Shown: in pieces, positions 1 to 64,000 of the stretch
How positions within the stretch are numbered: position 1 is the first letter of the stretch
Layout of the letters: each line of letters starts with the position of its first letter
Source of the DNA: Naegleria gruberi
Taxonomy: Eukaryota
Strand: one strand, 5' to 3'
Assembly (NCBI GenBank): GCA_000004985.1
Contig: GG738845.1
Length of the DNA: 64,000 bases
Made by a program: the position numbers and the translations under genes
The notes under the pieces: generated by a model
The model's input: the letters and a program-made list of their open reading frames with translations, nothing else
What the model was told of the DNA's origin: nothing
The model's database searches: none

Positions 1-336
1 TGGTTCTTTTTTCAATTCTGGAAGAGGTGCTTGCTTTCTTTTCAATTCTGGAACCTTTTCGTCTTCTTGTTTCTTTTTTTTCTTTTCCAACAATCTAAGA
101 GTACCTTCAAGAGTGTTATCATCATCCTCATCCTCATCCACCATTAATGTATTCTCGCTATCAAGTGATCCTCTTGGAGATATATCCAGCACTCTTGATT
201 TCTGTTTTTTGGATTGAAATATTTCCTCCTCTTCCTCCTTGAGTTCTCTGAAATACTCTTCATCCTCACTATCCATTAAAGCCGAGTAAAGCTCACTCCT
301 AGTTAATTTAGCCTCCGTTGTAGCATTTGCCTTCAT
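1..336 (-). CDS. 5' part of a gene running off the window start (acidic/Lys-rich protein, partial)
   Basis: Minus-strand ATG at 336..334 opens a frame with no stop to position 1. The translation starts MKANATTEAKLTRSELYSALMDSEDEEYFRELKEEEEEIFQSKK... with an acidic/K-rich composition. It is absent from the ORF track because no stop lies in the window. Confidence 0.35.
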   Translation of the reverse strand, partial: MKANATTEAKLTRSELYSALMDSEDEEYFRELKEEEEEIFQSKKQKSRVLDISPRGSLDSENTLMVDEDEDDDNTLEGTLRLLEKKKKKQEDEKVPELKRKQAPLPELKKEP

Positions 337-411
337 TTTTTTACGATTGTTTTTTATAAAGTTGTACCTGTTTTTGGCGCCAAAAATATAAATGAAAAAT
401 TTTAATGAAAA

Positions 412-2069
412 TTACCAACTATCCACATCGGATCCATCAGAGTCATCTTCTGATTGTGGACGTTTTGGTGGAGGGGGCATTTTAGGCAATTCGGTAGCAG
501 CTGAAGAATCTGGTGCTGTCGAGTTTGGGGTAAGATTTGGAGTTGGGACTGGTGGAATAGGTTCTTCTGGTTTCTTTTCCTTCTTTTTCTTCTTTGGTTT
601 TTTTTCATCCTTACTTCCCTCAATGGCATTTCTTCTTAACCCAATTTTTCTGAATAAATCTGTCATCATGTCACCACCTGAAGACTTTTGAGGAGCAGAA
701 GCTTCTTTGGAGGATTCCTTATCACGAATTTTGTTGGCTTTTTTAAGTTTGTTCTTTGAGAAATTTCTAATAGAAGCCAAAAGATCGCTTCTATCACCTC
801 CTCCACTTTCTGTATTCTCATTTTCATCTGTATCATTATCACCAGTACCTTCTGCACTTGGTGTTACGATCGGAATAGAAGGTGGTTGAGGTACGCCACT
901 TGGAGGTGGTGGTACACTACTAGATGACATTACAGGAGGTGGTGGTACATTACCCATAGTGACAGGAGGTGGTGGTACAACGCCTGTAGAGGTAACAGGA
1001 GGTGGTGGTACATTTGTTGGTACAGATGGTATTGATGAAGATGTTGGATCAATTGAAGATGGAACTGCATTTGTGTTGAGAGATGTTGTACTATTGTTAT
1101 TTCCTAAATCTAATGAAGGTAGAGAAGAAGGAGCAATGGATGGCATATTATCTAAAGATAAATCCCACTGGGCTGTATCCACAATATTTGGTAATCCTAA
1201 ATTGGAAGGAAATTCAAACATTGGCAATTCTCTTCTTGTAGGTGCAAATGCCTTAATGTTTTGTTCCTGACTTGCCGAACTTCCCCAATACATATCATAG
1301 ATAGAATCTTTGGACAGAGAAGGAGGAGCTGGATCAATATATAAATTGTTAGCGGAGGCAAAGTCATGATTCTTATCGTTTTTGTTTGATGTTCCTTCCA
1401 TGGCCATCATCATCATTGTGGTATGATAATTTGCCTGAAGAGGATCGGCACCATGATACTTGTGATAAACATTCATATTGGTATTAAAACAAAGTAATTC
1501 ACTAACAGATTGTACATTCTTGAATGGTAGTTTACCTACTCCTTCATCTAATTTCTTTGGAATTTTGTTGTGTGATTGTTTGTTTTGCCTTGTAGGAGAC
1601 TTTTCGAAATGTTCAATAGGATTATATAATTTATGCTAAATTATTTTGTGATGATCAATTTTAAATTTCCAGATTAAAAACTTACATTGAAAAGAATATT
1701 GTTCGGACCAGGATTAAACTTGTGAAACTCCATTTGTTGAATCCCAATTCTGTCACGAGCTGCAAAGGTTGGTGAATATTCTACATTACTGATATCCTTG
1801 TCTGGGTAGTGTGGGCTACTGAGAACTCTGGTTGCTTCATTCTTCCTCTCTTTTTGTACCCATTCTACTGCTTTTTTGCAAACAGCAGCACGTTGTTGCA
1901 CTTTTTGAAGAGTATTTCTTTGCTCGGTGACTTTGTCAGTTATTTTCTGGAATACAGATACACTAATTCTTTCTAGGTGTTCCAAGGAATCCAACATTTG
2001 TTGGATATTTTCAATCCTGTTTTGTTGGTAAACAACAGGAAATTCATAAATATGAGGTATTGCTGACAT
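412..2069 (-). CDS. SCAR/WAVE-family actin nucleation-promoting factor. Two exons, approximately complement(join(412..1635,1686..2069)), with a ~50-nt GTAAGT..TTTAG intron
   Basis: Exon 1 (ORF 1674..2069) carries a SCAR-homology-domain-like segment (..LEHLERISVSVFQKITDK..). The minus-strand GTAAGT donor coincides with the ORF's stop. Exon 2 has a proline-rich region (VPPPPV repeats). It then has WH2 (RSDLLASIRNFSKNKLKKA), connector (DLFRKIGLRRNAIEG) and acidic tail (SEDDSDGSDVDSW*) ending in Trp, the typical V-C-A organisation. Confidence 0.7.
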
Positions 2070-2130
2070 TTTTTTTAATAGATTTTTTTAATGTCTCCGA
2101 GAACGGTGTTGGATTCTCCTTGAAAAATAT

Positions 2131-4713
2131 TTAGGACAAGGTGAAATTACCTGTAGTACAGACAAGCCCTATATCCACTTTTTGATCTTTCTTGACTTTC
2201 CTCAGTCCAGTATCTAGTGGAGGTTTTAATTTTGGTTTTTTCTTATAGCTGGCATTCTCCTCCTTGTGATGTGATTCTTCTGCCGAATTGTTGGGCAGAT
2301 TTGTGGAAATGGAAAGCATCTCACTCATGGAAGCTGGTTGTTTTGTCAGATTAAGATTTTTTACAGCATCGAAAGGATTAACAGTACTAAAATCATACGT
2401 ATCTCTGGGTGCTTCATCTATTTCACTCATAGCACTTCTGTTCAATCCAGAACTTGAGGTATTCTCTTCCAGAACCATTTTTTGGAATTCTGTTACTAGA
2501 CTGTTTCCCTTACTCTTATTTTTCCTTGTTTGATCATGTTGTGAATAATTCTCAGAATTTTCCTTTACATTTGGAGAATATGGGTTAAATAATTTCAGCT
2601 TTGTTTCTGAAAAAGTGGTTGCTAGTGCATATAAACTTTTCTTTGGTTTTGGAATTTTCTTTTTCTGTTTGGACAGTTCCTTTTCAATCATTACATCTTG
2701 AAGATTCCACTTTTTAGTTTGGAGGGTTGGTTCTGATTGCTTCTTGGATGGAGCTGATTGTGGTCTTGAAATTTTTGCTTGTTGCAAAGTTTCTGATATT
2801 TCTGAATTGGAAACAATTGATTGTCTTCTCTCACAATGTTGAGAATTACTGTCATTTTTGTTGTTTGATTTTTGATTACCAAATTTCACTTTTCTGCTTA
2901 CATCATTAGAAAACAGAGTACTATTAAGATGCTCAATTATGTTTAGTTGTTTCAAAATATCTTCCTTATTCTTTTCATGATATTCTAATAAATTAGAGGA
3001 AGTTCTTGTGGTATCAACTAAATTAGGACTAGCCGATCGCAGGGTTGAGTTACTGGGAGTAAGAGAGTTCTTATTTTTTGGTGGAATTTGTGCAGCTTCT
3101 ATCTCAGGTGCTATTCTTGCTGGATGAACGGTGTTCAATACTGCTTGGAGTTGGAATCTTGTCAATCTCTTTCTATGTTCATAAATTCCCTTTAAATTTG
3201 CTTCTTTTTTTCGTGCTTTTTCTTGAGCAATCATAACCTTGTACTTTTTTTTAAGTGTCCACTTTATCTTCACTTTATCCTTATTATTAATTTCAGAAAG
3301 TAGATTGAACATTTGGCATAATATTGAATTTTCGTTAAATAAATCTGGAGATATTCCTTTTTGTTTTGTTAGTTCTCGTTTTGTTGAGCTTCTTCTGTAT
3401 TCTATTGTTGGAGGAATTAACTTTGAAGAGCTTGAAGTCGATGCCACCAACAAGTTATTCGAACTTACACTTCCCAGTATTTTTTCAACCCTTAGCTGAG
3501 AACCACACCTTTGTAATGAGCTCTTCATTGATTCAATTCTTTTTTTAAGGTTTGCTGTGCCTAGCTTTAGTTTATCCCATGTGGTCAAACTTGAAGTTTG
3601 ACTAGAAATTAATTTTTCGCTATCAACTCTTTTAGGAGGCATTTCAGGAAAAGAGTCAATATTCTTCTTATTTGAATTGTAAGTTTTCATACCTTCATAT
3701 TTCACCTTCTTTCTGTCTCTGACATACTCCACATTGTTTGAATTATCAATAAAAATTTTAAGAGTTGATTTCTTCCTTGTCTGATTTTCTATCAATTGCT
3801 CAACCTGCTTTTCTAATGAGTTATTGTTAAAAAACGGCTGCGTTGAGCCTGGTCTAGGATTTTCAGGTTTTCTTTGGGTTGAATAGAGAGTATCCATAGC
3901 TTTCTCCAAATTTTTAATAACATTATTCGATTTAGGTTCTGGAGTATTTGTAATTGGCCTTGAAAGAGGAGCTGATCCTGATCTCTTTGATGTTAAAGTC
4001 CTACTGAAATGAATTCTTTGGTTGATGGCTTTTTGAAGATTGGATTGATTATTTTTGGTTGCTGGATTTGGTTGTTTCAAGGTTCTAAGGGAAGGAGTTG
4101 GTCTTTTTGTTTTGTTATTTACATTATCATAATTTACAGTATTTGAGTTATTTTCAAAAATTGGAATTTTGAATTCGTCTTTGAGCAGGTCTTTGATTAG
4201 TTTGTCTTGTATTTCTTCTAAATGACTACAAGGTAAGGCTTGAGATTGGTCCACAGTACTAAAAGGTTGTGAGTTAGATTCTTTCCCAATTATAGGAGTT
4301 TCAACTTGGTGTAAGCAAATTGGACTTTCCGGCTCTATTACCACTCGGTACGATAGTCTTGAATCGGATGGTTGGTTTACTCTAGGTGATGGGTTTATGG
4401 ATGATGCACCTGAGGAAAGATCATCAAATAAACTGTTTTCAATATCATCAAATTCCATATTTCCATATCGTTGATTTACTCCTCTATGTACAAATAATTT
4501 GTTATGGTTATGATGATGTGGCTGATGAAATAATTTAATGTTATCTATAATAATAAACTCGGAGGAACAACCTGTTGAAGGTTGGTTAATTATGGGAATT
4601 GGTGATTGTGGAGGTATCCCAATCACAATACTATCAAAATCTCCAGTTGGATAAGGACAATCACTAAAACCCCCTCCTTCTCTGAATGCATTTATGGAGG
4701 GGTTTAATGACAT
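2131..4713 (-). CDS. Large Ser/Asn/Lys-rich low-complexity protein of unknown function
   Basis: Long uninterrupted minus-strand ORF. The track start at 4740 is GTG, and the first ATG is at 4713 (MSLNPSINAF..). No recognisable domain. Compositionally biased (S/N/K/T). Confidence 0.4.
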   Translation of the reverse strand: MSLNPSINAFREGGGFSDCPYPTGDFDSIVIGIPPQSPIPIINQPSTGCSSEFIIIDNIKLFHQPHHHNHNKLFVHRGVNQRYGNMEFDDIENSLFDDLSSGASSINPSPRVNQPSDSRLSYRVVIEPESPICLHQVETPIIGKESNSQPFSTVDQSQALPCSHLEEIQDKLIKDLLKDEFKIPIFENNSNTVNYDNVNNKTKRPTPSLRTLKQPNPATKNNQSNLQKAINQRIHFSRTLTSKRSGSAPLSRPITNTPEPKSNNVIKNLEKAMDTLYSTQRKPENPRPGSTQPFFNNNSLEKQVEQLIENQTRKKSTLKIFIDNSNNVEYVRDRKKVKYEGMKTYNSNKKNIDSFPEMPPKRVDSEKLISSQTSSLTTWDKLKLGTANLKKRIESMKSSLQRCGSQLRVEKILGSVSSNNLLVASTSSSSKLIPPTIEYRRSSTKRELTKQKGISPDLFNENSILCQMFNLLSEINNKDKVKIKWTLKKKYKVMIAQEKARKKEANLKGIYEHRKRLTRFQLQAVLNTVHPARIAPEIEAAQIPPKNKNSLTPSNSTLRSASPNLVDTTRTSSNLLEYHEKNKEDILKQLNIIEHLNSTLFSNDVSRKVKFGNQKSNNKNDSNSQHCERRQSIVSNSEISETLQQAKISRPQSAPSKKQSEPTLQTKKWNLQDVMIEKELSKQKKKIPKPKKSLYALATTFSETKLKLFNPYSPNVKENSENYSQHDQTRKNKSKGNSLVTEFQKMVLEENTSSSGLNRSAMSEIDEAPRDTYDFSTVNPFDAVKNLNLTKQPASMSEMLSISTNLPNNSAEESHHKEENASYKKKPKLKPPLDTGLRKVKKDQKVDIGLVCTTGNFTLS

Positions 4714-4778
4714 CTTTTTTTTAATGTTTTTTACAAACACAAAAACAGTTTTAATTTTGGCGCCAAAATTTAATTACA

Positions 4779-6812
4779 TCAATTTTTCTGTGCTTCAAAA
4801 ACAAGAGACAATAATACCTTTACCCATTCATCTCTCTTTTCAATTTCATGTTCAATAATTTCAAAGTTTAAAATTACAGTAGGGGAAATAATAGAGAAGG
4901 TAAGTTGCTCTCTCTTGATTTCTCCATATTCTATTAAGGTTTTTGTTTGGAATCCTGGAAGAATATCTACTATATCTTTTAGGTTCAAAACAATCTCTTC
5001 ACCATTCATCATGTTTAGTACAAGCACCTTCCTGTCTGACTTTAGAGATATATTGGATCTTCTTAGAGGATTTGCCATCTCTCCTGTTTCTTCAATTAGA
5101 ACGAACAACTTTTCAGCGTCTAACTTGTCAAGATATGGAATTCTATTATCTTGTTTTCTTTTAAGATTATGATGGAATGGTGAAGACAAAACAGTTTGAT
5201 AACCAACTCGTAAGATTTCATGATTTGATTGTATCTCTTCAAATTTCTTCAAATTTGGAATAACTGAATCAGAGTATGATGATATAATTTTCTTTTTTGT
5301 TTCTAACCATTTGTATTCCAAGTCCTTTTCTTTGAGATCGTTTTTGAGTTTTAATAACTCGTTAACATTGATAACTTTAGGAGGTTCTGGTACATCAGAA
5401 AGTAAATTTTCAAACCTAGATTTGACTAAGTATTCATCATTAAGAGGCCTTTTTGGTTTTGAACTTTCCAAACTTTGTACTTCATATGGATAATCATCAT
5501 ATGGATTGCTATCTATCATTTCAATTATATCTGAAACATCTTCTCCAATGAGAGAGGATACTTTGTGAATGGCTTTCTTTAAAATTTCCTCCTTTGTCTT
5601 GTTGAGCTTTAAGATTCTCATCATTTCTACATATTCATACAATTTTTCATCTTGGCTTTGCTTCTTTTGTTCTGAAAGGAATTGGTTGATTACCTTTTCA
5701 CTAATACATTGATCTTTAAGTGATTCTGATCCAATAATATTATTAAATGATGGAGTGAAACCTTTAGCCATTTCAATAAATTGGTTAGTCATGTCAATTT
5801 CAGCTTTAACTTTTCTCAGCATGAAATGTTCAGCAGTTCCATAACGATTTTGCTTTTTCTTTTGAAGTTGTTTCTTCTTCTCTTCGTCTGATACTGATTT
5901 TCTCTTTGCAGAATTATTGTTAAATTCTTCTAAATCTTGCTCGTGCTCTTTTAAAATTTTTTGCTCATGCTGGGAAAGGAGCTTTTCAGCTTGTTTAAGG
6001 AAATAATCTTCTGCCAACTTTTGAGCTTCTAACATGGCTTCCAGTTTGTAAATATCCTCAACCAAGGAGTCATGCTCCCTATATTTTTCATCCAAAGAAG
6101 GTCCACCTATTTCAGAATCTCTAGATTTTCTTAATTGTTCAAAACTTTCTCTAGACTCATTGTATTTTTGTTTTGTTTCTTGCAACTTTACATCTACAGA
6201 TTGAATTTTTTTTTCCAGTTCTTCCTCTTCCTTTCTGTATTGGTCTTTTACTTTAGCTAACTCGGCTTCCCATTTTTCAACTTCTTTTTTAAGCTCGGCT
6301 TCTTTTTCCAAGTATTCTTTTTCTGTTGTGACTAACTGCTTCGTTTTTTGATTGAATTCTTTCTTTTTCTCTCTCTGAGTTTCAAGTGCTTGTTCTTTTC
6401 TTTTTCTAAGGGTATCAATTTCAGTGTGAAGATTTTCAATTTTAACTAGCATGTCCCTCTTCTTTTGTTGAAGATTATCAAACTCTTGTTGTGCTTGCGC
6501 AAGTTCTTTACAGCTATTTTTATATTGATCCTTAATTTCAGTAGAATTTTTAGACAATTCCTTCTCTTTTCTTTTCCTATCGGCAATATTTTCCTTTGCA
6601 ATCTCAATCTCGGCTGTTAATTCTTTTTCAATTTTATCATTTTCGTTGAGCTCTTTCTGTAGTAAGGACTGATGTTTTTTCATCTCATAAATCTCCTTTT
6701 CTTGAAGATCAAATTCATTCTTAACTTGTATCTTCTTCATTTCTAGCTCCTTTTTCAACTCTTCCAGCGTGGTAGCTTGGGAGCCAAAAGATTGAAGCAT
6801 ATCTACAGACAT
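4779..6812 (-). CDS. Coiled-coil protein with a C-terminal PH-like domain
   Basis: 677-aa ORF with a true ATG at 6812. The N-terminal ~350 aa are heptad-rich E/K/Q coiled coil. The C-terminal ~120 aa (..RKVLVLNMMNGEEIVLNLKD...EHEIEKRDEWVKVLLSLVFEA) resemble a PH domain with a terminal Trp-containing helix. Confidence 0.5.
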   Translation of the reverse strand: MSVDMLQSFGSQATTLEELKKELEMKKIQVKNEFDLQEKEIYEMKKHQSLLQKELNENDKIEKELTAEIEIAKENIADRKRKEKELSKNSTEIKDQYKNSCKELAQAQQEFDNLQQKKRDMLVKIENLHTEIDTLRKRKEQALETQREKKKEFNQKTKQLVTTEKEYLEKEAELKKEVEKWEAELAKVKDQYRKEEEELEKKIQSVDVKLQETKQKYNESRESFEQLRKSRDSEIGGPSLDEKYREHDSLVEDIYKLEAMLEAQKLAEDYFLKQAEKLLSQHEQKILKEHEQDLEEFNNNSAKRKSVSDEEKKKQLQKKKQNRYGTAEHFMLRKVKAEIDMTNQFIEMAKGFTPSFNNIIGSESLKDQCISEKVINQFLSEQKKQSQDEKLYEYVEMMRILKLNKTKEEILKKAIHKVSSLIGEDVSDIIEMIDSNPYDDYPYEVQSLESSKPKRPLNDEYLVKSRFENLLSDVPEPPKVINVNELLKLKNDLKEKDLEYKWLETKKKIISSYSDSVIPNLKKFEEIQSNHEILRVGYQTVLSSPFHHNLKRKQDNRIPYLDKLDAEKLFVLIEETGEMANPLRRSNISLKSDRKVLVLNMMNGEEIVLNLKDIVDILPGFQTKTLIEYGEIKREQLTFSIISPTVILNFEIIEHEIEKRDEWVKVLLSLVFEAQKN

Positions 6813-6946
6813 TTTTTTTTACTGAGTAAATAAATGATCATCACAGTATGTTCAATATTACTTTTGTTTTAATACTTGCGAAATAGTAGTAATAAGTAAT
6901 TGCTATTAATTTACCTTAGGTTTGCTTTTTTAAATACGTATCATAA

Positions 6947-8593
6947 ATGGCTAAAACATTAAACTCTAAAAAAATGTCTTTACTTCGGCTCAACACCTCT
7001 CTCTATGGTAGCCGCAACTTCCGATACTTCATCGTGATGTTGTCACCATTACAAACGGTACAAACTATATCTAGGAGCTATTCAACAACACCAAACATTG
7101 ATAGACGGGCACATGCTGTTGAAAGTGTTCAAAATACATACATCAAACAACAACAACTTCTTGAAACATACAGAATAAGATTTAAAAAAATATATCCAAC
7201 AAATTACGATGATATGCTGGCCAAATTTGAAGTATTTTTTGGGGAGTGCAAAGATGTAGGAGATTATGAGAAGGAATTAGAAAGAATTTTAATAGAATTA
7301 TTTATTTTAAAAGATAAAAAGAAATATTTGCAAATGAAGGCTCTATTCCACAATGAATTTATTCCTATTTTTACAAAAAACAAGAAAGAAATTATACAAA
7401 AAATCAACTATGAATTGCAAAACAGAATACACAATATGAATATTATCCCAAGATTACATTACGTAATTATTAATGAATATTTGAATGCCATTTTAAAACT
7501 TGGATTACACACTAAAGCCATTAATACACTTAGAATCCTTGACGATGGAAAATATTTCCCTACACATATGCACGTGTCCACTGTAATTAGGTCAATAACA
7601 AAGGATCCAACTAGAACTTTAGAAGCTGCAGAACTCTTGGAACATTTCAAGTATACATATAGAACAGACAGATACTCCACTTTTGCCAACCAATACTCAG
7701 AGTCTTGTCTATGCGTTTTACATGGATTTGATCTAGCTGGTTCATATAATGAGGCAATTGATTTTGTGTTGAGAAATGATATTTTAAAGTTTGTAGAACA
7801 GACGAGATGTGGAAAACTATTGGCCAAAATATTGTCTATTCTATTGAGACAAAAAAATTTTACATTATTCAATCAACTCAAGTCTAAATACCTCGAAAAC
7901 ATTTTCTCTTCAGATTATCCCTTCATTAAGTCAAAAGATAGATTATTGTATGTCTTGATTAACTATCATTCTTTGCTTGGAGAAGTAGACCAAACAACTC
8001 AGTTACTGTCAAAGGTAGAAATGCGAGATTCAAAGCTATATCTTTCAGTAGTTAAACAACTTTACACTAAGAAGTCAGCAGAGTTTCTAGAAAAATTCAT
8101 ATTTGAAGCTATACCACCTATTTACAGAAATAATTACCATTTGGGCTATCTTATTAGAAAATTAGTAGATGAGAAACAATATGAAAAGGCAAAGCAAATT
8201 TTTATATCAATACCCCATAATGAAAGAACATATATTTTATGTGATCAATACCTAAGAGGACTTTATATGGAAAAGAATCCAAAACAAAATATCATCGAGG
8301 CTCTCACCATTTACGAAGAGTTGGTAAAAACCAAGCAAGAAACTGAAAGCCTTATCTATACAAATGTTTGTGCTTACTATGTAATGCAAATACTCTATGA
8401 TGGAGGATTTAATGTTCAATTAGAATCTTTTTTCAACAACCTTGGTACTGTCACAATACCTCAATTAATGTTGATGGCAAAGTACTATTTGGAAGTAAAT
8501 AATATTGAGAAAGTTGAAATGTGCAGAGAAGAAATTAAAAAGGTAAGGCCTCTAGCCCAAAACTTTAGAGAGTACATGACAATAAGCAATTAG
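6947..8593 (+). CDS. Helical-repeat protein (possibly organellar). Product unknown
   Basis: 548-aa ORF. ATG at 6947 is preceded by an A-rich context. The N-terminus (MAKTLNSKKMSLLRLNTSLYGSRNFRYF) is presequence-like. The body is predicted all-alpha with degenerate ~35-40 aa repeats. Confidence 0.5.
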   Translation: MAKTLNSKKMSLLRLNTSLYGSRNFRYFIVMLSPLQTVQTISRSYSTTPNIDRRAHAVESVQNTYIKQQQLLETYRIRFKKIYPTNYDDMLAKFEVFFGECKDVGDYEKELERILIELFILKDKKKYLQMKALFHNEFIPIFTKNKKEIIQKINYELQNRIHNMNIIPRLHYVIINEYLNAILKLGLHTKAINTLRILDDGKYFPTHMHVSTVIRSITKDPTRTLEAAELLEHFKYTYRTDRYSTFANQYSESCLCVLHGFDLAGSYNEAIDFVLRNDILKFVEQTRCGKLLAKILSILLRQKNFTLFNQLKSKYLENIFSSDYPFIKSKDRLLYVLINYHSLLGEVDQTTQLLSKVEMRDSKLYLSVVKQLYTKKSAEFLEKFIFEAIPPIYRNNYHLGYLIRKLVDEKQYEKAKQIFISIPHNERTYILCDQYLRGLYMEKNPKQNIIEALTIYEELVKTKQETESLIYTNVCAYYVMQILYDGGFNVQLESFFNNLGTVTIPQLMLMAKYYLEVNNIEKVEMCREEIKKVRPLAQNFREYMTISN

Positions 8594-8771
8594 ATTTATT
8601 ATTTGGAATTTTTAATCATAAACGGTGTCATTTCTGGCAAAATACAAGCTATTTAATTGCTATTTTTCTTCTCTGATTGACCACCTATTTAAAAGAAAAC
8701 AGTTCATGTGAATAATTATGACTGGCTTAAAAATCAATTTGAATGATTTCAATATAATTTTATACATATGA

Positions 8772-10130
8772 TTACAAATATTGGTGAGGAAAAGCAGATT
8801 TTGAGGCACTTTCAATCTCTGCTCTCAATTCCTCAGGTAAAATAGCAAGATCTTTCTTTGACAATACACCTTTTGGTAAATATTTGAGAATTTTCGCAGC
8901 ATGTTCTTTGATAAGTTTTGCCTTTTCTTGTTCCACCATTCGTTGTTTTTCTTCTGCTCTTTGTATTTCCTTATTCTGTTCAAGAATTAACTGTTGTCTC
9001 TCCATCTCCTTCATTTGAGTTCTTTGGTTCAAGTAATCTTCAACATCCCTTCTAAACTCGGCCATTTTCATTCTCTTCTTTTGGGCACTCATCTGAGCAA
9101 CTTTTTCGTCTTCCTCGAATTTCTGAATAAGTAATTGTCTAAATGCCTCTTCATGCAGTTTTTCTTCTTGAATTCTGTTTTGTTTTAACATTAATTGTTC
9201 ATGATTTACCCTTAACATATCTGATTTTTGTTGTTGCTTTCTCTCTGATTCCTCAATCTCTTTAAGCCTTTCTCTCTCTTTCTTTTCTTCAGCATAAAGT
9301 TCATTAAGAAGCTCTTCAGTTTCTTCCATGAGTCTTCTTTGATTTTCAAGTTCCTTTGATTGTATTTCCAAAAGTTTGTCTCTTCTCTCTTGAACTGTTG
9401 CTTTTTTGAGTTTTTCTTCCTCTTCTCGCATTTGCAGGTATTTTTGGTATTGTATAATGCTTTGTTCTTCGAGGTCTTTCTGCCTTTTTTCTCTATCCTT
9501 TGATGACTGTCTTGCTTCCTTAAACTCGTCAATAAATGTTTGAACCATCTTCTTCTTTTCAAAACGTTCTTTCATTTCTCGGTCCTCTTCTTCCATAACT
9601 CTCTTTGTAATAGCATCAATCATTTCCTTATCTCTTAAATACTCGAGATAGGCCATTTCTTTTTCTCTTTCCTTTTCTTCCATTTGCTCTTGCAACTTTT
9701 GTTTGGCCAAAAGGTTTTGGGCTTTCCTTTGCTCCTCAATGTCATTAAGTTGTTGGATAATCTTTTGTCTTTCTCTTTCCATATCGGACTCTTGCTGCTT
9801 TTCAAATTCCCTGTGCTTTTGAGCAATATCTTCTTTATGTTTGAGTTGTCGGTCTCTCTCAACATTGACGTATGCTGTTCTAAGTTTCATCTCTAAAATT
9901 CTAATCTCTTCACTCTCCAATCTAACTTGTTGGATAGCTTTTTCGCTTCTTAATTGTTCATTCTTTTTTCTTTGAATGTTTTGATTGATGAGCTCATCCT
10001 GTTTTTTTAATTTTTCTCTTAACATCCTTTCTTTCAACTCCATCTCCTTCATCTTTTCTTCTTGCGCAGCCTTTTGGGTGGCGAGGAGCTTGTTTCTCTG
10101 TCTGACTCTTTGTAGTTGTTCGTCGTTCAT
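8772..10130 (-). CDS. MNS1: MNS1-like axonemal coiled-coil protein (TPH-domain family)
   Basis: 452-aa E/R/K/Q-rich ORF. The C-terminus (..LIKEHAAKILKYLPKGVLSKKDLAILPEELRAE..) closely matches the conserved MNS1 C-terminal motif (LLKEHATNLLGYLPKGVFKKEDDIDLLGEEF). An internal 'LRTAYVNVERDRQ' matches MNS1 'LKAAYMNKERAAQ'. Confidence 0.7.
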   Translation of the reverse strand: MNDEQLQRVRQRNKLLATQKAAQEEKMKEMELKERMLREKLKKQDELINQNIQRKKNEQLRSEKAIQQVRLESEEIRILEMKLRTAYVNVERDRQLKHKEDIAQKHREFEKQQESDMERERQKIIQQLNDIEEQRKAQNLLAKQKLQEQMEEKEREKEMAYLEYLRDKEMIDAITKRVMEEEDREMKERFEKKKMVQTFIDEFKEARQSSKDREKRQKDLEEQSIIQYQKYLQMREEEEKLKKATVQERRDKLLEIQSKELENQRRLMEETEELLNELYAEEKKERERLKEIEESERKQQQKSDMLRVNHEQLMLKQNRIQEEKLHEEAFRQLLIQKFEEDEKVAQMSAQKKRMKMAEFRRDVEDYLNQRTQMKEMERQQLILEQNKEIQRAEEKQRMVEQEKAKLIKEHAAKILKYLPKGVLSKKDLAILPEELRAEIESASKSAFPHQYL

Positions 10131-10222
10131 TTTTTTTGTATGTTTTTATGATGTTGTTCAATCCTATGGCGGGAAATGTGTAGATGTTGGCGGGAAAATT
10201 ATGAGTGATATGTTTCTTTGTC

Positions 10223-12209
10223 TTAGTAATTTGTTCCTGTACACAAAGAGCATCCAAGAATACATTCCTCCCCGTTATCAGCATGATTTCCACCTGTTGG
10301 GCATTTACCAACACCAAGACATTTTGGAAGTTGATTTTTTGGGGTTTTTGTTAGAGCCTGAGTTTCTACTTGTTTTCTGTGGCATTTGTCACAAAAATGG
10401 GTTGTTCCCCAACAAAACCAAGTGGCCATATTACTGTTCTCAATGTTATTGATAGCATCTTTGATTTTAAACTTACCAACAGAATTTACACTTGTACGAA
10501 ATAAACTCAGCTCCATGCACTTCACAGACACCTTCTTGTCTAACCTTTTTAGCACAACAGGAACCACAAACAAGCTCCTCTGGATTGAAATTATCATCCT
10601 CATTCTGTTCTCCACATTGAATCTTTCCTCCGTAGTATGGACTTTTGCATTCATGGCACATGTAGAATGAAAAAGAGTTCATTGCATACTCTAAAGGTTT
10701 GTTATAATATTTTCCAGATGGAGACGTAATTTCCTCAATCTTTAAAAGACCCTCTTGCTCTAGTTTGACCAGTGATTTTTTTTCTATTATCGATTTGAGT
10801 GCTCTTACTTGGGTTGTTTCATCTTTTAGAGCTGGATGATGGATAGAAGTGTTGCATAGAGGACATTTCTCAAATGAAAAGCTCACTCTTGCCCCATGCC
10901 ATTTCTTTTCCAGCTTTTTCTTTATGCATTCAAAATGGAAAATATGTCCACAATTAAGCTGTATGCAAGGAGCATGATTCAAGGAGCTAATCCAACAAAT
11001 ATTGCAATAGTCATCACCACTTTGGCAAGTATCTCTTGAAGAGCAATTCAAACAGGGAAGGTGCTCAAATTCATCCTTAATTCCACAACAATGATGACCA
11101 CATGTATGCTTGTGATTGCAAGAATTCAGAGCTTTTTGCTTGCATTCTTCATTCTCACAAATATCACCATTGCAATTAATATCAATAGATGAATCACAAT
11201 ATCTACACCTTTTCGAAGAAAGGTATTCTAAAAATGTGTCACAAGTAAATCCTTCGTGATATGGAGATTTTAAGCATTTTGAGCAAAATTCTAAGGAGCA
11301 AACTCTACATCTAAATCTGAACTCTTCTTTGTGAATGTCATCTTCTTTGATTGGCCTTTTTTGAGATTCAAGTTCAGAAATGATTTCCTCTCTCTTCATG
11401 TGGATTCTTTCAACAATATTTTTACATGAAGAGTTTGGACAAGTAATAAAAGTGTTTCCGGTGTCAGCATTCTTCAATGCTCTCCTCAATTCCATATCTA
11501 ATAACTTTGAGTATTCTTTTTCAGAAAGAACCGAGGAAATTAATTGAGACGGTACTGTCTGACAGCATCCATTTGCTGGGCAAAGGATCGACAATTCATC
11601 AAAGTCCAAAGAGTCATCAGTTTCGTCCCCAAAGGAAAGAAAATACTTTCTCAAACATTCTTCACAAAATACATGAACACAACTCTCCATAAAGAATGAC
11701 ATGTCTATGGTCAAGTATTTACCACAACAATCACATTTCATTTTCTCCTCGTTTTCCAATTGTTTTTTATGCTCCTTAAGCTCTACCAAGTATATTTGCC
11801 TAGCCATCTGTTCATCCTTTCTTTGCTGATCCGGTGATGTAGTGCTAAATAAAAAAGCATCATAATAGGAAGTAAAATCTTTAGGCGAGTAAAGTTTTGG
11901 TTTTTTCTTACTTTGAGGAGTTAAGCAAGAAACCCCAGTAGACCTCAACATGTTCCTTAAATTAAGGCATTCATCAATATGTTGTTCAATATTTCTTGAA
12001 GAAAATTCTTTTTCACACACAGGGCAAGTAACCAGGGAATTTCTGGGTGTATTTAATTCCTCTCTGTTAGGAGTTGAGGGAGGAGAAAAAGAATAAAAAC
12101 ACTCTCCATCTGTGAAGCAGGTTGTGCTGGAGGTGTCATCCACATTATCATTAAGCATTTTTTTTGAAACCTTGTCCCTTAAAGGACATATTTGGCGGGC
12201 AATAATCAT
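10223..12209 (-). CDS. Multi-zinc-finger E3 ubiquitin ligase with a UBZ4-type finger plus RING/IBR-like fingers. Two exons, approximately complement(join(10223..10433,10477..12209))
   Basis: UBZ4-like CPVCEKEFSSRNIEQHIDECL. RING-like CDCCGKYL..CVHVFCEECLRKYF and CNICW..CGHIFHFECIKKKL..CPLCN, with several further Cys/His clusters. Track ORF 10473..12257 starts at TTG, and candidate ATGs are at 12209 and 12158. It ends at a TAA that is part of a minus-strand GTAAGT donor. Splicing to the AACAG acceptor (a ~43-nt intron) joins in frame to ORF 10223..10654 (..[18 protein letters not shown]..), which continues the Cys-rich domain. Confidence 0.65.
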
Positions 12210-12245
12210 CAAAAATAATTTTATTTTCCAATCAATCAAAAAAAA

Positions 12246-13190
12246 ATGAACAAACAAGCAGACAAAGAATTACAGCCAAATAACCTACCTGATGATTCGG
12301 AGAGTAAAAGAGAGCCAAAAACCCGAGACACCATGATTGCGGGTGCACTGGCTAGATGTGGTGCTGCCACAATAATGTATCCAATAGATGTTTGTAAAAC
12401 TAGAATGCAATTTCAGAGACGTTCCGCTCACTTTCATACAGTATACAGAAACAGTTTCCATTGTTTGTCTAGTATGATGAAAACAGAAAGATTTGGAATA
12501 TATAGAGGATTATCACTGCGATTGTTTTATATTGGTCCAGGTGCTGCAATTACATTTACAGCTTATGAAGGATATAAAAAACATGCAGAAAAAGCCAAAC
12601 AAAAAGGGGAAAGTATTCTTACATCTGGAGCCTTATATTCTCTAATTATTGGTGGATTGGGAAGAGCAGTCGAGTCAGGAATTAAAACTCCTTTCAACAT
12701 TATAAAACAACAATTGCAAGTTGAGGGACAATTGACAACCCAGTTCAACCGAGGATTGGTAAAATCAGTGAAACATATTATGGAAACAAAAGGAGTTGGT
12801 GGATTATTTGTTGGATATTCTGTTACACTTTGTAGAGATTTACCCTTCTCATTTCTATATTTTGCAAGTTATGAATTTATCAAAAACAAATCAGAAAATT
12901 ATTCCATTCCACTTCTCAAAGACTATGCTGCTGTTAGAGGTGCTATTGCTGGAAGTTTTGCATCTGTTTGTACTTTACCTTTTGATGTGATCAAAACAAG
13001 GATACAAACACAACACAAAATTTCATCCGATGCACACTATTCAGGTTATAAGGATGCTGTCTCTAAAATATTTAAACAAGAGGGTTTTGCTGGATTTTTT
13101 AGAGGTATAACTCCACGATTAATTTATACAATCCCGTCCACTAGTATTACATTCCATCTCTATGAAGTATTAAAAAATTATTTAAAATAA
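12246..13190 (+). CDS. Mitochondrial carrier family (SLC25) protein
   Basis: 314 aa with three carrier repeats carrying Px[DE]xx[KR]xR-type signatures (PIDVCKTRMQ, PFNIIKQQLQ, PFDVIKTRIQ). ATG at 12246 sits in an AAAAAAATG context. Confidence 0.85.
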   Translation: MNKQADKELQPNNLPDDSESKREPKTRDTMIAGALARCGAATIMYPIDVCKTRMQFQRRSAHFHTVYRNSFHCLSSMMKTERFGIYRGLSLRLFYIGPGAAITFTAYEGYKKHAEKAKQKGESILTSGALYSLIIGGLGRAVESGIKTPFNIIKQQLQVEGQLTTQFNRGLVKSVKHIMETKGVGGLFVGYSVTLCRDLPFSFLYFASYEFIKNKSENYSIPLLKDYAAVRGAIAGSFASVCTLPFDVIKTRIQTQHKISSDAHYSGYKDAVSKIFKQEGFAGFFRGITPRLIYTIPSTSITFHLYEVLKNYLK

Positions 13191-13622
13191 TTAACTACGG
13201 GTAGAGGATTGTACCAATCTCTTATACCTTTCACTTTGTTGTTCCGATAAGAATTTAGTTCTCCTATAAAATAACACCCCAATAACTATGATTAAAACAA
13301 ATATTGTACATTCAAAAATAATTAAATTTTGAACAGTAAAAGGAGTGTATATGATATCTGGCCTACAGCTTTCTTTTCTTTTGGTTTTTTCTTTTGGATC
13401 ATCTTTTTTGGTACACATGATCAAGTGGTAGTATTTGGTTGCATCACAATACTGATGCTTTAAATCATCCATTGTACAAGGAATACATTCCGATATTGTT
13501 TCACAAATAAATTGATGTCTAGGTATGGAGTGTGTTGATGAAGTTTCAGGTTGGGGATTTGCTAAAAGGAAAGGACAACAAATAAAAAGGATGGTAAGTG
13601 AGAGGAAAAAGTTTTTGATCAT
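13191..13622 (-). CDS. Small type-I membrane protein with a signal peptide, Cys-rich ectodomain and single TM
   Basis: 143 aa starting MIKNFFLSLTILFICCPFLLA. The ectodomain has multiple Cys, followed by a hydrophobic stretch (IIFECTIFVLIIVIGVLFY) and a basic tail. Its stop codon abuts the stop of the carrier gene on the other strand. Confidence 0.45.
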   Translation of the reverse strand: MIKNFFLSLTILFICCPFLLANPQPETSSTHSIPRHQFICETISECIPCTMDDLKHQYCDATKYYHLIMCTKKDDPKEKTKRKESCRPDIIYTPFTVQNLIIFECTIFVLIIVIGVLFYRRTKFLSEQQSERYKRLVQSSTRS

Positions 13623-13710
13623 TTTTTTTGTTCTATTAAATTTAAATCATCATAGTTGGCGCCCTTTATGTACATTATAAAAATTGTTGGCGCTCAAAAA
13701 ATCAAAAAAA

Positions 13711-15731
13711 ATGACTGACAATATGAGGTTCTCCTCGCTTACCTCACAATTTGTGCAGAAGCATTTGGAGGCTGAAACGTTATTTAAAGAAAGACTGAAA
13801 GAGTGCGATGATCGGATTCGAAAATTTGAAGCCACAATACAAGAATTAAAAGGGGAACTTGAAAAAAAGGAGAAAAATTATGAACAACTAAGAAACGATT
13901 GCGAGTATAATTATTTATTGGTTAAGGAGAGAGACCACGAATTGGCTACTGTTGAGAATGAGGCTTTAAAATTGAACGAACATAATTCAAGACTGTAAGT
14001 AAATAGATACACCTTTGTTTATGTTGTCACAGTAAACAAGAGCTAGAATCGTTACAAAAGGAAAAACTTGTGTTAGAAACAGAAAAAAAGAAGGAGAGTG
14101 CAAGAAATAATGAAATAGAGGTCTATTACCAGGAAAAGATGCAAGAGCTAAGAAATGATCAAGACCTTATAAAAAAAGAGTTAGAAGAGAAAAACCAAAT
14201 GATAATTAAAGAATTCGAAGTTACATTGAGAGATCAGCAAAGGCAATATGAATCAAAGTATGAATTATTGGAAAAGCAAAGAATTTCCCTAGAAAATGAT
14301 TTCAAAAACTCCTTGAATGAAAAAGATGATCAAATTAGAAAATTATTGCAACAGATAAGGGAAAAAGAACTCATAGCAAACAAATATATTTCTGAAAATG
14401 ATTCTATCAAGAGGAATTATTCATCAAAGATAAAATTACTGGAGGAGGAGAAACAATCCTTGGATCAAACCATCAATGAATTGATATTAAATCATAAGAA
14501 TCAGTTACAAGAGTTACAAAGAGAGTCATCCAAACAGCAGCAGCAATTGGTGGCATCTTATGAGCCTACTCTGCAAAGATTGAAACAAGATATTGAAGAA
14601 TCTCAAAATGTAATTAAAACGCAGAAAGAGAATATTAAACTTTATCAAAGACAATCAGACGACAATGAAAAACAGAGATTATTTGACATTAACTCACTAA
14701 GAAATGAGTATGAGGAAAAAATTAGAAAAAGAGAAAAAGACTACGAACAGTTGAAAGAAAAAGAATGGGAACTAACTCAAAAACTAGAGAGCAAGGAAAA
14801 TATTATCACTACTTTAAAAAAGAACTGCGAAGAAAATGCTAAAGATATGGAAAAACTTCAAGAGGATATTAAACAGGCCTTCGAAAGAGAAAATACTACA
14901 AAGAGAGAAGTGTTAAGATTAAATCTACAAATAGAACACGAAAAGGAAGCTAAAGTGAAAGAGATTTCAGATAAGCAAGATCAAATTCTACAAATATTCA
15001 GGAAGGAATTAGACGAAGCCAACGTGATAGTTGAAGACAAGGAAAGACAAATTGATGAATTAAGAAAAGAAATAATGATGCTAAATACTGAACTCTCCAT
15101 AGCCAACACTCTAAAATCAACCCCATACAACAAGCTTAAACCACAACAAAAATCGAATCAAAAATACCAACAAATGTTATCACAGGTGGAAGATGAGCTC
15201 GGTTTGGGTTCAATAGATTCTGTATCTTCCCCTTCTTCAATTGATGGCTTATCTGTAATTAATAAGGACGATTATAAGAATTCAATAGAAAATCATAATT
15301 ATTTGGAAAATAGCATGACATCTCCAATTGACAAACTCAAACTTAGCAGTGTGCACATTGATCAAATCACTAAAATGAACTCTCTAATGACAGAATTAAG
15401 ACTTGATCTGGAAAGTCAAAAAGAAAAGGTATTCAGAGCTGAAGAGAAACTGATCGATATGGCTACAGAAAATAAGATTCTGAGATCCAAGCTAAAGGAG
15501 GCTGTGAAAGATTTAAAACGAGTGTACAAAGAGAAAGAACAACTCACAGATATTAGTAACATGTTAAAATCTGAGCTGACAAAAACAAAAGAAGCCCTCT
15601 TTTATGCAAGAGAAGCAGCTGTATTAGTTAGTGTTGAAAAACCTGCCTCTCCCAAACCATCAAATGATAATCTAGGTGTAAATGGTAAATCAAAAACTAT
15701 CTCACAAAGAAAAAAGAAGCTAGGATATTAA
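13711..15731 (+). CDS. Coiled-coil protein. Two exons, approximately join(13711..13994,14033..15731)
   Basis: Track ORF 13684..13998 (TTG start; first ATG at 13711) ends at the TAA inside a GTAAGT donor. A 38-nt intron ending ..GTCACAG joins in frame to ORF 14070..15731. The product is about 650 aa of heptad-rich E/K/Q/L sequence. Confidence 0.6.
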
Positions 15732-15767
15732 ATGAAATACACTAAATATAAAGAACGAATTTAGTCT

Positions 15768-17675
15768 TTATTTATTATTCTTTTTTGCTAAGGCAAGTTG
15801 ACGACAATATTCAAAACGTTCCTTACAATCTTTTGCTGACTTTCCTGGAACAATCTCAGAAATTTTTTCCCATTTAGAATCACCCTTGAGTTCCTTGAAT
15901 TGTCTAATACCAGTCTCTAGAGCTTTTTGTTGAAGTGCTGTCCAATTTTCAGTTCCACTCGAGCTAGAATCAACATTATTTGTTTGATTATTGATATTAT
16001 ATTGTTCGTCCATTTTTTTTTCCTCTTCTCTTTTTTTGGCTGTTTGATTCTTTGAATTTGTCTTTTGAAAATCTCCAAAATAGTCTTTTTCTTCTCTCTT
16101 TGGTAGAACGTCTTGAATAGATGTCATTTTACGAATTTCTCCTGTTTTTTGTTGAACTTCTTCTGGTGTCTTGGTTTTAACATACTCAGCTACTTTGATC
16201 CATCTTTGTGGAGTGCCACCAGGAAACATTGATATAGCCTTTGCTAAAAGACTCAATTCCTCATGATTCCACTCTGAAGTCTTTTGTTTTTCATTCTTTT
16301 TTTGTTCTTGGGTTTGTTGTTTCTTGTCTTCTTCTTTTTTCTTGACAATTTCTCTCACCTTTGTCTCTAAATCATAAAAAGCAGTCACAAACTTTGAATC
16401 ATCTTTTGTTTTTTGAGCCTCTACAAATGTTGGTTCTAACTTTTGTACCATTTTTACCAAATTCTCAATGGGTAAATGGGTCAATACAAATTCAACATCC
16501 TCTGGTCTAATATTCGTCATTTTGTCTTGTTTTTTAACTGGCTTCATCAAAAGTAACAAATAAGGATCACACATTTCTCTCATTCTCTTGATAGTTTGAG
16601 TTTTTTCCTGTTGTTTTCTTTCATTTTCCTCTTTTTCTTTTTGCTTTTTCTCTCTTTCTTCTTGCTCAACTTTTTTAATTCTTTCCTCTTCTTCCTTTCG
16701 TTCCTTTTCTTCTCTTAATATTCTTTCCAACTCACGCTTGTTCTTTTCTTCCTCCTTTCTCTTACGCTCTTGTTCTATTTCTTCATTCTTTTTCTTTACT
16801 CTAGGATCATTTTTACGAGCAAGTTCAACCAAATCTGTGAGCTTTTTCTTCTCTTCCTTTTTTCTTTTTTGATTAATTTTGTCGTTTTGACGTTTCATCC
16901 AACGACGTTCCTCTCTAGAATCAGCAGTTGATTCGTCATATTCACTTTCGCCACTGAAGTCACGCCAACTTTTAAAGGTTGACCAAAAAACATAAAATCT
17001 TTCCAATTCCTCAAAAGAAGTTTTCATATCACCTAACTTTGGAACATTTGGGAAAGAACGTGACCATTTAGACCATCTCTCAAAAACTGGAGCAAAGGTG
17101 GAGAAGAATCTCTTTTGTTCCTCTTCTTCAGTAAGAGGAGTTGAAGGAGCAGAGTAAGTTGGAATTGAATCATCAAAAGGTTCACTTGAATCATAACATA
17201 ATTTCTTTCTCTCATCTAATAACGTTTCATATGCACGAGTTAAAGCTTTAAACATGGTATCATCTCCACTAGTTGTTTCACCATTTTCTCCTGTTTTTTT
17301 GAAATGGTCAGGGTGATACTCTTTTACTTTCTTCTTGTAGGCTTTACGAATATCATCAGGAGTTGAAAGCCAACGTTTTTCCAATCCTAATATTTCATAA
17401 TAGTCATAATCTTCCTCTTCTTTTTCGTATCCTTCACTATTCTTTATCATTCTCTTCTTTTTCATTAATTTTTGAACATCTACACCAGCATTAATTTCGT
17501 CATCATCAGAATCATCAGAGTCAGCCGATGAGGATTGTGATGTTTTTTTACTATATTTGTTATTAACATCATGAGTTTGTTGAAATAACATTTGGAAGAA
17601 TCCACGGCCAATATATTGTTCAACTTTACTCAGATCCAACTCATTATTGACAGCGTCTTTTGTTGATGCACTCAT
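15768..17675 (-). CDS. DNAJC2: DnaJ homolog subfamily C member 2 (zuotin/MPP11-like ribosome-associated J protein)
   Basis: J domain with HPD (DYYEILGLEKR...KKKVKEYHPDHFKK), a central charged region, and two C-terminal SANT/Myb-like domains (WNHEELSLLAKAISMFPGGTPQRW.. and WTALQQKALETGIRQF..KWEKISEIVPGKSAKDCKERF). The true ATG is at 17675 (MSASTKD). The track start at 17831 lies upstream of it. Confidence 0.85.
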   Translation of the reverse strand: MSASTKDAVNNELDLSKVEQYIGRGFFQMLFQQTHDVNNKYSKKTSQSSSADSDDSDDDEINAGVDVQKLMKKKRMIKNSEGYEKEEEDYDYYEILGLEKRWLSTPDDIRKAYKKKVKEYHPDHFKKTGENGETTSGDDTMFKALTRAYETLLDERKKLCYDSSEPFDDSIPTYSAPSTPLTEEEEQKRFFSTFAPVFERWSKWSRSFPNVPKLGDMKTSFEELERFYVFWSTFKSWRDFSGESEYDESTADSREERRWMKRQNDKINQKRKKEEKKKLTDLVELARKNDPRVKKKNEEIEQERKRKEEEKNKRELERILREEKERKEEEERIKKVEQEEREKKQKEKEENERKQQEKTQTIKRMREMCDPYLLLLMKPVKKQDKMTNIRPEDVEFVLTHLPIENLVKMVQKLEPTFVEAQKTKDDSKFVTAFYDLETKVREIVKKKEEDKKQQTQEQKKNEKQKTSEWNHEELSLLAKAISMFPGGTPQRWIKVAEYVKTKTPEEVQQKTGEIRKMTSIQDVLPKREEKDYFGDFQKTNSKNQTAKKREEEKKMDEQYNINNQTNNVDSSSSGTENWTALQQKALETGIRQFKELKGDSKWEKISEIVPGKSAKDCKERFEYCRQLALAKKNNK

Positions 17676-17698
17676 ATTTTTTTTCAACTTCAAAAATA

Positions 17699-19033
17699 AT
17701 GCCCAGCTTCTTCGCCGACATCTATGCAAGAAGGCAGGAAGGATCTCTTGCTTCCACAACCACACACAACAAGGAAAACAATATTTTACTAATAGATGAT
17801 GAAGAACAATATGATGATACTTCTGTTGCAAATCCCATCAATGATAATAATTTATTCACTACAAACAAGTACCATCAGGTTCAGAGAGCTCCTCAAATTT
17901 TAAATAACAGGAAGTGGTATACATGGATATTTCCAATAATTGCTTTTATTTTAATTATTTGGGTTGTTTTAGGTTATGTATTTGGATTTCTTTTACCTAT
18001 TATTATTTCTTCTTCGGAAACAGTATTCGTCAGAGTACTTCATAGTTTCTACTTTATTTTATTTTCGTTTATGTCTGTGTGTATTATTTATCCATTCATC
18101 AAGTGTATATTTACAAATCCTGGATTTGTATTTAAAGATGATAAAGTATGGCGACTTTCAAAGGATCAAATCAAACATTACAAAAAACGAGGACCTGGAT
18201 TTATTGCTGATTTGGAAAAGGAAATCAAACAAATTATGAGCTACAGAAATGAAATCAGAGATTTAATAAATGGATCACAGGAGGTTGAAGTGGACGAAAA
18301 TAGTCAGGAAATCCATCAAGAGGATTTATCATTCAATGATTCTTTAACGTCAGAATTGAACTCAAGAGGTCAAGGTATGTTATTATTTCTATCATAACTT
18401 CAACCTTAATCGATCATTTAGTTAGAATTTGCGAGAAATGTTGGATTAGAAAACCAGATCGTAGGTGAGTTGTTTAGTAGTACTTAATTATTGATTGTCA
18501 ATAGTCATCATTGCAGACAATTGAATTGTTGTGTTTTGAGAATGGACCACTTCTGTCCATGGTTCAATAACTGTATAGGATATTACAACCACAAATATTT
18601 CTTTACATTTCTTTCATGGATAGCCATTACAGGGTTTTTCATTGTTGCAACAATGTCTAAAGTCATGTTCAAGACACTTCAACAACATGGATCCCAAAGT
18701 ACATTTAATTTCTTTACTTTCAATAATCTATGGGTCTATATTTTGAGCTTTTGCTTTGGTTTCTCAATGTTTTTCTTTGCTGGCTATCATTTTAAACTTA
18801 TAATTTGCAATACCACTACCATTGAATCTTTAGATAAGGAGAGAAGATTATATGAACAACATCACTGTGAGGCTCCCTATGATATTGGTGTATTGAGAAA
18901 TATTAAATCAATACTGGGAGATAATCCAATTTTATGGCTTTCCCCTTTCCACATTGATTATGAGGGAGATGGATGCCATTATCCATTGAAATCATCCAAC
19001 AACTATGAGGTTGTTGCTTCAGTTGATAATTAA
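17699..19033 (+). CDS. zDHHC-type palmitoyltransferase. Three exons, approximately join(17699..18374,18422..18464,18505..19033)
   Basis: Exon 1 carries TM helices and a DPG-like 'NPG' motif. A 43-nt micro-exon encodes [11 protein letters not shown]. Exon 3 continues [33 protein letters not shown], the CRD with a DHFC variant of DHHC, followed by more TM helices. Introns are GTATGT..TTTAG (~47 nt) and GTGAGT..CAATAG (~40 nt). First ATG is at 17699, and the track's earlier M is not ATG. Confidence 0.8.
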
Positions 19034-19303
19034 TATTTTCTAAAATTCATAAGAATAAACTCTAAAACCACAATAGTAGAAAAAATTTGGAGAGAATGAA
19101 AAGACGAGAGTTCATACTTCTGTAATCAAAACAATGATGATACGATTCTAACTGCGTTATCTTTCCGATAGTAATATGAGGACGCAAAACATCGATTTGC
19201 ACGTCAGACTGATAATGGTCAAATACTTGTGTTAATAATGCTGTGTTTTATTATTTAAAATGATAATAATTTTAGAGAATAAAATATTTAAATAAAGAAA
19301 AAA

Positions 19304-20104
19304 ATGGTTGAAGCCACTCCTATTATCAAAGTCAAAAACGCTTTAAAATTTTCAAAAATCCCAACAAGGCCAAAGAGATTCGACAAAGGTCTCTACCACG
19401 ACACATTAATTCAAACTGGTAACCAAAGAAGTTTTTCGGAAAGAAAAACTAAGAGAAAATGGATGCCAAACTCTCACTGGGTTAAACTTTATAGTGAAGC
19501 TTTGGATACTAGAGTTCAATTGAGAGCCACATCCAAGGCTTTGCGTTGTATTGACAAGTCAGGTGGTCTTGATAATTATTTAATTGAAACTAGACCAGAG
19601 CTTGTTGGATCAAGATATGGCATTTGGTTAAAGAGAAAGATTTTAGCACAACAAGTTGAAAATAAGAAGGAAAAGGAATTGAATGAACGTTTGGAATCAA
19701 CAGCACAAAGCTTGGCTACATTTTTGAAGGAAAATCCTTCCGAATATGAGCAAGTTATTAATTTTGAAAGACAGCAATCTAACGGAGAACAATTGCTTCA
19801 ATACTTTAACTCACTCTCTCAAGACCAACAAAATCATTTGTTAAAACTTCAAGAAACTGAAATTCAAAATTTGAAACAAGGTTTAAAGAAGAAGAACTTC
19901 TTAGCAACTCTCGAAAGAAAGAAGCCAAAACAAGTAAAGAAGGAAGAAAGAGAATTGAAGAAGAATACCTACGTTTACGATATCCACTTGAGTGAAGCAA
20001 AGAGACGAGCTCTCACTTCAAGAAGACAAAAGAATATTCAAGAATACGAAAAATTACAAAAGATGGGCAAGGCTCAAGATGCTGCTGTGCAAGAAAATAT
20101 ATAA
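19304..20104 (+). CDS. Mitochondrial ribosomal protein bL28m
   Basis: The bL28 signature GNQRSFSERKTKRKWMPNSHWVKLYSEALDTRVQLRATSKALRCIDKSGGLDNYL matches the GN.vShs..kTkR.w.PNl...l.se.l...v.lrvs.kalR.IdK.GGLD.YL pattern. The length and basic composition fit the mitochondrial L28/MRPL24 family. Confidence 0.7.
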   Translation: MVEATPIIKVKNALKFSKIPTRPKRFDKGLYHDTLIQTGNQRSFSERKTKRKWMPNSHWVKLYSEALDTRVQLRATSKALRCIDKSGGLDNYLIETRPELVGSRYGIWLKRKILAQQVENKKEKELNERLESTAQSLATFLKENPSEYEQVINFERQQSNGEQLLQYFNSLSQDQQNHLLKLQETEIQNLKQGLKKKNFLATLERKKPKQVKKEERELKKNTYVYDIHLSEAKRRALTSRRQKNIQEYEKLQKMGKAQDAAVQENI

Positions 20105-20191
20105 ATTTAATATTAAATTTAAAGGTTACTAAGAATTATTAATTTAGTCTCGGAATGAGAGGGCTCAACTGTTTTATGCAATTTAAAAAAA

Positions 20192-21507
20192 ATGAAACAA
20201 GCTCTGATATCAAAGATAAAAGCCAAAAAGCAAGAAGTTGTAAAATTTGATGAATCTAGTGACGAAGAAGAATCAAATATTACCATTCCACAACCAAGTT
20301 TAAAGAGGGCCCCTTCAAAATCGATACAACAATCAAACAAAAAAATCAAAACATCTTTTGCTTGGAATAACATCCCAACTTCTACAGCTGCTATCACCAA
20401 CAATATCAAAACATTAGAAACTCCCTCCGATGAGGAATCTGATGAGGAATCTGACTATGAAGAAAAGGAGGAATCCACCTCACCTCATAAACACATCATG
20501 ATGTTCACCACCTTACCGAAACAGAAATTGCAGAAATAGAAGAGTCTTTACCAAACAAGGCACCAACCAGTGAAGCAGATTTTGAGAGATTAGTTATAGG
20601 TGAACCAAATAATTCATTTTTATGGATTCAATACATGACATTTATGTTGAACACTTATGGATTCGAAAAAGCTAAGGAAATTGGTGAAAGGGCTGTTAAT
20701 AGAATACACTTCTCCAAGGAAAATGAACGTTTCAATTTGTGGAGTGCAATACTCAGTCTGTATGTGTCAAATAATAGAGGTAATGTGGACAGTGTAATTG
20801 AAAAGGCACTCCAAGGTGCTAGTAAGCCACATCTTATTTATCTACAATACGCAAAGATTTTGAACAAGTTATACGAAAAGAAGAAGCAAAGAATGGATGC
20901 AACTGAAGAGGAAGAAGATTCACAAAGTGAAAATGAGGAAGATGAAGAATTAAAAAACAAGAGAGCTAATGAACTAGAAGAATTACTCACTAAAATTGAC
21001 CAAGTTTATAGAAAGGCCTGTAAAAAATATAGAAATGAAAAGAAGGTATTTGAAGAATATGAACAGTGGTGTATTTCAACATTAAAGGACATCAAAAAAG
21101 CTGAACATGTATTGAATAGATCTTTGAAGGTTTATCCACAAAAAGAACACATTTCCCTCAAATCCAAGTTTGCAATCATTTTATACAAGTGTGAAAATAC
21201 TATTGAGGCAAGAAATGCCATGGAAAACATAATACAAAATAGTCCAAAGAGATCTGATGCATGGTCGATATATTTAGATTGTGAACAACAACATACTAAT
21301 GACCAGAGATATATCAGAGAGTTGTTTGAGCGTGTGTGCAATCTCACAACTCTTTCCACAAAAAAGATGAAATCATTCCTGCAAAGATATCTAAAGTTTG
21401 AAACACAACATGGTGATTCAGAGAGGCAAGAACACGTCAAACAAATTGCCAAAGAATATATCCAAAGCAAACTTGAAAAATCCAAGATTGATACTAATAA
21501 AGATTAA
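20192..21507 (+). CDS. RRP5/PDCD11-like protein comprising only the C-terminal HAT-repeat domain (two ORFs, 20192..20539 and a frame-shifted 20491..21507)
   Basis: The downstream frame reads ..EIAEIEESLPNKAPTSEADFERLVIGEPNNSFLWIQYMTFMLNTYGFEKAKEIGERA.. and ..SDAWSIYLDCEQQHTNDQRYIRELFERVCNLTTLSTKKMKSFLQRYLKFETQHGD... These align with the PDCD11/Rrp5 C-terminal HAT region ([25 protein letters not shown].. and ..TDVWSVYIDM..KRMKFFFKRYLDYEKQHG). There are no S1 domains upstream. The upstream acidic/K-rich ORF ends at TAG 20537..20539, in a frame offset from the HAT frame. Confidence 0.65.
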
Positions 21508-21713
21508 TTCCACTTTAAAACATAGCCTGTGTGGTAAATATTGTATTCTTGTAAAGTTTTTGTATAGTCAACCTCCTTTCCACAATAATATAAACATGAT
21601 CCAGAAGCTGAAGATAGCATAATTACTCTTTCTTTGAGGTCTTGGAAAGTATCTACCGATGCCTCACACTCTATGAAGAGTATTTTGTTTTGTGTCTTGA
21701 CAAATATTTTCAT
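21504..21713 (-). CDS. Small stand-alone ubiquitin-like protein (69 aa, no C-terminal Gly-Gly)
   Basis: MKIFVKTQNKILFIECEASVDTFQDLKERV...YTKTLQEYNIYHTGYVLKWN aligns with the ubiquitin fold (MQIFVKT....DYNI..). True ATG is at 21713. The ORF ends 3 nt before the end of the HAT gene on the other strand. Confidence 0.5.
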   Translation of the reverse strand: MKIFVKTQNKILFIECEASVDTFQDLKERVIMLSSASGSCLYYCGKEVDYTKTLQEYNIYHTGYVLKWN

Positions 21714-21737
21714 TTTTTTTTAATATTAAAATAAAAA

Positions 21738-22295
21738 ATGAGTGATGAAGATTTGAGCGATTCGGAAAGTGAAAATAACCAAGAGGAAGACGAGGAATTT
21801 ACATCAGATGATGAACAGTTAACTGATAATGAATTTCAGGAATCAGATATAGAAGATACAATTCAAAGTGACGATAATATTGAAGAATTCGAACAAGGAC
21901 TAACAATATCTAATAGAATGAGAGTGAAACACGCACGTAAATTATTTTTCGATGACAAACAAAAACAATATAATTCAATAATAGCTAAAGAAGTTTCTCA
22001 AAAAGTTAAAGAAAAATGGACAGATATTATGGATACGGTAGGAGAACAATCAATGTTTGAGTTTAATATTTTAAAAAGTTTGGTAAATGGTGATAGTCAA
22101 TCTACCAAAGGGACTAGTACAACACATACAGAAGAATTAGAAATTAAACAAAAAGGAGATGAATGGGACTATACAATTGGATTGAAAGAGGAAATTGAGA
22201 AATCGCTCAACTCTATTGATGATAAGGAAGAAACAAGCGATACAGAAGAAAATGAATCAGAAGAGGACGAAGAAATTACTGATGATGAGGATTGA
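21738..22295 (+). CDS. Acidic protein of unknown function
   Basis: 185-aa ORF with ATG at 21738 in an A-rich context. The N- and C-termini are acidic Ser/Glu/Asp-rich, and the central region is K-rich. Confidence 0.45.
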   Translation: MSDEDLSDSESENNQEEDEEFTSDDEQLTDNEFQESDIEDTIQSDDNIEEFEQGLTISNRMRVKHARKLFFDDKQKQYNSIIAKEVSQKVKEKWTDIMDTVGEQSMFEFNILKSLVNGDSQSTKGTSTTHTEELEIKQKGDEWDYTIGLKEEIEKSLNSIDDKEETSDTEENESEEDEEITDDED

Positions 22296-22413
22296 ACAAA
22301 TTTTCTTTTGTGTGAGGAAGTGGTTAATTTAAGTATTAAGGCTTTGCCTATTAGAGCTTTAACGAATTACTGAAGTATAAATCAGAATAAATACTTATTG
22401 GTCAAAGTATCTT

Positions 22414-24588
22414 TTATTTTATAGTTGTGGCTAATACTTCTTCTGCCTTTTTAATATAATTCTTAAGCAAGTAGTTTTCTAGCTTTACAAGTATTTGTGA
22501 CATTTTGGGGCGTTTTTCTGGAACCTGAATACAATCAGCAACAATTTCTTTAAAGGCAGCTCTGTAGCTCGAAGGAATACAACTAAATTTGGAATCAATT
22601 TGTTTTTCAATATTACCAATGGAGTAATAGTTTGCAAATGCAATGTGTTCATTGGGATATTTAGCAAAAAATTCAATTGGTGATAAATCCATAAACATTT
22701 CAGCAAGAAGTATCCCATAACTATAACAATCAAGACTTGTAGATGCGGTTTTTGGTTCTAGGAGATCAGAATAGTGAATATAACCTGAAGTTCCACATAT
22801 TGTCCCAGACCCAACACTTTGTTTTACAGCAATATCAAAATCAACAAGTCTCACTTTTGCAATTGTTTTGGGAGAATTTCTATGATATTTCAATGTAATA
22901 TTTTCAGGTTTAACTGAAATAATGCTTAATAAACTCAAGTCTGTAATTACTTACTATCTCTATGAATAATATTTTTAGAATGTAAATAAGAAATTCCTCT
23001 TGCCACATTAATGAGAAAGAATAATAGCTCGAACACATATTCTCTAGTTTCCTTTGTAATTTGGGATTTAAAATCGGAAATAAACTTTCTTGCATTACAA
23101 TCCATTAATTCCATGTAAATGAAAATGGAGGTTTCTGTTGAATTCTTCAGGATTCTAGCATTGTAAAATCTTATAATGTTTGGATGTGTTAGATAGGTCA
23201 ATAAATTGATTTCTCTCACAGTTCTATCTTGATTATTCTGTAAAACAACCTTTTTGACGGCGCAATCTATTTTCCCCGTTATAGGAAGATTGACGGTACA
23301 CTGTACAACCTTACCAGTTGCCCCTCTTCCCAATAAACGTTTCTCGCCTAAAAATTGTTTGAATGAATTTGTGAAATTGATTAATCAACATACCAACTAC
23401 AGAGTATAAATCTTTTTCATTAGGAGATAATCTAACAGACAATCCACCAATACCATTATCACTTCCTTGTCTTATGTAATTATGAGCCTCAATTGAGGCA
23501 ATGTCATATAATTTACCAGGATGAAGCATAACGTCAACCAAAAAAAACTTTTGAATAGTTGGATTTGATGCTTCACAATCAATAATTGATACAACATTCC
23601 AAGCATGATTTCCTCCATTAACATTTCCTCTAACCAAACGGCATCTGATGTCATTTACGAGACCGAATACAAATAAATGATCACATAAATATTTGAAAAG
23701 AATTGCTCTATGTCTACACACTCCAAAACGTATATCTCCTAACATGATTCTTTGACTTTTTGATTTCTTTAAAAAGTTTTCTATAAAAGCGTTTGATAAT
23801 TCTACAATATTATTAGAATTTCCTCCAAAACATGAGTTGACATAATTACTAAGCAGGGAAAATAGCTCCAAAAGAGTTTTGCTGTTGAATTTGTTAGACT
23901 GAAATTTTGTTGTACCAAACTTCTTCATAAATATTGATCGAAACGTTTCTACTATTAACATTAACCCCTCATCCCTCTCTTCATCAATTACAATGATTTC
24001 TCTATTGGAAGAGTTTTTCCTTCCCCCATCAAGAAATATTTTTCTTCTATTAACACTCGAGATATGATCATCAAAATCCAAGAGTGAAGTATTCTTGTAT
24101 TTCGAAGTTTCATCTCCTTTCACAATAGAATAACTAATATCTTCTGCCAGATATCTGAGTGATTTTAGAATGAAATACTTTTCCAAAGATAATATGCTCT
24201 TCACTGTAAAGCATTCATCCAAGTAATGAGTAAAATATTTCCTGATTCTCTCCACTAGGGTTTCAGCATTAATGAATAATTTAATTCTGGTTTGTGAATC
24301 AATTTTCTTTTGATTATCAACCAAACCCTTAATTGTATAAATGTTGTGATGAGAGGGTAGCTGGTTTTTTTCTAACATTGCAATACAATCACGAAATGCA
24401 GAGCTCAATTTTTTCTCTATATCTTTCTTTGCATCAGTAAACGTTGACTGAACAGAATTTCTTATTTTTTTGTCCTTTTTGTATGGGTGATTGTGGTGAT
24501 TTTTCTTTTCGTCATAATAAAGTTGAAGAGCGAGTGCTTGATCATAATCGTGCCTTTCCGAAGAGGAAGCAGAAGGCTTTTCTTTCAT
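22414..24588 (-). CDS. EDR1-domain Raf-like Ser/Thr protein kinase. Three exons, approximately complement(join(22414..22913,22955..23347,23394..24588))
   Basis: The N-terminal exon contains an EDR1-type domain (..FGVCRHRAILFKYLCDHLFVFGLVNDIRCRLVRGNVNGGNHAWNVV..). Intron 1 is GTATGT..TTTTTAG (~46 nt) and joins to the glycine loop LLGRGATGKVVQ...AVKKV. Intron 2 is GTAAGT..TTTCAG (~41 nt) and restores the canonical HRDIKPENI. The rest is DFDIAV..SGTICGTSGYI.. (DFG/APE-like region). Confidence 0.8.
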
Positions 24589-24730
24589 TTTTGATTGTGC
24601 TAATAAAAAAACAGGTTTCTTTCAAGAATTTTTTAAAAAATTCCAATGAAAAGAATTCTGAATTGGTTGACTGGAATTTTTTTTAATGGAATTTTTTACA
24701 TTGTTTAAAGGGTTTTTACACATGATATTT

Positions 24731-26095
24731 TTATTGAATTACAACAACAGCCTCTCTGCCTGCTCCTACACCAATCCACTTTACAGGAACACCAACTTTT
24801 TCCTGAATTCTCTTGACGAATGTTTGGGCATTTTGAGGCAAGTCTTCGAACTTTCTTACCTTTGAAATGTCAGTCTTCCATCCTGGATAAGTTTCATAAA
24901 TGACCTCAACCTTATCTAAATCATCAGCACTGTATGGTACAGTGTCGAGTTCAACACCATTGAGTCTATACCCAACTCCCAATTTAACTTCATCTAATTG
25001 ATCCAATACATCAAGCTTGGTTAAACACAACGCATTAAATCCATTAATCATACATCCATATTTTACAGCAACAACATCCAACCAACCACAACTTCTTGGT
25101 CTTCCTGTGGTAGTACCAAATTCACCACCAATTTTTCTTATCAAATCACCAGTTTCATCTTTTAATTCTGTTGGAAATGGTCCTGAACCAACACGTGTGC
25201 AGTAAGCTTTGATTACACCATAAACTTCTGAAATGGCACGTGGAGGAATACCCAACCCAGTACAGGCACCACCAATACAAGGATTTGATGAAGTAACAAA
25301 TGGATATGTACCAAAATCCAAATCTAACATTACTGCATTGGCACCCTCAAGTAATACATCACGACCTTCAACATAAATTGCCTTATGAAGATAAGTGACT
25401 GTATCAATAATCATTGATTTGATACGAGGAATGAAAATATTCTTATAAGAATCCAATTCTCCTTGGGCATCGTAGCTATTCAATTCTTCGCAGGTTGGAT
25501 ATTGACTCTTTAAAGTTTTCAATAATTTGTTATATTTTTTCTCAAAAGTTTCAAAATCTGAAAGTAAATCTCCTGTACGTAAACCAGAACGAGCTGCTTT
25601 GGTTGTATAGGTTGGTCCGATACCACGTTTTGTGGTACCAATTTGAGAACCACTTTCTTTGAGAACTCCTTCTTGGAATCCATCAATTGCTTTATGGAAT
25701 CCGAAAACAAGATGTGTACGATCAGATATCAGGATACGTTTCTCCAGATCATGTATAACGTTGTCATCATCATTTTTCTTCTTTTCCAACAGATTATCAA
25801 TTTCGGAAAACAATTTTGGAATTTCCAATACAACGCCATTACCAATGAGGTTTATACAACCAGGGGTAAGAACACCTGAAGGTAACAAGTTAGTGGCATA
25901 TTTACGACCTAATTCGTCAACAATTGTGTGACCAGCATTGGCACCACCATTATATCTACAAATAATTTGATGTTGTTTGGCAATGAGATCAACAAGTTTT
26001 CCTTTACCTTCATCACCCCATTGACCACCGATAACAGCACAAACACTAGCTTTTGGTTGTGTATAGTTACTTGTGCTAGATGACAGAGAACTCAT
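24731..26095 (-). CDS. ADSS: Adenylosuccinate synthetase
   Basis: 454 aa with the P-loop QWGDEGKGKLVD, GIGPTY, the TTGRPRSCGWLD motif and a conserved C-terminus. Single exon, with ATG at 26095. Confidence 0.9.
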   Translation of the reverse strand: MSSLSSSTSNYTQPKASVCAVIGGQWGDEGKGKLVDLIAKQHQIICRYNGGANAGHTIVDELGRKYATNLLPSGVLTPGCINLIGNGVVLEIPKLFSEIDNLLEKKKNDDDNVIHDLEKRILISDRTHLVFGFHKAIDGFQEGVLKESGSQIGTTKRGIGPTYTTKAARSGLRTGDLLSDFETFEKKYNKLLKTLKSQYPTCEELNSYDAQGELDSYKNIFIPRIKSMIIDTVTYLHKAIYVEGRDVLLEGANAVMLDLDFGTYPFVTSSNPCIGGACTGLGIPPRAISEVYGVIKAYCTRVGSGPFPTELKDETGDLIRKIGGEFGTTTGRPRSCGWLDVVAVKYGCMINGFNALCLTKLDVLDQLDEVKLGVGYRLNGVELDTVPYSADDLDKVEVIYETYPGWKTDISKVRKFEDLPQNAQTFVKRIQEKVGVPVKWIGVGAGREAVVVIQ

Positions 26096-26337
26096 ATTGA
26101 AACAAAAAGAGAAAATAACAGAATAGTATTAGAGAATTTTTTTCACATTTTATTATTTGGGTTGTCTTCGTGTTTGTTGGTGTTTTATGTATTTTGAAGT
26201 GGGTACTTGCGAACTGGGCACCAGCTTGGTGGGTACATAGGAGATAACTTTACATTGTAATAATTTACTGTGGCACCACTACAATTAGAGCGGCACTTTT
26301 AATTACAATTGTTAATGTGTTAATCCTCTCTTGTGTT

Positions 26338-27829
26338 TCATTTAGATTTCATGGAAGAAACAGGTGGGTCTTGAACAGTCTGTTTGCTAATCAACACATA
26401 ACCAGTCAATCCAGAAACAATTAAACATAAAAATGATGACAAAAGACCAATATCAGAACCAGATCCATGAGAAAATGTAAGAGAAAGCCAAACTAATCCA
26501 ATCATTAAAGATGAAAGAGAAATTGTTGATAAAAAAATATCTGTACCACTAGTAATGTAGTCTCCAAGCATAACCAATGAAATGACAACAGCCCAGATAA
26601 TAATTAAAATTCTAGCTCCAAGTAATGTAGACCACCTATAAATACTAATGGTTGCATCAAACAATTCTCTTGGTGAGTTGAACTGGCCTTCATGTACCTC
26701 ACCTACATTGTATCCATTGGATGCCTTTAAAAGTTCTATCTCTCCATTTGTGCTCACTTGTCTACCAATGATAGTTACACCCTTTCCTAGTGCTGGCTTT
26801 TGGTCAATAAATTTAATTCTAATATCTCCTGCTTCACAACTGGTAAATAAATCAGCAACTTGCCAATCCAAAAGAGATCCTTCTACAAATCCAAATAAAG
26901 TACGCAATGTTTTTTCAAAATTTGATGGCTCATAGGCAGAAAAGAAATAGCCAGATCCAATATATTTGAAATTGTGTTGAGTATTAGCAACAGTTCCCCT
27001 GATGGATTCTAATTGATTTTTAGAGAAGGAGATGGTTCTTTCTGGAATTTGATTTTTTGTAATCAAAGTAGGTCCAATATGATATTTTCCAACTGATACC
27101 CCAGAAGCATGGCTCTTCATACTCGGAAATGGATTTCTTTGAGGATTATGATGTGCAGCTGGTTGGTCGAAAGCTAAACTTGGGATAAGATGGTCAACCC
27201 AGCCTTTTTATCAGAACCACCAAATTGAGTGAAGAATATTAATAAGAGTAAGCTACCCTCCAATTTTAAATACATACCTTTTGTATAATAGTAAGTTCTA
27301 ACTGTAGTTTCAGAGCCATCTCTATTTTTTACTGTTTCGTCTCTAGAACTCTCTATCCACTGACAAAACTCAACTTGTCTTTTAACACTTAATGCATCGC
27401 TAAATGAAAGACCAAAATCATGATCAACAATAGGATAATCAGTTTGAACTTGTTCACTTGGTACGTGGAAGAAAATTAATTTTTGATTATTGGTTTCGGA
27501 TGGTTTTGAATAAATAGGATCGTGAATAATGACAGCCTTATCAGATACTTCGTTGAATGCTCTGATCATCAATGCTGATTCATTCTCAGCATAAAAAAAG
27601 TACAATGGTCCACCAACCAGTACGATGAAAAACAAAAGATATAAAAAGTATTTTACACAAGTATTTTCTATCTGTTTCAAATGATTAACCGATGCAAACA
27701 AAAATAAAAACAAACCTCTAATTGACTGTTATTAATTATTCTAGATCTACCAACACGAGTGCTGAACACCGTCGAAAAAAAGCCTGTATGTCCTCTGGTA
27801 GAAGGATTACTGGGGAAGAACAATGTCAT
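26338..27829 (-). CDS. TMEM43: TMEM43/LUMA-family membrane protein. Three exons, approximately complement(join(26338..27203,27278..27671,27716..27829))
   Basis: VKRQVEFCQWIESSRDETVKNRDGSETTVRTYYY matches human [33 protein letters not shown]. After splicing, KGWVDHLIPSLAFDQPAAHHNP matches [22 protein letters not shown]. A small upstream exon (ATG 27829) gives GFFSTVFSTRVG, matching GFLERLSETSGG. Introns are GTTTGT..AAACAG (~44 nt) and GTATGT..AAAAAG (~74 nt). The track's 'M' at 27713 is TTG. C-terminal TM helices are present. Confidence 0.7.
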
Positions 27830-28072
27830 TGTTATTATTATTTTTTTAATGAATGTATTCTTCTTCTATCGGGGAAGAGAAGCAAACTGAAGAAAAAACA
27901 CGTGGTAAACACGTTTTTCTACCAAAACTAATGGTTGCAGAAATCGGTTCCTCATTACTTTTGGTGGGTCTTTAAGAGACAATACTAAGAGCATTCGATG
28001 TAAAAAAGTGTTCAATATTATTTCATTCAAAAGAATTGTGTAATTAATTTTTTAAAAGAAAGACAGAAAAAA

Positions 28073-31000
28073 ATGCCACCAAAAGACAACAAGAAGATAC
28101 CCAACAAAAGTGCTACATCGTCGGGAGCAGGATTGAATCCAACATCAACACCTACAGAAAAGAAAAAACTGGATGCTCGTATCAAAACTTTAATAGAAAA
28201 TTGTGTAAAGAAGAGACATAGATCATTTTTTGTTGTTGTTGGAAACAGAGCACGTGAACAATTGGTGCATTTGCACTACATGTTAGCAAAGGCTAGAGTT
28301 AAGACAGCACCATCTATTTTGTGGTGTTATAAAAAAGAATTGGGATTTATTGCGTAAGTAGAGTTCAATGATTCGGTAATGTATTTATTTCACATTTCAG
28401 TGATGCCAAGAGTAGAAATAGAACCATAATTAAAAACTATGGAAAACAAGGAGATGAAGAAGTTCAAAAACATTTAAATACCCCATTCAATTTATTCCTT
28501 TCTGCTAATGAAATTCGTTATTGTTATTTCAAGGAAACTCAAAATATTCTTGGTAATACATATGGAATGTTGGTTTTACAAGATTTTGAAGGTGTTACTC
28601 CAAATGTTTTGGCAAGAACTGTGGAAACAGTTGAAGGAGGAGGCATGGTTGTTTTGTTACTTCCAGAAATGAATTCTCTTAAACAACTTTACACAATGAC
28701 TATGGATGTTCACTCTCGTTTTAGAACAGGCCATGAGGATGTGGAAATTACAGCTAGATTCAATGAAAGATTTCTTTTATCTTTGGCATCTTGTAAGAAT
28801 TGCCTAGTTGTGGATGATCAACTTAATATTTTACCTATTTCTTCTCATATTAAGGACATCAAACCAATAGTTTTACAAGAAGAAGAAAGATTGGAAAATC
28901 ACATATTATCTCCTAAGGAAAAGGATCTTGTTGATCTCAAACACAAATTAGAAGAGAATCAACCTCTTGGAACATTAGTTTCTCAAGCAAGATCACTTGA
29001 CCAAGCTAAAGCTATTCTTAAATTTGTGGATGCAATTTCCGAAAAGTCTCTTCAAACTACTGTTGCCCTTTTGGCTTCAAGAGGTAGAGGTAAATCTGCA
29101 GCTTTAGGTCTTGCTATTGCATCTGCAGTTTCATACGGCTATTCAAACATATTTGTGACATCACCAAGCCCTGAGAACTTGAAAACACTTTTTGAGTTTA
29201 TAATCAAGGGTTTAGAAGTTCTCAAATACAGGGATCAACAAGATTATGAAATTGTTCAATCAACAAATCCAGCTTTTAATAATGCTGTAGTTAGATTGAA
29301 TATATTCAAAAATCACAGACAAACAATCCAATATATCCAACCAGAAGATAGTCAAAAATTAGGTCAATGCGAGTTATTGGTAATTGACGAAGCTGCTGCT
29401 ATTCCATTACCTCTTGTTAAAAAGCTTTTAGGACCTTATTTGATTTACATTTCTTCAACTATTAATGGTTATGAAGGAACAGGTAGATCTCTTTCTTTGA
29501 AGCTTTTAGAACAATTGAAGGAAAAAGGTCAAAAACAAACAGGAAAACAGCTCACATCAGCAAGAAAATACTTTGAAGTTAAGTTGGAAGAGCCAATCAG
29601 ATATGGAGAAGGAGATTCCATTGAAAGATGGTTATATGACGTTTTGTGTCTTGATGCTACTTCTGCAGTACCATTAAGTTCCAAATGTCCTCATCCTTCT
29701 GATTGTAACCTTTACTATGTTAACCGTGACACACTTTTTTCATATAATCAAGCTTCTGAGGCTTTCTTACATGTAAGTTAGGACATTATTTTTTATTTCT
29801 AACTCTTTCTGTAGAATATGATGTCTCTCTACGTATCATCTCACTACAAAAACACACCAAATGACCTTCAATTAATGTCTGATCATCCATCTCACCATTT
29901 ATTTGTATTGCTTGGTCCAATTGATGAAAATAGCGCAACATTGCCAGATATTTATTGTGTTATCCAAGTTTGTATGGAAGGTAAAATTAATAGACAAACT
30001 GTTCTTGCAAATTTATCAAAGGGTCTTAACCCTGGAGGAGATTTGATTCCTTATTTGGTATCAAGACAATACCAGGAATCTGATTTTGCTGCCTTGTCAG
30101 GCGTAAGAGTTGTAAGAATTGCTACTCATCCAGAGTATAAGAGAGTATGTAGTAATTAATTTTATGAATAATTAACCGAAAAAAGATGGGCTATGGTACC
30201 AGAGCTCTTGAACTTTTAACTAAATATTACCAAAATGAAATTCAAAACCTTGATGATACACTCGAAGAAGACGAGAAGGAAACTGTTAATGAAGTCAGAG
30301 CTGTAGGATTGGCTAATGAAATTATAAAACCTCGTGGTAAAAACGAACTTCCTCCATTACTTCAATCACTTGAAGAGCGATCTCCAGAGCAAATTCACTA
30401 CATGGGAGTTTCATATGGTATGACACAACAACTTTATAATTACTGGAAGAAGAACGGATTTGCTCCAGTCTATATTCGTTTAACCTCTAATGAACTTACA
30501 GGAGAACATTCATGTGTAATGTTGAAGTCACTTTCTACAACTCCTGAAGATACAAGAAATTGGCTGAATTCCTTTGTTGAAGATTTCAAACGAAGATTCC
30601 TTGCATTACTTTCCTACGATTTCTCTACATTCAACGCAGCACTTACACTCAGTATCTTGGATTACAAGATGGAAGATAATAATGAGTTAGGAAACAAATC
30701 ACTTACTGTTTCTGAAATGGATCAATATCTCTCCAAGTTTGATTTGAAGAGACTTGCCTCTTATTCAAAGAACTTGGTTGATTATCATGTAATTCTAGAT
30801 TTACTTCCAACTTTAACAAGATTTTTCTTTTTGAATAAGATGCCATTTAACTTGTCATATGCCCAGGCAGCAATCTTGTTAGGTGTAGGTTTGCAACATA
30901 AAAAAATAGAAGATGTTGGAAAGGATATTGATTTGCAAAGTAATCAAATCTTGGCCCTCTTCAATAAGAGTATTAGAAAGTTTGTTAAATACTTCAAGAT

Positions 31001-31580
31001 TATTGACAAGCAACGTTTCATCTCTGCCTCAAGTTTAATTCAACCAAAAGTTGAAGATAATATGGAAGAAAGTGAGGATGAAGCAAATGAAACCGATAAG
31101 GGAAATGTTGCATTTGAGGAATTAGATGAAATGGAAAGCGAAGACGAAGATGAGAAGAAACCTGCTTCTAAAGACATTTTGGATTTATTTGAAAAACCAA
31201 TAGAAACAGACGAGAGATTTAAAACTGCTTCCAAGAAAAGAAAACAAATTAGTAAGGACGCCAAGGAAGAAGAGCCAGAAAATAAGAAGAGAAAAGATGA
31301 TCCAAAGAGAAAGGAGTTCCTCAAGCAAGCTATTTCTAACAGTGAATTTAAAATATCAGGAATTTCTGAAGAAGATTTAGAAAAGGGTGTTGAGGAGAGT
31401 GGAGGTAAGGGAGCTCTTGCTTCTGGTTCTGTCATTGTAGGAACACAAAAAGAGGAGCAAAAAAAGGAAGTGAAAAAGTATATGATGAAGAGTGAAAAGG
31501 AAATCAAAGAAATTGAAAAGAAATACCAAAACCAATTATTCAAGAAGGGAGGAAAGAAGAAGAGAGATGTTAAACATTAA
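28073..31580 (+). CDS. NAT10: RNA cytidine acetyltransferase NAT10/Kre33. Four exons, approximately join(28073..28353,28401..29772,29815..30144,30186..31580)
   Basis: Conserved NAT10 N-terminus (..IKTLIENCVKKRHRSFFVVVGNRAREQLVHLHYMLAKAR..), helicase/ATPase region (..ASRGRGKSAALGLAIA..LLVIDEAAAIP..) and acetyltransferase core (..IATHPEYKR|MGYGTRALELL..). There is a basic K/E-rich tail. Three ~41-47-nt introns are GTAAGT..TTTCAG, GTAAGT..TCTGTAG and GTATGT..AAAAAG. Each donor overlaps the stop of a track ORF. Confidence 0.9.
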
Positions 31581-31584
31581 ATAA

Positions 31585-34500
31585 TTATTCTTTTGTACTG
31601 TTTGGTCTTGGTGGCTTAAGGATTGGATTTAGCGTACTAGCTGTTTTTCTAATGACTCTTCGAACCGGAATTATGGGTTCTTCAGGCGGTTCGGATGGGG
31701 TTGGTTCTGCAATCCTAACTTTTATCTTTTTAATATCTGTGCTGTCTTGGGCTTCTGTTGTTGATAGAAATGTAGGATTTTGGGTTGGCTTTGTGGCCAC
31801 TGCTCTTTTTCTTCTGGTTGACTGATCAGATTCAGGTTCCATTGTGCTTCTCAAAGGTTGAGTTTGAATTGTGGATTGATTTTGTGAAAGTGGTTTGGGC
31901 ATACATGACATTCTTCTTGTTGGTGCTCTTTGTTGTCTGACTCCTTGAATTGGGTTTTTAAACCCCACAAGTTGTTCTTTTGTTTTTTCCTTAAATGTTT
32001 CAATAACACTTTCCTTAATAGATTGTAGCTGCAAAGAAAATTGTTTGTTAGAAGAATTTCCATAATCAATATCTTCTGAAATATCAATCAATTTTCCTCT
32101 AATTTTAGAAAAGATGGTTGCACTTTCTTCCGAATCAAAATAGGACAAACATTCATCAAAAAAGCTGATCTCGATATCCAATTGAAGTATTCCATTAGCA
32201 CAAGTGTCGTCTGGAAGAAGCATACAACAATCATTAAAATTTTTAAGAAGCTCTTTTTTAAGTTCCCTACAGACAAATGTTGGAAGATCAGCCCTAGCCT
32301 TCATGTTAGCTTCGTGGTGAACTAGTGCTAGTCCAAGAAGAGTTTCTATCATATAGCTTCTAATTGTTGTAGGTGTAGAGGCAGTTGCCCACCTGAATCC
32401 TGGATCGATAATACCTTTGCGAAGAGTGCTGGAGAGAGCAATAGCTTTTCGTCTTAGCCATTTCTTCAAAATTAAATTCGATAACTTGTCGAAAGTATTG
32501 TACATATCCCTTACTAGCGAGGAGTTACTGAACTTTTCTTTTGGCTTTGTTTGAATTGGTGTCATATTCTCAATATCCAAATCATCAATGTCAATATCAT
32601 CAAGGTTGTCATCTATTATTTCTAAATCCTCCTTACAAAGAATTTTCTCATCGAATGTATGTAGTATTTTTTCTAAGGCACCTCCCATATTGATCAATTC
32701 ATATATGTTTCTCAATAATATCATTAGTTTCTTGTCTGGGTTAAGTCCACTATTAGAATATTGAGACAGGATTGCTGAGAAAGTTGTGCTTTTGCTTGTT
32801 TTCATTGAGTTAAGAATATCTTTTTCATCAATATCCTTTGATAATTCAAATAATGTGTCGCCAAATGACAACAATGTCTCCACGAACATTTTTTTAATTT
32901 CTGAAAAATTCTGTTTGAATTGTAACAAAATAAAACACTCACAGTGTACTTACATCTCCTGTTGTTGTTACTATTGTCAAGATATTAAGCAACTCATATA
33001 TGTGTTTCATAAATAATAATGGGAGTTGTGTCGTGTTGCTCTCTTTTACAATTATCCAATCCTCCTTATCATGTAATATTCTTATCTCTTCCATTGTTCT
33101 TTCACAATATTTGGTGATTGTCTCAGTTTTCAATTCTTGAGCAAAGTTAAAGAAAGGCACCGAAAATTTTGTTTTGATTTTCAATTCAGATATTGAATCC
33201 AACTTGGTAACAAAGTAATTCAAACTCTCAATAATAAATGACTGATTGCACTCGATACAATCTAACTTTTCAAATAATTCTCTACATAAAACTGAAAAAA
33301 GGTTGCAAATTTCAGTAAAAATTGACTCAATTTCAGCCTCTTTTTGTATTTTCTTTTCCCTATCTTTTAATGTAGCCAAGTCTGAAAAACCTCTTTTTGA
33401 CTTTTTTTGTTGGTTTGGTTCAAATTTATCGTCTAAACTGTATTTGGAAAACTTCCAAATTATTTGAAGGTTATCATATAAAATATCACACAACTTTTTT
33501 ACAGACTCTGCAACCAATAATTGGTAATTGGTATCAACCTTCTTTGTTTGATTTGTTTCAAGGGAGTCAAAAGACCACATGATTTCCTCTTCCAATAATA
33601 GGTGCTCAATGTCCATTCCTTCTGCTTGGTCATAAAAATCCGTTTCCCCTCTAAAAGATTTACCACTCTTAAGTTTAATAGAAGCATTTTTTTCTTCAAT
33701 AGAAGAGAAAATGTCTTGCATTTTGTCAATTAATGAATTAAATTGGTAACTAATAAAAAATTTGATTGGATCAACTTGTTTTGCATCCAATAAATACAGA
33801 TATCCAACGTATCTTTCCTTTACTTCAATGGAAACGCTTGAATCTTTAAGTTTAGAATAGAGTTCTGTTTTGACCTCATCCACCTGGCTCATTATTTGTT
33901 CTCTCAAGGATATCAAAACCTTAGAAGAGGTATTTCCCTTGATAAAATACTTTGCTTTTTTGTAGTCGAGGATAATTTTCTTATATTCTTTCTATTGAAA
34001 CTGAAACAATTTTTTCTGTCAAAAGTACTTACTCTTTCTCTATTTTGTTTAATGTCGGAAGGAATAATAAATAGAAATTTGAGTTTGTCTACGATATTTA
34101 CCATTGATCTAATTTCTTCTCCCATTTGTTGTGTTTTTATCATTGGCGAAAATAAGTTCTTACAGTATGATTGCAAATTATCAAATGATTGTTCCAAACC
34201 AGCAACTGCATTGTCATTAAATATATTTCTTCCTTCTCTATCGCCTATTAAAAACTCTTCCAACTTGTCTTTGAGGTAAATATATTTTTCCAGATTATCA
34301 TGCACAAATTGTCTCAGTTTGTTAGATTGAATTTCTTTTCTCCTAGTACAAGTTTTTTTAGCGTTCTTCAGTGCTGAAAAGCTAAATTTAGCATGAAGAT
34401 TACCTAAATATTTTGTAGGAATAAAACCATCCTCATATGGATTAAGGCCATGCTTAAGTTTTGAGGGTTGAAGATTTCTGAACAACGTAATCAATCGGAA

Positions 34501-34800
34501 ATGTAATGAACTTACTTTACAAGATCAAGAGGATCATCACATCTGTCTTGATCCGTTGGGTTTTTTTGTTTTTTTATCCCACTTTGTTTCTCTTTGTGGA
34601 GCTGTAAACGCTCAAGTAAATCTTCCACCTTACTTGCTTGCCTCCATGTTGAGGGTGCTGAATTAAGTACTTCTTCTTCATCGATAATTTCGTCTTCTTC
34701 CTCCTCCTCCCCATCATCATTAAACCAGTCATCCTCTTCCTCATCAATTTTTGTTTCACTTTCCTTAGAGTCTGCAAAACTTTCCTCGGATTGACCATTT
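31585..34800 (-). CDS. Large multi-exon gene. Candidate CATCHR-family tethering-complex subunit (Sec5/Vps51/Dor1-like N-terminal motif). Junctions only partly resolved
   Basis: Track ORFs 31585..32928, 32939..33916 and 33913..34494 are in three different frames and are separated by GTAAGT-containing spacers. An upstream acidic exon (~34535..34800) is joined by a 38-nt GTAAGT..TTGTTCAG intron. The N-terminal region (..YEDGFIPTKYLGNLHAKFSFSALKN...LRQFVHDNLEKYIYLKDKLEEF) fits the FDPxxYL...LVxxNYxxFI motif of Sec5/Vps51/COG8-type proteins. The internal Ser-codon repeat encodes an acidic tract. Confidence 0.4.
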
Positions 34801-34887
34801 TTTTAAATATTTTATTAATATTCAATCTTGTAGAGGGTTGGTCGGGATTTGGCAATCTTTACCCTAGAAGAAATTCGTAGTTTAGCA

Positions 34888-37800
34888 TCAGAAAACTCTT
34901 GTTGGAAAGTACGTGNNNNNNNNNNNNNNNNNNNNNNNNNNNNNNNNNNNNNNNNNNNNNNNNNNGTAAATTCTCAAGGTACTATTAAGAGATTGATCAC
35001 CTTCCATAGCAAACCATTGGCTTCTGTTCTGGTAGTCAATTTGAAATCTTCCAGTTATATGTCCACTATTAATCATTTGAACACTCATTCTGTAAACATC
35101 ACCAACCATCAAAGACCCAAAATTACAGGAATTTGGAAACACTTGAATATTACTCAGACCTGGTTGAGGAGAGGGTGATGATATGGTTTCTCTTGTAATT
35201 GAAGATTTTTGCATATCACTCCTAGATGGAAGTTTCTTTTCCATGGTTTTTTGAGGTTGGTTTGGTGTTTTCATGGAGGATGTTTTCACCTTGATTTTGG
35301 AAGGATCATGCAGAGATTTGTATTCATCATTTGGAACGGCTTCAGCAGTTTTGATGAATGATTTCTTGAACCAAACCGATTTGCTAACATTTTCCACAGA
35401 ATAAAAACTTGGATCTTGAGAGTTTCCTTTTCTAGTCGATTCGGTTTTGGTATCGTAATTGTCTCCTTCGTTGTGGACTGGTAAATAATTGGGTTCTATA
35501 TTTTCGTTCTCTGAATACTCTTCATTAGTTTCTACACTTGCCTCTTCATTGGATTGTTCTGGAAGGCTTTCATTCTTTTCCTTTTTTTCCTTCTTTGGAA
35601 TTCCTAACACCAACGTTTTCCAAACTTCTAAAGCTTCAGGTTCGTGCCAGTATTTAGGAGTATTGCTATTTTTCTTTTCCTGCTTGTACTCATTAATGTT
35701 TAGCCCTCTATCTTTTTCTATTTCATCTTTTTTAACCACTTGAATGACTGTAAAATCCTCAGGATTCTGTTCCTCCTCTATTGGTGCTTCCTTTTCAAAG
35801 ATGTTATTTTCGGAGAATATAGTTGTTAATTCATTCTTGATTTCTTCTTCCTTTTGCTTTTGGTCTTCACTCCTGATATCACCCTCTTCAGAATTTTCTT
35901 TTGAATATCCTTCTTTTCTTACTCTCCATTCTTTCCATCGATTGAATTTATCCCTTAATTTAGATCTATCATCTATTGACAGAGGTCTATACTTGTTGAA
36001 ATGCCTGTGATAGTATAGAGAAGGATCAGCCGTTTTCAGTCTGCCAAGAGGAATGACAGCTTTTGGTAGGGAGTAATAATTTTCGGGGCTTTCCAAATAT
36101 TTAGTTCCTTGATCGTATTTAGTATAGATATGAACAGAAGAAACACTTCTAAACTCTCCAACCATATCTTCAGAAATATTAATCTTCTCAGGATTCGATC
36201 TTGATGCATCAGTAAATGGCGCAATAAAGCTTTCTGGAAGATACTCAAAAGCATATGAACCTTTCATGGATAACTCAAAAAGTCGAGGTTGAATTAAGAA
36301 TTTGTGACTGTTGTCCTTTGGAATTTCTCCAATAACAGAAACAGGAGGTAATCCAATTTTGTTCTTTTTGAAATAATTGATAAGAGACTGAGAAAGTGCA
36401 TATGTTTCCATGTCTTCTTGAGTACCATCTGTTTCCTCAGCCGTGATACCATTTGACTCATCTTGTTCTGGTGGTATTGAGGAGCTCTTAGGTCTTTTAC
36501 TTCTGGAGACTTTTGGTGTACATGCTCTGCTTGCTTTTCTTTCTTCAATAAGCATTCTTTCGTTGTGAATATCCTTTTGATTTTTTTCACTTTCTTGATA
36601 GAATTTGATCATTGATCTACCTGTTCCTGTGACTACAAATTCATGGCCAACAATATCAATCATTTTCATTCCTCCATTCAAATAATCGAAAGAGTACATT
36701 CCAAAATAATACTTGGAGGACTTTTTTTGGAATCTTTCTTTGTTGATTGAGGTAAAGGATAAACTGGATGGCTCTAAATCAACAAAATTTTTTTCTAAAT
36801 CAATAGTAATCATATGACCTAGTTTGGAAAGGGTAAATTGCTTTCTGTCTCTGTAGGTAAATAAAGATTGGTCTGGAAGTTCATACAAAATCTTATCTTT
36901 GAGAATTTTAACACTTGCAAAACCGCTTCTTTCGATAAGGGTATAAAAATCATTAACATGAATAAACTCATCTTCATCTTCTTCGTCATCAACAAAAACT
37001 TGACCATGAACAACTGGACATCTCCAAATACGGAAGCCATCAGAATATTGAACCAGTTGAGAACTGTCACTGAAAATCACTTTCATAACTAAATCTTCTC
37101 TTACATGGACTTCTGCATCCTTCCATGCATCAACATTTTTAACATATTTAACAGTGTCTAAATTCAAAATAGTTCCATCTAATAGCTCTACACACCTTGC
37201 ACCTGTCGGGGCAGTCTTTAAGCATGAACCGTCAGAATTAAAGTGATGAATTTCGCTGCTTGGAAATAATGTTTGCGAAATATCCCCTTCAAATCTCCTT
37301 ATTATTGCTCCGTCTTTTGTTACAGTTAGAGAAAGCTCTCTTACAAGCTTCTTTTCAACTGTATCAGTAGTAGAGTTCCATATTTCAATTAATTCTTCTA
37401 CAGGATGTAAACTAATAGTCATCTTGTCAGTAGAATTTCTATCTAATCCTTTAAACCCAGTACCAAAAACCTTCTTCTTAGATTTTAATTGTGAGGGATA
37501 GAATTGATGGATAGATCCATCTTGCATTAAGCGTATTTGAAGGCCGTTATTGCAACTGAAGTCAACCTCTGTCGATTTAGCATCAACTTGGTCTTGTAAA
37601 AATGCTATTAGACTAGAATCATCCTCAAAAGAACAGGAAAAATATGACTTTCTTTTCAACATATTATGAGGATTATCCAAACTGTTAATGGTATTTTTAA
37701 ATCCAAAAACAAGCCCATCCTTTTCAACAGTACAAGAAATGCTCTTGTCTGTACAATATTCCGACTTTAGATAAATGATTGAACCATCACTTGGGTAAAG

Positions 37801-40173
37801 GTTGACTGTATCAATATAAATGTCTGCACCTTTGCCTTCAAATATATATCTTTCATTTTTAGGATCGAGAATGATATCATGAGGCACTTTTGGTAGATGT
37901 GGAAGGGGAAGTGCAAGAATATTTTGAATGGTTGAAGAGGTTTCCTGAGTATCTTTGTGATGATCTTCGTCTTCTGCTCCAAATTGAGACAATTTCTGTA
38001 TCCTTTTGTGACATTCATTATATTCCTTATCAAATTGAATTTTAAATTGATCTGAAAAATAGGTTTGATAGTTAGAAAACCACTCCAAAAAATACTCATT
38101 AAGGGAGAACCTTTTAAGCATGGAAATACGTTCGTATCTACAAGGCGGTACCTCATTGTAAAAAGCTAAAAGGACCGAATTATTCAACTCGTTATATTTT
38201 GAAATCAGGCTTGGCTTTTCAAATAATCCAATATATGAAATAACCTCAATCATTGTTTCAACATTAAAATGTTCTTCTACATTACGATCACCCAAGTCTA
38301 AATCAACTCCTTTCTCTCTTAGCATTTCCTCAAACTCCATCATTACTAATTCTTTGTCTACTTCTTCTCTAGAATATTTGTAAGGTCCATGAATATCCTC
38401 GTCCTTTCCAGAAAGGAAGTGATAAATTTCTGTTTTTATACTCACTCTCTCTTCTTCTGTTTCTATTGTAGCGGTTTGATTACTTAGCTCAGGAAATAAG
38501 TGAAGCATTCTAGTAACTTTTCTTTCAATGTCAATATTTGTTGTATCGTGATGTATTGGAATTGTGCAAAGAGCATGTTCTGATATTTTGGAGCCAAATG
38601 GTATTAATGACAAACCTCCCACCTTCTCCAAAGTATTTATGGCAGGTCTTTGCCTCTCTTTCAAATCAGATACTTCTAAAAAGTTTATGCTTGGGTTGAA
38701 AGCAGTGTGTAAAAGGTTAGTTAAGCTTTCTGTATAATCTTTGGTTAGTTTTTTATCATCTCCATTGGATGAGAGCTCATATTTATCTTCAACTGTTTTG
38801 ACCAGTTGTTCTATTAGACAATGAAGGATTACAGCTTCAGAACAGCAACTGTCTGGTATATTTTCGAGTAACTTGTTGTAATAACTCAAATCCAATATTG
38901 TATTTTCATCCGAAACATAAACTTGTTCAAGTTTTCCAATAGCTTTTTCGTAATCGTCATAACGATTCATAATTACTTGAGCATATTTTTCTAATGTGGA
39001 GAAAAATCTACCAACTTCTCTCTCTAAACTATCACCTGGATCAAATTTTGAGTTATCGTCATCATATGTATACTCAACGAAAGAATGATTGATTTGTAAA
39101 ATATTTCGAATAAATCCTGAAATATTTTCATCTCTCAATTTACAAGAATGTTCAATAATTTGGCAAAGTCTGGTATCTGGTTTAAAAGTAGATGTTGGTG
39201 TTGCTTGTGTTGATCCCTTCTTTTGAGAACCAGTTTTAGTAGCACTCTTGGGACGTTTTGCGTCAGTGCTTTTTGGACGTTTTTTCTTGTCACCAAGTCT
39301 TTGTGAAAGATCTTCGTCCATTATTGGGGGAGGACCTCTTTTCTTTTCTTTTCCCAACTTAACAACACAATCAAAGTTTACCCCACAATCCATTAATAAA
39401 TTAATATCTTCTTTTGTTGCTGGAAAATCTTTGAACAAAAAGTAGAGAATGGGCTCATTCTTAACAATAAAACCTTCTTCTCTTGGGGTGATTGCTGCAT
39501 TTTCGATAATTTGATTGGAAATTTCTTGTTCATTATTAATTATTGCTTGTTCGGAAGGTTTTTTGTTTTTGTCAAATTTTTCTTTTTCCTTTCTTTTTTC
39601 CTCCTCTTTCTTTTGTAAATCTACTTGCTTTTTCTTTTCATCTTCAGATTTCTTTTTTAAATAATCATCTATCTGGAAAGAAATAAACCTTTTGTAAATG
39701 AGCCCAATTAGCCTCTTTCTATCATTTTTTAGCTCTGAAAGTCTATTTTGTTTTGCTTGCTCCTCTGCTTCCGGATTTTTTGATGTTTTTGAGTTGCCCA
39801 TCAATTTTGTTTCTTCAGCCAAATTCTTTTCATATTCTGCATATTCTTCAAATTTTTGTATTTTGGCTCCTTGTATTACTTCATTATATATTAATACTCG
39901 GAATTTGCTGGTGTCGATGGATGAATGAATTGTGGTGAAATTTCCAAATATTGTTTCTAAAAGAGATTCCCTCTCCTCTGCCTCTAATTGTTGGATAGCA
40001 TCAGGAGATAAACTTTCATTCAGTGGAGTTACTGGAGTAGATGATGGAACTTTAAGTGTTTCCGAAGGTGTATTTTGATTTGTTGGTTCCTGAGAAACAA
40101 GAGGATAATCGGTATCCAAAAAATAAGAAAAGTAACGAAAATCCCTCTCGTAAGGTTTTTGGATATGTCTCAT
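34888..40173 (-). CDS. Very large (~1760 aa) protein, probably flagellar, with a C-terminal ASH/PapD-like beta domain (SPAG17/PF6-like candidate). The 3' end is interrupted by an assembly gap
   Basis: Uninterrupted minus-strand ORF. The track start at 40182 is TTG, and the first ATG is at 40173 (MRHIQKPYERD). It has K/E-rich stretches. The segments ..PILYFLFKDFPATKEDINLLMDCGVNFDCVVKLG.. and ..EAVILHCLIEQLVKTVEDK.. resemble SPAG17 N-terminal blocks. That comparison is from memory and is not verified. The C-terminal ..PNSCNFGSLMVGDVYRMSVQMINSGHITGRFQIDY.. resembles an ASH/MSP-like fold. The N-run 34916..34965 lies inside the 3' end. Confidence 0.45.
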   Translation of the reverse strand: MRHIQKPYERDFRYFSYFLDTDYPLVSQEPTNQNTPSETLKVPSSTPVTPLNESLSPDAIQQLEAEERESLLETIFGNFTTIHSSIDTSKFRVLIYNEVIQGAKIQKFEEYAEYEKNLAEETKLMGNSKTSKNPEAEEQAKQNRLSELKNDRKRLIGLIYKRFISFQIDDYLKKKSEDEKKKQVDLQKKEEEKRKEKEKFDKNKKPSEQAIINNEQEISNQIIENAAITPREEGFIVKNEPILYFLFKDFPATKEDINLLMDCGVNFDCVVKLGKEKKRGPPPIMDEDLSQRLGDKKKRPKSTDAKRPKSATKTGSQKKGSTQATPTSTFKPDTRLCQIIEHSCKLRDENISGFIRNILQINHSFVEYTYDDDNSKFDPGDSLEREVGRFFSTLEKYAQVIMNRYDDYEKAIGKLEQVYVSDENTILDLSYYNKLLENIPDSCCSEAVILHCLIEQLVKTVEDKYELSSNGDDKKLTKDYTESLTNLLHTAFNPSINFLEVSDLKERQRPAINTLEKVGGLSLIPFGSKISEHALCTIPIHHDTTNIDIERKVTRMLHLFPELSNQTATIETEEERVSIKTEIYHFLSGKDEDIHGPYKYSREEVDKELVMMEFEEMLREKGVDLDLGDRNVEEHFNVETMIEVISYIGLFEKPSLISKYNELNNSVLLAFYNEVPPCRYERISMLKRFSLNEYFLEWFSNYQTYFSDQFKIQFDKEYNECHKRIQKLSQFGAEDEDHHKDTQETSSTIQNILALPLPHLPKVPHDIILDPKNERYIFEGKGADIYIDTVNLYPSDGSIIYLKSEYCTDKSISCTVEKDGLVFGFKNTINSLDNPHNMLKRKSYFSCSFEDDSSLIAFLQDQVDAKSTEVDFSCNNGLQIRLMQDGSIHQFYPSQLKSKKKVFGTGFKGLDRNSTDKMTISLHPVEELIEIWNSTTDTVEKKLVRELSLTVTKDGAIIRRFEGDISQTLFPSSEIHHFNSDGSCLKTAPTGARCVELLDGTILNLDTVKYVKNVDAWKDAEVHVREDLVMKVIFSDSSQLVQYSDGFRIWRCPVVHGQVFVDDEEDEDEFIHVNDFYTLIERSGFASVKILKDKILYELPDQSLFTYRDRKQFTLSKLGHMITIDLEKNFVDLEPSSLSFTSINKERFQKKSSKYYFGMYSFDYLNGGMKMIDIVGHEFVVTGTGRSMIKFYQESEKNQKDIHNERMLIEERKASRACTPKVSRSKRPKSSSIPPEQDESNGITAEETDGTQEDMETYALSQSLINYFKKNKIGLPPVSVIGEIPKDNSHKFLIQPRLFELSMKGSYAFEYLPESFIAPFTDASRSNPEKINISEDMVGEFRSVSSVHIYTKYDQGTKYLESPENYYSLPKAVIPLGRLKTADPSLYYHRHFNKYRPLSIDDRSKLRDKFNRWKEWRVRKEGYSKENSEEGDIRSEDQKQKEEEIKNELTTIFSENNIFEKEAPIEEEQNPEDFTVIQVVKKDEIEKDRGLNINEYKQEKKNSNTPKYWHEPEALEVWKTLVLGIPKKEKKEKNESLPEQSNEEASVETNEEYSENENIEPNYLPVHNEGDNYDTKTESTRKGNSQDPSFYSVENVSKSVWFKKSFIKTAEAVPNDEYKSLHDPSKIKVKTSSMKTPNQPQKTMEKKLPSRSDMQKSSITRETISSPSPQPGLSNIQVFPNSCNFGSLMVGDVYRMSVQMINSGHITGRFQIDYQNRSQWFAMEGDQSLNSTLRIYXXXXXXXXXXXXXXXXXTYFPTRVF
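34916..34965. other. Assembly gap (50 N)
   Basis: A run of 50 'n' characters. It lies inside the 3' end of the large minus-strand gene. Confidence 0.99.
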
Positions 40174-40259
40174 TATGATCAATTTTTTTTAAATTTATTG
40201 TACGTTTTAATGGCGGGAAATGTTTTTTCAAAATTACAATTTTGTTCTACGGAAATAAC

Positions 40260-42581
40260 TTAGTAATTCATTTCCATCATGTATTTTCTGTCAGCCTCTC
40301 TGAATAAACTTCCTTCATTTGGGTAGGGATCTTTGGGAGGGGAATTATTTGTGAGTGTAGTTCTATTTTGTTTTGTTTTTTCTTCTGTTTTTCCTGTCCT
40401 ATATTTCCACCTTTTGATTCTTTCTCTTTCCTTTTCCATTTTAATTATTTGGTTTTTGAACCCCCAAATTCCCATATCATGAGTTTTCGCAAATATTTCA
40501 GCTTCTTTCAGCACCCTCATTTGTTGAGAAATGAATGGTTTGGAAATACTGGTCAAGTTATGCTCTTCAACTCTTGAATCTGACGAATCAAAGTGAAGTG
40601 CAGCTAACCCTTGTTCAACAACCCACTTATTAATCCATATTCTTTCAGGAAGGTCAATACTTAATATATCTTTTTTTATCATTTGGGTTGATTTAAGACA
40701 ATCATCTCCTTCAGAGACCAGCCAAACGTCACACGGAAGAGAGCTGTCCAAACTATTAATTTCCTTTCCAGTATTGTTTGATTTTGTAATAGCTATAGTG
40801 GTTGTTGGTATAAAAACTATTACCTGTTTCCCAATTAATTTGGTAGTAAGAGGGCCATAAGCGGTGGATGCTTTATTCTCACCATCAACAATAAAGGAAA
40901 TTTTGTCAAGATACAAATATATCATAATTGAAGCAGTATGCTCCGTTTCTTCATTGTGCTTACTCGCCCTTGAACGAGGTGAGTTCATCATTCTTGGAGA
41001 AAGAATAGGATCAGTAATTGGTTTTTTTTGGTATGATACAATAATATTCATTATTAAGCTAATAGGATCTATGAATACTACTTTCCCAGGAAGTGTTTTT
41101 CCTGAAAGATGGTCCATGAAAAATGTTCTTGGAGTTCTTGGAGAAATTAAATTGTGAGCAACATTATTAGAAACCTGGGAAGAGTTAATCATTGAGGAGT
41201 TTAAGGAGTTTAAGGATGGAACAACCTTAGCTAGTTTCTCTTTTGTTGTGCTGGAATTATCATTTCCTGTTGATTGAAAGGCTGACATGATAGCTTCCTC
41301 ATATGCCATTAAATGGCCCATTTTGTTTGAAAGAGATTCTGAAAGATCTCTCAATGTTGTGTTTCTCTTTTGAGAAAGAAGACCTTGCTCAGTCAATCGT
41401 AAAGCGTGGAAACTTTCCAACCTTTCGTTCCATCTTGTGAAAATTTTCTCTTTTTCCTCCTCTTCATCTTTATGGAATTTGCTTGAAGCTCCATCTCTAT
41501 ATGTTTCAAGAAAATTTTCTTCATTACCATCCTCAAGTTCCTTCATTAAATCTTGCATTGTTGGTGACCTTAACGATTCATCATCTATTCCTTTCCTTTT
41601 TTTAAGTTTGTTCAAAGCTGTCATCATTTTTTTTCTCAGTTCTACCCACTCCTTGCTTTTAGTATCAGAAACCTTGTTAGGAGAGAAACTGAAATTTGTT
41701 TTAGATGATGTACCCAACTCAAAATCAATTAATCTCTCCATCCACGCTTCTCCAAGAAGTAGTTTGTATTCATCATTAGTTAAAACAACAAGTCTATTGA
41801 AGGGTATTGACTCTTTTACATTGAAATAATGCAAAAAAACACCATCTTTAAATAAAACACTTATTACTGCTTCCTTTTCTTTACACTCTATCACCAAACC
41901 TACTTTAAGATTATTGGGTTTCACACTATCTAGAGAAACTTTTCCACAAGTGGGAGTAGTAAACAAGTTTCGTTGACTTAAACTAGGAAGGCTTGGTGGA
42001 GCTTTGCTTAATGTGTTTGCTTTAGCTCTAGAAAAAGCTACTGTCTTTTTTTCCTTTCCATTTGCATATATATCTGCTCTTCTCTGAAGAGATGAGTGAA
42101 GATACTCATCATATTCTCTTTGTTTTACATAATTTTCCATGCTTTTGTATTTTGGTCTTTTTGCTTGATGATCTGAACTGGATAAATCCAATTCATCATC
42201 AAATTCTGTTAGAAATGGCCCCTTAGAGGTGATTTCCTTCTCTCTATGAAACAATAACTTGTTTGAATTTTTGTATATTGGTGACAGGGACAGATTTTCT
42301 GAATAGTCACCGCTTTGTGCTAGTGATCTGTTCAGATAAGGTGCATTGTATTTTCGGAATGAATTACTTCTTTCTGTTAATGGTTTTTCATCAAAACCGT
42401 TATTACTGTCACTAGATGAAGGTCTTAAACTTTTTTCTAATTTCTTTGAATCCACAGCTTGTTGTATTTGTGAACTAATGTTTTTTTTTCTTAAATAAGT
42501 TGGGAGTGCATTTGGTTCAAAAGCCTCCAACAACACCATTACAAATTGTCCTTCCCTTGGTTTTGAACAGCCTAAATTCAT
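40260..42581 (-). CDS. Protein with a C-terminal staphylococcal-nuclease-like (SNase/Tudor-SN-type) domain. N-terminal region unknown
   Basis: 773 aa with a true ATG at 42581. The C-terminal ~150 aa (..VIVFIPTTTIAITKSN..CDVWLVSEGD..INKWVVEQGLAALHF...AEIFAKTHDMGIWG) match the SNase fold pattern (..N..LV..G.A.v....AE..Ak..k.GiW). Confidence 0.5.
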   Translation of the reverse strand: MNLGCSKPREGQFVMVLLEAFEPNALPTYLRKKNISSQIQQAVDSKKLEKSLRPSSSDSNNGFDEKPLTERSNSFRKYNAPYLNRSLAQSGDYSENLSLSPIYKNSNKLLFHREKEITSKGPFLTEFDDELDLSSSDHQAKRPKYKSMENYVKQREYDEYLHSSLQRRADIYANGKEKKTVAFSRAKANTLSKAPPSLPSLSQRNLFTTPTCGKVSLDSVKPNNLKVGLVIECKEKEAVISVLFKDGVFLHYFNVKESIPFNRLVVLTNDEYKLLLGEAWMERLIDFELGTSSKTNFSFSPNKVSDTKSKEWVELRKKMMTALNKLKKRKGIDDESLRSPTMQDLMKELEDGNEENFLETYRDGASSKFHKDEEEEKEKIFTRWNERLESFHALRLTEQGLLSQKRNTTLRDLSESLSNKMGHLMAYEEAIMSAFQSTGNDNSSTTKEKLAKVVPSLNSLNSSMINSSQVSNNVAHNLISPRTPRTFFMDHLSGKTLPGKVVFIDPISLIMNIIVSYQKKPITDPILSPRMMNSPRSRASKHNEETEHTASIMIYLYLDKISFIVDGENKASTAYGPLTTKLIGKQVIVFIPTTTIAITKSNNTGKEINSLDSSLPCDVWLVSEGDDCLKSTQMIKKDILSIDLPERIWINKWVVEQGLAALHFDSSDSRVEEHNLTSISKPFISQQMRVLKEAEIFAKTHDMGIWGFKNQIIKMEKERERIKRWKYRTGKTEEKTKQNRTTLTNNSPPKDPYPNEGSLFREADRKYMMEMNY

Positions 42582-42652
42582 TTCTCCTCAATCCGTTAAG
42601 TCTCATAAGTCATGTATTTTTTTTTAGTTGAATACGTTTTGGCGGTTTATTG

Positions 42653-42667
42653 CGGGGGGGGAGATCT
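42653..42667. repeat. Left terminal inverted repeat of the MITE-like element
   Basis: CGGGGGGGGAGATCT. Reverse-complement identical to 43145..43159. Confidence 0.6.
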
Positions 42668-43144
42668 CCAGTCTATGGTCCACTCTATTCCTTATTAACA
42701 TATTAGTTCTCTACAGTTTTCTAACCACCTAAATATGAACCCTATTATTATTAGATTTATTAAAAAAAAATGTCACAACCTAATTACATGGTCAACCCAC
42801 ACATGTGATGGAATTGGTAGAATCAAATACTGATATACTAATTGTCTGCACTAAACCAATAAACAAACTTTCTCTTACTATAATGTCATTCTTATCAACG
42901 AAATTAAAATAAGTTTCCGAAGCTGAAAAGAATTGTTTAAAAGTAAACATGTGGTTAAACATATTGTTCATGTGATGTATCAAGAAAACTATCAACAAAT
43001 TAAATGAAATTATGTTTGTGAGCGGAGTAGTCAAACAACAACAATCCAATTTTTTAAATTATTTTTTTAATTACAAAAGCGTCACTGTAGAGACTAAAAA
43101 TGGTGTTCCCGCCACAGGCAGACCTCCAGTGGTTTGTCAGCACT

Positions 43145-43159
43145 AGATCTCCCCCCCCG
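43145..43159. repeat. Right terminal inverted repeat of the MITE-like element
   Basis: AGATCTCCCCCCCCG, followed by the TTTATTG direct duplication. Confidence 0.6.
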
Positions 43160-43209
43160 TTTATTGATTACTCAGTTACATATCTTCAATCACAAACAAT
43201 CACAAAAAA

Positions 43210-44493
43210 ATGAGCAATGATGAAATAAACATTGAGGTGGAAGGATTTGATGGCAGTGTTGGTGGATCTTCAGAACAAATTGAAAAAAGAAAAGAAATAA
43301 TTGATGAAAGTGATGAGGATGAAGTTGATGATCCATTAAAACCTGAAATGAACGAAGATTCCCTTATAACCCTAGAAAATATTTATGAGGACAGGATGGT
43401 TTTTGATCCTTATGATAACATCCATGAAAACGGAAAGCTTAATTTTGCAACCAAAAACAACAAGAATTACCTTAAAATTTTCTCAATAACATGGAATATG
43501 ATGGGTCTATCTTCTCCAAATGAGGAATATTTACTTTCATTCATTCCAACAAATAATTATCATATCTATTGTTTTGCAACTCAAGAGTGTGAGAGATCTA
43601 TTGGAACTTCCGTAATCATTGAATCAAAAGCAAAATGGGAAAAGACACTTAACTCAATTATGGGAGATTCATATATTCAACTTGAAAGTTGTACATTAGT
43701 AGCAATACACTTGATAATATTTGTACGAAAGGAACTATTAACACAAATAAGCAATGTAAGAACTTGTAGTGTTCCTACTGGTTTATATAACCAAATTGGA
43801 AACAAGGGTGGGGTTTCGATTTCTTTCAAATTAGGAAAGCGAAAATTTGTTTTTATTAATAATCATCTCCCAGCTCACCAAGAAAATGTAAAAGAAAGAA
43901 ATGAAAGTGTAAAGAGAATTATTGATTCTATCGACTATGAAGGGAAAATTCAGCAACAACCCTCAAAAACAAAAGTGAATCCAGCGGTTTCACAATCCAA
44001 TTTTACTCTATTTAAACGAGCAGATAGACCAGACATTCTCAAAAAGAACAACTTTGTGTTTTATATGGGTGATTTAAATTATAGAATTAATGGAAATAGA
44101 AAAGTTGTAGATAAGGTCTTGAAAATGAATGATCTTAAAGTTCTTCAGCTAAATGATCAATTAATTCTTGAACGAAAAAAAGGAACAGTTGACCTAAAGC
44201 ATTTTTCTGAAGGAGAAATAATCTTCCCACCAACTTACAAATTTGAGAAAAATTCAAACCAATACGACCTCAGTAAGAAGCAGAGAATACCTGCTTGGAC
44301 TGATAGAATTCTCTTTAAACCTTCTAAAAAGGGTAAAATCCACCTTGTTGACTATAATTTTTTCCCACAAGTCAAATATTCTGATCACAGGCCGGTCTAT
44401 GCTTTATTTCTGGTTGATTGTCCAGGTGTAATCCTTGAAACCACAAGCCAAGAACCAAATGCTTCAACTTCTCAAGTTTGTTTGGTGCAATAA
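43210..44493 (+). CDS. Inositol polyphosphate 5-phosphatase (IPPc/EEP family)
   Basis: 427 aa with the signature motifs WNMMGL, FATQEC, GDLNYRI, PAWTDRILF and SDHRPV, typical of INPP5/synaptojanin-type catalytic domains. An acidic N-terminal extension precedes them. Confidence 0.85.
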   Translation: MSNDEINIEVEGFDGSVGGSSEQIEKRKEIIDESDEDEVDDPLKPEMNEDSLITLENIYEDRMVFDPYDNIHENGKLNFATKNNKNYLKIFSITWNMMGLSSPNEEYLLSFIPTNNYHIYCFATQECERSIGTSVIIESKAKWEKTLNSIMGDSYIQLESCTLVAIHLIIFVRKELLTQISNVRTCSVPTGLYNQIGNKGGVSISFKLGKRKFVFINNHLPAHQENVKERNESVKRIIDSIDYEGKIQQQPSKTKVNPAVSQSNFTLFKRADRPDILKKNNFVFYMGDLNYRINGNRKVVDKVLKMNDLKVLQLNDQLILERKKGTVDLKHFSEGEIIFPPTYKFEKNSNQYDLSKKQRIPAWTDRILFKPSKKGKIHLVDYNFFPQVKYSDHRPVYALFLVDCPGVILETTSQEPNASTSQVCLVQ

Positions 44494-44540
44494 TCTTTCT
44501 AAAAGAAAATACAGTTTAAAAATTGCATCAATTAAAAAAT

Positions 44541-45229
44541 ATGTTTGTTACTGTAGTGATAAAAGATACACTAATCATTAAACCAGAACGATTCAAAAAG
44601 GATATTGTTACAGCAGTGGAAGATGAAATTCATATGAAATATTCTAACAAAATTCTTCCCGATGTAGGATTGTGTGTGTCGATATATGATTTTATTTCAA
44701 TAGGAGATCCTCATATTTATCCAAATCAACAAGGAAATTATTTTGTGGAAGCAAGTTTTAGGTTGATAGTGTTTAAACCATTTGTTGGAGAAATTATTAC
44801 AGGAAGAATAATGGGATCGGATCCTGAACAAGGCCTAAAAGTAGCTATTGGATTTTTCAACGACATTTACATCCCACCCTATTTATTAGCCCAACCATGT
44901 AAATAGTATGTTTATTATTTTCAGCAAATTTATTAATAATAATTAAATTAAGTGATGAAGAGACAAGCCAGTGGCAGTGGATTTATGAAGACAATGCTCT
45001 TCCGTACGCCCATCCACAAGAAATACGATTCCGAGTAAACTCTCTAACATTCAACACCACCATAGATTCTAATCCTCCTCGTCACACAGAGGAGAGAAAC
45101 AAACCACCAACCGAAGACAACCAAACACAAGATGAGGAAAAAGCACCAATGATCATCACAGGAAGAGCCAATGAGCCTGGTCTTGGATTGACATCATGGT
45201 GGACACAGTCTGGAGATGAAGAACAATAA
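44541..45229 (+). CDS. POLR3H: DNA-directed RNA polymerase III subunit RPC8 (Rpb7-like). Two exons, approximately join(44541..44905,44953..45229)
   Basis: Exon 1 is the Rpb7-like N domain (MFVTVVIKDTLIIKPERF...GLCVSIYDF...FRLIVFKPFVGEIITGRI..GFFNDIYIPPYLLAQPCK). After a 47-nt GTATGT..AATTAAG intron, exon 2 reads YDEETSQWQWIYED..QEIRFRVNSLTFNTT..PMIITGRANEPGLGLTSWWTQS. It lines up with human POLR3H ([48 protein letters not shown]). The track start at 44523 is TTG, and the ATG is at 44541. Confidence 0.85.
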
Positions 45230-45303
45230 TTCACCAACTTCAAAGGCCTATTATTAGAAAATTATCATCATTATTTTAATAAAATTATAACAAAAAAAAT
45301 AAC

Positions 45304-47581
45304 ATGTTGAATAACCATCTTCACGATCAAACCACTGGAACATCATCAAATCGTCTTCAATCGGAAGATAAAAAAAGGAAAAAGAAAGAAAAAGAAGCAA
45401 AAAAGAAGAAGCAAAAATATGAGGAAATTTTAAACGATCTAGATAATGAAGTAGCAAAAAAAGCCCAGGAAAAGCTTGTGAGTGATATTTTCAGTCAAAA
45501 GAAGGACGTTCAATTTGACCATTCAAATTTGGAATTAAAACCTGACCATAAACTCCGTCCAGTTTGGGTTTGTTCAGGTACTGATGGCAAATTTCATATT
45601 TTCATGGAGACCTTTTCACCAATTTATCAACAGGCTTATGATTTTCTTGTTGCTGTTGCTGAACCTGTTTCACGTCCTGAAAATCTACACGAATATGTAT
45701 TAACTGAATATTCTCTCTATGCAGCTGTCAGTATTGGTATGAACACCGAACAAATTATTCAAGTTTTGGAGAAGCTAAGTAAGGTTAAATTATCCGAAGC
45801 TCTCATCAATTTTATTAGAGATGTAACAAGAAAATATGGTAATGTAAAATTAGTTCTGCAGAAAAATAGATTTTTCGTAGAGTCACCCCATTTGACTATC
45901 ATGGAAAAGTTATATGAAGATAAAATCATTAGTGCAGCTGCTATTGTTCCTGATCCAAATGAGTTTCCAAATGTTGATAGATCCAAAAGATTTATTATTA
46001 GAACACGATCAAAACAAAATGAATTGGAAAAGTTTCAAAAGCAAGCTCTTGCTAATACATCAACTGTAAATAAGGGATCTAAAATTCAAACTGAAATGAT
46101 AAGAGCTGTAAATCAAATTGGAGATGATGAAGATGATGATGCTGATGATGATTTTGATATTTCTTCAGCAGTTGAAACGTTTTATTTATTCGAAATTAAT
46201 CCAACAGAGGTTGAACATGTGAAAAAGCAATGCATTCAGATNNNNNNNNNNNNNNNNNNNNNNNNNNNNNNNNNNNNNNNNNNNNNNNNNNAGTCAGTGT
46301 ATTGAATGGAAGAATCAATTTAAATTATGGAGTACTATTGATGAGAATCGTGTAGTAGTATTTACTTCTCAGGAGAAGGATGCTTTACCAAAAGATGATG
46401 ATCCCTTAATCATCATTACAACATACACTATGATTACCCATACCAGAAAGAGAAGTGGTGAGGCAAAGGAGGTTATGGATTACATTCAAAGTAGAGAATG
46501 GGGATTATTAATTTTAGATGAGGTCCACGTCGTTCCCGCCAACATGTTTAGACATGTTGCGAGTGTAAAGTCTCATTGTAAATTAGGATTGACAGCCACT
46601 CTTTTACGTGAAGATAACAAGACAGACGATTTATATTTTTTAATTGGTCCAAAATTATATGAAGCTAATTGGCTTGATTTACAACAAAAAGGCCATCTTG
46701 CTAATGTGCAATGTGTGGAAGTTTGGTGTCCCATGACTGCCGAGTTTTTTGCTGAATACTTAACAGCCAATGCTAAGAAAAAGACTTTACTTTATGTTAT
46801 GAATCCAAATAAGTTTAGAGCTTGTGAATTTCTGATTAGATACCATGAAAAGCAAGGAGACAAAATCATTGTTTTTAGTGACAATGTTTTTGCTCTCCAA
46901 GAATATGCTGAAAAGTTGGGGGTACCCTACATTTTTGGTAATACCAAACAACAAGAACGTGTTTATTATTTGAACCAGTTCAGAAATACTAACCATTATA
47001 ACACTATTTTCATCAGTAAGGTTGGTGATACAGCAATTGACATTCCTGAGGCAACTGTGATTATTCAAATATCATCTCATTTTGGTAGTAGAAGACAGGA
47101 GGCTCAACGTTTGGGTCGTATCCTTCGTCCAAAAGGTGGTGGACTTAAAAATCAACAGGCCTACTTTTACACACTAGTTTCTCAAGATACACAAGAAATG
47201 TTCTTCTCCACAAAGAGACAACAATTTTTAATTAATCAAGGCTACAGCTTTAGAGTCTTGCCTGATATTCAAAAGTATTACAGGCAAGGTGCTAATGAAA
47301 TGGGTCTAACTCTCAAACACATGAATACCAAGAAGGAAGAATTAGACATGTTGGCTATTGTAAAAAAGGCTGAAGATGCAAGAGGCCAAGAAGAAAAGAT
47401 CAACGTTGATGATGAAGTTGAAAAATCATCTAGTAGTCTTGCTTCAATCTCTGGTGGAAATGAAATTTATTACCATTCCTATGAAGCTTCTACAACAACT
47501 TCCAGAAGAAGAGGTAAAGCTACCAAAGTTCCTTCTACTGTGCATCCACTTTTCAAAACCAGAACCCAACACAAGGATTAA
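45304..47581 (+). CDS. ERCC3: TFIIH helicase subunit XPB/ERCC3/SSL2 (interrupted by an assembly gap)
   Basis: N-terminal XPB block (..[60 protein letters not shown]..). The helicase motifs are ..[22 protein letters not shown].., ..[10 protein letters not shown].. and a helicase-C region (..[41 protein letters not shown]). The 50-N gap 46242..46291 splits the coding sequence. Confidence 0.9.
46242..46291. other. Assembly gap (50 N) inside the XPB gene
   Basis: A run of 50 'n' characters. The reading frame across the gap cannot be verified. Confidence 0.99.
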
Positions 47582-47676
47582 TTTCTGAAAATAAACCATG
47601 CATGTGCCTCTACTACGTAGTCTTTACTCTGTAAATTGTACAGTTTTACCATCAAAAAAAATTACAGTAGGCTGGA

Positions 47677-48690
47677 ATGTACCTTACTAAAACCGTTCTT
47701 TTGTGCGGTTTGTTGTTGGTAGTGGTTTTGCTCTCTTGTGAAGTTGCCACCAAAAAACCAAACTTTCCCCTTTTATTTAATGAATTTGGAAGTAACTTGA
47801 AAAATTATACTTGCCTCACAGATAGGTTGGCCCAAGCACCAAATTCCAGAAATATTATTAAGTTTTTAGAAAAATACGTAGAAGAAGAAAATAATCTGTA
47901 TGAAGCATATGAAAAATCCCTAAATAACGTACTATTGAACAAAAAGATTGTTCAAGAAACAAGTAAAAGAATACCATCTATGGAGGAAGAAATCAAACTC
48001 TTTGGTGATGTGAATAACTTTGCCAAATTATATGAATTGAAAAATAAGAATAATCTTGAAAATCAAATCGATTCAGTAATTAAAACAACGACGGAAGCTT
48101 TGGAGGATGCTAAGAAATCTTTAAATCAACGAAAGGATACTGGTGATTCATTAATGAAAATTTATTTAGCTGCTTTAGTGGACTATGAATTTAAGAGGGA
48201 AGAAAGAGAAAAAATTTTCAACTCAACACTCAAAACTTTTGGAAAAATTAAGGAAACAAATTCTACAATTCTCTGCAATATTATTAATACTGAAATTAAG
48301 CAAAACCTCTTGGATTGTTCTTTGGTTCGTCCATTCTCACATCGTTCCAACCAAATCCCACAACAAATTCCTCAAAAAACACAAATCAAATCTATTTCAC
48401 ATATTATTAAATCAGGACCAAATGGAGGATCAAAATCATTAAACGTGGACATGACACAATGGAAGAAAGGACAAACTTTCAAAGTTGCTGTAAAGACATC
48501 CAAAGTTCATATTGGGTTAGTTTTCTCAATACTCAACCATGCAAGCAAGCCAATCTGGAGGTACGAAATTCCTCAAGAAGGAATAATTACTTCTCCAACT
48601 TTGACCTACACTGAAGGTGGATACATCACATACACTATTTCTTTGAGCTCTAATTCAGAGGATTTACAAGTAGTTCTTACTGCAGAATAA
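47677..48690 (+). CDS. Predicted secreted protein of unknown function
   Basis: 337 aa. The N-terminal signal-peptide-like MYLTKTVLLCGLLLVVVLLSCEVA is followed by a hydrophilic body with no recognisable domain. Confidence 0.45.
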   Translation: MYLTKTVLLCGLLLVVVLLSCEVATKKPNFPLLFNEFGSNLKNYTCLTDRLAQAPNSRNIIKFLEKYVEEENNLYEAYEKSLNNVLLNKKIVQETSKRIPSMEEEIKLFGDVNNFAKLYELKNKNNLENQIDSVIKTTTEALEDAKKSLNQRKDTGDSLMKIYLAALVDYEFKREEREKIFNSTLKTFGKIKETNSTILCNIINTEIKQNLLDCSLVRPFSHRSNQIPQQIPQKTQIKSISHIIKSGPNGGSKSLNVDMTQWKKGQTFKVAVKTSKVHIGLVFSILNHASKPIWRYEIPQEGIITSPTLTYTEGGYITYTISLSSNSEDLQVVLTAE

Positions 48691-48701
48691 TATTTGTGGT
48701 T

Positions 48702-51056
48702 TTATTGCTTTGATTTTGGAGTCAAATCATAGTCAACCAAATCTATAAAGGATTTGATGTATTCATCTACATTTTCTTCATGTTTTCTTTCTTTGATCAA
48801 TCTTGCTGCTCCAGCAACCTTACTCTTGTAAACAATAATATCTGATGGAGATAGTTTAAATCCAGTTTCTTCGAACATTTTCTTTAGGAATTCGCGAGCT
48901 TTTTCCACATATCCTTCATCTACTAATCTGAAAATCATATGTTTGTATGCTTGATAAGTTGGTTGGACACCATTTTGTTTCATTTCATCAAATAAGAGTA
49001 GTGCACTTTCTGTCCTCTTCAATCTACAGTACATCCTTACTAAAAGCGTATATGCTATTCCTGTTGGTTGTAGATTATGTTCTGTGTACTTATTTTTGCA
49101 CAATTCCAAGGCTTTTTCCACTCTGAGAGCATTGGTAAATACTCCCAATAACGAATTGAGTGTATATTCGCTGATTGGAAGATTAGTTTCTTTCATTTTT
49201 TCATAAACAGCAAGAGCATCTGAAATGTTTTGGTTTTGTTCTTTTGTGAGGTTCTTGTTGCCTTTCTGTTGTTGAGCAATACTAAAACAGCTAAGGACTG
49301 AATTGTAAGTGTGCTCAGTTGGCTTAATACCTATCTCTTTCATTTTCAAAAGAACCTTTTTCATTCTGGCAACACTTCCATCATCTGCACATGCATTGAT
49401 GAGAGAATTAATAGTATAAATATCTGGTTTGTAACCGTACAGCTCCATTTGTTCAGCTAACTCAAACACTCTGTGACGAAGTTCTTTTCTTTTGGAATAT
49501 GCTTTGATAAGAGTATTGAATGTTACTTCTGTAGGTTCTATCATCATTTGTTGCTCCAATCTCCTGAAAAGCATCATGGCTCTTTCTGCTTGGCCTCTCA
49601 TAGCACATGCATTTATCATTGTTGTAACAGTTACTTCATCATGAGGAATACCATAAACCATACCCATAGCCATGTAATGATTCCAAGCTCTCTCTAAATC
49701 TCCTTTCTTTATACAACCTTGAATAAGGTCAGTATGAATAACAGTATCTGTTGGTAAGTTGTGAGAACGCATTAATTCTACCATTTGGAAAGCTTCATCT
49801 ACCTTTCCAGCCCTTACCATTGCATGAACTACTATACTGTAAGATACAATTGTAGGACTAATGTGGTATTCACTTTGCATTTCTCTCAAGTAACCATAGG
49901 CCTTCTTGTAATCTCCTCTAACAGCACAAGCTGTCATTACAGCATTGTATGTGTATTCAGAGGGTAATAATAGATCATTTTCATCAATTTCTGTTTGTCC
50001 ACTTAAAATTGCAGCCTTTCTCTTCTCCAATATATTTGTCAATATTTGGGGAGAAGGTCCTAATGATTTAATTTTCTCCAATGTTTGCTCGGCTAATTCC
50101 AATTTTCCTTGCATAGCTTGGCATCGTATAAGATAGTCAAAATTCTTAATTGTTAAAGGTTTGTTGTCGAAATATTTGTGAATATCTGTTTCCTCAGAGA
50201 GCATTTTCATTTTGTCTAATTGAACTAGAGTACTAGTTGGTGTGAGTAGTTTAGTAGTTAACTGTGACCAGTTTGGGTCATCTCGTAAATAAATATCCAT
50301 ATGACCCTCGGTAGTTTCTTCAAATCTTAATCTTTCTCTAATATTTTCTGGAATAATTTTACCTTGTCTCCAAAGTTTTACAAGTCTTGGAGATTTGAAA
50401 GGTACTAAACTTTCTGGAGACTCTGGATTGAATTTGGTAGTATCTAACTGCCTCTCAGCGATTGATTTTTCTGAAGACTTGATTGACTCATTTTGATAAA
50501 ACCCTTTTCTATTTGAAAGGGATCTTGGAGGGGCTTCAATCATTTGATTTTCAGATTCTGCTTCAATGATAGGTGACTGGATTTTTTCTCTAATTATCTG
50601 TTCATCTCTTTCCTTACTCTTTTGAATCTTGTTTCTTCTTTGTTGTTCTTTTCTATTGGAAGCCTTTTTTTCAGATTCCATAGAACTGAATTCTTCCATA
50701 GCATTTTCCAAGGCCTCTCGTTGATGTTGTGATAATTTTAATGCATTTGGATCTACTCCTAGATGCTTTTTTGTTAATTGTTCATCATTTAACAAATTTC
50801 TATTCGGAACAACTTTTTGTGAAAGAGTTACTAGGTTATCTTTTTTTCTAGCATAGACTGTTTTTGCTGGTTTTACCGGATTGTTATGATTAGTCTTATT
50901 GGAAGAATATAATCCGTTGCTCAATTTTAAATTAATATTATAAAATTGTAATCCCGAGTAGTCATCGGTCTTTAGAATATTCTCTTTTTGCAAACTTTTC
51001 AAATTTATTTTTGAAATTCTTTTTTGTACTGTTTTGCCTGTGATGAGTTTTTTCAT
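48702..51056 (-). CDS. Pentatricopeptide-repeat (PPR) protein, probably mitochondrial RNA-binding
   Basis: 784 aa. The C-terminal two thirds consist of tandem ~35-aa helical repeats with the PPR pattern (YNAVMTACAVRGDYKKAYGYLREMQSEYHISPTIVSYSIVVHAMVRAGKVDEAFQMVELM..TVIHTDLIQGCIKKGDLERAWNHY..). The N-terminal region is basic and S-rich. Confidence 0.75.
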   Translation of the reverse strand: MKKLITGKTVQKRISKINLKSLQKENILKTDDYSGLQFYNINLKLSNGLYSSNKTNHNNPVKPAKTVYARKKDNLVTLSQKVVPNRNLLNDEQLTKKHLGVDPNALKLSQHQREALENAMEEFSSMESEKKASNRKEQQRRNKIQKSKERDEQIIREKIQSPIIEAESENQMIEAPPRSLSNRKGFYQNESIKSSEKSIAERQLDTTKFNPESPESLVPFKSPRLVKLWRQGKIIPENIRERLRFEETTEGHMDIYLRDDPNWSQLTTKLLTPTSTLVQLDKMKMLSEETDIHKYFDNKPLTIKNFDYLIRCQAMQGKLELAEQTLEKIKSLGPSPQILTNILEKRKAAILSGQTEIDENDLLLPSEYTYNAVMTACAVRGDYKKAYGYLREMQSEYHISPTIVSYSIVVHAMVRAGKVDEAFQMVELMRSHNLPTDTVIHTDLIQGCIKKGDLERAWNHYMAMGMVYGIPHDEVTVTTMINACAMRGQAERAMMLFRRLEQQMMIEPTEVTFNTLIKAYSKRKELRHRVFELAEQMELYGYKPDIYTINSLINACADDGSVARMKKVLLKMKEIGIKPTEHTYNSVLSCFSIAQQQKGNKNLTKEQNQNISDALAVYEKMKETNLPISEYTLNSLLGVFTNALRVEKALELCKNKYTEHNLQPTGIAYTLLVRMYCRLKRTESALLLFDEMKQNGVQPTYQAYKHMIFRLVDEGYVEKAREFLKKMFEETGFKLSPSDIIVYKSKVAGAARLIKERKHEENVDEYIKSFIDLVDYDLTPKSKQ

Positions 51057-51075
51057 TTTTTTTTAATTTAAAAAA

Positions 51076-52464
51076 ATGAAATCGTTAAAGAAAAGCTCGC
51101 TGCTACGATTAGCTTCAACATCGGCTTTCTTTTCAGCTTCAACAAGTCATCATATTTTTCAATCAAAATTCTATTCCAGTTCTCAATACGATGTCAAATC
51201 TTCTGGAATTGCAAAGGAAAAGGTGGAGAAGAAGTTGAGTAAAATTGAAAGACTCTTTTCCAAGAATACATCATCCAAGAAGAAGAATTATCAAACAGTA
51301 GAGGCACAAACCAAAGCTCCGAGCCCTCTTGCAACTCCACTTCCTCCATCAAGCGGTACATCAACAAAATCAAAACAAAAACTTCCAGAAAATGAAATGA
51401 TAAATAGTTTAATTAGTGGTTCTGGTGTAAATTTAACACCAGAAGAAATTGAAAAAGCAAAGGACACCCTAAACCCTTCCAAAAAGCAATCCTCCATAAC
51501 ATCTCCAATTTTAGGAAACAGATCGTTTTCAGAAGATGAAGTAGATGATGCCTGGATGGAACAAATGAAAGGCCCTTTTTATTATCGAACAATAATTAGA
51601 TTAATTGAGAAGCAGAGATATCTTTCCGAACAAGATAGAAATTCTCTAATAAGCTATGTCAAAAAGGAATTCAGGGATAGAAGTAAAAATGTAGAAGCTC
51701 AATATCAAATAGCAGATAACTTTGTTCACATAATGAGGGCAAAAGATTTAAAAAGTGCTCAAATTACTACTGATGCTTTGGATAATAATCAATTGGATGA
51801 ATCAAAAGAATTGACCTATTGGAATGAATACTACAAACAACATGGATATGTAGAGGAATGGTATTGTGATTGGGATGTAATTAAAAGCTATCTTCCAGAA
51901 GCAATTCTAAAGTTAAAAACCAAACCAAACAAGGAGTCTTTACAAATTTTAGATATTGGTTGCGGCTTGTCAACAGTTTCATTACATTTAACAGGTCATA
52001 TGGAAAAGCAGCTTTGCTCAGTTACATCAATTGACATTAGTAATATGTTGATAGCCCTGATGTCTGATTCGTATGCTGATATTGCTGATATAATTTCTTT
52101 CAAACAAATGGATGTTAGAGATTTGTCTTTTGAGGACAATACTTTTGATTTTATTTTTGATAAGGCAACTTTTGATAGCATACTGTCTTTTGATTCTTCA
52201 ACCATTTCAGATCTCACCTCCTATGAATCTGAAGTTTATAGGACCCTAAAACCTGGTGGTGTTTTAATGCTTTGTAGTGTAAATCCTTTTGAGGGCATTG
52301 AAGGGTTCTTCTCTGGACAGACCTGGTCAAGCATAAAATTAGCAGGAAGTAAAAACCTATTGGAAGACCACACTACCAATAATAGAAGTTTACAACTAGC
52401 AGATGACAGTGTGCTTGGAAATGCATTCCTACATTTTTATCATATCAAAAAGCCAACCGAATAA
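51076..52464 (+). CDS. Class I SAM-dependent methyltransferase (METTL12/13-ECE2-like lysine MTase family) with a presequence-like N-terminus
   Basis: C-terminal motif I ILDIGCGLSTVSL, the 'DKATFDS' (DKGTLDA-like) motif and LKPGGVLML. The N-terminus MKSLKKSSLLRLASTSAFFSASTSHHIFQSKFYSS is Ser/Arg/hydrophobic-rich like a mitochondrial targeting peptide. Confidence 0.65.
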   Translation: MKSLKKSSLLRLASTSAFFSASTSHHIFQSKFYSSSQYDVKSSGIAKEKVEKKLSKIERLFSKNTSSKKKNYQTVEAQTKAPSPLATPLPPSSGTSTKSKQKLPENEMINSLISGSGVNLTPEEIEKAKDTLNPSKKQSSITSPILGNRSFSEDEVDDAWMEQMKGPFYYRTIIRLIEKQRYLSEQDRNSLISYVKKEFRDRSKNVEAQYQIADNFVHIMRAKDLKSAQITTDALDNNQLDESKELTYWNEYYKQHGYVEEWYCDWDVIKSYLPEAILKLKTKPNKESLQILDIGCGLSTVSLHLTGHMEKQLCSVTSIDISNMLIALMSDSYADIADIISFKQMDVRDLSFEDNTFDFIFDKATFDSILSFDSSTISDLTSYESEVYRTLKPGGVLMLCSVNPFEGIEGFFSGQTWSSIKLAGSKNLLEDHTTNNRSLQLADDSVLGNAFLHFYHIKKPTE

Positions 52465-52520
52465 AAGGAAAAGTTTACTGCAGCTTAATTCGAAAAAAGG
52501 GAATTATTCAATAAGAGTCA

Positions 52521-55397
52521 TTATTGTTTGAGATCAGCATAATCTGGTACCTTAATCTCAAAAGATTTGGAAACTCCACACCCAAAAGTTTGCTCATATT
52601 CTTGGAGGGCATTGGGGAAGCTATTTGAAACATAACATCTCTGGCATAAATCCGTGCTTGTTGGTTCATGATGGAATCTTACCCCAATAATTGTTGTTTT
52701 GCAGCTGTCACATAAATACTCAAACACTATCAAGTTACTTTTGTCTAAGGTGGAATCTTTGTTAATGCAAAAATCACAATAAAACTTGAATTTTTCAACT
52801 TTGGATTGAAAAACAATTTGTGTAGAAATAGATCTTTTACACGTGTAACAAACTCCTACTTGAAGATCTTGATTTCTGTTATGAATAATTTTCAATTTTG
52901 TTCTCTTGGGGTTCTTGTTCACTATAATTAATTTTCTCTTTTTCTGGGAATATTCACCTAGTTGGGCAATTTGTTTCTTATCTTCAAGATTTGTTTCTAT
53001 TGGAAAGTCAGCTATATCTAATAGGTGCTTAGCTCGCTTAGATTCAAGAATTTGTTTGATTGGTTTAGGTTGAAAATCATTTACACTACTTAATTTGTTA
53101 TCTATTTTAGCACCATTCACATCACCAACAGAGAAAGGCAAAATCTCCTTGATATCATCAAGTCTTGATAATACATTTGTAGAATATTCCAAACAGTCTA
53201 CATCTCTACTTCGTAAGCAATTCTTGCAGTTACAGGCATCATTACATTTTGGGCATACCCAATTACAAACTCTTTTACAACCACAAAGAGTGAGCGCATA
53301 TCTATCCCATAAACATTGATTGCAGTAATTCAAATGACATTTAGAGCATTCAGAAAAAAGATAGTCCGACTTGTGAGTTTGACATTGATGACAAAATACC
53401 TCTGCATATGAATCTCTTTTCAACATTTGTAAATTGTTCCATGCTATTGTAGATATTGACACAGTGTTATTGGCATCTCTACTACAAAGAATCAACTTCT
53501 CTACATCAGACATATTGTTTACAGTAGGCCTATTTGAAAGGAGAGAAAATCTAAGGAATTCTTCTTTGGCTGTTTTAAAGTTGGCCTTTAGTTCTTCAAA
53601 GGTGATATGTTCCATAAGTTGAAGAGAGTCCTTATAAAGATATCCTCTTCCTTCCGCCACACAATCCATACATAAATCATAACCATCTTCAAATTCTTCA
53701 GCATGGAAGCATCTGTTAAAGATATCCCCTTTACAATGGTTACAATATCTCCTGTGCATTGAGCTGCGAGGTTCGGGAAGCTTTTTGGCAATGGTATCTT
53801 TGAAAGAGGGGGAATCTATTGATTCTTCGAATAAAATGTCATCAAAAACTCGAAGTAAAATTAAAAAATCATTGAAAAATCGTTTAGGGTCCTTTTCTAA
53901 ACTAATATTTTCTGAATTAAAAGCTTGTGCCTTTTTTGTATAGCTAATCATTGAATAGTACGTCACAGCTTTGATTCTATAAACTTGAGATTTTCCAAAT
54001 CGTCTGTATTCATCTAGAATCTCATAAGAATATGGAAGTGCTAGACATGAAAGTGTATTCCATGCTACTTTGATGCTTTTACCTCCCATATTCAATACCT
54101 GATGAGGAGAGCTTGGGGGAAGAAGTATGAGATCACCCCATTTTTGTTCGTACAAGTACACTGTAAATGGTGCTTTTGCTAAAATATGTATTGGCAAAAA
54201 GCAATTGTCATCATCTAAGAATGCACCGTTTTGTTGCCAAAATTTTCTAATCAAATCCAAATCTTCATACTTTAGAATGCACCATATTGCATGAGTTCTT
54301 TCATTATCAGCGTAAACCATAATGTTATGACCAAGGGCTCCACACACATCTTTGTGAGCAGGAGTGAATGTTTCACTATTACCAACATATATCATTAAAT
54401 TAATTGATTGTACTTTTCTTTCTGTATTGGCCAACAAATCTCTTCCACCTTTGTATTTGAATCTTTCAGGAAATCTTGGATTTTTAAATAAATATTCATG
54501 CCATTCGTCAGGACATCTAATATCTTTTCCATATAAGATTCTACGATCTGGAGCACGGATATTCTTGTCACTTTGTACAAAGTCTATATATTCCTTAAGA
54601 GACATACTTTCATCATCAAATGTCATGTTGTCTCTAGGTGATGTTTCGTATGATCCACAAACATCACGCAAATAATTCAAATGAAACAATGACATTTGTT
54701 TTTTCAAATACTGATCAATAAATGATTTCTTATCTGTTTCTAAGATAGACAAGTCCCTTTCCATGGCACCTTCAGCAAGTGCATGAAGGGCATTTGTTAG
54801 TACAATTGGTTTTCCCAATTTGTATAAATATAAATCTATAATATCATCGGTTGCCTCACTAAAATCAATTGTTTCTACTTGCTCGAAATTACTACACCCC
54901 AACTCTAACCATTGTTGAACACTTTTTGCCTTGTCAATGGTTTCCGTAATAGTCTCATCAAAGTTAAAGTCTAGTTTGACTTTATCAACACCTTTTCCGC
55001 ACATTCCTACTGGCTGGTTGTTGTCTTTTGTTACTTTCCTGCTTCCTTTTTTAGGTCCTCTCTTTTTTGCTTCCGTTGGTGGTGCTAAAACTTCTTCCAA
55101 TTCCTTCCTAGTTTTAGATCTTGTTTTTTGGACAATTAATTCTTCAGCATCAAAATCCTCCAAATCATAATCATCCTTTTTTGTTTGTTTTGCTGTTTTT
55201 TGTGTAGAACCTCTTCTGTACGCAAAATATCTTTTGTAACAAGAGTCACAAGATATTCCCAACGTGATTTGTTCTCTTGGTACTGTAGGATTACTTTCTC
55301 GGTATAATTCAATATTTTCACTTTTCACTTTGCATTTTCTACCAAACAACGTTTCACTTTCTGCCTGTCCACAAACCGAGCAGCAAATAGAGGACAT
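52521..55397 (-). CDS. JmjC-domain histone demethylase-like protein (KDM3/JMJD1-type) with N- and C-terminal Cys-rich fingers including a ZZ-like finger
   Basis: JmjC core ..TPAHKDVCGALGHNIMVYADNERTHAIWCIL...LPPSSPHQVLNMGGKSIKVAWN. Upstream C2HC4-like clusters (CNHCKGD..CMDC; CHQCQTH..CSKCH..CNQC...CPKC). C-terminal ..CDSCKTTIIGVRFHHEPTSTDLCQRCY (ZZ-like). True ATG is at 55397 (MSSICCSVCGQ), and the track start at 55622 lies upstream of it. Confidence 0.8.
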   Translation of the reverse strand: MSSICCSVCGQAESETLFGRKCKVKSENIELYRESNPTVPREQITLGISCDSCYKRYFAYRRGSTQKTAKQTKKDDYDLEDFDAEELIVQKTRSKTRKELEEVLAPPTEAKKRGPKKGSRKVTKDNNQPVGMCGKGVDKVKLDFNFDETITETIDKAKSVQQWLELGCSNFEQVETIDFSEATDDIIDLYLYKLGKPIVLTNALHALAEGAMERDLSILETDKKSFIDQYLKKQMSLFHLNYLRDVCGSYETSPRDNMTFDDESMSLKEYIDFVQSDKNIRAPDRRILYGKDIRCPDEWHEYLFKNPRFPERFKYKGGRDLLANTERKVQSINLMIYVGNSETFTPAHKDVCGALGHNIMVYADNERTHAIWCILKYEDLDLIRKFWQQNGAFLDDDNCFLPIHILAKAPFTVYLYEQKWGDLILLPPSSPHQVLNMGGKSIKVAWNTLSCLALPYSYEILDEYRRFGKSQVYRIKAVTYYSMISYTKKAQAFNSENISLEKDPKRFFNDFLILLRVFDDILFEESIDSPSFKDTIAKKLPEPRSSMHRRYCNHCKGDIFNRCFHAEEFEDGYDLCMDCVAEGRGYLYKDSLQLMEHITFEELKANFKTAKEEFLRFSLLSNRPTVNNMSDVEKLILCSRDANNTVSISTIAWNNLQMLKRDSYAEVFCHQCQTHKSDYLFSECSKCHLNYCNQCLWDRYALTLCGCKRVCNWVCPKCNDACNCKNCLRSRDVDCLEYSTNVLSRLDDIKEILPFSVGDVNGAKIDNKLSSVNDFQPKPIKQILESKRAKHLLDIADFPIETNLEDKKQIAQLGEYSQKKRKLIIVNKNPKRTKLKIIHNRNQDLQVGVCYTCKRSISTQIVFQSKVEKFKFYCDFCINKDSTLDKSNLIVFEYLCDSCKTTIIGVRFHHEPTSTDLCQRCYVSNSFPNALQEYEQTFGCGVSKSFEIKVPDYADLKQ

Positions 55398-55464
55398 AAT
55401 GGTATTTTTTTTTGATGTCTTAAAGCATCTGCCGCCAATGAAAAGTAAAATTCTACAATAAAAA

Positions 55465-57498
55465 ATGCCATCATCACGATCAGAAACCCCAACGGCAGAA
55501 CTAGAACCGACTGCAGATAGTGGTACAACGTTGGGCAATAATGACCATTTGTCTAGTGAAGAAATAACAAATACTGAATCTAATACAACAAAAGAAAAAA
55601 CAGTAATACAAGAAGACATCATTACCCCAACGGTAATAAAGGACTCGGTCTCTCAAATTGAGGAATCAATTTCTTCTATTAAAGTAAAAATAAGGGATGG
55701 ATCTAAACAAGTAACAAATGTCAAAATAGAAAGTGATATGGAAGAGAATAAGAGAAGACTAAAATATGATGTAAAAAAGGAAGAAATTCAACAAAAATTA
55801 AAAAGTGAGGCAATTGTAAGCGCAAAAAAGAATGCAGCTATTCAAATGAAATGGCCTTCATTATTTGAAAAGAAAAATCATCAAGCTTTAATGGATAAAA
55901 TCAGAGAGCAAGAGGAAATGTGTAAAAAAGTAATTGAGAGCAAAAATTCTCTTGTGATGGAATTATCAAATGAATTGAAAGCTAGAGATGAGGAGTATGT
56001 GAGAGCGCTTAAAAAACAAGCAAAGGATCTTGATACATTAATTGAAAGAATGAACAACCAAGTTAGAGAACTAACAGATCAATATAACCTTCAGCTAGAA
56101 AGAATTGAAACCTCATTTGAGAAAGAGAGAAAAGAAATGTTAAAGAAAAATCTTTCAGAGTTTGAAGGTATTGCTGAAGAGAGAAGCAAAAAAGAAGAAA
56201 ATTATGCACTTGGAAGAATTCAAAAAGTGGATGAGTATGAACAACAACTGAAGGTATTGGCAGACCAAGAAATGGAAAAGTATGCTAAAAAAAAGAAAGA
56301 TCTGCTGGACGAAATACACGAATATGAACAAGAAATTGACTCAATAAGGGGTGAATATCAGTTGATGGCGCAAAAACTTGAATACTATTTTGAAGTTCTT
56401 GTTGATAGAGTAGAGGATAACAAAGTAGCAGTGAGAAACAACAAGGGGATAATGGCAAAGTTGCAAGACCAATTAAGTGGAATTAAAGCTAAATATATTA
56501 GAGATGATAATAAGTATAAGGCAGAAAATAATGAAACAAGTGAACAATTCAAACGAATGAGTATACAGTACAAAGATTTGTTGCAAAAATTTAAATACTT
56601 TGAAGAAGCTGATACTAAGAAATACAGGGATATTTGGAAAATGAACCAAGAAATTGTAGAGGATTTGGCTGAAAAGTTAAAAAAAGCAGATGAAATAATA
56701 ACAACTCAACAATTAGGATTAAGATGGATCCCCCCTGAAGAAGAAACCAAAACAAATCAAGAAAAGGAAACTTTATTCTTGCAAGACACCACAAATAATT
56801 CAAATTTAGAGGCTTCTTTTTCAGAGTCTATTAGTGAATCTTCAAAGGAAACCGTAACAAATCCCAACTCTCCAGCAACAGAAACTGTTAGAGTTATTTT
56901 TGAATCTCTCTGTGATAGTGCTGGATTTCTTGTAGAAGAAAAAGTTGAGAAAATATTGTCTAAGCTGACAATGGAAGAATCAAAAATACTGAAAGTGGAC
57001 AATATTTTGAGAGTATTGGGGATAGATACACCCGAGGAAGCAACAAAGATGGTAAATTTTTTCCAAAGAGCAATTGAAGAAGAAAAAGGAACAGACTCAG
57101 AGCTGACAGTAGACAATATCTCCACAGAAATGATAATTAAAATATTGAGAAAGTTTGTGGAAGAGCAAAACAAGAAAGCTATTATGGAACAAAACGAAAC
57201 AGGACGAAAGAAAAAGGTGTTGTCAACTGTAGAGAAAGCTAAAGATAGAAAAAGAAAAGAAGAAAGAGAGTTTTGGAAGATAACTGCTCAAGTCATCCCA
57301 GAATCAAGATATAAAGTGTGGGGAGCCTTAGAAAGGGGATTAGAAAAATATGGAGAATCTCTTGCCAAAAGAGAAAAACTCATTACAGAAACTGAAATGA
57401 TCAGAAAACAGAATAATGAGTTGAGAGATTTGCTGAATCAATACATGCAACAAAAGATCAATGAGGAGCTTTTGGTTCCAGCTCAAAAATTATTTTAA
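55465..57498 (+). CDS. DRC1: Dynein regulatory complex subunit 1 (DRC1/CCDC164)
   Basis: [56 protein letters not shown] matches DRC1 [66 protein letters not shown] matches [28 protein letters not shown] matches ILMLLCDESGFLIESKL. The C-terminal [17 protein letters not shown] matches LNSKINSELQVPPTQVL. Confidence 0.8.
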   Translation: [677 protein letters not shown]

Positions 57499-57614
57499 CT
57501 TATTTGTAAATAACTTAATTCTATTATTTAATCACAATAGGTGACTTTTTCCTTCCTAAGATTTAAACAATAATTCCAGATTCTGTACCAATTAATTTTG
57601 ATAATTGTTTTCAA

Positions 57615-58145
57615 TTATTTTTTTTCTTCCTTCCACAAACCATTAGGTGTTAAAATAGGAATATTATTTGAAGTGGTATCAATCGGAATGTTTGTGTAGT
57701 CTGTATGGTGTCGGCTCATGTTTGGATCAAATCCCATTTTCTTCATCATTTCACGTTCTTGCATTATTTCTATAGGTGTTCTTGGTCTTGAAGAAGCATC
57801 GGTTCTTGTATTATTAATATGATTAGTAAACTGTTGTTGTACTTTTAATTGTTGTTGGTGGTATTTTTCTTGTATTTCATCAAGAGCCATTCTAGCATTT
57901 ACCAATGCTTGTGCTAGAATTTGTGGATCTTTCTCCTCCTTTGATGATTCAATTTCTTGTCTTGCAGAAAGTTTTATCATATCTCCCCACATTACTCCAC
58001 TTTCATCTTGCCAAGTAAATAATTTTGAAAACTTTAAAACTTCCTTGTATAATTTCAAAGTTTCCATCCTCCGAAAATTATCATTTAACAATCTCATTTT
58101 AAAAGTTGCATCATACTTTGGCATACGAGAGAAAAGACCAGACAT
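57615..58145 (-). CDS. Small LYR-motif-like protein (Complex1_LYR/LYRM-family candidate)
   Basis: 176 aa. The N-terminal ..FRRMETLKLYKEVLKFSKLF.. has the L-Y-K/R tripeptide in a helical context, as in LYRM proteins. The remainder is unconserved. Confidence 0.35.
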   Translation of the reverse strand: MSGLFSRMPKYDATFKMRLLNDNFRRMETLKLYKEVLKFSKLFTWQDESGVMWGDMIKLSARQEIESSKEEKDPQILAQALVNARMALDEIQEKYHQQQLKVQQQFTNHINNTRTDASSRPRTPIEIMQEREMMKKMGFDPNMSRHHTDYTNIPIDTTSNNIPILTPNGLWKEEKK

Positions 58146-58150
58146 TTTTT

Positions 58151-60989
58151 TTATTTGATTTTCTCCTTGCCAGGAAGTACTTGATTCTTTTTCACAAGTT
58201 TCTTCCTTCCAACACTATTTTCTGATTCTATCATCATCGTTTGAATGGAAATTAAATGATTAATATTTCTTAATATTGCATCTCTTAGAGAAGTATCTAT
58301 AGAAATGTTAGGAATTCTATCTAGACTTTTAACAACTGTTAACTTATCTTCAGATAACTGATCAATGAGAGACATAGTTAATCTGTTCACGGCTCTAACT
58401 CTTTCTGCTGTTCTTTTTAATTTTCTGGTTAGATAATTAACATTCTCTTCGTGGTTTTTTTCAATGAATGAAATATATTGATTGACCAATAGTTTACAGC
58501 AGTACTCAACAATAAACCCTCGAACATCTTCGGTTATGTAATGTCCAGAAAAATGGCTTAATCCATTAAGGATGCTAGAATAAGTTTCGTTCAAAATGCT
58601 CTTTTTTTCAACTTTAACTGGAACAATTCTCCTCTTGTTTTTCTTATTTGGAGGTTGGGATTGCGAATAATACTGTCCGAACCAGCCTTCATTTTCTTGA
58701 AGAAAACCATCTAAAAGGGATGTTACCTCGAGAGATATCTTATTCAAATATAATTCCAGTAACTTTCCAACTTCTCGTTTCATTCCATTAAGAATTGATT
58801 TTAAAGCAAAGAGCATATTATTGGAGGTAATAGTATGGTTTCCTACTGTGTCTAGAGAACTTTGAAACCCATATTCCGTTAACAGTGTATCTCCCCTCAA
58901 CACTTGAACGAAGTGATTAACCAGCTCCATCAAAACAAAGGTATCTGAACTGAGTAGAATAACTTCCAATTTCTTTTCTTTTGGCAATTTCAATTCCAAG
59001 GTTTTAGAATGAATAAAGTTAAGAGTAATTTCAAAAACGCTGTTAATCTCAAATCTATAAGAAATAATCCACTCAATAAGAGAAGTATTATTAGAATATT
59101 GTTGAAGACAGGATTTGTCGTCAACCTTCCCTAAAGATCTTCTTAAATCATTCAGGCTTTGTTTGGTTGAAATATCTTTTTCTTTCTTTTTTGGAAATAT
59201 TTGAAATAGAAGATGATAAATGGAAGGGAAATCCTCTTCTCTTGCCATCAATGAATTGACATTCTCGTTACTCATATAATTAAATACGCATAGATATTTT
59301 ATACTCTAGAAGAAATATGTAAAATGTGAATAGTATCTTACTTACATTGTACAGATATCTAAATAATGTAGTATTGCATTGAGGGGTGTTATCTTTTCTT
59401 TCTTCAATTGTTGAAGAAAGATTCTCCTTGTAAGTTTGTCTTCTAGACAATCTAATACACTCATGTACGCAATGATGAATTGGCTTTGCAACAACTTCTC
59501 CAACTTTTGTAATAGTGAATGGTTCAATTTCTCCACTTGGATTTGTGTGTGTGTTTTCTCCATTAATAATCATGGTAATTCTGCTGTTTAAATATTCAAT
59601 ATAGAATATACTCAAAGAATCCACATTCTTTTCCTCTAAAAAAGGAAAAGAGGTTTCTCCCATCTGAATAAAACCGACTTTCATATCCTCAATTTGATTA
59701 AGTGTACTATTGAAATCGTGCAAGTCATCACTTGTTGCGCTGTTTACTCTATCACAATCCAATTTAAATATATCCTTGATAGAGTCGACATCATCTTCTG
59801 ATTCTTTTTTGGTAAAAGAATTGGAATGATTGGAGAAAGAGGAGGCGTTAATATTGGCGTTTCTCTGCTGATAATTTTTCCTGTTTTCCCCAAGAATTTG
59901 ATTGTGAAGACTACTATAATATGGATTCATTAGATGACGAAGAGCTCCGCATGTTGAAAATGGTAAAGTCATAGAGGAAAATAACTTCTCCTTAATATAC
60001 TCAGTAACTCTGGATATGAAAACAAATTCATCTGATAAAATACTTTCTAAATACTGTTTACACTCCGTCCAAGTCATTTGAACAATTTTGTGAACTCGAA
60101 TTCTCGAAGAATTTACAGTCTCAAAGCTGTTTGGTTTTTTAGCAAAGGTGAAGTATTCCTTTTCCTTATTTCTATTTAAAGAGTTTTCTATTCTGGGAGA
60201 TGCTAACCTGGGAGAAAATCCTTGAGCTATAAAACTGGTATCCAATGGGTTTGACGGATCCACATTATCTAGTATGGACATTCTTTTAACTGGAATTCGT
60301 CCTTCAAGGTTATAAATTCTTTCCAATCTTACATCTGCAGATGTTTTCATCAATTCTTGAGCTGTTATTACAAAAGATTCTAAACACAGTTCAATACTGT
60401 CGAACTTTTCACAAAATGAATCATAATCAGATGAGAGAGAATATGCGTTTGATCTTAACTTGTGAAACCATGAATCTAAAAAGTATTGTCTCAATCTATT
60501 TAGTAATTGAAGAAACTCAATTGATATATAGTTCATATTATTAATTCTATCAAGTATTTTGTCTAATTGCGATTTAAACAAATCACTTGAATATTCATGT
60601 ATTGTTTCATAATCAGAGAGCACCTTATTCCAACTCTTTAAAACGACAACCTTAGCAGTCTCGAACCATCTTATTAATTTTTCATCAAAAATCTTAGAAT
60701 AAATATTTTGTATCATAATTTGCTCCTTTCTCAAATCCTCCATGCTTTGAACATCCAATATCATGAACGCTAACACTTTCCAAGCCTTCTTCAAAGGTTT
60801 TGCAATTTCCGCACAAGAAGAAAAAAATACATCCAAGAATGACAAATCCAATTTCAACGATGATCCAACACTTGAATTATTGTATAATTTTTCCATTTCA
60901 AAGAATTTTTGTAGGGTTTTTAATAAATTCTTTTGGAACATTAGTGATATCCTGTCCCTCTCATATTTTTGAGGGAGATCGTTGTGCAT
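58151..60989 (-). CDS. Large helical protein of unknown function (~930 aa). Two exons, approximately complement(join(58151..59305,59346..60989))
   Basis: Track ORF 59280..60989 reads through a minus-strand GTAAGT donor (..LFRYLYN|gtaagt). A 40-nt intron ending TTCTTCTAG joins in frame to SIKYLCVFNYMSNENV.., which continues ORF 58151..59275. There is no confident domain match. The all-alpha repeat-like character is possibly a CATCHR/exocyst-type fold. Confidence 0.5.
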
Positions 60990-61080
60990 TTTTTAACGTG
61001 TATTTTTTGAAAGTTGTACAAAATTGGCGGGATATTACGAAAGCCCAAAAGGGCTGTAAGGAAAATTAACATTTAAAAAA

Positions 61081-61566
61081 ATGTCAGTATATGTTGATGA
61101 GGATAGACTGGATCAAGGAACAATTTCATCCCAAGCTACTGTTAATGTCGCAAACAATATTGAGATCGATAATAAGATTGTTTCATATCAAGAAAAACGA
61201 GACACAATAATTTCAAAGATATTGTTCGCTCTCGGATTCTTCTTGCCTGCTATTTGGCTGATTAGTTTGGTATGGGCTAGAAAAACTAAATATAGAGAAG
61301 TATATAGATGGAGAAGATATTCTATCATTGCATTTTCATTGTTGGTGATAGTTCTCTTTTGTGTTGGTTGGATTGCTATCATTGTATTCTCCTTAATTCC
61401 ATATCCTGACCCAAGTAAATTTAATGATGTAATGGTTAAGTCAATGTACTTATATCCTGGGGAATTGATAGCAATAATTTGGGGATTTTTAATTCTTGGG
61501 GTGGTTAGTTATGAGTTTATTAAGGAAATGTATTGGAAAATTAAGAAACTCAAACAAAGAAAATAA
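61081..61566 (+). CDS. Small multipass membrane protein of unknown function
   Basis: 161 aa. A hydrophilic N-terminus is followed by three hydrophobic helices (ILFALGFFLPAIWLISLVW; IIAFSLLVIVLFCVGWIAIIVFSLI; LIAIIWGFLILGVVSY). ATG at 61081 is in an AAAAAAATG context. Confidence 0.45.
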   Translation: MSVYVDEDRLDQGTISSQATVNVANNIEIDNKIVSYQEKRDTIISKILFALGFFLPAIWLISLVWARKTKYREVYRWRRYSIIAFSLLVIVLFCVGWIAIIVFSLIPYPDPSKFNDVMVKSMYLYPGELIAIIWGFLILGVVSYEFIKEMYWKIKKLKQRK

Positions 61567-61734
61567 AACATTTATTTTTCTTTTTAAATTTTACCAACAT
61601 GGAATACTAATTCTTGTAATTAATATGGAGGTTTTTCTATTAAAATGTAAATTAAATTTTAAATTAAAATATCAATAAGAATTGCGTTATTAGGATCCTA
61701 GAAATTAGTCCTTTTACTCCACAATCTAAAATTA

Positions 61735-62046
61735 TTACCAAGAAGAAAATGAATGTAGATTTGAATAATAATTTGAAACAACCATCCTAAGAAATTCATT
61801 GTTATTTTCGTAGTAAACAGGCACAAGAGCATTTTGCCTTCTATTGATAGTGTTTTTGTAGTTTAGGGATTGTGGATGTTGTCGGAAGTTTTGATGATTG
61901 TATCCACGTTGAGAATGAACTGCTGGCATTGGTTGATGCTCTGGAACAAGATGATGTATAAGATTTGACAATCGTCTAATCACGTTAGCAGATTGGTGTG
62001 CTCGTGGAAACATACTCAAAGAAACCCTGTCAATGTCTTGCTGCAT
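61735..62046 (-). CDS. Small hypothetical ORF (103 aa), weakly supported
   Basis: True ATG at 62046. H/Q/N-rich, ending ..SFSSW. It lies in an otherwise unassigned 650-bp interval. No homology is recognised. Confidence 0.2.
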   Translation of the reverse strand: MQQDIDRVSLSMFPRAHQSANVIRRLSNLIHHLVPEHQPMPAVHSQRGYNHQNFRQHPQSLNYKNTINRRQNALVPVYYENNNEFLRMVVSNYYSNLHSFSSW

Positions 62047-62152
62047 TTTTTAATGTTGTGTTTCCTCTAAACTTTATGAACAACAGCAAAAAAATCGCGC
62101 CAAACATTAACGTTTCCCACTAAAAAAAACTACAGATTTAAGCAACTATTAA

Positions 62153-63220
62153 ATGATGAGAATTGCGATTAAAATTGAAGAAAATAATCCCAAAGAATGG
62201 TACACAAGTTATATTGTCAGAGTTCCAGAAATTAATTCGCTGGCAACAAAGGAATTATTGTGGAACCAATTATGTACATATATAAAAGATATTGAAAGGG
62301 ACGCAATAAGGAGACAGATAGGAGAGCAAATAATTTCGGAAACTGAAGTAAGTAGGTTGTAGATAATTGGAACTTATTAATACAATCTAAATTAAAGGAA
62401 CTACACAATGAATTAAAAAGTTTAATAGAAATTCTATTTGATTACCGTGGAGAAACACAGCAACAAGAAAGACAAGTTGAGTGGGCAAGGATGTCATTCA
62501 AGGGTGATACTATATTCAAACAGGTTAAATTAAACATTCAATCCCTAACTGAAATGCTTAAAAAAGTAAGTTGATTTTGTCATTTCAAGATCTCATCTTC
62601 AAAGCAACACGATAAGCTTTTTGAATCGGAAAGGGATAAAGAAATAGGTTTGTTTCTGAAGATTTTTCTATCTCTAAAATTGTTCAGTATCATTTGTTCT
62701 TAATAATTCAAAACCACCATCGAGACCAGAAACACCAAGACCATCCTCCAGACAATCTTCAAATTCCAGTGATGGTTCTGGATCATCTTCAACATTTTCT
62801 GCTGGGTTAGAAATGAAAGAAGTGGAAAAACATTTAAATTTCATTTCAGTGCACGAAGTATTGACAAATATCCGAGAGGCCATGCATTTTGAAAAGGATA
62901 TTTTGAATGAAGATATTGAGTATATAAGAGAATTAATTGATGAGGAATTTTCATTTAACAAATCTTTATGTGACTACAAAGTTCCAAGCTTTTCCGAAGT
63001 AAAACAAGTGGAAAACAAACTACAAGAGAATTTGAGGAATGTTTCAATTACCTCACAGACTGAAAAGAAAAGAGAACTTAAACCACTCTCCAAAGCAGAA
63101 CCTCCAACAAGACCAAAAACACCAATTTTAATATCTAATAATTTGAAAAAAACATCAAGCAGAACAGTAACAAGGCTGCGGAATGCAATAAGACAAAGCA
63201 AAGATCTGTCTATTGAATAA
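62153..63220 (+). CDS. Four-exon gene of unknown function. Approximately join(62153..62347,62398..62565,62590..62647,62688..63220)
   Basis: Phase-consistent junctions are GTAAGT..TTAAAG (~50 nt), GTAAGT..TTTCAAG (~24 nt, unusually short) and GTTTGT..TGTTCAG (~40 nt). The product (~315 aa) has helical N-terminal exons, a Ser/Pro-rich linker (PPSRPETPRPSS) and a helical C-terminal part (..MKEVEKHLNFISVHEVLTNIREAMHFEKD..). Confidence 0.5.
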
Positions 63221-63279
63221 AAATAAAATTAAAAAATAAGATAAAAAAAAATTCATCACAAACAATTACTGTGAGCATA

Positions 63280-64000
63280 ATGTCCTACTCTCCAACCCAA
63301 ATACAACATACACAAGTACAAGAGGACGATGAAGAGCAATCTAATGGTAGCGAATCTCCACAAGAAGAATCATCTCACTCTTATATAGCCACACAAATAC
63401 AAGATAACGATGATATGTATGATGAGGAAGATGATCAACCTACAGAACAACCTACAGAAGAGCAATATCATGATGAGGAAGAACAATCCGAGGAAAAACA
63501 ACAGAAAGAGTTAGAGTTTGATGAAGAAGAAAAAGAAGAACCAAAGAAATCATCCAAAAAAAAGAAAAAGAAATTAGAAGTGAAAGAAAAAAAGAGAAGA
63601 CAAAAAAAGGATGATGATGATGACTACCAAGATGAGGAAGAGAGTGAAAAATCAGTCAATGAAGAGGATGAAAACAATGACGAAGAAGTGGATAAAAAAA
63701 AGAAAAGAAAAAGATTACAAAAAGGAAAAGAAAAAAGGAAGAAAAAGAAGGAATCAAATGAAGAAACTAGTCCTTCCAATGAGGATGACTCTTCTCTAAT
63801 CCATGATGAGGAAAATGAAGGATCGTCTCGATCAAAACAAAATGTGGATGATGACGAATTCAACAAGTATGTTTTGAAAGAGGTCAAATCACGTCGTTCA
63901 GCTTCTACAGATAAATTGGAAGCTACAGCACAGCCACAAGCAGCAGAGATTATAAAACGTATGACTGCTGCCTACTCTGATGATGTGGAGGCATATCACA
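63280..64000 (+). CDS. 5' part of a gene for an acidic/lysine-rich (probably nuclear) protein, running off the window end
   Basis: ATG at 63280 (MSYSPTQIQHTQVQEDDEEQSNGSESPQEE..) opens a frame without a stop to position 64000. It alternates acidic blocks with K/R-rich blocks (..KKKKKKLEVKEKKRRQKKDDDDDYQDEEE..). It is not in the ORF track because no stop lies in the window. Confidence 0.4.
   Translation, partial: MSYSPTQIQHTQVQEDDEEQSNGSESPQEESSHSYIATQIQDNDDMYDEEDDQPTEQPTEEQYHDEEEQSEEKQQKELEFDEEEKEEPKKSSKKKKKKLEVKEKKRRQKKDDDDDYQDEEESEKSVNEEDENNDEEVDKKKKRKRLQKGKEKRKKKKESNEETSPSNEDDSSLIHDEENEGSSRSKQNVDDDEFNKYVLKEVKSRRSASTDKLEATAQPQAAEIIKRMTAAYSDDVEAYH

Follow-up and report, generated by a model that had tools for sequence, protein, structure and literature searches.

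Abutting stop codons of a mitochondrial carrier gene and a JTB-family gene represent the tight end of convergent gene packing in Naegleria gruberi

Two convergent genes of Naegleria gruberi, one for a mitochondrial carrier and one for a protein of the JTB family, lie so close together that their stop codons abut, leaving no base in between. Our analysis indicates that this arrangement is, with high probability, an ordinary if extreme product of the compaction of this genome, involving two real and conserved genes, whose transcripts would be cleaved past the stops and would overlap at their tails. The abutting stops are the tight end of the normal gene packing of N. gruberi and no special device.

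The carrier gene, an open reading frame (ORF) of 314 codons, occupies positions 12246..13190 on the plus strand of the window, i.e., the whole 64-kb stretch of DNA that was analyzed, and ends with the TAA at 13188..13190. The JTB-family gene, encoding 143 amino acids, occupies 13191..13622 on the minus strand, and its TAA, read as TTA on the plus strand, lies at 13191..13193. Accordingly, positions 13185..13196 read AAA TAA/TTA ACT, where the slash marks the junction, and the wider view of 13173-13202 includes ...AAT TAT TTA AAA TAA/TTA ACT ACG GGT... An earlier note on this DNA had claimed that there are zero bases between the two stops, which is borne out by the mechanically derived ORF list, in which the two frames adjoin exactly. 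The same note pointed to the palindromic hexamer TAATTA as encoding both stops. This is correct, although TAATTA is simply TAA plus its own reverse complement, which results automatically from two TAA stops, so that the palindrome adds no extra information. The junction is unlikely to be a sequencing or assembly artefact because an independently assembled metagenome contig from ENA (L001, 2042 nt), which is 99.66% identical to positions 12210-14254 of the window, carries the same junction, base for base. No significant hairpin or larger inverted repeat was detected at the junction, with folding z-scores of -0.72 and +0.50; the sole inverted repeat there is an A/T-only 8-nt palindrome at 13176-13192, which is centred at 13184, i.e., off the junction. 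A hairpin or bidirectional terminator at this site was considered and rejected given that the palindrome is off-centre and the folding energies are no better than those of shuffled sequences.

The junction is included in an A/T-only tract of 27 nt (13168..13194) that spans the last codons of the carrier gene (TTA AAA AAT TAT TTA AAA, translated as L K N Y L K), the two stop codons and a single additional base. The 64 kb contain just 14 such pure A/T runs of at least 18 nt, this one among them, and the others, in our reading against the ORF map, are located mostly in spacers or at gene ends. Thus, the composition of 13168-13194 resembles that of intergenic 3'-end regions of N. gruberi, yet every base of the tract is coding. 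In N. fowleri and N. lovaniensis, the A/T content of the corresponding carrier codons is lower. As a general observation, the window, which is nuclear DNA of N. gruberi, has a G+C content of about 33%, is densely populated with eukaryotic genes and is interrupted by two stretches of N, as is typical for draft scaffolds.

The plus-strand ORF had been described in the earlier note as a mitochondrial carrier, and it is a genuine one: the protein matches the three repeats of the Pfam family Mito_carr (PF00153) with an E-value of 7.6e-64 and a score of 211.9 bits (cutoff 22.3), and the last of the 3 matched stretches ends at residue 313 of 314. The carrier signature P-x-[DE]-x-x-[KR]-x-[KR] at the end of odd-numbered helices can be read from the translation, with PIDVCKTR in repeat 1 and PFDVIKTR in repeat 3 fitting the consensus, and a degenerate version, PFNIIKQQ, in repeat 2. 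The ORF corresponds to the N. gruberi protein NAEGRDRAFT_29313 (XP_002683047.1), encoded on a 1.56-Mb scaffold, with 100% identity over 91% of the ORF; the reference model comprises 285 amino acids compared to the 314 of the ORF and begins at an internal methionine. Orthologues from N. lovaniensis, N. fowleri and one metagenomic relative are 72-74% identical to this SLC25-type protein, with dN/dS values of about 0.10-0.13. The best matches among named carriers, labelled as Fe(2+) transporter or thiamine pyrophosphate carrier, are just 33-34% identical.

The small minus-strand ORF, which the earlier note had presented as a membrane-protein gene, likewise proves to be real and conserved. It matches Pfam family PF05439 (JTB) with a score of 29.8 bits, above the gathering score of 22.1, over residues 41-135 of the protein and positions 19-108 of the 110 in the profile, and all 4 aligned sequences (the window protein, P0002, P0003 and P0004) match this family, with the best E-value of 6e-8. 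Full-length orthologues are found in N. lovaniensis (P0002), N. fowleri (P0003) and two metagenomic Naegleria-like genomes (P0004 from L005, and L006:1225-1656). The dN/dS ratio, taken where synonymous changes have not reached saturation, is 0.10-0.19; by these sequence measures, the ORF is a protein-coding gene under purifying selection. Human JTB is a small (~145 aa) type I membrane protein that consists of a signal sequence, a Cys-rich ectodomain, one transmembrane helix and a short cytoplasmic tail. By eye, the 143-aa window protein shows the same architecture: a hydrophobic, signal-like N-terminus, a Cys-rich ectodomain, a single predicted transmembrane helix and a short basic tail. In the alignment, the signal-like N-terminus is variable, whereas six cysteines (C40, C46, C49, C59, C70 and C86) and a CRPDIIYTP block are invariant; inspection of the same alignment puts the hydrophobic stretch roughly between residues 100 and 119, with an invariant YRRTK and a conserved tail after it. 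A search of the PDB for a JTB chain, using the shallow profile of the 4 Naegleria sequences, yielded none at E<=1, the sole match being MRAP, at chance level.

Among the protein-database matches of the JTB ORF, we found no N. gruberi entry, and therefore, this gene appears to be missing from the reference annotation. A look-up of the exact protein returned genomic or metagenomic contigs only, and the exact sequence was found solely in an ENA metagenome contig. Exact-match scans of metagenome contigs for the 3' end of either gene gave no match. The lack of a protein entry is an observation that would favor the view that the minus-strand ORF is not a gene at all, in which case there would be no abutting pair; the same would apply if the junction were a sequence error. 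We regard either possibility as exceedingly improbable. Indeed, the PF05439 score above the cutoff, the full-length orthologues with conserved cysteines, transmembrane segment and tail, the dN/dS of 0.10-0.19 and the conserved gene order all argue against a spurious ORF, and the identical junction in an independent assembly argues against an error, so that on these grounds both can be considered effectively excluded. The apparent gap in the annotation may be the reason why the abutting arrangement went unrecorded. Our literature searches returned nothing relevant on JTB in Naegleria or on Naegleria gene spacing, and no mention of NAEGRDRAFT_29313, FDP41_005770 or C9374_011291 in the literature searched.

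The convergent orientation of the two genes is not peculiar to N. gruberi. The pair is kept in four other Naegleria or Naegleria-like genomes, its two stops being separated by 31 nt in N. fowleri, 56 nt in L006, 75 nt in L005 and 95 nt in N. lovaniensis, against 0 nt in N. gruberi, which alone among the five genomes lacks a spacer. The carrier orthologue of Willaertia magna has another convergent partner, a gene of the tubulin-tyrosine-ligase family, across a 14-nt gap, and JTB is not adjacent. The JTB/carrier pairing is a Naegleria synteny block with a drifting spacer length.

How the spacer was lost in N. gruberi can be traced only in hints. In a MAFFT alignment, the N. gruberi sequence from ATTAACTAC to GGGTAGAGGA, which is antisense to the JTB tail, aligned to the codons that encode the carrier tail in N. 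fowleri and N. lovaniensis, hinting that a premature carrier stop might have turned old carrier-tail DNA into JTB codons. However, the JTB tails are rich in serine and threonine, and the AGT and ACT codons are mutual reverse complements, so that the similarity to the carrier tail may be coincidental. The length of the carrier tail differs among the relatives, being short in Willaertia and L006. At the other side of the junction, the JTB protein has an arginine at the C-terminus in 4 of the 5 proteins and is one residue longer in N. gruberi, where it ends in TRS, which is compatible with the loss of an older stop and an extension by one codon.

Within the window, the junction has close counterparts. 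The ORF map contains eight convergent pairs, with stop-to-stop gaps of 0, 4, 11, 36, 56, 116, 118 and 178 nt, a distribution that represents only these eight pairs of a mechanical map of one 64-kb window. Most of the partners are Pfam-recognised genes: the 4-nt pair (31580/31585) consists of a NAT10-like acetyltransferase gene and a Sec5 gene, and a partner in the 11-nt pair (48690/48702) encodes a PPR protein. TAA is the stop codon at 27 of the 35 putative gene ends in the window. Given that the gaps run from 0 through 4 and 11 to 178 nt, the zero gap is the end of a continuum, and the abutting arrangement does not exceed chance expectation in the N. gruberi genome. With 3 of the 8 pairs separated by no more than 11 nt, a few per cent of convergent pairs can be expected at any given very small gap; by crude extrapolation, there are probably dozens of abutting convergent pairs genome-wide. 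The unusualness implied in the earlier note was thus overstated, near-zero convergent spacers being routine in this window.

The zero gap has immediate consequences for the signals of 3'-end formation. [quoted passage not shown] AAUAAA overlaps about 11-13% of the stops ("dual-use" stops), the median UTR of these genes being 22 nt, and AUUAAA is a weaker signal that is common but unused inside coding sequences (PMC11529991). In the window, AAUAAA or AUUAAA wrapped around the stop (AA-TAA-A or AT-TAA-A) was found at 10 of the 35 putative gene ends, among which are both genes of the 36-nt pair and one gene from each of the pairs with gaps of 4 and 11 nt. At the carrier/JTB junction, by contrast, such a hexamer is impossible: because the stops abut, the base 3' of each is T, the complement of the last A of the partner stop. 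Indeed, the canonical dual-use hexamer is absent at both genes, the corresponding sequences being AAUAAU (13186-13191) for the carrier and GUUAAU/UAAUUA for JTB.

On the carrier strand, the hexamer scan identified an AUUAAA within the gene's own coding sequence (13169..13174) that ends 13 nt before the stop and is a candidate poly(A) signal, which could bring about cleavage at or a few nucleotides after the stop. A second candidate is the AAUAAU that covers the stop in the dual-use register (13186..13191), its sixth base being barred from A by the partner stop; AAUAAU overlaps the stop in a like register at two other members of tight pairs, 31585(-) and 48690(+). The next canonical hexamers for the carrier begin only 101 and 131 nt past the stop, within the JTB coding sequence. 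On the JTB strand, the scan from 12900 to 13500 detected neither AAUAAA nor AUUAAA, which implies a non-canonical signal for this gene. Two weak candidates can be proposed, namely, an AAUAAU followed by a U-run (13177..13182, minus strand) that starts 9 nt past the JTB stop and is antisense to carrier codons, and, alternatively, UGUAUAAA (13123..13130, minus strand), in which a UGUA upstream-element motif is fused to the variant hexamer UAUAAA and which begins 61 nt past the stop, antisense to the last transmembrane helix of the carrier.

It had been claimed that the 3' UTRs and the poly(A) signals of both genes must lie inside the coding sequence of the partner. The first part stands, as any UTR of at least one base is antisense to the partner; the second part is no such necessity, as the best candidate signal of the carrier, AUUAAA, is found in its own codons. 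The DNA-level precondition for a tail-to-tail overlap of the transcripts is in place, considering that the 0-nt gap is smaller than the sum of two typical 3' UTRs, with a median of 39 nt each.

The same AUUAAA (13169-13174) opens an alternative, a variant of the explanation favored here, in which cleavage directed by this hexamer takes place at the UAA or inside this codon, the stop is followed, or completed, by the poly(A) tail, and the carrier mRNA is devoid of a 3' UTR and stays out of JTB, so that only the JTB transcript overlaps its partner. The spacing would suit such a scheme, given that the hexamer ends 13 nt before the stop and N. gruberi signals are positioned 15-20 nt upstream of cleavage (PMC11529991), whereas the next canonical hexamers, 101 and 131 nt past the stop, lie deep in JTB. 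However, this AUUAAA is so near the stop that cleavage 15-20 nt downstream could fall on or before it, and cleavage even a few nucleotides early would result in a non-stop mRNA; moreover, AUUAAA is the weaker of the two signals and commonly goes unused in N. gruberi coding sequences (PMC11529991). We consider this scheme unlikely.

The explanation we favor, in which compaction brought the genes together and both transcripts extend past their stops, involves the following steps. The carrier and JTB would have been convergent neighbours since before the divergence of the sampled Naegleria species, and on the branch leading to N. gruberi, the intervening spacer would have dwindled to nothing. Transcription presumably starts, for each gene, at a short divergent promoter of its own, and cleavage and polyadenylation presumably occur a few tens of nucleotides beyond each stop, so that the two mRNAs would overlap tail-to-tail, with each 3' UTR antisense to the last codons of the other gene. 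Because the usual stop-wrapped hexamer is excluded, the processing signals of both genes would be embedded in coding sequence. For the carrier, we infer AUUAAA at 13169-13174 and/or the AAUAAU across the stop, which would result in a very short 3' UTR. For JTB, the signal would be a non-canonical A/U-rich hexamer in the antisense of the C-terminal carrier codons, and the UTR, roughly 30-85 nt long, would be antisense to the sequence for the last helix of the carrier. The 27-nt A/T-only tract might then be a former 3'-end region that was absorbed into codons and now serves both transcripts.

Upstream of JTB, the divergent spacer between its start codon (13622) and that of the following gene (13711) is only 88 nt long and is likely a shared promoter region. 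This spacer contains two E2F-like TTGGCGC motifs on the plus strand (13656-13662 and 13687-13693); the motif has 7 matches in the window compared to 0.74 expected. Another possibility is that the tail-to-tail overlap has been selected for mutual regulation, through transcriptional interference or dsRNA/RNAi, coupling a putatively cell-cycle-driven JTB to a mitochondrial carrier. Apart from the promoter motifs, such coupling could draw on the retention of the convergent pairing in five Naegleria or Naegleria-like genomes, in several of which overlap is likely, given that the gaps range from 0 to 95 nt and 3' UTRs typically measure about 39 nt (PMC11529991). Synteny among congeners is, however, expected from descent alone, the gap varies between 0 and 95 nt, the carrier of the outgroup Willaertia has a different partner at 14 nt, and unrelated gene pairs are equally tight elsewhere in the window. 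Selected antisense coupling appears, accordingly, quite improbable. The same low probability applies to the broader proposition that signals within coding sequence and an obligatory sense-antisense overlap are put to biological use here, be it as reciprocal regulation of JTB and the carrier or as a carrier mRNA with a zero-length 3' UTR, in which the stop is followed by poly(A).

Comparison with other systems helps to place the junction. Overlapping transcription in compacted genomes, those of microsporidia and nucleomorphs, was reportedly described by Williams et al. in PNAS in 2005. The likeness is that shrunken spacers force the transcripts of neighbours to overlap, with signals inside the neighbouring coding sequence. 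However, these are highly reduced genomes of parasites or endosymbionts, whereas the amoeboflagellate N. gruberi is free-living and encodes a large number of genes, and, unlike in those cases, the overlap of the carrier and JTB transcripts is deduced from the DNA alone. In yeast, plants and animals, convergent pairs with overlapping 3' UTRs form natural antisense transcripts. The carrier and JTB share with these pairs the tail-to-tail topology and the potential for antisense pairing of the 3' ends, but the coding sequences of the yeast, plant and animal genes are usually tens to hundreds of nucleotides apart, so that only the UTRs overlap, whereas any UTR of the carrier or JTB overlaps the partner coding sequence from the first base. 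Finally, in Blastocystis nuclear genes and animal mitochondrial mRNAs, the poly(A) tail completes the stop or comes immediately after it. A similar, purely hypothetical outcome might ensue if the AUUAAA of the carrier directed cleavage at the UAA; by contrast with those systems, the genomic TAA of the carrier is complete already.

The closest precedent comes from N. gruberi itself. Ultrashort 3' UTRs and dual-use stops have been reported in this organism, Giardia and other protists (PMC11529991), that is, in the same organism and under the same pressure; the difference is that at the TAA/TTA junction the canonical dual-use hexamer is barred in both genes. We found no discussion of convergent gene spacing in the sections of PMC11529991 that were consulted. 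Convergent genes with overlapping 3' ends in compact genomes are known, and so are the ultrashort UTRs of N. gruberi (PMC11529991). The new twists seem small: neither strand can carry the canonical dual-use signal, and one of the partners is seemingly unannotated.

The present findings leave the picture of compact protist genomes unchanged, overlapping 3' ends being already established there. For N. gruberi, they indicate that the reference annotation apparently misses a conserved JTB-family gene and contains a carrier model that starts at an internal methionine. Furthermore, the junction provides a clean test locus for the choice of cleavage and polyadenylation sites in Naegleria, one that includes neither non-coding sequence nor a stop-embedded AAUAAA.

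The reference protein set of N. gruberi appears to lack the JTB-family gene (13191-13622, minus strand): the only exact match to the protein was in a metagenome contig from ENA, and the homology matches included no N. gruberi entry for it. The start codon of its convergent partner, the mitochondrial carrier, is modeled in two ways. The reference model XP_002683047.1, at 285 aa, lacks 29 of the residues in the 314-aa open reading frame (ORF) (window 12246-12333, plus strand), which is consistent with translation starting at the internal Met30. All 314 aa are retained in the metagenome gene call (P0040), and the orthologues of the carrier likewise carry N-terminal extensions, but these are poorly conserved.

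Two further convergent pairs in the window are very tightly packed. In one, a 4-nt gap (31578-31587; TAAataaTTA) separates the stops of a NAT10-like gene and its Sec5 partner; in the other, 11 nt (48688-48704) separate those of a 337-aa ORF without assigned identity and a gene for a PPR protein. In each of these pairs, a canonical poly(A) hexamer, AAUAAA or AUUAAA, is found around the stop of one gene and the non-canonical variant AAUAAU at the stop of the other. The Willaertia magna orthologue of the carrier faces a TTL-family gene tail to tail across a 14-nt gap (L007, 4934-4949); thus, tight convergent packing reaches past Naegleria within Heterolobosea.

Genes in other orientations are also closely spaced. 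On the minus strand, the stop of gene 4779..6812 lies only 38 nt from the ATG of the next gene, 2131..4740 (4740-4779). This spacer contains both an AUUAAA and the palindromic E2F-like site, and one gene's promoter must therefore occupy the same few dozen bases as the other gene's 3′ end. Provided that the first ATG is the true start in each case, the divergent genes for a PPR protein (48702..51056, minus strand) and a methyltransferase (51076..52464, plus strand) have their ATGs only 19 nt apart (51056-51076), with all 19 nt contained within a single 23-nt A/T run. Inspection of the sequence by eye also revealed a candidate 38-nt GTAAGT...CAG intron (13995-14032), which would link ORF 13711..13994 in frame to 14033..15731, yielding a long coiled-coil protein without a Pfam match. 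Two 50-nt runs of N (34916-34965 and 46242-46291), which represent scaffold gaps, fall inside or next to long ORFs, and the gene models near them are therefore incomplete.

E2F-like motifs are strongly enriched in the 64-kb window, with 7 matches to TTGGCGC against 0.74 expected and 5 matches to TTTSGCGC against 0.37 expected. Such motifs were located at 373-384, 4755-4768, 13656-13662, 13687-13693 and 62097-62104, two of the motifs in the window being the palindrome TTTTGGCGCCAAAA, and those whose surroundings were inspected lie in very short inter-ORF spacers. Two copies are present in the 88-nt spacer from which the JTB-family gene and its coiled-coil neighbor diverge, and the related sequence TTTGGCGGG is present at 12192-12200, between a RING/IBR gene and the carrier. 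In Naegleria, the E2F-like motif may serve as a promoter element linked to the cell cycle.

Follow-up and report, generated by a model that had tools for sequence, protein, structure and literature searches.

The locus examined here raises two questions: (i) whether Naegleria gruberi makes an Rrp5 protein that is devoid of S1 domains and (ii) why the reading frame of the corresponding gene appears to be interrupted. Rrp5 (PDCD11 in human) is unique in physically linking the maturation of the 40S and 60S subunits, and in the yeast protein the S1 domains give all measurable RNA binding. The sequence analysed was a stretch of 64 000 nt of N. gruberi DNA (hereafter, the window), which holds two 50-N gaps; positions 20192-21507 encode, in two overlapping frames, what looks like the C-terminal part of Rrp5 and little else. 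All features described below are on the plus strand.

Two overlapping frames downstream of bL28m

The upstream frame can be read as an ORF of 115 codons, from ATG 20192 to TAG 20537-20539, with an in-frame stop 11 codons 5' of its ATG. The second frame, which encodes the HAT repeats (HAT frame), begins after a TAA (20488-20490); it stays open from 20491 until the TAA at 21505-21507 and has its first ATG at 20635. Relative to the upstream frame it is shifted by -1/+2, and the two overlap by 49 nt (20491-20539). An earlier note on this sequence had given the same ORF ends, frames and overlap, as well as the absence of an ATG in the HAT frame before 20635, and all of these were correct when read again. 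It had also named bL28m as the upstream neighbour, in agreement with the ORF list (19304..20104) and with Pfam (Ribosomal_L28, E = 3.6e-19), but at a distance of 276 bp; the spacer between the bL28m stop (20104) and ATG 20192 is in fact 87 nt long.

The downstream frame encodes the Rrp5 TPR/HAT domain

By Pfam, the HAT ORF matched only generic HAT/TPR families. A profile made of the protein and its close relatives was scored against 1.84 billion representative proteins and yielded 3116 homologs. When the protein's own relatives and short or truncated entries were set aside, the best matches were Rrp5 proteins of 1400-2200 aa, aligned at their extreme C-terminus, and 51 of those long proteins, used as seeds of a further search, led to proteins named Rrp5/PDCD11 (best 120 matches listed). 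All long profile matches were Rrp5, and one N. gruberi protein with an Rrp5 HAT domain was found. Among PDB sequences, yeast Rrp5 TPR constructs and SSU-processome chains were matched with E-values of 3e-39 to 6e-35, and other HAT proteins (Crooked neck, CstF-77) with E-values of 2e-7 or worse.

Comparison of predicted folds gave the same answer. The AlphaFold2 model of the 338-aa HAT-frame translation (pLDDT 92, pTM 0.84) was compared with the PDB using Foldseek, and the top seven matches were Rrp5 TPR domains, with target-normalized TM-scores of 0.70-0.88 (six at 0.82-0.88); the next fold, the HAT domain of SART3, scored far lower (TM 0.46 or less). Crooked neck/Clf1, CstF-77, SART3 and Prp39 share with the Naegleria protein the half-a-TPR helical repeat fold and weak Pfam HAT matches, but they are far more remote (E 2e-7 or worse versus 3e-39; TM at most 0.46 versus about 0.85). 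The N. gruberi gene is not an ortholog of any of the four.

A signature made of a short helix followed by D-F/Y-E-R-L..(S/E)PN(S/N)S..W(I/V).YM was invariant in three alignments (A1, A3 and A4). It aligned from residue 1 of the yeast TPR chain 7suk_NJ, and in the window it is coded solely 5' of the annotated ATG. The initial reading of the C-terminal ORF as the Rrp5/PDCD11 HAT/TPR region, beginning at the block 'ADFERLV..PNSS.LW.QYM', thus stands, since sequence, profile and fold matches agree. The remainder of the domain (20635..21507) is 100% identical to a public 290-aa entry, 'RRP5 protein [Naegleria gruberi]' (P0001).

The upstream frame encodes the Rrp5 linker

Alignment to orthologs assigned to the gene the first 100 codons of the upstream frame (20192..20491), which code for the initiator Met, an N-terminus rich in K and a linker rich in acidic residues and Ser; the N-terminus MKQALISKIKAKK was aligned with MNKQALLKKLSAAKK of the orthologs. 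This segment is fast-evolving (pN/pS 0.6-0.7), and a Pfam scan of its product found no domain. One motif within it, KKIKTSFAWN (20339..20368), showed 90% identity to N. fowleri and N. lovaniensis in tblastx comparisons. Its last five residues, SFAWN (20354-20368), lie in the acidic/Ser-rich stretch and were aligned with the GFxW of a consensus built from 51 full-length Rrp5 sequences; the corresponding residues are FQWN or FQWD in Acrasis-type proteins and GFNWDG or GFKWDG in full-length Rrp5. Judged from these alignments, KKIKTSFAWN is the counterpart of the 'GFxW' motif that full-length Rrp5 carries after its last S1 domain and ahead of the TPR domain, and residues 1-100 as a whole are homologous to the acidic linker of the full-length protein, FxW motif included. 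By sequence comparison and by the predicted fold, then, 20192-21507 is an Rrp5/PDCD11 homolog that consists of the linker and the HAT/TPR domain only.

Orthologs in Heterolobosea are short, single-gene proteins

Complete orthologs were identified in N. fowleri (487 aa), N. lovaniensis (480 aa), an environmental Naegleria (484 aa) and Willaertia magna (453 aa), and the profile search returned two Acrasis kona 'RRP5' proteins of 396 and 397 aa. The architecture is the same throughout: an acidic linker followed by the HAT domain, 396-487 aa in all, encoded by a single gene. As in the window, the gene lies directly 3' of bL28m in N. fowleri, N. lovaniensis and the environmental Naegleria, where it is one intronless ORF. 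The Willaertia and Acrasis genes have other neighbours but are likewise short; a single small intron interrupts the former, and the latter is intronless. An in-frame stop was present in every ortholog at a distance of 2-23 codons 5' of its own ATG. An additional ortholog of 406 aa, from a metatranscriptome, is encoded by a 1258-nt polyadenylated transcript in which an in-frame TAA lies one codon before the ATG; the poly(A) tail and the 5' in-frame stop mark it as a complete HAT-only mRNA.

Since the same short single-ORF form is present in three other Naegleria, in Willaertia and in Acrasis, the HAT-only Rrp5 is real and a clade-wide trait of Heterolobosea. A mis-joined scaffold, with S1 repeats encoded immediately upstream in the true genome, had been considered as a scenario that would undo this interpretation; this is not the case, the bL28m-Rrp5 pair and the S1-less ORF recurring in three other Naegleria genomes, and the S1-less ORF in Willaertia and Acrasis too. 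As to wider synteny with N. fowleri and N. lovaniensis, it was limited to the bL28m-Rrp5 pair.

Position of the frame break

An indel had first been suspected at 20515-20540. The DNA comparison with orthologs puts the break about 30-45 nt away, at 20488..20494, in the context 'CAT AAA CAC AT', where 'T AAA CAC' is short of one base or has two in excess. In the ortholog alignment the frames switch at ...SPHK|THHDVHH, that is, between ...STSPHK in the upstream frame and THHDVHHLTETEIAEIEESLPNK... in the HAT frame, and N. gruberi 'CCT CAT AAA CAC ATC ATG ATG TT' corresponds to N. lovaniensis 'GCC AAA ACT CAT CAT CAT CAC CAT GAT GTT'. Only a 1-base insertion at 20488-20494 or a 2-nt deletion at 20487-20495 restores the ORF and keeps the invariant HHDVHH. 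Candidates for the missing base are AAA in place of AAAA and CAC-AT in place of CAC-CAT; with one A added, an ORF of 438 codons is obtained which is colinear with all orthologs.

The distribution of codon differences led to the same position. Over codons 20494-20544, a range that covers the HAT-frame portion of the overlap, comparison in the HAT frame with the three Naegleria orthologs gave 6-9 synonymous and 0 nonsynonymous differences, which excludes 20515-20540. Because the HAT frame from 20494 onward specifies the conserved HHDVHHLTETEIAEIEE, with synonymous changes only, the break must lie at 20488-20494. The end of the upstream frame (20492..20539), which reads HIMMFTTLPKQKLQK and then TAG, is absent from every ortholog and is a spurious tail, non-coding in that frame; its HAT-frame reading gives the invariant HHDVHHLTETEIAEIEE, again with synonymous differences only.

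The codons without ATG are the most constrained of the gene

Between the break and the annotated ATG at 20635 lie 47 codons of the HAT frame (20494..20634). The encoded residues form a short N-terminal helix (ETEIAEIEE), followed by TPR/HAT helix 1 (EADFERLVIG) and the N-terminal half of helix 2. Relative to the orthologs, 19-22 synonymous versus 0-2 nonsynonymous differences were counted (pS 0.69-0.75, pN 0.01-0.06, pN/pS 0.01-0.09), the strongest constraint anywhere in the gene, so the segment must be translated. It follows that the public 290-aa model is truncated. In the AlphaFold2 model, helices were predicted at residues 10-18, 28-37 and 42-56, and the annotated start, Met49, falls inside the third; the yeast Rrp5 TPR structures begin at the block coded by 20494..20634 (PDB sequence match; PMC6168700). 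The N. gruberi gene model should be 438 codons long and not 290 aa.

Cause of the break

The frameshift is most likely an artefact. We consider it probable, from the comparison with orthologous sequences, that the reference is without one base at 20488-20494, either through a sequencing or assembly error or because a defective allele was assembled. Positions 20192-21507 would then form one gene of 438 codons encoding a disordered K-rich/acidic linker that bears the conserved FxW motif, then a short helix and the seven-repeat TPR/HAT solenoid; the missing base would have split the ORF artificially, and annotators would have begun the protein at an internal Met (20635). Apart from the break, both segments are open and colinear with the orthologs, so that there is one lesion only. 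No long homopolymer is present at the break site, which has only a run of three A residues (A3) amid CA-rich sequence. In search of independent N. gruberi sequence, the 115-aa and 290-aa products were looked up by exact match, which gave no record, and two metagenome scans returned no N. gruberi-clade contig, just a GC-rich ordinary Rrp5 locus (L008). Three explanations had been put forward at the outset, a one-base indel, a truly split gene and a recoding event; the first is the best supported, and the other two did not withstand the comparisons described below.

A real mutation, present in all copies of the gene in the sequenced strain, is an unlikely alternative. It would leave the gene broken or reduced to a 290-aa product initiated at ATG 20635, and it accords with the facts that the break stands in the public assembly and annotation (P0001, 290 aa) and that the site is no classic error-prone homopolymer. 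Such a product, however, would start inside a helix of the first repeat and would be without the invariant D-F-E-R-L...P-N-S...W-I-Q-Y block, while Rrp5 is essential in yeast (PMC6168700) and one homolog was found in N. gruberi. Neither half of the gene carries a second lesion and the 47 codons that would be skipped are the most constrained, so any mutation of this kind would have to be extremely recent.

Recoding of a correct sequence is highly improbable. It would require a programmed -1 (or +2) frameshift at CAT-AAA-C or AAA-TAG, or else polymerase slippage or editing. The shift needed, -1, is in the usual direction of programmed frameshifting, and the upstream frame does end with AAA-TAG, a motif of the Euplotes kind. 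However, no slippery heptamer of the X_XXY_YYZ type is present in 20485-20539, which in the upstream frame reads CCT CAT AAA CAC ATC ATG ATG TTC ACC ACC TTA CCG AAA CAG AAA TTG CAG AAA TAG, and the A3 run is too short for transcriptional slippage. No sign of a stimulatory structure was seen downstream: the 99 nt from 20492 to 20590 fold with -7.8 kcal/mol (z = +1.23), and 182 of 200 shuffled sequences folded at least as well. A shift at AAA-TAG would moreover replace the invariant HHDVHHLTETEIAEI, which is coded in the HAT frame, and in all five heterolobosean orthologs (5/5) the frame is continuous.

A naturally split gene, with an acidic peptide of 115 aa and a HAT protein of 290 aa as its products, or two ORFs joined by an unusual intron, would suit the presence of two ORFs and the modularity of yeast Rrp5 (PMC6168700), but we give it hardly any credence: the orthologs are unsplit and intronless at the break point, and the 47 conserved codons, having no start codon, would go untranslated despite the strongest constraint. 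That no canonical intron can reconcile the frames was confirmed by enumeration of donor/acceptor pairs, none of which keeps the conserved residues; the sole nearby GT donor (20503), paired with AG 20570, would define a 68-nt intron with a poor donor (GTTCAC) and would delete the invariant block. In itself the frameshift probably lacks biological interest; the practical consequence is that the public N. gruberi 'RRP5 protein' of 290 aa needs to be extended to 438 aa.

Absence of S1 repeats

The statement that no S1 repeats are encoded in the window was upheld by two approaches, Pfam and tblastn, both of which were negative. Pfam detected no S1/OB domain in the ORFs of the window nor in the complete N. 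lovaniensis and Acrasis proteins; as a control, it detected S1 domains in 8/8 other shortened Rrp5-like proteins (662-776 aa). When the N-terminal regions of 51 full-length Rrp5 proteins were used as tblastn queries, no match was obtained in the window or at six heterolobosean loci, and L001-L007 and L009 were all negative; the control was again positive, S1 repeats being found just 5' of the HAT domain at an ordinary Rrp5 locus (L008) and on the contig of a short database entry (L010). The N-terminal FPRGG motif, which is present in the full-length consensus and in a reduced Rrp5 from another organism (P0119), was absent from all heterolobosean N-termini.

A separate gene encoding an Rrp5-type S1 array was also sought, and none was found, either across the 64 kb of the window or at distances of up to 4.6-10 kb from the orthologs. 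The database search with the 51-sequence Rrp5 profile was uninformative on Naegleria, the best 120 matches listed being all fungal, animal and plant Rrp5. Two long ORFs were considered as hidden S1 partners, an uncalled one of 1765 aa beside the Acrasis gene and one of 1764 aa in the window; both were rejected, as neither has a Pfam domain or similarity to Rrp5 N-terminal regions. There is no mutual similarity between these two ORFs and their nearly equal length is coincidental.

Short database entries that might represent S1-less Rrp5 outside this clade were discarded as well. One of 346 aa (P0007) is a fragment only, because S1 repeats lie 5' of it on its contig, and the others are partial models of long proteins.

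From these results we advance, tentatively, the proposal that Heterolobosea (Naegleria, Willaertia, Acrasis) use an Rrp5 without any S1 domain and without a separate S1-array partner; we regard it as a realistic possibility, somewhat short of an even chance. If true, the TPR/HAT scaffold would be the sole indispensable part of Rrp5, and the tethering of ITS1/A2-A3 RNA by the S1 array would be dispensable in Heterolobosea or would have been taken over by an unrelated factor.

Comparison with known forms of Rrp5 and possible function

Yeast Rrp5 comprises 12 S1 domains and 7 TPR motifs; its N-terminal part is required for cleavage at A3 and its C-terminal part for the cleavages at A0-A2 (PMC6168700). 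The Naegleria protein has in common with yeast Rrp5 (1729 aa) and human PDCD11 (1871 aa) the C-terminal seven-repeat TPR/HAT solenoid, the preceding helix and the D-F/Y-E-R-L...PNSS...W signature, all homologous, as well as the acidic linker with its FxW motif. It differs from them by the absence of all 12 S1 domains and of FPRGG, and by its size (438 aa versus about 1700-1900 aa).

Yeast Rrp5 had been invoked as a precedent for a protein working as separable S1 and HAT halves. The modularity holds, but the parallel is inexact: the C-terminal trans-complementing fragments include S1 domains 10-12 in addition to the TPR motifs, and the TPR part alone showed no RNA binding in vitro (PMC6168700). 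Such a yeast fragment is, like the Naegleria protein, a stand-alone Rrp5 module, which supports the A0-A2 cleavages (PMC6168700), but it keeps three S1 domains, the source of its RNA binding, whereas the Naegleria protein keeps none. In cryo-EM structures, the yeast TPR domain adjoins Utp22/Rrp7 (PMC6168700). By analogy, the heterolobosean protein may act like the yeast TPR module, as a protein-protein scaffold in the 90S particle/SSU processome, on the Utp22-Rrp7 side and as a cofactor of Rok1; contact with RNA would have been lost or would be supplied by another polypeptide. Retained in heterolobosean Rrp5 are precisely the protein-contacting region and the linker, and it is most likely a scaffold subunit of the 90S particle.

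Shortened forms of Rrp5 are known or were encountered elsewhere. The RRP5 proteins of trypanosomatids, which are also discobids, are 'strikingly shorter' (679 aa in Trypanosoma brucei, 669 aa in T. cruzi and about 740 aa in Leishmania) and were recovered with SSU-processome components in a proteomics paper of 2026 (PMC13248013); they are still some 200-300 aa longer than the heterolobosean proteins. Taken together with these short trypanosomatid proteins, the heterolobosean Rrp5 suggests that ITS1 is processed differently in Discoba. The number of S1 domains in Rrp5 proteins varies from 1 to 14 (PMC11641769), and the S1-less Rrp5 that Heterolobosea have conserved stands at the far end of this trend. 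A clade whose Rrp5 is made of a linker and a TPR scaffold would amount to a natural deletion experiment. The questions it poses are if the S1 array is indeed universal, if a different gene has taken it over, and which functions the TPR module can fulfil alone.

The HAT-only Rrp5 is real and mildly novel. In the literature, no paper was found that describes an S1-less Rrp5, though the proteins carry the label 'RRP5' in databases, and none that pairs Rrp5 with Naegleria; the surveys of the SSU processome and of ribosome biogenesis factors are silent on the architecture. Reduced Rrp5 proteins with two or three S1 domains exist in other eukaryotes. In the P0119 cluster (773 aa), which comes from an uncultured organism of AT-rich DNA, and in its relatives of 662-776 aa, the S1 array is shortened and the linker and HAT domain are kept, as in Heterolobosea; S1 domains were nevertheless retained in all eight of those looked at and P0119 keeps FPRG, in contrast to the heterolobosean proteins, in which the number of S1 domains is zero.

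Genomic context of the bL28m-Rrp5 pair

When the N. gruberi interval 19304-21507 was compared with the Rrp5 loci of N. fowleri and N. lovaniensis, synteny was found to be limited to the bL28m-Rrp5 gene pair itself, the other flanking genes all being different between N. gruberi and these two species. On the 3' side of the N. gruberi Rrp5 gene lies a convergent 69-aa ubiquitin-like ORF (21504-21713, minus strand; Pfam ubiquitin, E = 1.7e-4, under the gathering score), the 3' end of which overlaps the Rrp5 stop codon by 4 nt. In both N. fowleri and N. lovaniensis, this place is taken instead by a gene of 367-373 aa, in which no Pfam domain was found. The list of ORFs in the window also includes an extremely acidic (D/E/S-rich) one of 185 aa (21738-22295, plus strand); the Pfam search detected no domain in it.

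Long ORFs in the window and in Acrasis kona

Two scaffold gaps, each of exactly 50 N (34916-34965 and 46242-46291), are present in the window and mark it as part of a draft assembly. The first gap is adjoined by a 1764-aa ORF (34888-40182, minus strand) that displays no Pfam domain and for which no similarity was found on comparison with the S1 regions of Rrp5. In Acrasis kona, an uninterrupted ORF of 1765 aa, absent from the called genes, lies upstream of the RRP5 gene at a distance of about 2.9 kb (positions 1838-7135 of locus L009, minus strand); it is likewise devoid of Pfam domains. The two long ORFs were compared with each other and are unrelated.

Rrp5 gene calls, copies and domain content in other genomes

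The Rrp5 ortholog of an environmental Naegleria (P0004) was called at positions 942-2396 of its locus, L004. To judge from the alignment, this call is probably over-extended at its 5' end, because the methionine that aligns with the conserved N-terminus (MNKQALLKK) sits 33 codons downstream of the called start. Acrasis kona has two near-identical HAT-only RRP5 entries, KAL0484093.1 (396 aa) and KAL0482663.1 (397 aa), carried by separate contigs (108 kb and 9.8 kb); either the gene has been duplicated recently or the two entries are uncollapsed haplotypes.

Outside the Heterolobosea, a cluster of eight near-identical 773-aa proteins (P0119) was found on ENA/Logan contigs of up to 40 kb from an AT-rich uncultured eukaryote. 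Its members possess the N-terminal FPRG motif, two S1 domains only, an FKWE motif in the linker and the HAT domain. P0119 is a minimal Rrp5 and an independent instance of S1-array reduction.

Follow-up and report, generated by a model that had tools for sequence, protein, structure and literature searches.

A 507-bp segment of the Naegleria gruberi nuclear genome (42653-43159), lying between two divergently transcribed genes, is best explained as a single insertion of a short, non-autonomous DNA transposon of the terminal inverted repeat type (TIR; class II, cut-and-paste). We put the probability of this explanation at roughly three in four. The segment, hereafter the element, was analysed within a stretch of 64,000 nucleotides that is referred to throughout as the window. 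It is bounded by perfect TIRs, each of which is abutted by one copy of a target site duplication (TSD). The features of the element and its two neighbouring genes are as follows, in window coordinates.

40260-42581, minus strand: left flanking gene, with a 773-aa product that lacks a Pfam domain and is conserved in Naegleria
42646-42652, no strand: left TSD copy, TTTATTG, identical to 43160-43166 and adjoining the left TIR
42653-42667, plus strand: left TIR, CGGGGGGGGAGATCT, consisting of C, eight G residues and then the palindromic AGATCT; complementary to 43145-43159 at 15 of 15 positions
42662-42672, plus strand: left member of a direct repeat, AGATCTCCAGT, overlapping the left TIR
42668-43144, no strand: interior of the element, 477 bp, non-coding
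42703-42716, plus strand: left subterminal motif, TTAGTTCTCTACAG, located ~50 nt in from the left end, with its inverted partner at 43085-43098
43085-43098, minus strand: right subterminal motif, CTGTAGAGACTAAA (reverse complement TTTAGTCTCTACAG), located ~60 nt in from the right end
43120-43130, plus strand: right member of the direct repeat, AGACCTCCAGT, identical to AGATCTCCAGT at 10 of 11 positions
43145-43159, minus strand: right TIR, AGATCTCCCCCCCCG, exact reverse complement of CGGGGGGGGAGATCT
43160-43166, no strand: right TSD copy, TTTATTG, adjoining the right TIR
43210-44493, plus strand: right flanking gene, 427 aa, inositol polyphosphate 5-phosphatase (INP) family (PF22669, E = 1e-71)

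The original prediction, made from the letters of the sequence, had described the two TIRs, the TTTATTG copies outside them and the subterminal direct repeat, and all three were found as described. It had further stated that runs of eight G or C are otherwise absent from the window. This was confirmed: G8 and C8 occur only in the left and right TIR of the element, and the next longest G/C run is one C6. The length of 507 bp, however, had been assigned to the interior, whereas it is that of the whole element with its TIRs. An alternative parse of the ends assigns the final G of the right TIR to the target site and gives an 8-bp TSD (GTTTATTG, 42645-42652 and 43159-43166). The flanking direct repeat stops at 8 nt, position 42644 being G against C at 43158. 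For a single copy, the 7-bp TSD with symmetric TIRs would seem the more parsimonious of the two parses. Inside the TIRs, TCTCTACAG is found exactly in both subterminal arms and CCACT lies at an equal offset (nt 28-32) from both ends. When the subterminal regions (nt 16-120) were aligned with each other, 28 of 500 shuffles did as well. The symmetry is therefore only marginally above shuffles, and is suggestive rather than proven. The AGATCTCCAGT/AGACCTCCAGT repeat, being direct and not inverted, is asymmetric relative to the ends of the element.

A perfect 15-nt inverted repeat is not rare in itself. One was found within 3 kb in 31 of 80 block shuffles, and the analytic expectation is 0.87 per window. 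The joint expectation of an inverted repeat of at least 15 nt together with an abutting 7-mer is 1.1e-4 per window, and lower still for so G-rich an arm, whilst inverted repeats of at least 13 nt with a TSD of at least 5 nt were found in 0 of 80 shuffles. The proposed signature of a cut-and-paste insertion is thus far beyond chance. With an arm that is 73% GC, the probability of a partner of such G-rich composition within 3 kb is ~1e-7. Among the perfect inverted repeats of the real window with arms no more than 3 kb apart, the TIR pair is the longest and the only GC-rich one, and no other of them is abutted by a direct repeat of more than 5 nt. Searching with the 15-mer and allowing up to 3 mismatches gave the two TIRs as the only sites in the window, against a shuffle mean of 0.15 and with two or more matches in 0 of 100 shuffles. 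The significance of the element therefore comes from the abutting 7-nt repeat, the G-rich arm and the rank of the pair as the longest perfect inverted repeat, and not from a 15-nt inverted repeat alone.

Elsewhere in the window, a 12-nt AT-only palindromic inverted repeat, TTTAATATTAAA, occurs at 20106-20117 and 21719-21730. It is flanked by a 5-nt direct repeat (ATAAA) and encloses ~1.6 kb, including the ORF at 20635-21507. This pair is probably a chance match of low-complexity sequence.

The element has no coding capacity. Its longest ORF is 85 aa long with a TTG start. A search of this ORF against 1.84 billion representative proteins returned a single match, to a bacterial RTX-type repeat protein (E = 2.5e-6), which was rejected as spurious because the two are aligned via five repeats of a short motif. 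No Rfam family matched the element at E<=1, no tRNA was detected there, and the interior shows no similarity to the rest of the 64-kb window. The interior had been predicted to be AT-rich and non-coding. The second part of this description stands, whereas the first does not mark the element out, as its interior (31.0% GC) is composed like the pooled host spacers (31.4%), with the window as a whole at 33.3%.

The element was predicted to lie between the 5′ ends of divergent genes starting at 42581 and 43210, and both start codons were confirmed by an annotated protein or by orthologues. Over its 427 aa, the product of the ORF 43210-44493 shows 100% identity to an annotated N. gruberi "predicted protein" on a 1.56-Mb scaffold, its next best matches coming from N. 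lovaniensis (72%), N. fowleri (76%) and Willaertia magna (58%). On the left, the N-terminus of the product that begins at ATG 42581 (MNLGCSKPREGQFVMVLLEAF...) aligns from residue 3 of the N. fowleri and N. lovaniensis orthologues (P0122 and P0123). Both flanking start codons are therefore real, and the element is inside a true divergent intergenic spacer, 71 nt from the ATG at 42581 and 50 nt from that at 43210. The N. gruberi INP protein is shorter than its orthologues at the N-terminus by ~100 aa (427 aa vs 527 and 524 aa in P0002 and P0003). Truncation of the right gene by the insertion was considered and rejected; the extra N-terminus of the orthologues shows little conservation, and a tblastn search of the window revealed no displaced exon.

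Removal of the element and of one TSD copy leaves a spacer of 64 + 7 + 43 = 114 bp, and the reconstructed empty site reads GTTTTGGCGGTTTATTGATTACTCAGTT. At 628 bp the present spacer is among the six largest, against a window median of 121 bp (n = 36 ORF spacers, a measure that overestimates true intergenic distances because at least one such spacer holds an exon and an intron). The 114-bp remainder is near this median, as expected had a compact bidirectional promoter received the insertion. It also falls within the range of the spacers between the window's other clean divergent pairs (19, 91 and 134 bp), none of which has a comparable inverted-repeat structure. The spacer that reveals the overestimate is at 27714-28566, where an apparent divergent spacer of 853 bp is partly taken up by a NAT10-like gene: its first exon (ATG 28074) and one intron lie there, and its later exons are the ORFs 28567-29781 and 30186-31580.

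The window has a GC content of 33% and is dense in housekeeping genes, among them RAD25/XPB, Rpc25, NAT10, adenylosuccinate synthetase, a PPR protein and Sec5. It contains two scaffold gaps, each a run of 50 Ns (34916-34965 and 46242-46291). The element lies within an 11.3-kb stretch that is free of gaps, the nearest N runs being 3.1 kb and 7.7 kb away. Of the gaps themselves, that at 46242-46291 leaves the RAD25/XPB helicase split between the ORFs 45304-46305 and 46430-47581, and that at 34916-34965 falls inside the 3′ part of a 1764-aa ORF (34888-40182).

Relatives of the element were sought in several collections. Within the 64-kb window there is no second copy of either the ends or the interior, and no ORF with a transposase domain. 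The 52 kb of N. lovaniensis and N. fowleri DNA contain no similar element and no G/C run of 7 or more. The paired-TIR pattern returned 0 matches in the metagenome collection and 0 in prokaryotic genomes, and a single-end 20-mer returned 0 in viral contigs. The same 20-mer gave 9 matches in metagenomes, on contigs of 44-68% GC; each of these is alone, with no partner TIR and no similarity to the interior, and they are therefore regarded as chance matches. The TIR string CGGGGGGGGAGATCT, looked up literally in the text of 8 million papers, gave no match. The lack of a second copy, an empty site or an autonomous partner in the window, in the 52 kb of sister-species DNA and in the metagenome, viral and prokaryotic collections counts against the transposon explanation, as do the marginal subterminal symmetry and the lack of a transposase domain among the window ORFs.

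In N. lovaniensis and N. fowleri the orthologues of the right gene (contigs L001 and L002) and those of the left gene (L012 and L013) are on separate contigs with different neighbours. The two flanking genes are thus not adjacent there, and these species have no orthologous spacer. The pair formed by the INP 5-phosphatase gene followed by Rpc25 is kept in N. gruberi (43210-44906), N. lovaniensis and N. fowleri (6001-8640 on both L001 and L002). The gene upstream of INP differs among the three species, and the genes past Rpc25 differ too; microsynteny in Naegleria is very short-range.

Inverted repeats were also seen in the sister species. In N. lovaniensis (L001, PYSW02000040.1, 5380-5855) a perfect 28-nt inverted repeat, TTGGAAGATCGAAATGGGAGCGAGTTGG, occurs at 5386-5413 and 5822-5849. 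It extends to ~49 nt at 92% and encloses ~408 bp upstream of the INP orthologue, which starts at 6001. This repeat lacks both sharp ends and a TSD and is not similar in sequence to the element of N. gruberi; it could be either another TIR element or a structural repeat. On the same contig, four genes (~4 kb) downstream of the INP orthologue, a 293-aa gene (11820-12701) carries a DDE_Tnp_4 domain (PIF/Harbinger-type transposase), so DDE transposase genes are present in the genus. In N. fowleri (L002) a perfect 18-nt inverted repeat, GAGAGTTTAATGATGATG, is found at 3205-3222 and 3526-3543; it is intergenic, with arms 303 nt apart and no flanking duplication.

The element had been described as MITE-like. 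In structure this is apt, as it shares with MITEs a length below 800 bp (507 bp), a lack of coding sequence, a host-like AT-rich composition, perfect short TIRs with a TSD and an insertion near gene 5′ ends. However, the class needs a multi-copy family with an autonomous partner, and the element was found as one copy in a search that took in the window, the sister-species DNA (52 kb) and the collections of metagenome, viral and prokaryotic sequences. Since a multi-copy family is the property that defines the class, "MITE" would here be a structural description only. To our knowledge, the classical groups of MITEs, Stowaway (TA) and Tourist (TWA), do not have termini that start with G8.

Comparison with known superfamilies gave partial likenesses only. 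hAT elements have TSDs of 8 bp, with variants of 5-7 bp known, ends that are usually 5′-YARNG and an 8-bp target of the form nTnnnnAn. The element resembles them in its short TIRs (10-25 bp in hAT) and in its short subterminal motifs, and may do so in its TSD, of 7 bp or, under the alternative parse, of 8 bp, the canonical hAT length. However, its end CGGGG has G in place of A at position 2 and so departs from YARNG, and position 7 of GTTTATTG is T. In the G-rich start of its TIR, a frequent feature of MULEs, the element is like Mutator/MuDR, but the TSDs of that superfamily are generally 9-11 bp against 7 (or 8) here. A MuDR-type element, MuDRF, has been reported from the same species, N. gruberi, with a 9-bp TSD (PMC3164196).

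It had been argued that a 7-bp TSD fits none of the common superfamilies and that the family may therefore be unusual. This argument does not hold, because TSDs of 7 bp are made by Galileo of the P superfamily (PMC2775673), by the hAT7 lineage, alongside which hAT5 and hAT6 also exist, and by Kyakuja (both PMC12730594), those of Dada are 6-7 bp (PMC3706591), and the 8-bp parse would give the standard hAT length. The P superfamily, in which TSDs are 7-8 bp, shares with the element, through its Galileo/1360 lineage, both a cut-and-paste TIR structure and the 7-bp TSD. However, Galileo has the TSD consensus GTAGTAC and long TIRs, nearly identical over ~40 bp (PMC2775673), whereas the element has an AT-rich, non-palindromic TTTATTG and a 15-bp TIR starting with CG. 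The hAT7 lineage has so far been described only in rust fungi (PMC12730594). Kolobok has been reported in N. gruberi with a TTAA duplication (PMC9587614); it differs in its target, together with piggyBac, Tc1-mariner and PIF-Harbinger (TTAA, TA, TWA), from the 7-nt TTTATTG of the element. Judged by these comparisons of termini and targets, none of Galileo, hAT, Dada, Kyakuja, MuDRF and Kolobok is claimable as the family of the element. That its 5′-CG... ends match no consensus of the superfamilies known to make 7-8-bp TSDs is a further point against the transposon explanation. In favour of it, DNA transposons are known from Naegleria: they make up 1.25% of N. lovaniensis (PMC6125883), and MuDRF, Kolobok and the DDE_Tnp_4 gene on L001 are further instances. 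The N. gruberi genome, however, has a repeat content of ~5% (PMC6125883), with classified TEs put at 0.28% (2026 bioRxiv preprint 10.64898/2026.06.24.734286). As Naegleria genomes are very repeat-poor, the prior for a transposon in any given spacer is low.

Other explanations were weighed against this background. The element lies exactly in a bidirectional promoter, and might be a resident, non-mobile structure of that promoter, its G8/C8-AGATCT arms forming a cruciform or paired protein-binding sites around a regulatory module, with the 7-mer repeat coincidental or part of the design. The single strand of the element folds better than shuffles (z = -3.9), mainly through its terminal stem, and a long inverted repeat, unrelated in sequence, is also found upstream of the N. 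lovaniensis orthologue of the right gene. However, neither a cruciform nor a binding-site model gives a role to a 7-nt direct repeat just outside the inverted repeat, for which the chance P is ~1e-4, the other divergent spacers of the window (19-134 bp) lack such a structure, and the N. lovaniensis repeat shows neither similarity nor sharp ends nor a TSD. We consider a promoter structure of this kind improbable. The same stable fold, dominated by the terminal stem, could be taken for that of a gene for a structured non-coding RNA, with the 15-bp G/C-rich stem closing it, but the centroid structure amounts to little more than this stem, Rfam gave no match within the element at E<=1, the sister-species loci contain no homologous segment, and the TSD would be left unexplained. 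Of all the explanations considered, an RNA gene is the one we believe least.

An artefact of assembly, cloning or finishing had been named at the outset as one outcome that would undo the prediction. It would take the form of homopolymer-tailed or linker-flanked foreign DNA, or of a leftover in-vitro sequencing transposon. The assembly is a gapped draft with N runs, the termini are unique within the window, and G8/C8 beside a BglII site does resemble linker or tailing chemistry. In dG/dC tailing, however, the homopolymer adjoins the insert and the restriction site is outside, which is the reverse of the order in the element. We know of no cloning step that duplicates 7 nt of host sequence, and the duplication would thus go unexplained. 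Commercial in-vitro transposons (Tn5, Mu, Tn7) have 9- or 5-bp TSDs, other ends and marker genes. Moreover, no match was found among 72,556 plasmid/vector and 50,697 phage records, a single 39-nt phage match at 87% (E = 4e-3) being noise; the interior has the composition of host spacers, and the nearest gaps are 3.1 kb and 7.7 kb off rather than adjacent. We consider an artefact unlikely. A mobile insertion of another class was also considered, namely a solo LTR, a Dada- or Kyakuja-like element without true TIRs, or a DNA fragment captured at a staggered double-strand break. A size of ~0.5 kb with a short flanking duplication would also suit a solo LTR, but LTR elements end in 5′-TG...CA-3′ and have TSDs of 4-6 bp, whereas the element has CG...CG ends and a TSD of 7 bp. 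Fragment capture would not give perfect 15-bp inverted ends. Dada and Kyakuja are alike to the element in TSD length (6-7 bp; PMC3706591, PMC12730594). However, Dada has no TIRs and inserts into tRNA/snRNA genes (PMC3706591), and Kyakuja has 5′-CA..TG-3′ ends and likewise no TIRs (PMC12730594); the element has perfect TIRs, CG ends and no tRNA or Rfam small RNA at its site. An insertion of any of these kinds is, in our judgement, improbable as well.

Under the preferred explanation, that of a non-autonomous TIR transposon, a DDE-type transposase encoded elsewhere in the genome would act in trans and bind the 15-bp ends, CGGGGGGGGAGATCT, and possibly also the symmetric subterminal TCTCTACAG motifs. 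The transposase would excise the element and join its 3′ ends to the target, the two strands of which would be cleaved with a stagger of 7 nt (8 in the alternative parse), and repair of the gaps would duplicate TTTATTG on both sides. The target would have been a compact bidirectional promoter of 114 bp, which was stretched to 628 bp with 71 nt and 50 nt of native sequence left beside the two start codons. From this geometry it is plausible that the element contributes to promoter function. That both the ends and the TSD are perfect would fit a recent event, but dating from 22 nt has little power.

As it stands, the element is a single insertion, textbook in structure and ordinary in kind. There is a small chance that it is the first recognised member of a heterolobosean TIR family with homopolymer-G termini and 7-bp TSDs, mobilised by an unclassified transposase or by one of a divergent hAT- or P-like lineage so far unreported in Discoba, and active recently enough to have remodelled a bidirectional promoter in a nearly transposon-free genome. 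Were there a whole family ending in G8 and moved by a transposase of no known class, the case would be more than ordinary, and filled and empty alleles would point to current activity. If confirmed as a family, the element would add a DNA-transposon lineage to a very repeat-poor and phylogenetically isolated model protist, and its perfect ends and TSD would serve as a marker with which to ask if transposition continues in Naegleria today. The element would further provide a case of a transposon quintupling a 114-bp bidirectional promoter, with an effect on two genes that could be measured.

Follow-up and report, generated by a model that had tools for sequence, protein, structure and literature searches.

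Head-to-head PPR and methyltransferase genes with start codons 19 nucleotides apart in Naegleria gruberi: a probable product of genome compaction

The mammalian HSPD1/HSPE1 mitochondrial chaperonin pair consists of head-to-head genes with a common promoter region. Classical bidirectional pairs have about 100-1000 bp between their transcription start sites (TSSs), defined factor sites, and a pairing that is conserved across species. The AT-rich initiators of Giardia lamblia direct inherently bidirectional transcription (Teodorovic et al. 2007, PMC1885649); they are short, degenerate A/T-rich elements beside the ATG, with very short leaders and initiation both ways. In Encephalitozoon cuniculi, genes are compacted, 5' UTRs are shorter than 7 nt and transcripts overlap (Peyretaillade et al. 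2009, PMC2803860).

Here we describe a divergent gene pair in nuclear DNA of Naegleria gruberi, located in a 64,000-nt stretch of contig GG738845.1 that was analyzed as a whole and is referred to as the window. A gene for a P-type pentatricopeptide-repeat (PPR) protein (784 aa, NAEGRDRAFT_77692; 48702..51056, minus strand) and a methyltransferase gene (462 aa, NAEGRDRAFT_61183; 51076..52464, plus strand) have ATGs that are 19 nt apart. Both were assigned using Pfam, orthologues and the mitochondrial proteome, together with the open reading frame (ORF) for the former and XP_002683057.1 for the latter. With 5' ends adjacent at 51056 (minus) and 51076 (plus), the genes are head-to-head under the conventional limit of <1 kb. 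As in HSPD1/HSPE1-type pairs, the genes are divergent, both products are mitochondrial and promoter DNA is necessarily common. Unlike classical pairs, they have only 19 bp between ATGs, no factor site was identified, and three related genomes lack the pairing. The spacer, known from sequence, can be likened to the Giardia initiators, although Giardia is a metamonad unrelated to Naegleria and its upstream transcript is usually a sterile antisense RNA, whereas N. gruberi has real genes in both directions. With E. cuniculi, the locus has in common an extreme intergenic reduction that would force promoter and terminator signals into neighboring genes and leave very short leaders, and in both organisms upstream signals allow correction of start-codon annotation errors. 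N. gruberi differs in being a free-living amoeboflagellate with regional compaction and in having an A-tract rather than a CCC-like motif. We consider it probable (roughly 70%) that two independent nuclear genes were brought together by general genome compaction, at about the minimum workable spacing. That both partners are mitochondrial is most likely coincidental and not selected.

The original prediction placed the PPR ATG at 51056..51054 on the minus strand and the methyltransferase ATG at 51076 on the plus strand, on either side of a T-rich/A-rich 19-nt spacer, and these positions and the spacer (51057-51075) were confirmed. A palindromic TTAA at 51063..51066 provides an in-frame TAA upstream of each start codon, and these stops close both frames within the spacer. 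The TAA at 51065-63 on the minus strand lies three codons upstream of the PPR start codon (51054..51056, reading CAT on the plus strand), and that at 51064-66 on the plus strand precedes the methyltransferase ATG (51076-51078). Both start codons are fixed by these stops together with N-terminal conservation among orthologues, and the 462-aa product of the plus-strand ORF is identical to N. gruberi XP_002683057.1.

The spacer, TTTTTTTTAATTTAAAAAA, has the form T8-AA-TTT-A6, is composed entirely of A and T, and is self-complementary at 14 of 19 positions. Its T8 on the plus strand (51057..51064) constitutes an A8 directly before the PPR ATG on the minus strand and occupies -19..-12 of the methyltransferase gene. 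Its A6 (51070..51075, plus strand) directly precedes the methyltransferase ATG and constitutes a T6 at -19..-14 of the PPR gene. The whole can be read as two A-tracts, one for each gene, linked by an AATTT that the TTAA overlaps. Similar contexts are common in the window, where A occupies positions -5..-1 in 23-27 of 34 genes (68-79%; background 32%) and T accounts for ~46% of positions -25..-15 (background 34%). Setting two such A-tract start contexts back to back reproduces the T-run/A-run spacer, which is the generic pre-ATG A-rich context in one copy per strand and not a dedicated regulatory element. Comparison of the 200-nt upstream regions of the orthologues identified no conserved motif, with only trivial 7-8-mers in common, and no Rfam RNA family was detected in 50000-52500. 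A scan for bacterial-type promoters and terminators returned only chance matches to AT-rich DNA and is irrelevant to a eukaryote.

The tight spacing depends on the PPR start codon. The public model, XP_002683405.1, has 665 aa and is 119 residues shorter than the 784-aa ORF; residue count and an alignment start at MEEFSS place its first residue at Met120 (50697..50699, minus strand). Were this annotation right and the start at 50699, the real ATG-ATG distance would be 376 nt, the 357 nt upstream would be 5' UTR or promoter, and the pair would not be unusually tight. In keeping with the public model, alignment with orthologues is poor over the first ~55 residues of the long ORF. Residues ~57-119, however, show protein-level conservation in the orthologues of N. 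fowleri and N. lovaniensis, whose own models (843 and 874 aa) likewise have long N-termini, and tblastn alignments extend to query residues 46 and 65. ATG 51056 is the sole in-frame ATG upstream of this conserved block and is therefore a better start than Met120, and the A8 tract before it fits the genomic start context. The frame also remains open for 119 codons upstream of Met120 despite 67% A+T DNA, and the N-terminus of the long ORF starts out strongly basic and acid-free, its first 30 residues including 9 K/R and a single acidic one. Moreover, the truncated model is predicted to be non-mitochondrial (TargetP mito 10), yet the protein fractionates with mitochondria. A start at Met120 is thus quite unlikely, and XP_002683405.1 is, judging by these sequence comparisons, probably truncated at its N-terminus. 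The public model would then lack 119 N-terminal residues including the presequence, which would explain why a mitochondrial protein was predicted to be non-mitochondrial. Other models in the 2010 annotation are likely to be shortened in the same way, wherever tight head-to-head spacing pushed gene callers to a downstream ATG.

Both products had been proposed to be organellar, and both are present in the experimental N. gruberi mitochondrial proteome of 946 proteins (Horvathova et al. 2021, PMC8134430, Supplementary Data 2 sheet 1). The PPR protein is represented by 16 unique peptides and the methyltransferase by 11, and their LFQ intensities in the densest mitochondrial fraction are close (log2 26.4 and 26.3; PMC8134430). 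The N-termini of both proteins are basic with an acid-free opening; that of the methyltransferase, described earlier as presequence-like, scores TargetP mito 83. The similar intensities are compatible with co-expression. Together with the listing of both proteins in the mitochondrial proteome, they favor the view that the 19-nt A/T spacer serves as a minimal initiator or bidirectional promoter, selected in order to coordinate two mitochondrial factors of gene expression or protein modification. The near self-complementarity of the spacer (14 of 19 positions) and the documented bidirectional AT-rich initiators of Giardia (PMC1885649) point the same way. Against selected co-regulation stands the generic composition of the spacer, and the arrangement of other genes, within the window and in related genomes, argues against it as well.

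Within the window, the divergent gaps are 134, 36, 516, -10, 997, 628, 19, 91 and 766 nt on an ORF map that ignores introns and in which the starts of other pairs are not all certain. The -10 gap becomes 23 if an ATG in better context is used; ATG 12209, an example of an uncertain start, has no A-tract and lies just upstream of a CCCGCCA. About three of the nine divergent junctions therefore have a spacer of 36 nt or less, and their partners are functionally unrelated. In the other tight head-to-head pairs, zuotin/DnaJC2 is joined to an unknown ORF, and a mitochondrial carrier to an RBR E3 ligase, so that the same architecture links unrelated genes. Convergent stop-stop gaps include 0, 4, 11 and 36 nt. 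With divergent and convergent gaps this small, transcripts that overlap neighboring genes must be common in the window, and a spacing of 19 nt is statistically unexceptional for this region of the genome.

Conservation of the pairing would be expected if it were selected. In N. fowleri, N. lovaniensis and Willaertia magna, the PPR and methyltransferase orthologues lie on separate contigs with other neighbors, and tblastn did not find the two genes adjacent in any of these three heterolobosean genomes. Of 12 genes flanking the orthologues that were tested in N. fowleri and W. magna, none occurs in the 64-kb window. The methyltransferase orthologue of N. lovaniensis is instead head-to-head, at 28 nt, with a different, unannotated gene, and that of N. 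fowleri lies 72 nt from the orthologue of the same partner. The genus thus tends to pack genes closely head-to-head whatever the partner.

The N. gruberi genome is about 41 Mb in size, and the 2010 genome paper reportedly counted ~15,700 genes. The mitochondrial share is then 6% (946/~15,700), from which ~14 divergent pairs with both products mitochondrial are expected by chance genome-wide, a further argument against selection. The chance of such a junction among the ~9 in the window is ~3%, a post hoc figure that counts against coincidence. Neither protein was listed in a copper-response proteome data set. Given the absence of the pairing from three other heteroloboseans, the tight unrelated pairs and the generic spacer, the co-regulation from a shared minimal promoter that was originally suggested as possible is not supported as a selected trait, and we regard it as unlikely.

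If the pair arose by genome compaction, its transcription would follow from the available space. A Pol II initiation complex needs far more than 19 bp, so each core promoter would have to extend into the first codons of the partner. Those codons would encode a degenerate, Lys/Ser-rich mitochondrial presequence that may tolerate dual use. The mRNAs may start within the spacer, with a 5' UTR of ≤19 nt, or a few tens of nucleotides inside the partner's coding sequence, which would produce a short antisense overlap. The A/T-only block is probably one nucleosome-poor initiation zone that fires both ways, and some co-variation in expression would then be likely as a side effect. A motif found elsewhere in the window is consistent with short distances: CCCGCCA occurs 7 times against 0.4 expected and precedes the ATG of three other genes by 36-44 nt, which suggests that promoters in this region lie within ~50 nt of the ATG and that leaders are short. 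The motif is absent near the PPR-methyltransferase pair. A literature search on Naegleria promoters, TSSs and bidirectional promoters returned nothing specific. The only other contig with the methyltransferase, a 1499-bp ENA metagenome sequence, was considered as a transcript end and rejected, being identical to genomic sequence from window position 51041.

A further reading is conceivable but doubtful, namely that T8-AA-TTT-A6 is in itself a complete, self-complementary minimal bidirectional initiator. Each pre-ATG A-tract would double as the upstream T-tract of the partner, both mRNAs would start inside the spacer with leaders of ≤19 nt, and the rest of each promoter would lie in the presequence-coding regions. 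On this view, the spacing of eukaryotic head-to-head genes could shrink no further than ~19-23 nt, and dual coding and promoter function would be placed preferentially in mitochondrial presequences.

The geometry would also permit a switch by transcriptional interference, in which the TSSs cross, transcripts begin inside the partner gene, and expression of the two genes alternates (is anticorrelated). Over the 150 nt before the methyltransferase start, the sole upstream ATG is at 51043, and no upstream ATG occurs within 64 nt of the PPR ATG; with so few upstream ATGs, the longer leaders of such a switch could be accommodated. The ATG at 51043 opens a uORF of 7 codons (MSFFIFF*; 51043..51066, plus strand) that is antisense to PPR codons 1-5 and matters solely if the methyltransferase TSS is >33 nt upstream. 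Alternating expression is nevertheless very unlikely, as both proteins were detected together, at similar levels, in the same trophozoite cultures.

Under the compaction reading, the PPR-methyltransferase pair is one more head-to-head example in a compact protist genome. Pairs with spacers of ~20 nt would be handy natural test cases for the Naegleria Pol II core promoter and its leader length, and defining these would be useful for N. gruberi and N. fowleri expression vectors.

The PPR repeats predicted in the minus-strand product are present in tandem, with matches above the Pfam gathering score (GA) to PPR_2 (180.6 bits, GA 30; E=5e-54) and PPR (146.1 bits, GA 25; E=4e-44), together with matches to PPR_3 (141.4 bits), PPR_1 (121.9 bits) and PPR_long (E=1e-31). 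The protein is 63% identical to its N. fowleri and N. lovaniensis orthologues and 47% identical to that of W. magna, and the N-terminal extension is conserved among them; the top matches outside Heterolobosea are plant PPR proteins. The protein has tandem PPR repeats and a mitochondrial location in common with P-type PPR proteins of plant and protist mitochondria, but differs from them in a ~300-aa non-PPR N-terminal region that is conserved in Heterolobosea only. Pfam searches revealed neither a DYW nor an E editing domain.

From its presequence-like N-terminus, the methyltransferase continues through a low-complexity region and a possible LYR-like three-helix domain (aa ~160-225) to a seven-beta-strand domain (aa ~244-404). 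Pfam identifies this last region as a SAM methyltransferase domain (Methyltransf_11, E=3e-14, 53.7 bits, GA 21.2; Methyltransf_25 and Methyltransf_31 also score above GA), and its closest solved relative is 2pxx (E=9e-12, residues 244-398), which is eEF1A-KMT4. The eEF1A-KMT4-like family comprises EEF1AKMT4, EEF1AKMT2, METTL13 and the mitochondrial member METTL12, and is marked by a Post II motif, [D/E]-K-G-T-X-D (Jakobsson et al. 2017, PMC5737405). N. fowleri and N. lovaniensis have DKGTFD at this motif, and N. gruberi and W. magna have DKATFD, with a G to A change. On these sequence features, the protein is assigned to the eEF1A-KMT4/METTL12-like lysine methyltransferases, and lysine methylation is its predicted activity. 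Like METTL12, it has an N-terminal targeting sequence and a mitochondrial location. In contrast to eEF1A-KMT4-like enzymes, it carries a ~240-aa N-terminal extension, found in Naegleria and Willaertia only, that includes the possible LYR-like domain, and it would represent a heterolobosean-specific mitochondrial member of the family.

LYR-motif proteins are expected to fold as a three-helix bundle whose first helix carries an L/Y-Y-R/K tripeptide, with a conserved Phe further downstream. The candidate domain contains FYYR/FYYK and an invariant F47, and its AF2 model has three helices with a pLDDT of only 67.6. A profile search of PDB sequences returned no LYR protein, and Complex1_LYR_2 scored 20.4, 22.2 and 20.7 bits against three orthologues, below its GA of 22.3 (E 2e-4 to 9e-4). 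The best match in a fold search, not significant at E=0.21, was 9hcd_v, a chain of 69 residues from an intermediate of mitoribosome assembly that contains the MALSU1-L0R8F8-mtACP module. The possible LYR-like domain suggests a link between the methyltransferase and the mitochondrial acyl-carrier-protein network.

The plus-strand ORF of the divergent pair (51076-52464) encodes exactly XP_002683057.1 (NAEGRDRAFT_61183, 462 aa) of a 1.56-Mb N. gruberi contig, which identifies the window as N. gruberi nuclear DNA; its G+C content is ~33% and its gene density is very high. Residues ~280-404 of this product form a class I SAM methyltransferase domain. The minus-strand partner (48702-51056) encodes a 784-aa protein matching PPR_2 (E=5e-54) and several further PPR models. 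The PPR start codon (CAT, 51054-51056, minus) and the methyltransferase ATG (51076-51078, plus) are separated by 19 nt, TTTTTTTTAATTTAAAAAA. Within this spacer, a TTAA (51063-66) places an in-frame TAA 5' of both start codons, one per strand, so that neither ORF extends further 5'. Rfam searches of the region returned no overlapping families, and one further contig, from a metagenome, carries the same junction with identical genomic sequence.

Both start codons were compared with orthologues. In the methyltransferase alignment, MK opens all four heterolobosean proteins and residues 49-61 form an invariant block, EKKLSKIERLF, a long way N-terminal to the next Met (residue 107). The public PPR model (XP_002683405.1, 665 aa) starts at Met120 of the long ORF. 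Two orthologues, of 843 aa in N. lovaniensis and 874 aa in N. fowleri, align with residues ~57-119 of that ORF, and tblastn alignments extend to query residues 46 and 65. The sole in-frame ATG 5' of the conserved residues is that at 51056, with an A-tract directly before it, as is usual for start codons in the window. We conclude from these comparisons, with four lines of evidence favouring the longer ORF, that the public model appears to be short by 119 residues; XP_002683405.1 / NAEGRDRAFT_77692 would thus lack codons 1-119 (50697-51056, minus), and with them the presequence. The ATG positions and 19-nt spacing of the original prediction are upheld by the in-frame TAA on both strands, the orthologue N-termini and the A-tract.

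The prediction that both products are organellar is confirmed experimentally. Fractionation of N. gruberi detected 4198 proteins, of which 946 were assigned as putatively mitochondrial with the help of 376 marker proteins (Horvathova et al. 2021, PMC8134430). Both proteins appear in Supplementary Data 2 sheet 1 (mitochondrial), the methyltransferase with 11 unique peptides, 34.2% coverage and a TargetP mitochondrial score of 83, and the PPR protein with 16 unique peptides, 32.6% coverage and a score of 10; in the densest mitochondrial fraction their LFQ intensities are similar (PMC8134430). The PPR score, a non-mitochondrial prediction for a protein that fractionates with mitochondria, was calculated from the truncated 665-aa model, which fits the longer ORF holding the real N-terminus. 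The first 30 residues of the long ORF include nine K/R and one acidic residue, the most basic N-terminus among 34 ORFs in the window, and in the methyltransferase the first acidic residue comes no earlier than position 39.

The PPR partner is a P-type PPR protein; a domain search detected no editing (DYW/E) domain, and its N-terminal region (~300 residues) is Heterolobosea-specific. The nearest solved relative of the methyltransferase is 2pxx (E=9e-12), human eEF1A-KMT4, whose family has the diagnostic Post II motif [D/E]-K-G-T-X-D (PMC5737405). At this motif the N. fowleri and N. lovaniensis proteins have DKGTFD, those of N. gruberi and W. magna DKATFD. Based on the 2pxx similarity and the motif in the orthologous group, the protein probably methylates protein lysines in mitochondria, a function comparable to that of METTL12. 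A LYR-like domain at residues ~160-225 (51550-51750) is possible but unproven: Complex1_LYR_2 scored 20.4-22.2 bits in three orthologues, below the cut-off of 22.3, and the AlphaFold model is a three-helix bundle of modest pLDDT (67.6). Its best PDB match, non-significant at E=0.21, is a 69-residue chain of a mitoribosome assembly intermediate with the MALSU1-L0R8F8-mtACP module. The possible domain, with its FYYR...F sequence, is fused N-terminally to the eEF1A-KMT4/METTL12-like lysine methyltransferase domain, and its conservation is confined to Naegleria and Willaertia. The PPR annotation correction and the methyltransferase family identification are side results of this analysis.

The shared minimal promoter that had been proposed for the pair was weighed against spacer composition, gene order in relatives and other junctions. 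Across 34 genes in the window, 68-79% have A at any given position from -5 to -1 (background 32%), and T shows a modest excess from -25 to -15 (~46% vs 34%). Two contexts of this kind, joined in opposite orientations, yield T8...A6, and at 19-nt spacing the A-tract of each gene falls where its partner usually has T-rich sequence. The spacer is thus T-rich/A-rich as described, but it is not a special element, as the two pre-ATG A-tracts account for 14 of its 19 bases.

Orthologues in three other genomes (N. fowleri, N. lovaniensis and Willaertia magna) have identities of 58%, 56% and 39% for the methyltransferase and 63%, 63% and 47% for the PPR protein. The two genes lie on separate contigs in N. 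fowleri (VFQX01000009 and VFQX01000060, methyltransferase first), N. lovaniensis (PYSW02000001 and PYSW02000044) and W. magna (JBEGDK010000039 and JBEGDK010000161). In these genomes tblastn found no PPR gene near the methyltransferase orthologues, nor the reverse, and the window contained none of 12 tested genes that flank the orthologues in N. fowleri and W. magna. The N. lovaniensis methyltransferase orthologue is head-to-head, at 28 nt, with a different, unannotated gene, and in N. fowleri a 307-aa gene (L002:4962-5928, on the methyltransferase locus) lies 72 nt away. These genomes habitually pack genes closely head to head, whichever the partner. The unannotated gene (about 5061-5972, minus, of the N. 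lovaniensis locus L004; product beginning MPKQPRV...) is orthologous to the 307-aa gene. At the N. lovaniensis PPR locus (L008), a tRNA-Ser(TGA) at 5807-5889 precedes the PPR orthologue by 112 nt, and ~6 kb upstream of that orthologue (1-199) is a gene with OrfB_IS605 / Cas12f-like TNB domains (TnpB/Fanzor-like).

On a crude ORF map of the window, with introns ignored, ATG-ATG distances were ≤36 nt at three of nine divergent junctions. Besides the PPR/methyltransferase pair, these are zuotin/DnaJC2 (15768-17675, minus) with an unknown ORF (17699-18397, plus), 23 nt apart (junction 17673-17701) and with the same CAT-T-run...A-run-ATG layout, and an RBR-type E3 ligase (10473-12209, minus) with a mitochondrial carrier (12246-13190, plus), 36 nt apart (junction 12207-12248). 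The ligase start at 12209 is uncertain, since the A-tract is missing and a CCCGCCA heptamer lies just within the ORF. Partners in both pairs are functionally unrelated. Convergent genes on this map are equally crowded, with stop-to-stop distances of 0 (13190/13191), 4 (31580/31585), 11 (48690-48702, the PPR gene and its downstream neighbour) and 36 nt; at the first three, 3' UTRs and polyadenylation signals must sit within the opposite-strand neighbour. The 2010 N. gruberi genome paper reportedly gave about 15,700 genes; with 946 of these mitochondrial, chance alone would yield ~14 divergent pairs across the genome in which both genes encode mitochondrial proteins. Given a pair unconserved in three genomes, equally close unrelated pairs in the window and a generic spacer, co-regulation through a shared promoter is not supported, and the pair is best explained by ordinary genome compaction rather than by a conserved co-regulation module. 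Sharing one open region could plausibly couple their expression to some extent as a side effect; nothing indicates selection for such coupling.

The 19-bp spacer would be too short for even one Pol II pre-initiation complex, in which case each gene's upstream promoter must occupy its partner's first codons. The mRNAs would start within the spacer (leaders ≤19 nt) or within the partner's CDS, with short antisense overlap, and the degenerate, Lys/Ser-rich presequences encoded on both flanks should tolerate embedded promoter signals. On the plus strand, the one upstream ATG within 150 nt of the methyltransferase start, at -33 (51043), opens a 7-codon uORF closed by the spacer TAA; on the minus strand, the nearest upstream ATG to the PPR start is no closer than -65. 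Leaders could therefore be as long as ~30-60 nt without containing an upstream ATG. The head-to-head arrangement is a further instance of an already known kind. The closest documented behaviours are Giardia AT-rich initiators firing bidirectionally (PMC1885649) and the compacted genes of microsporidia, whose transcripts overlap and have 5' UTRs <7 nt (PMC2803860).

The heptamer CCCGCCA is strongly over-represented in the window (7 matches vs 0.40 expected; 0/100 shuffles reached 7), at 10167-10173, 10188-10194, 12193-12199, 40211-40217 and 61025-61031 (minus) and 43108-43114 and 46535-46541 (plus). The heptamer is similar to an E2F-type site (TTTCCCGCC). Three of the seven lie 36-44 nt upstream of a same-strand ATG (those of the genes starting at 10130, 40173 and 60989), the first of these genes having a second copy at -58..-64. 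CCCGCCA may be a position-constrained Naegleria promoter element, and its placement suggests promoters very near the start codon and short leaders.

Two other divergent junctions were observed. The JmjC/zf-4CXXC_R1 ORF (52521-55622, minus) has a first ATG overlapping a plus-strand ORF (55465-57498) by ~160 nt; the true start of the JmjC ORF probably lies at a Met further downstream and, if so, this would be a further compact divergent junction to re-annotate. An ORF at 6947-8593 (plus, 548 aa, without Pfam matches) lies head-to-head with ORF 4779-6812, 134 nt apart, and has a presequence-like N-terminus (six K/R, no acidic residue before position 52), so its product may be another mitochondrial protein.
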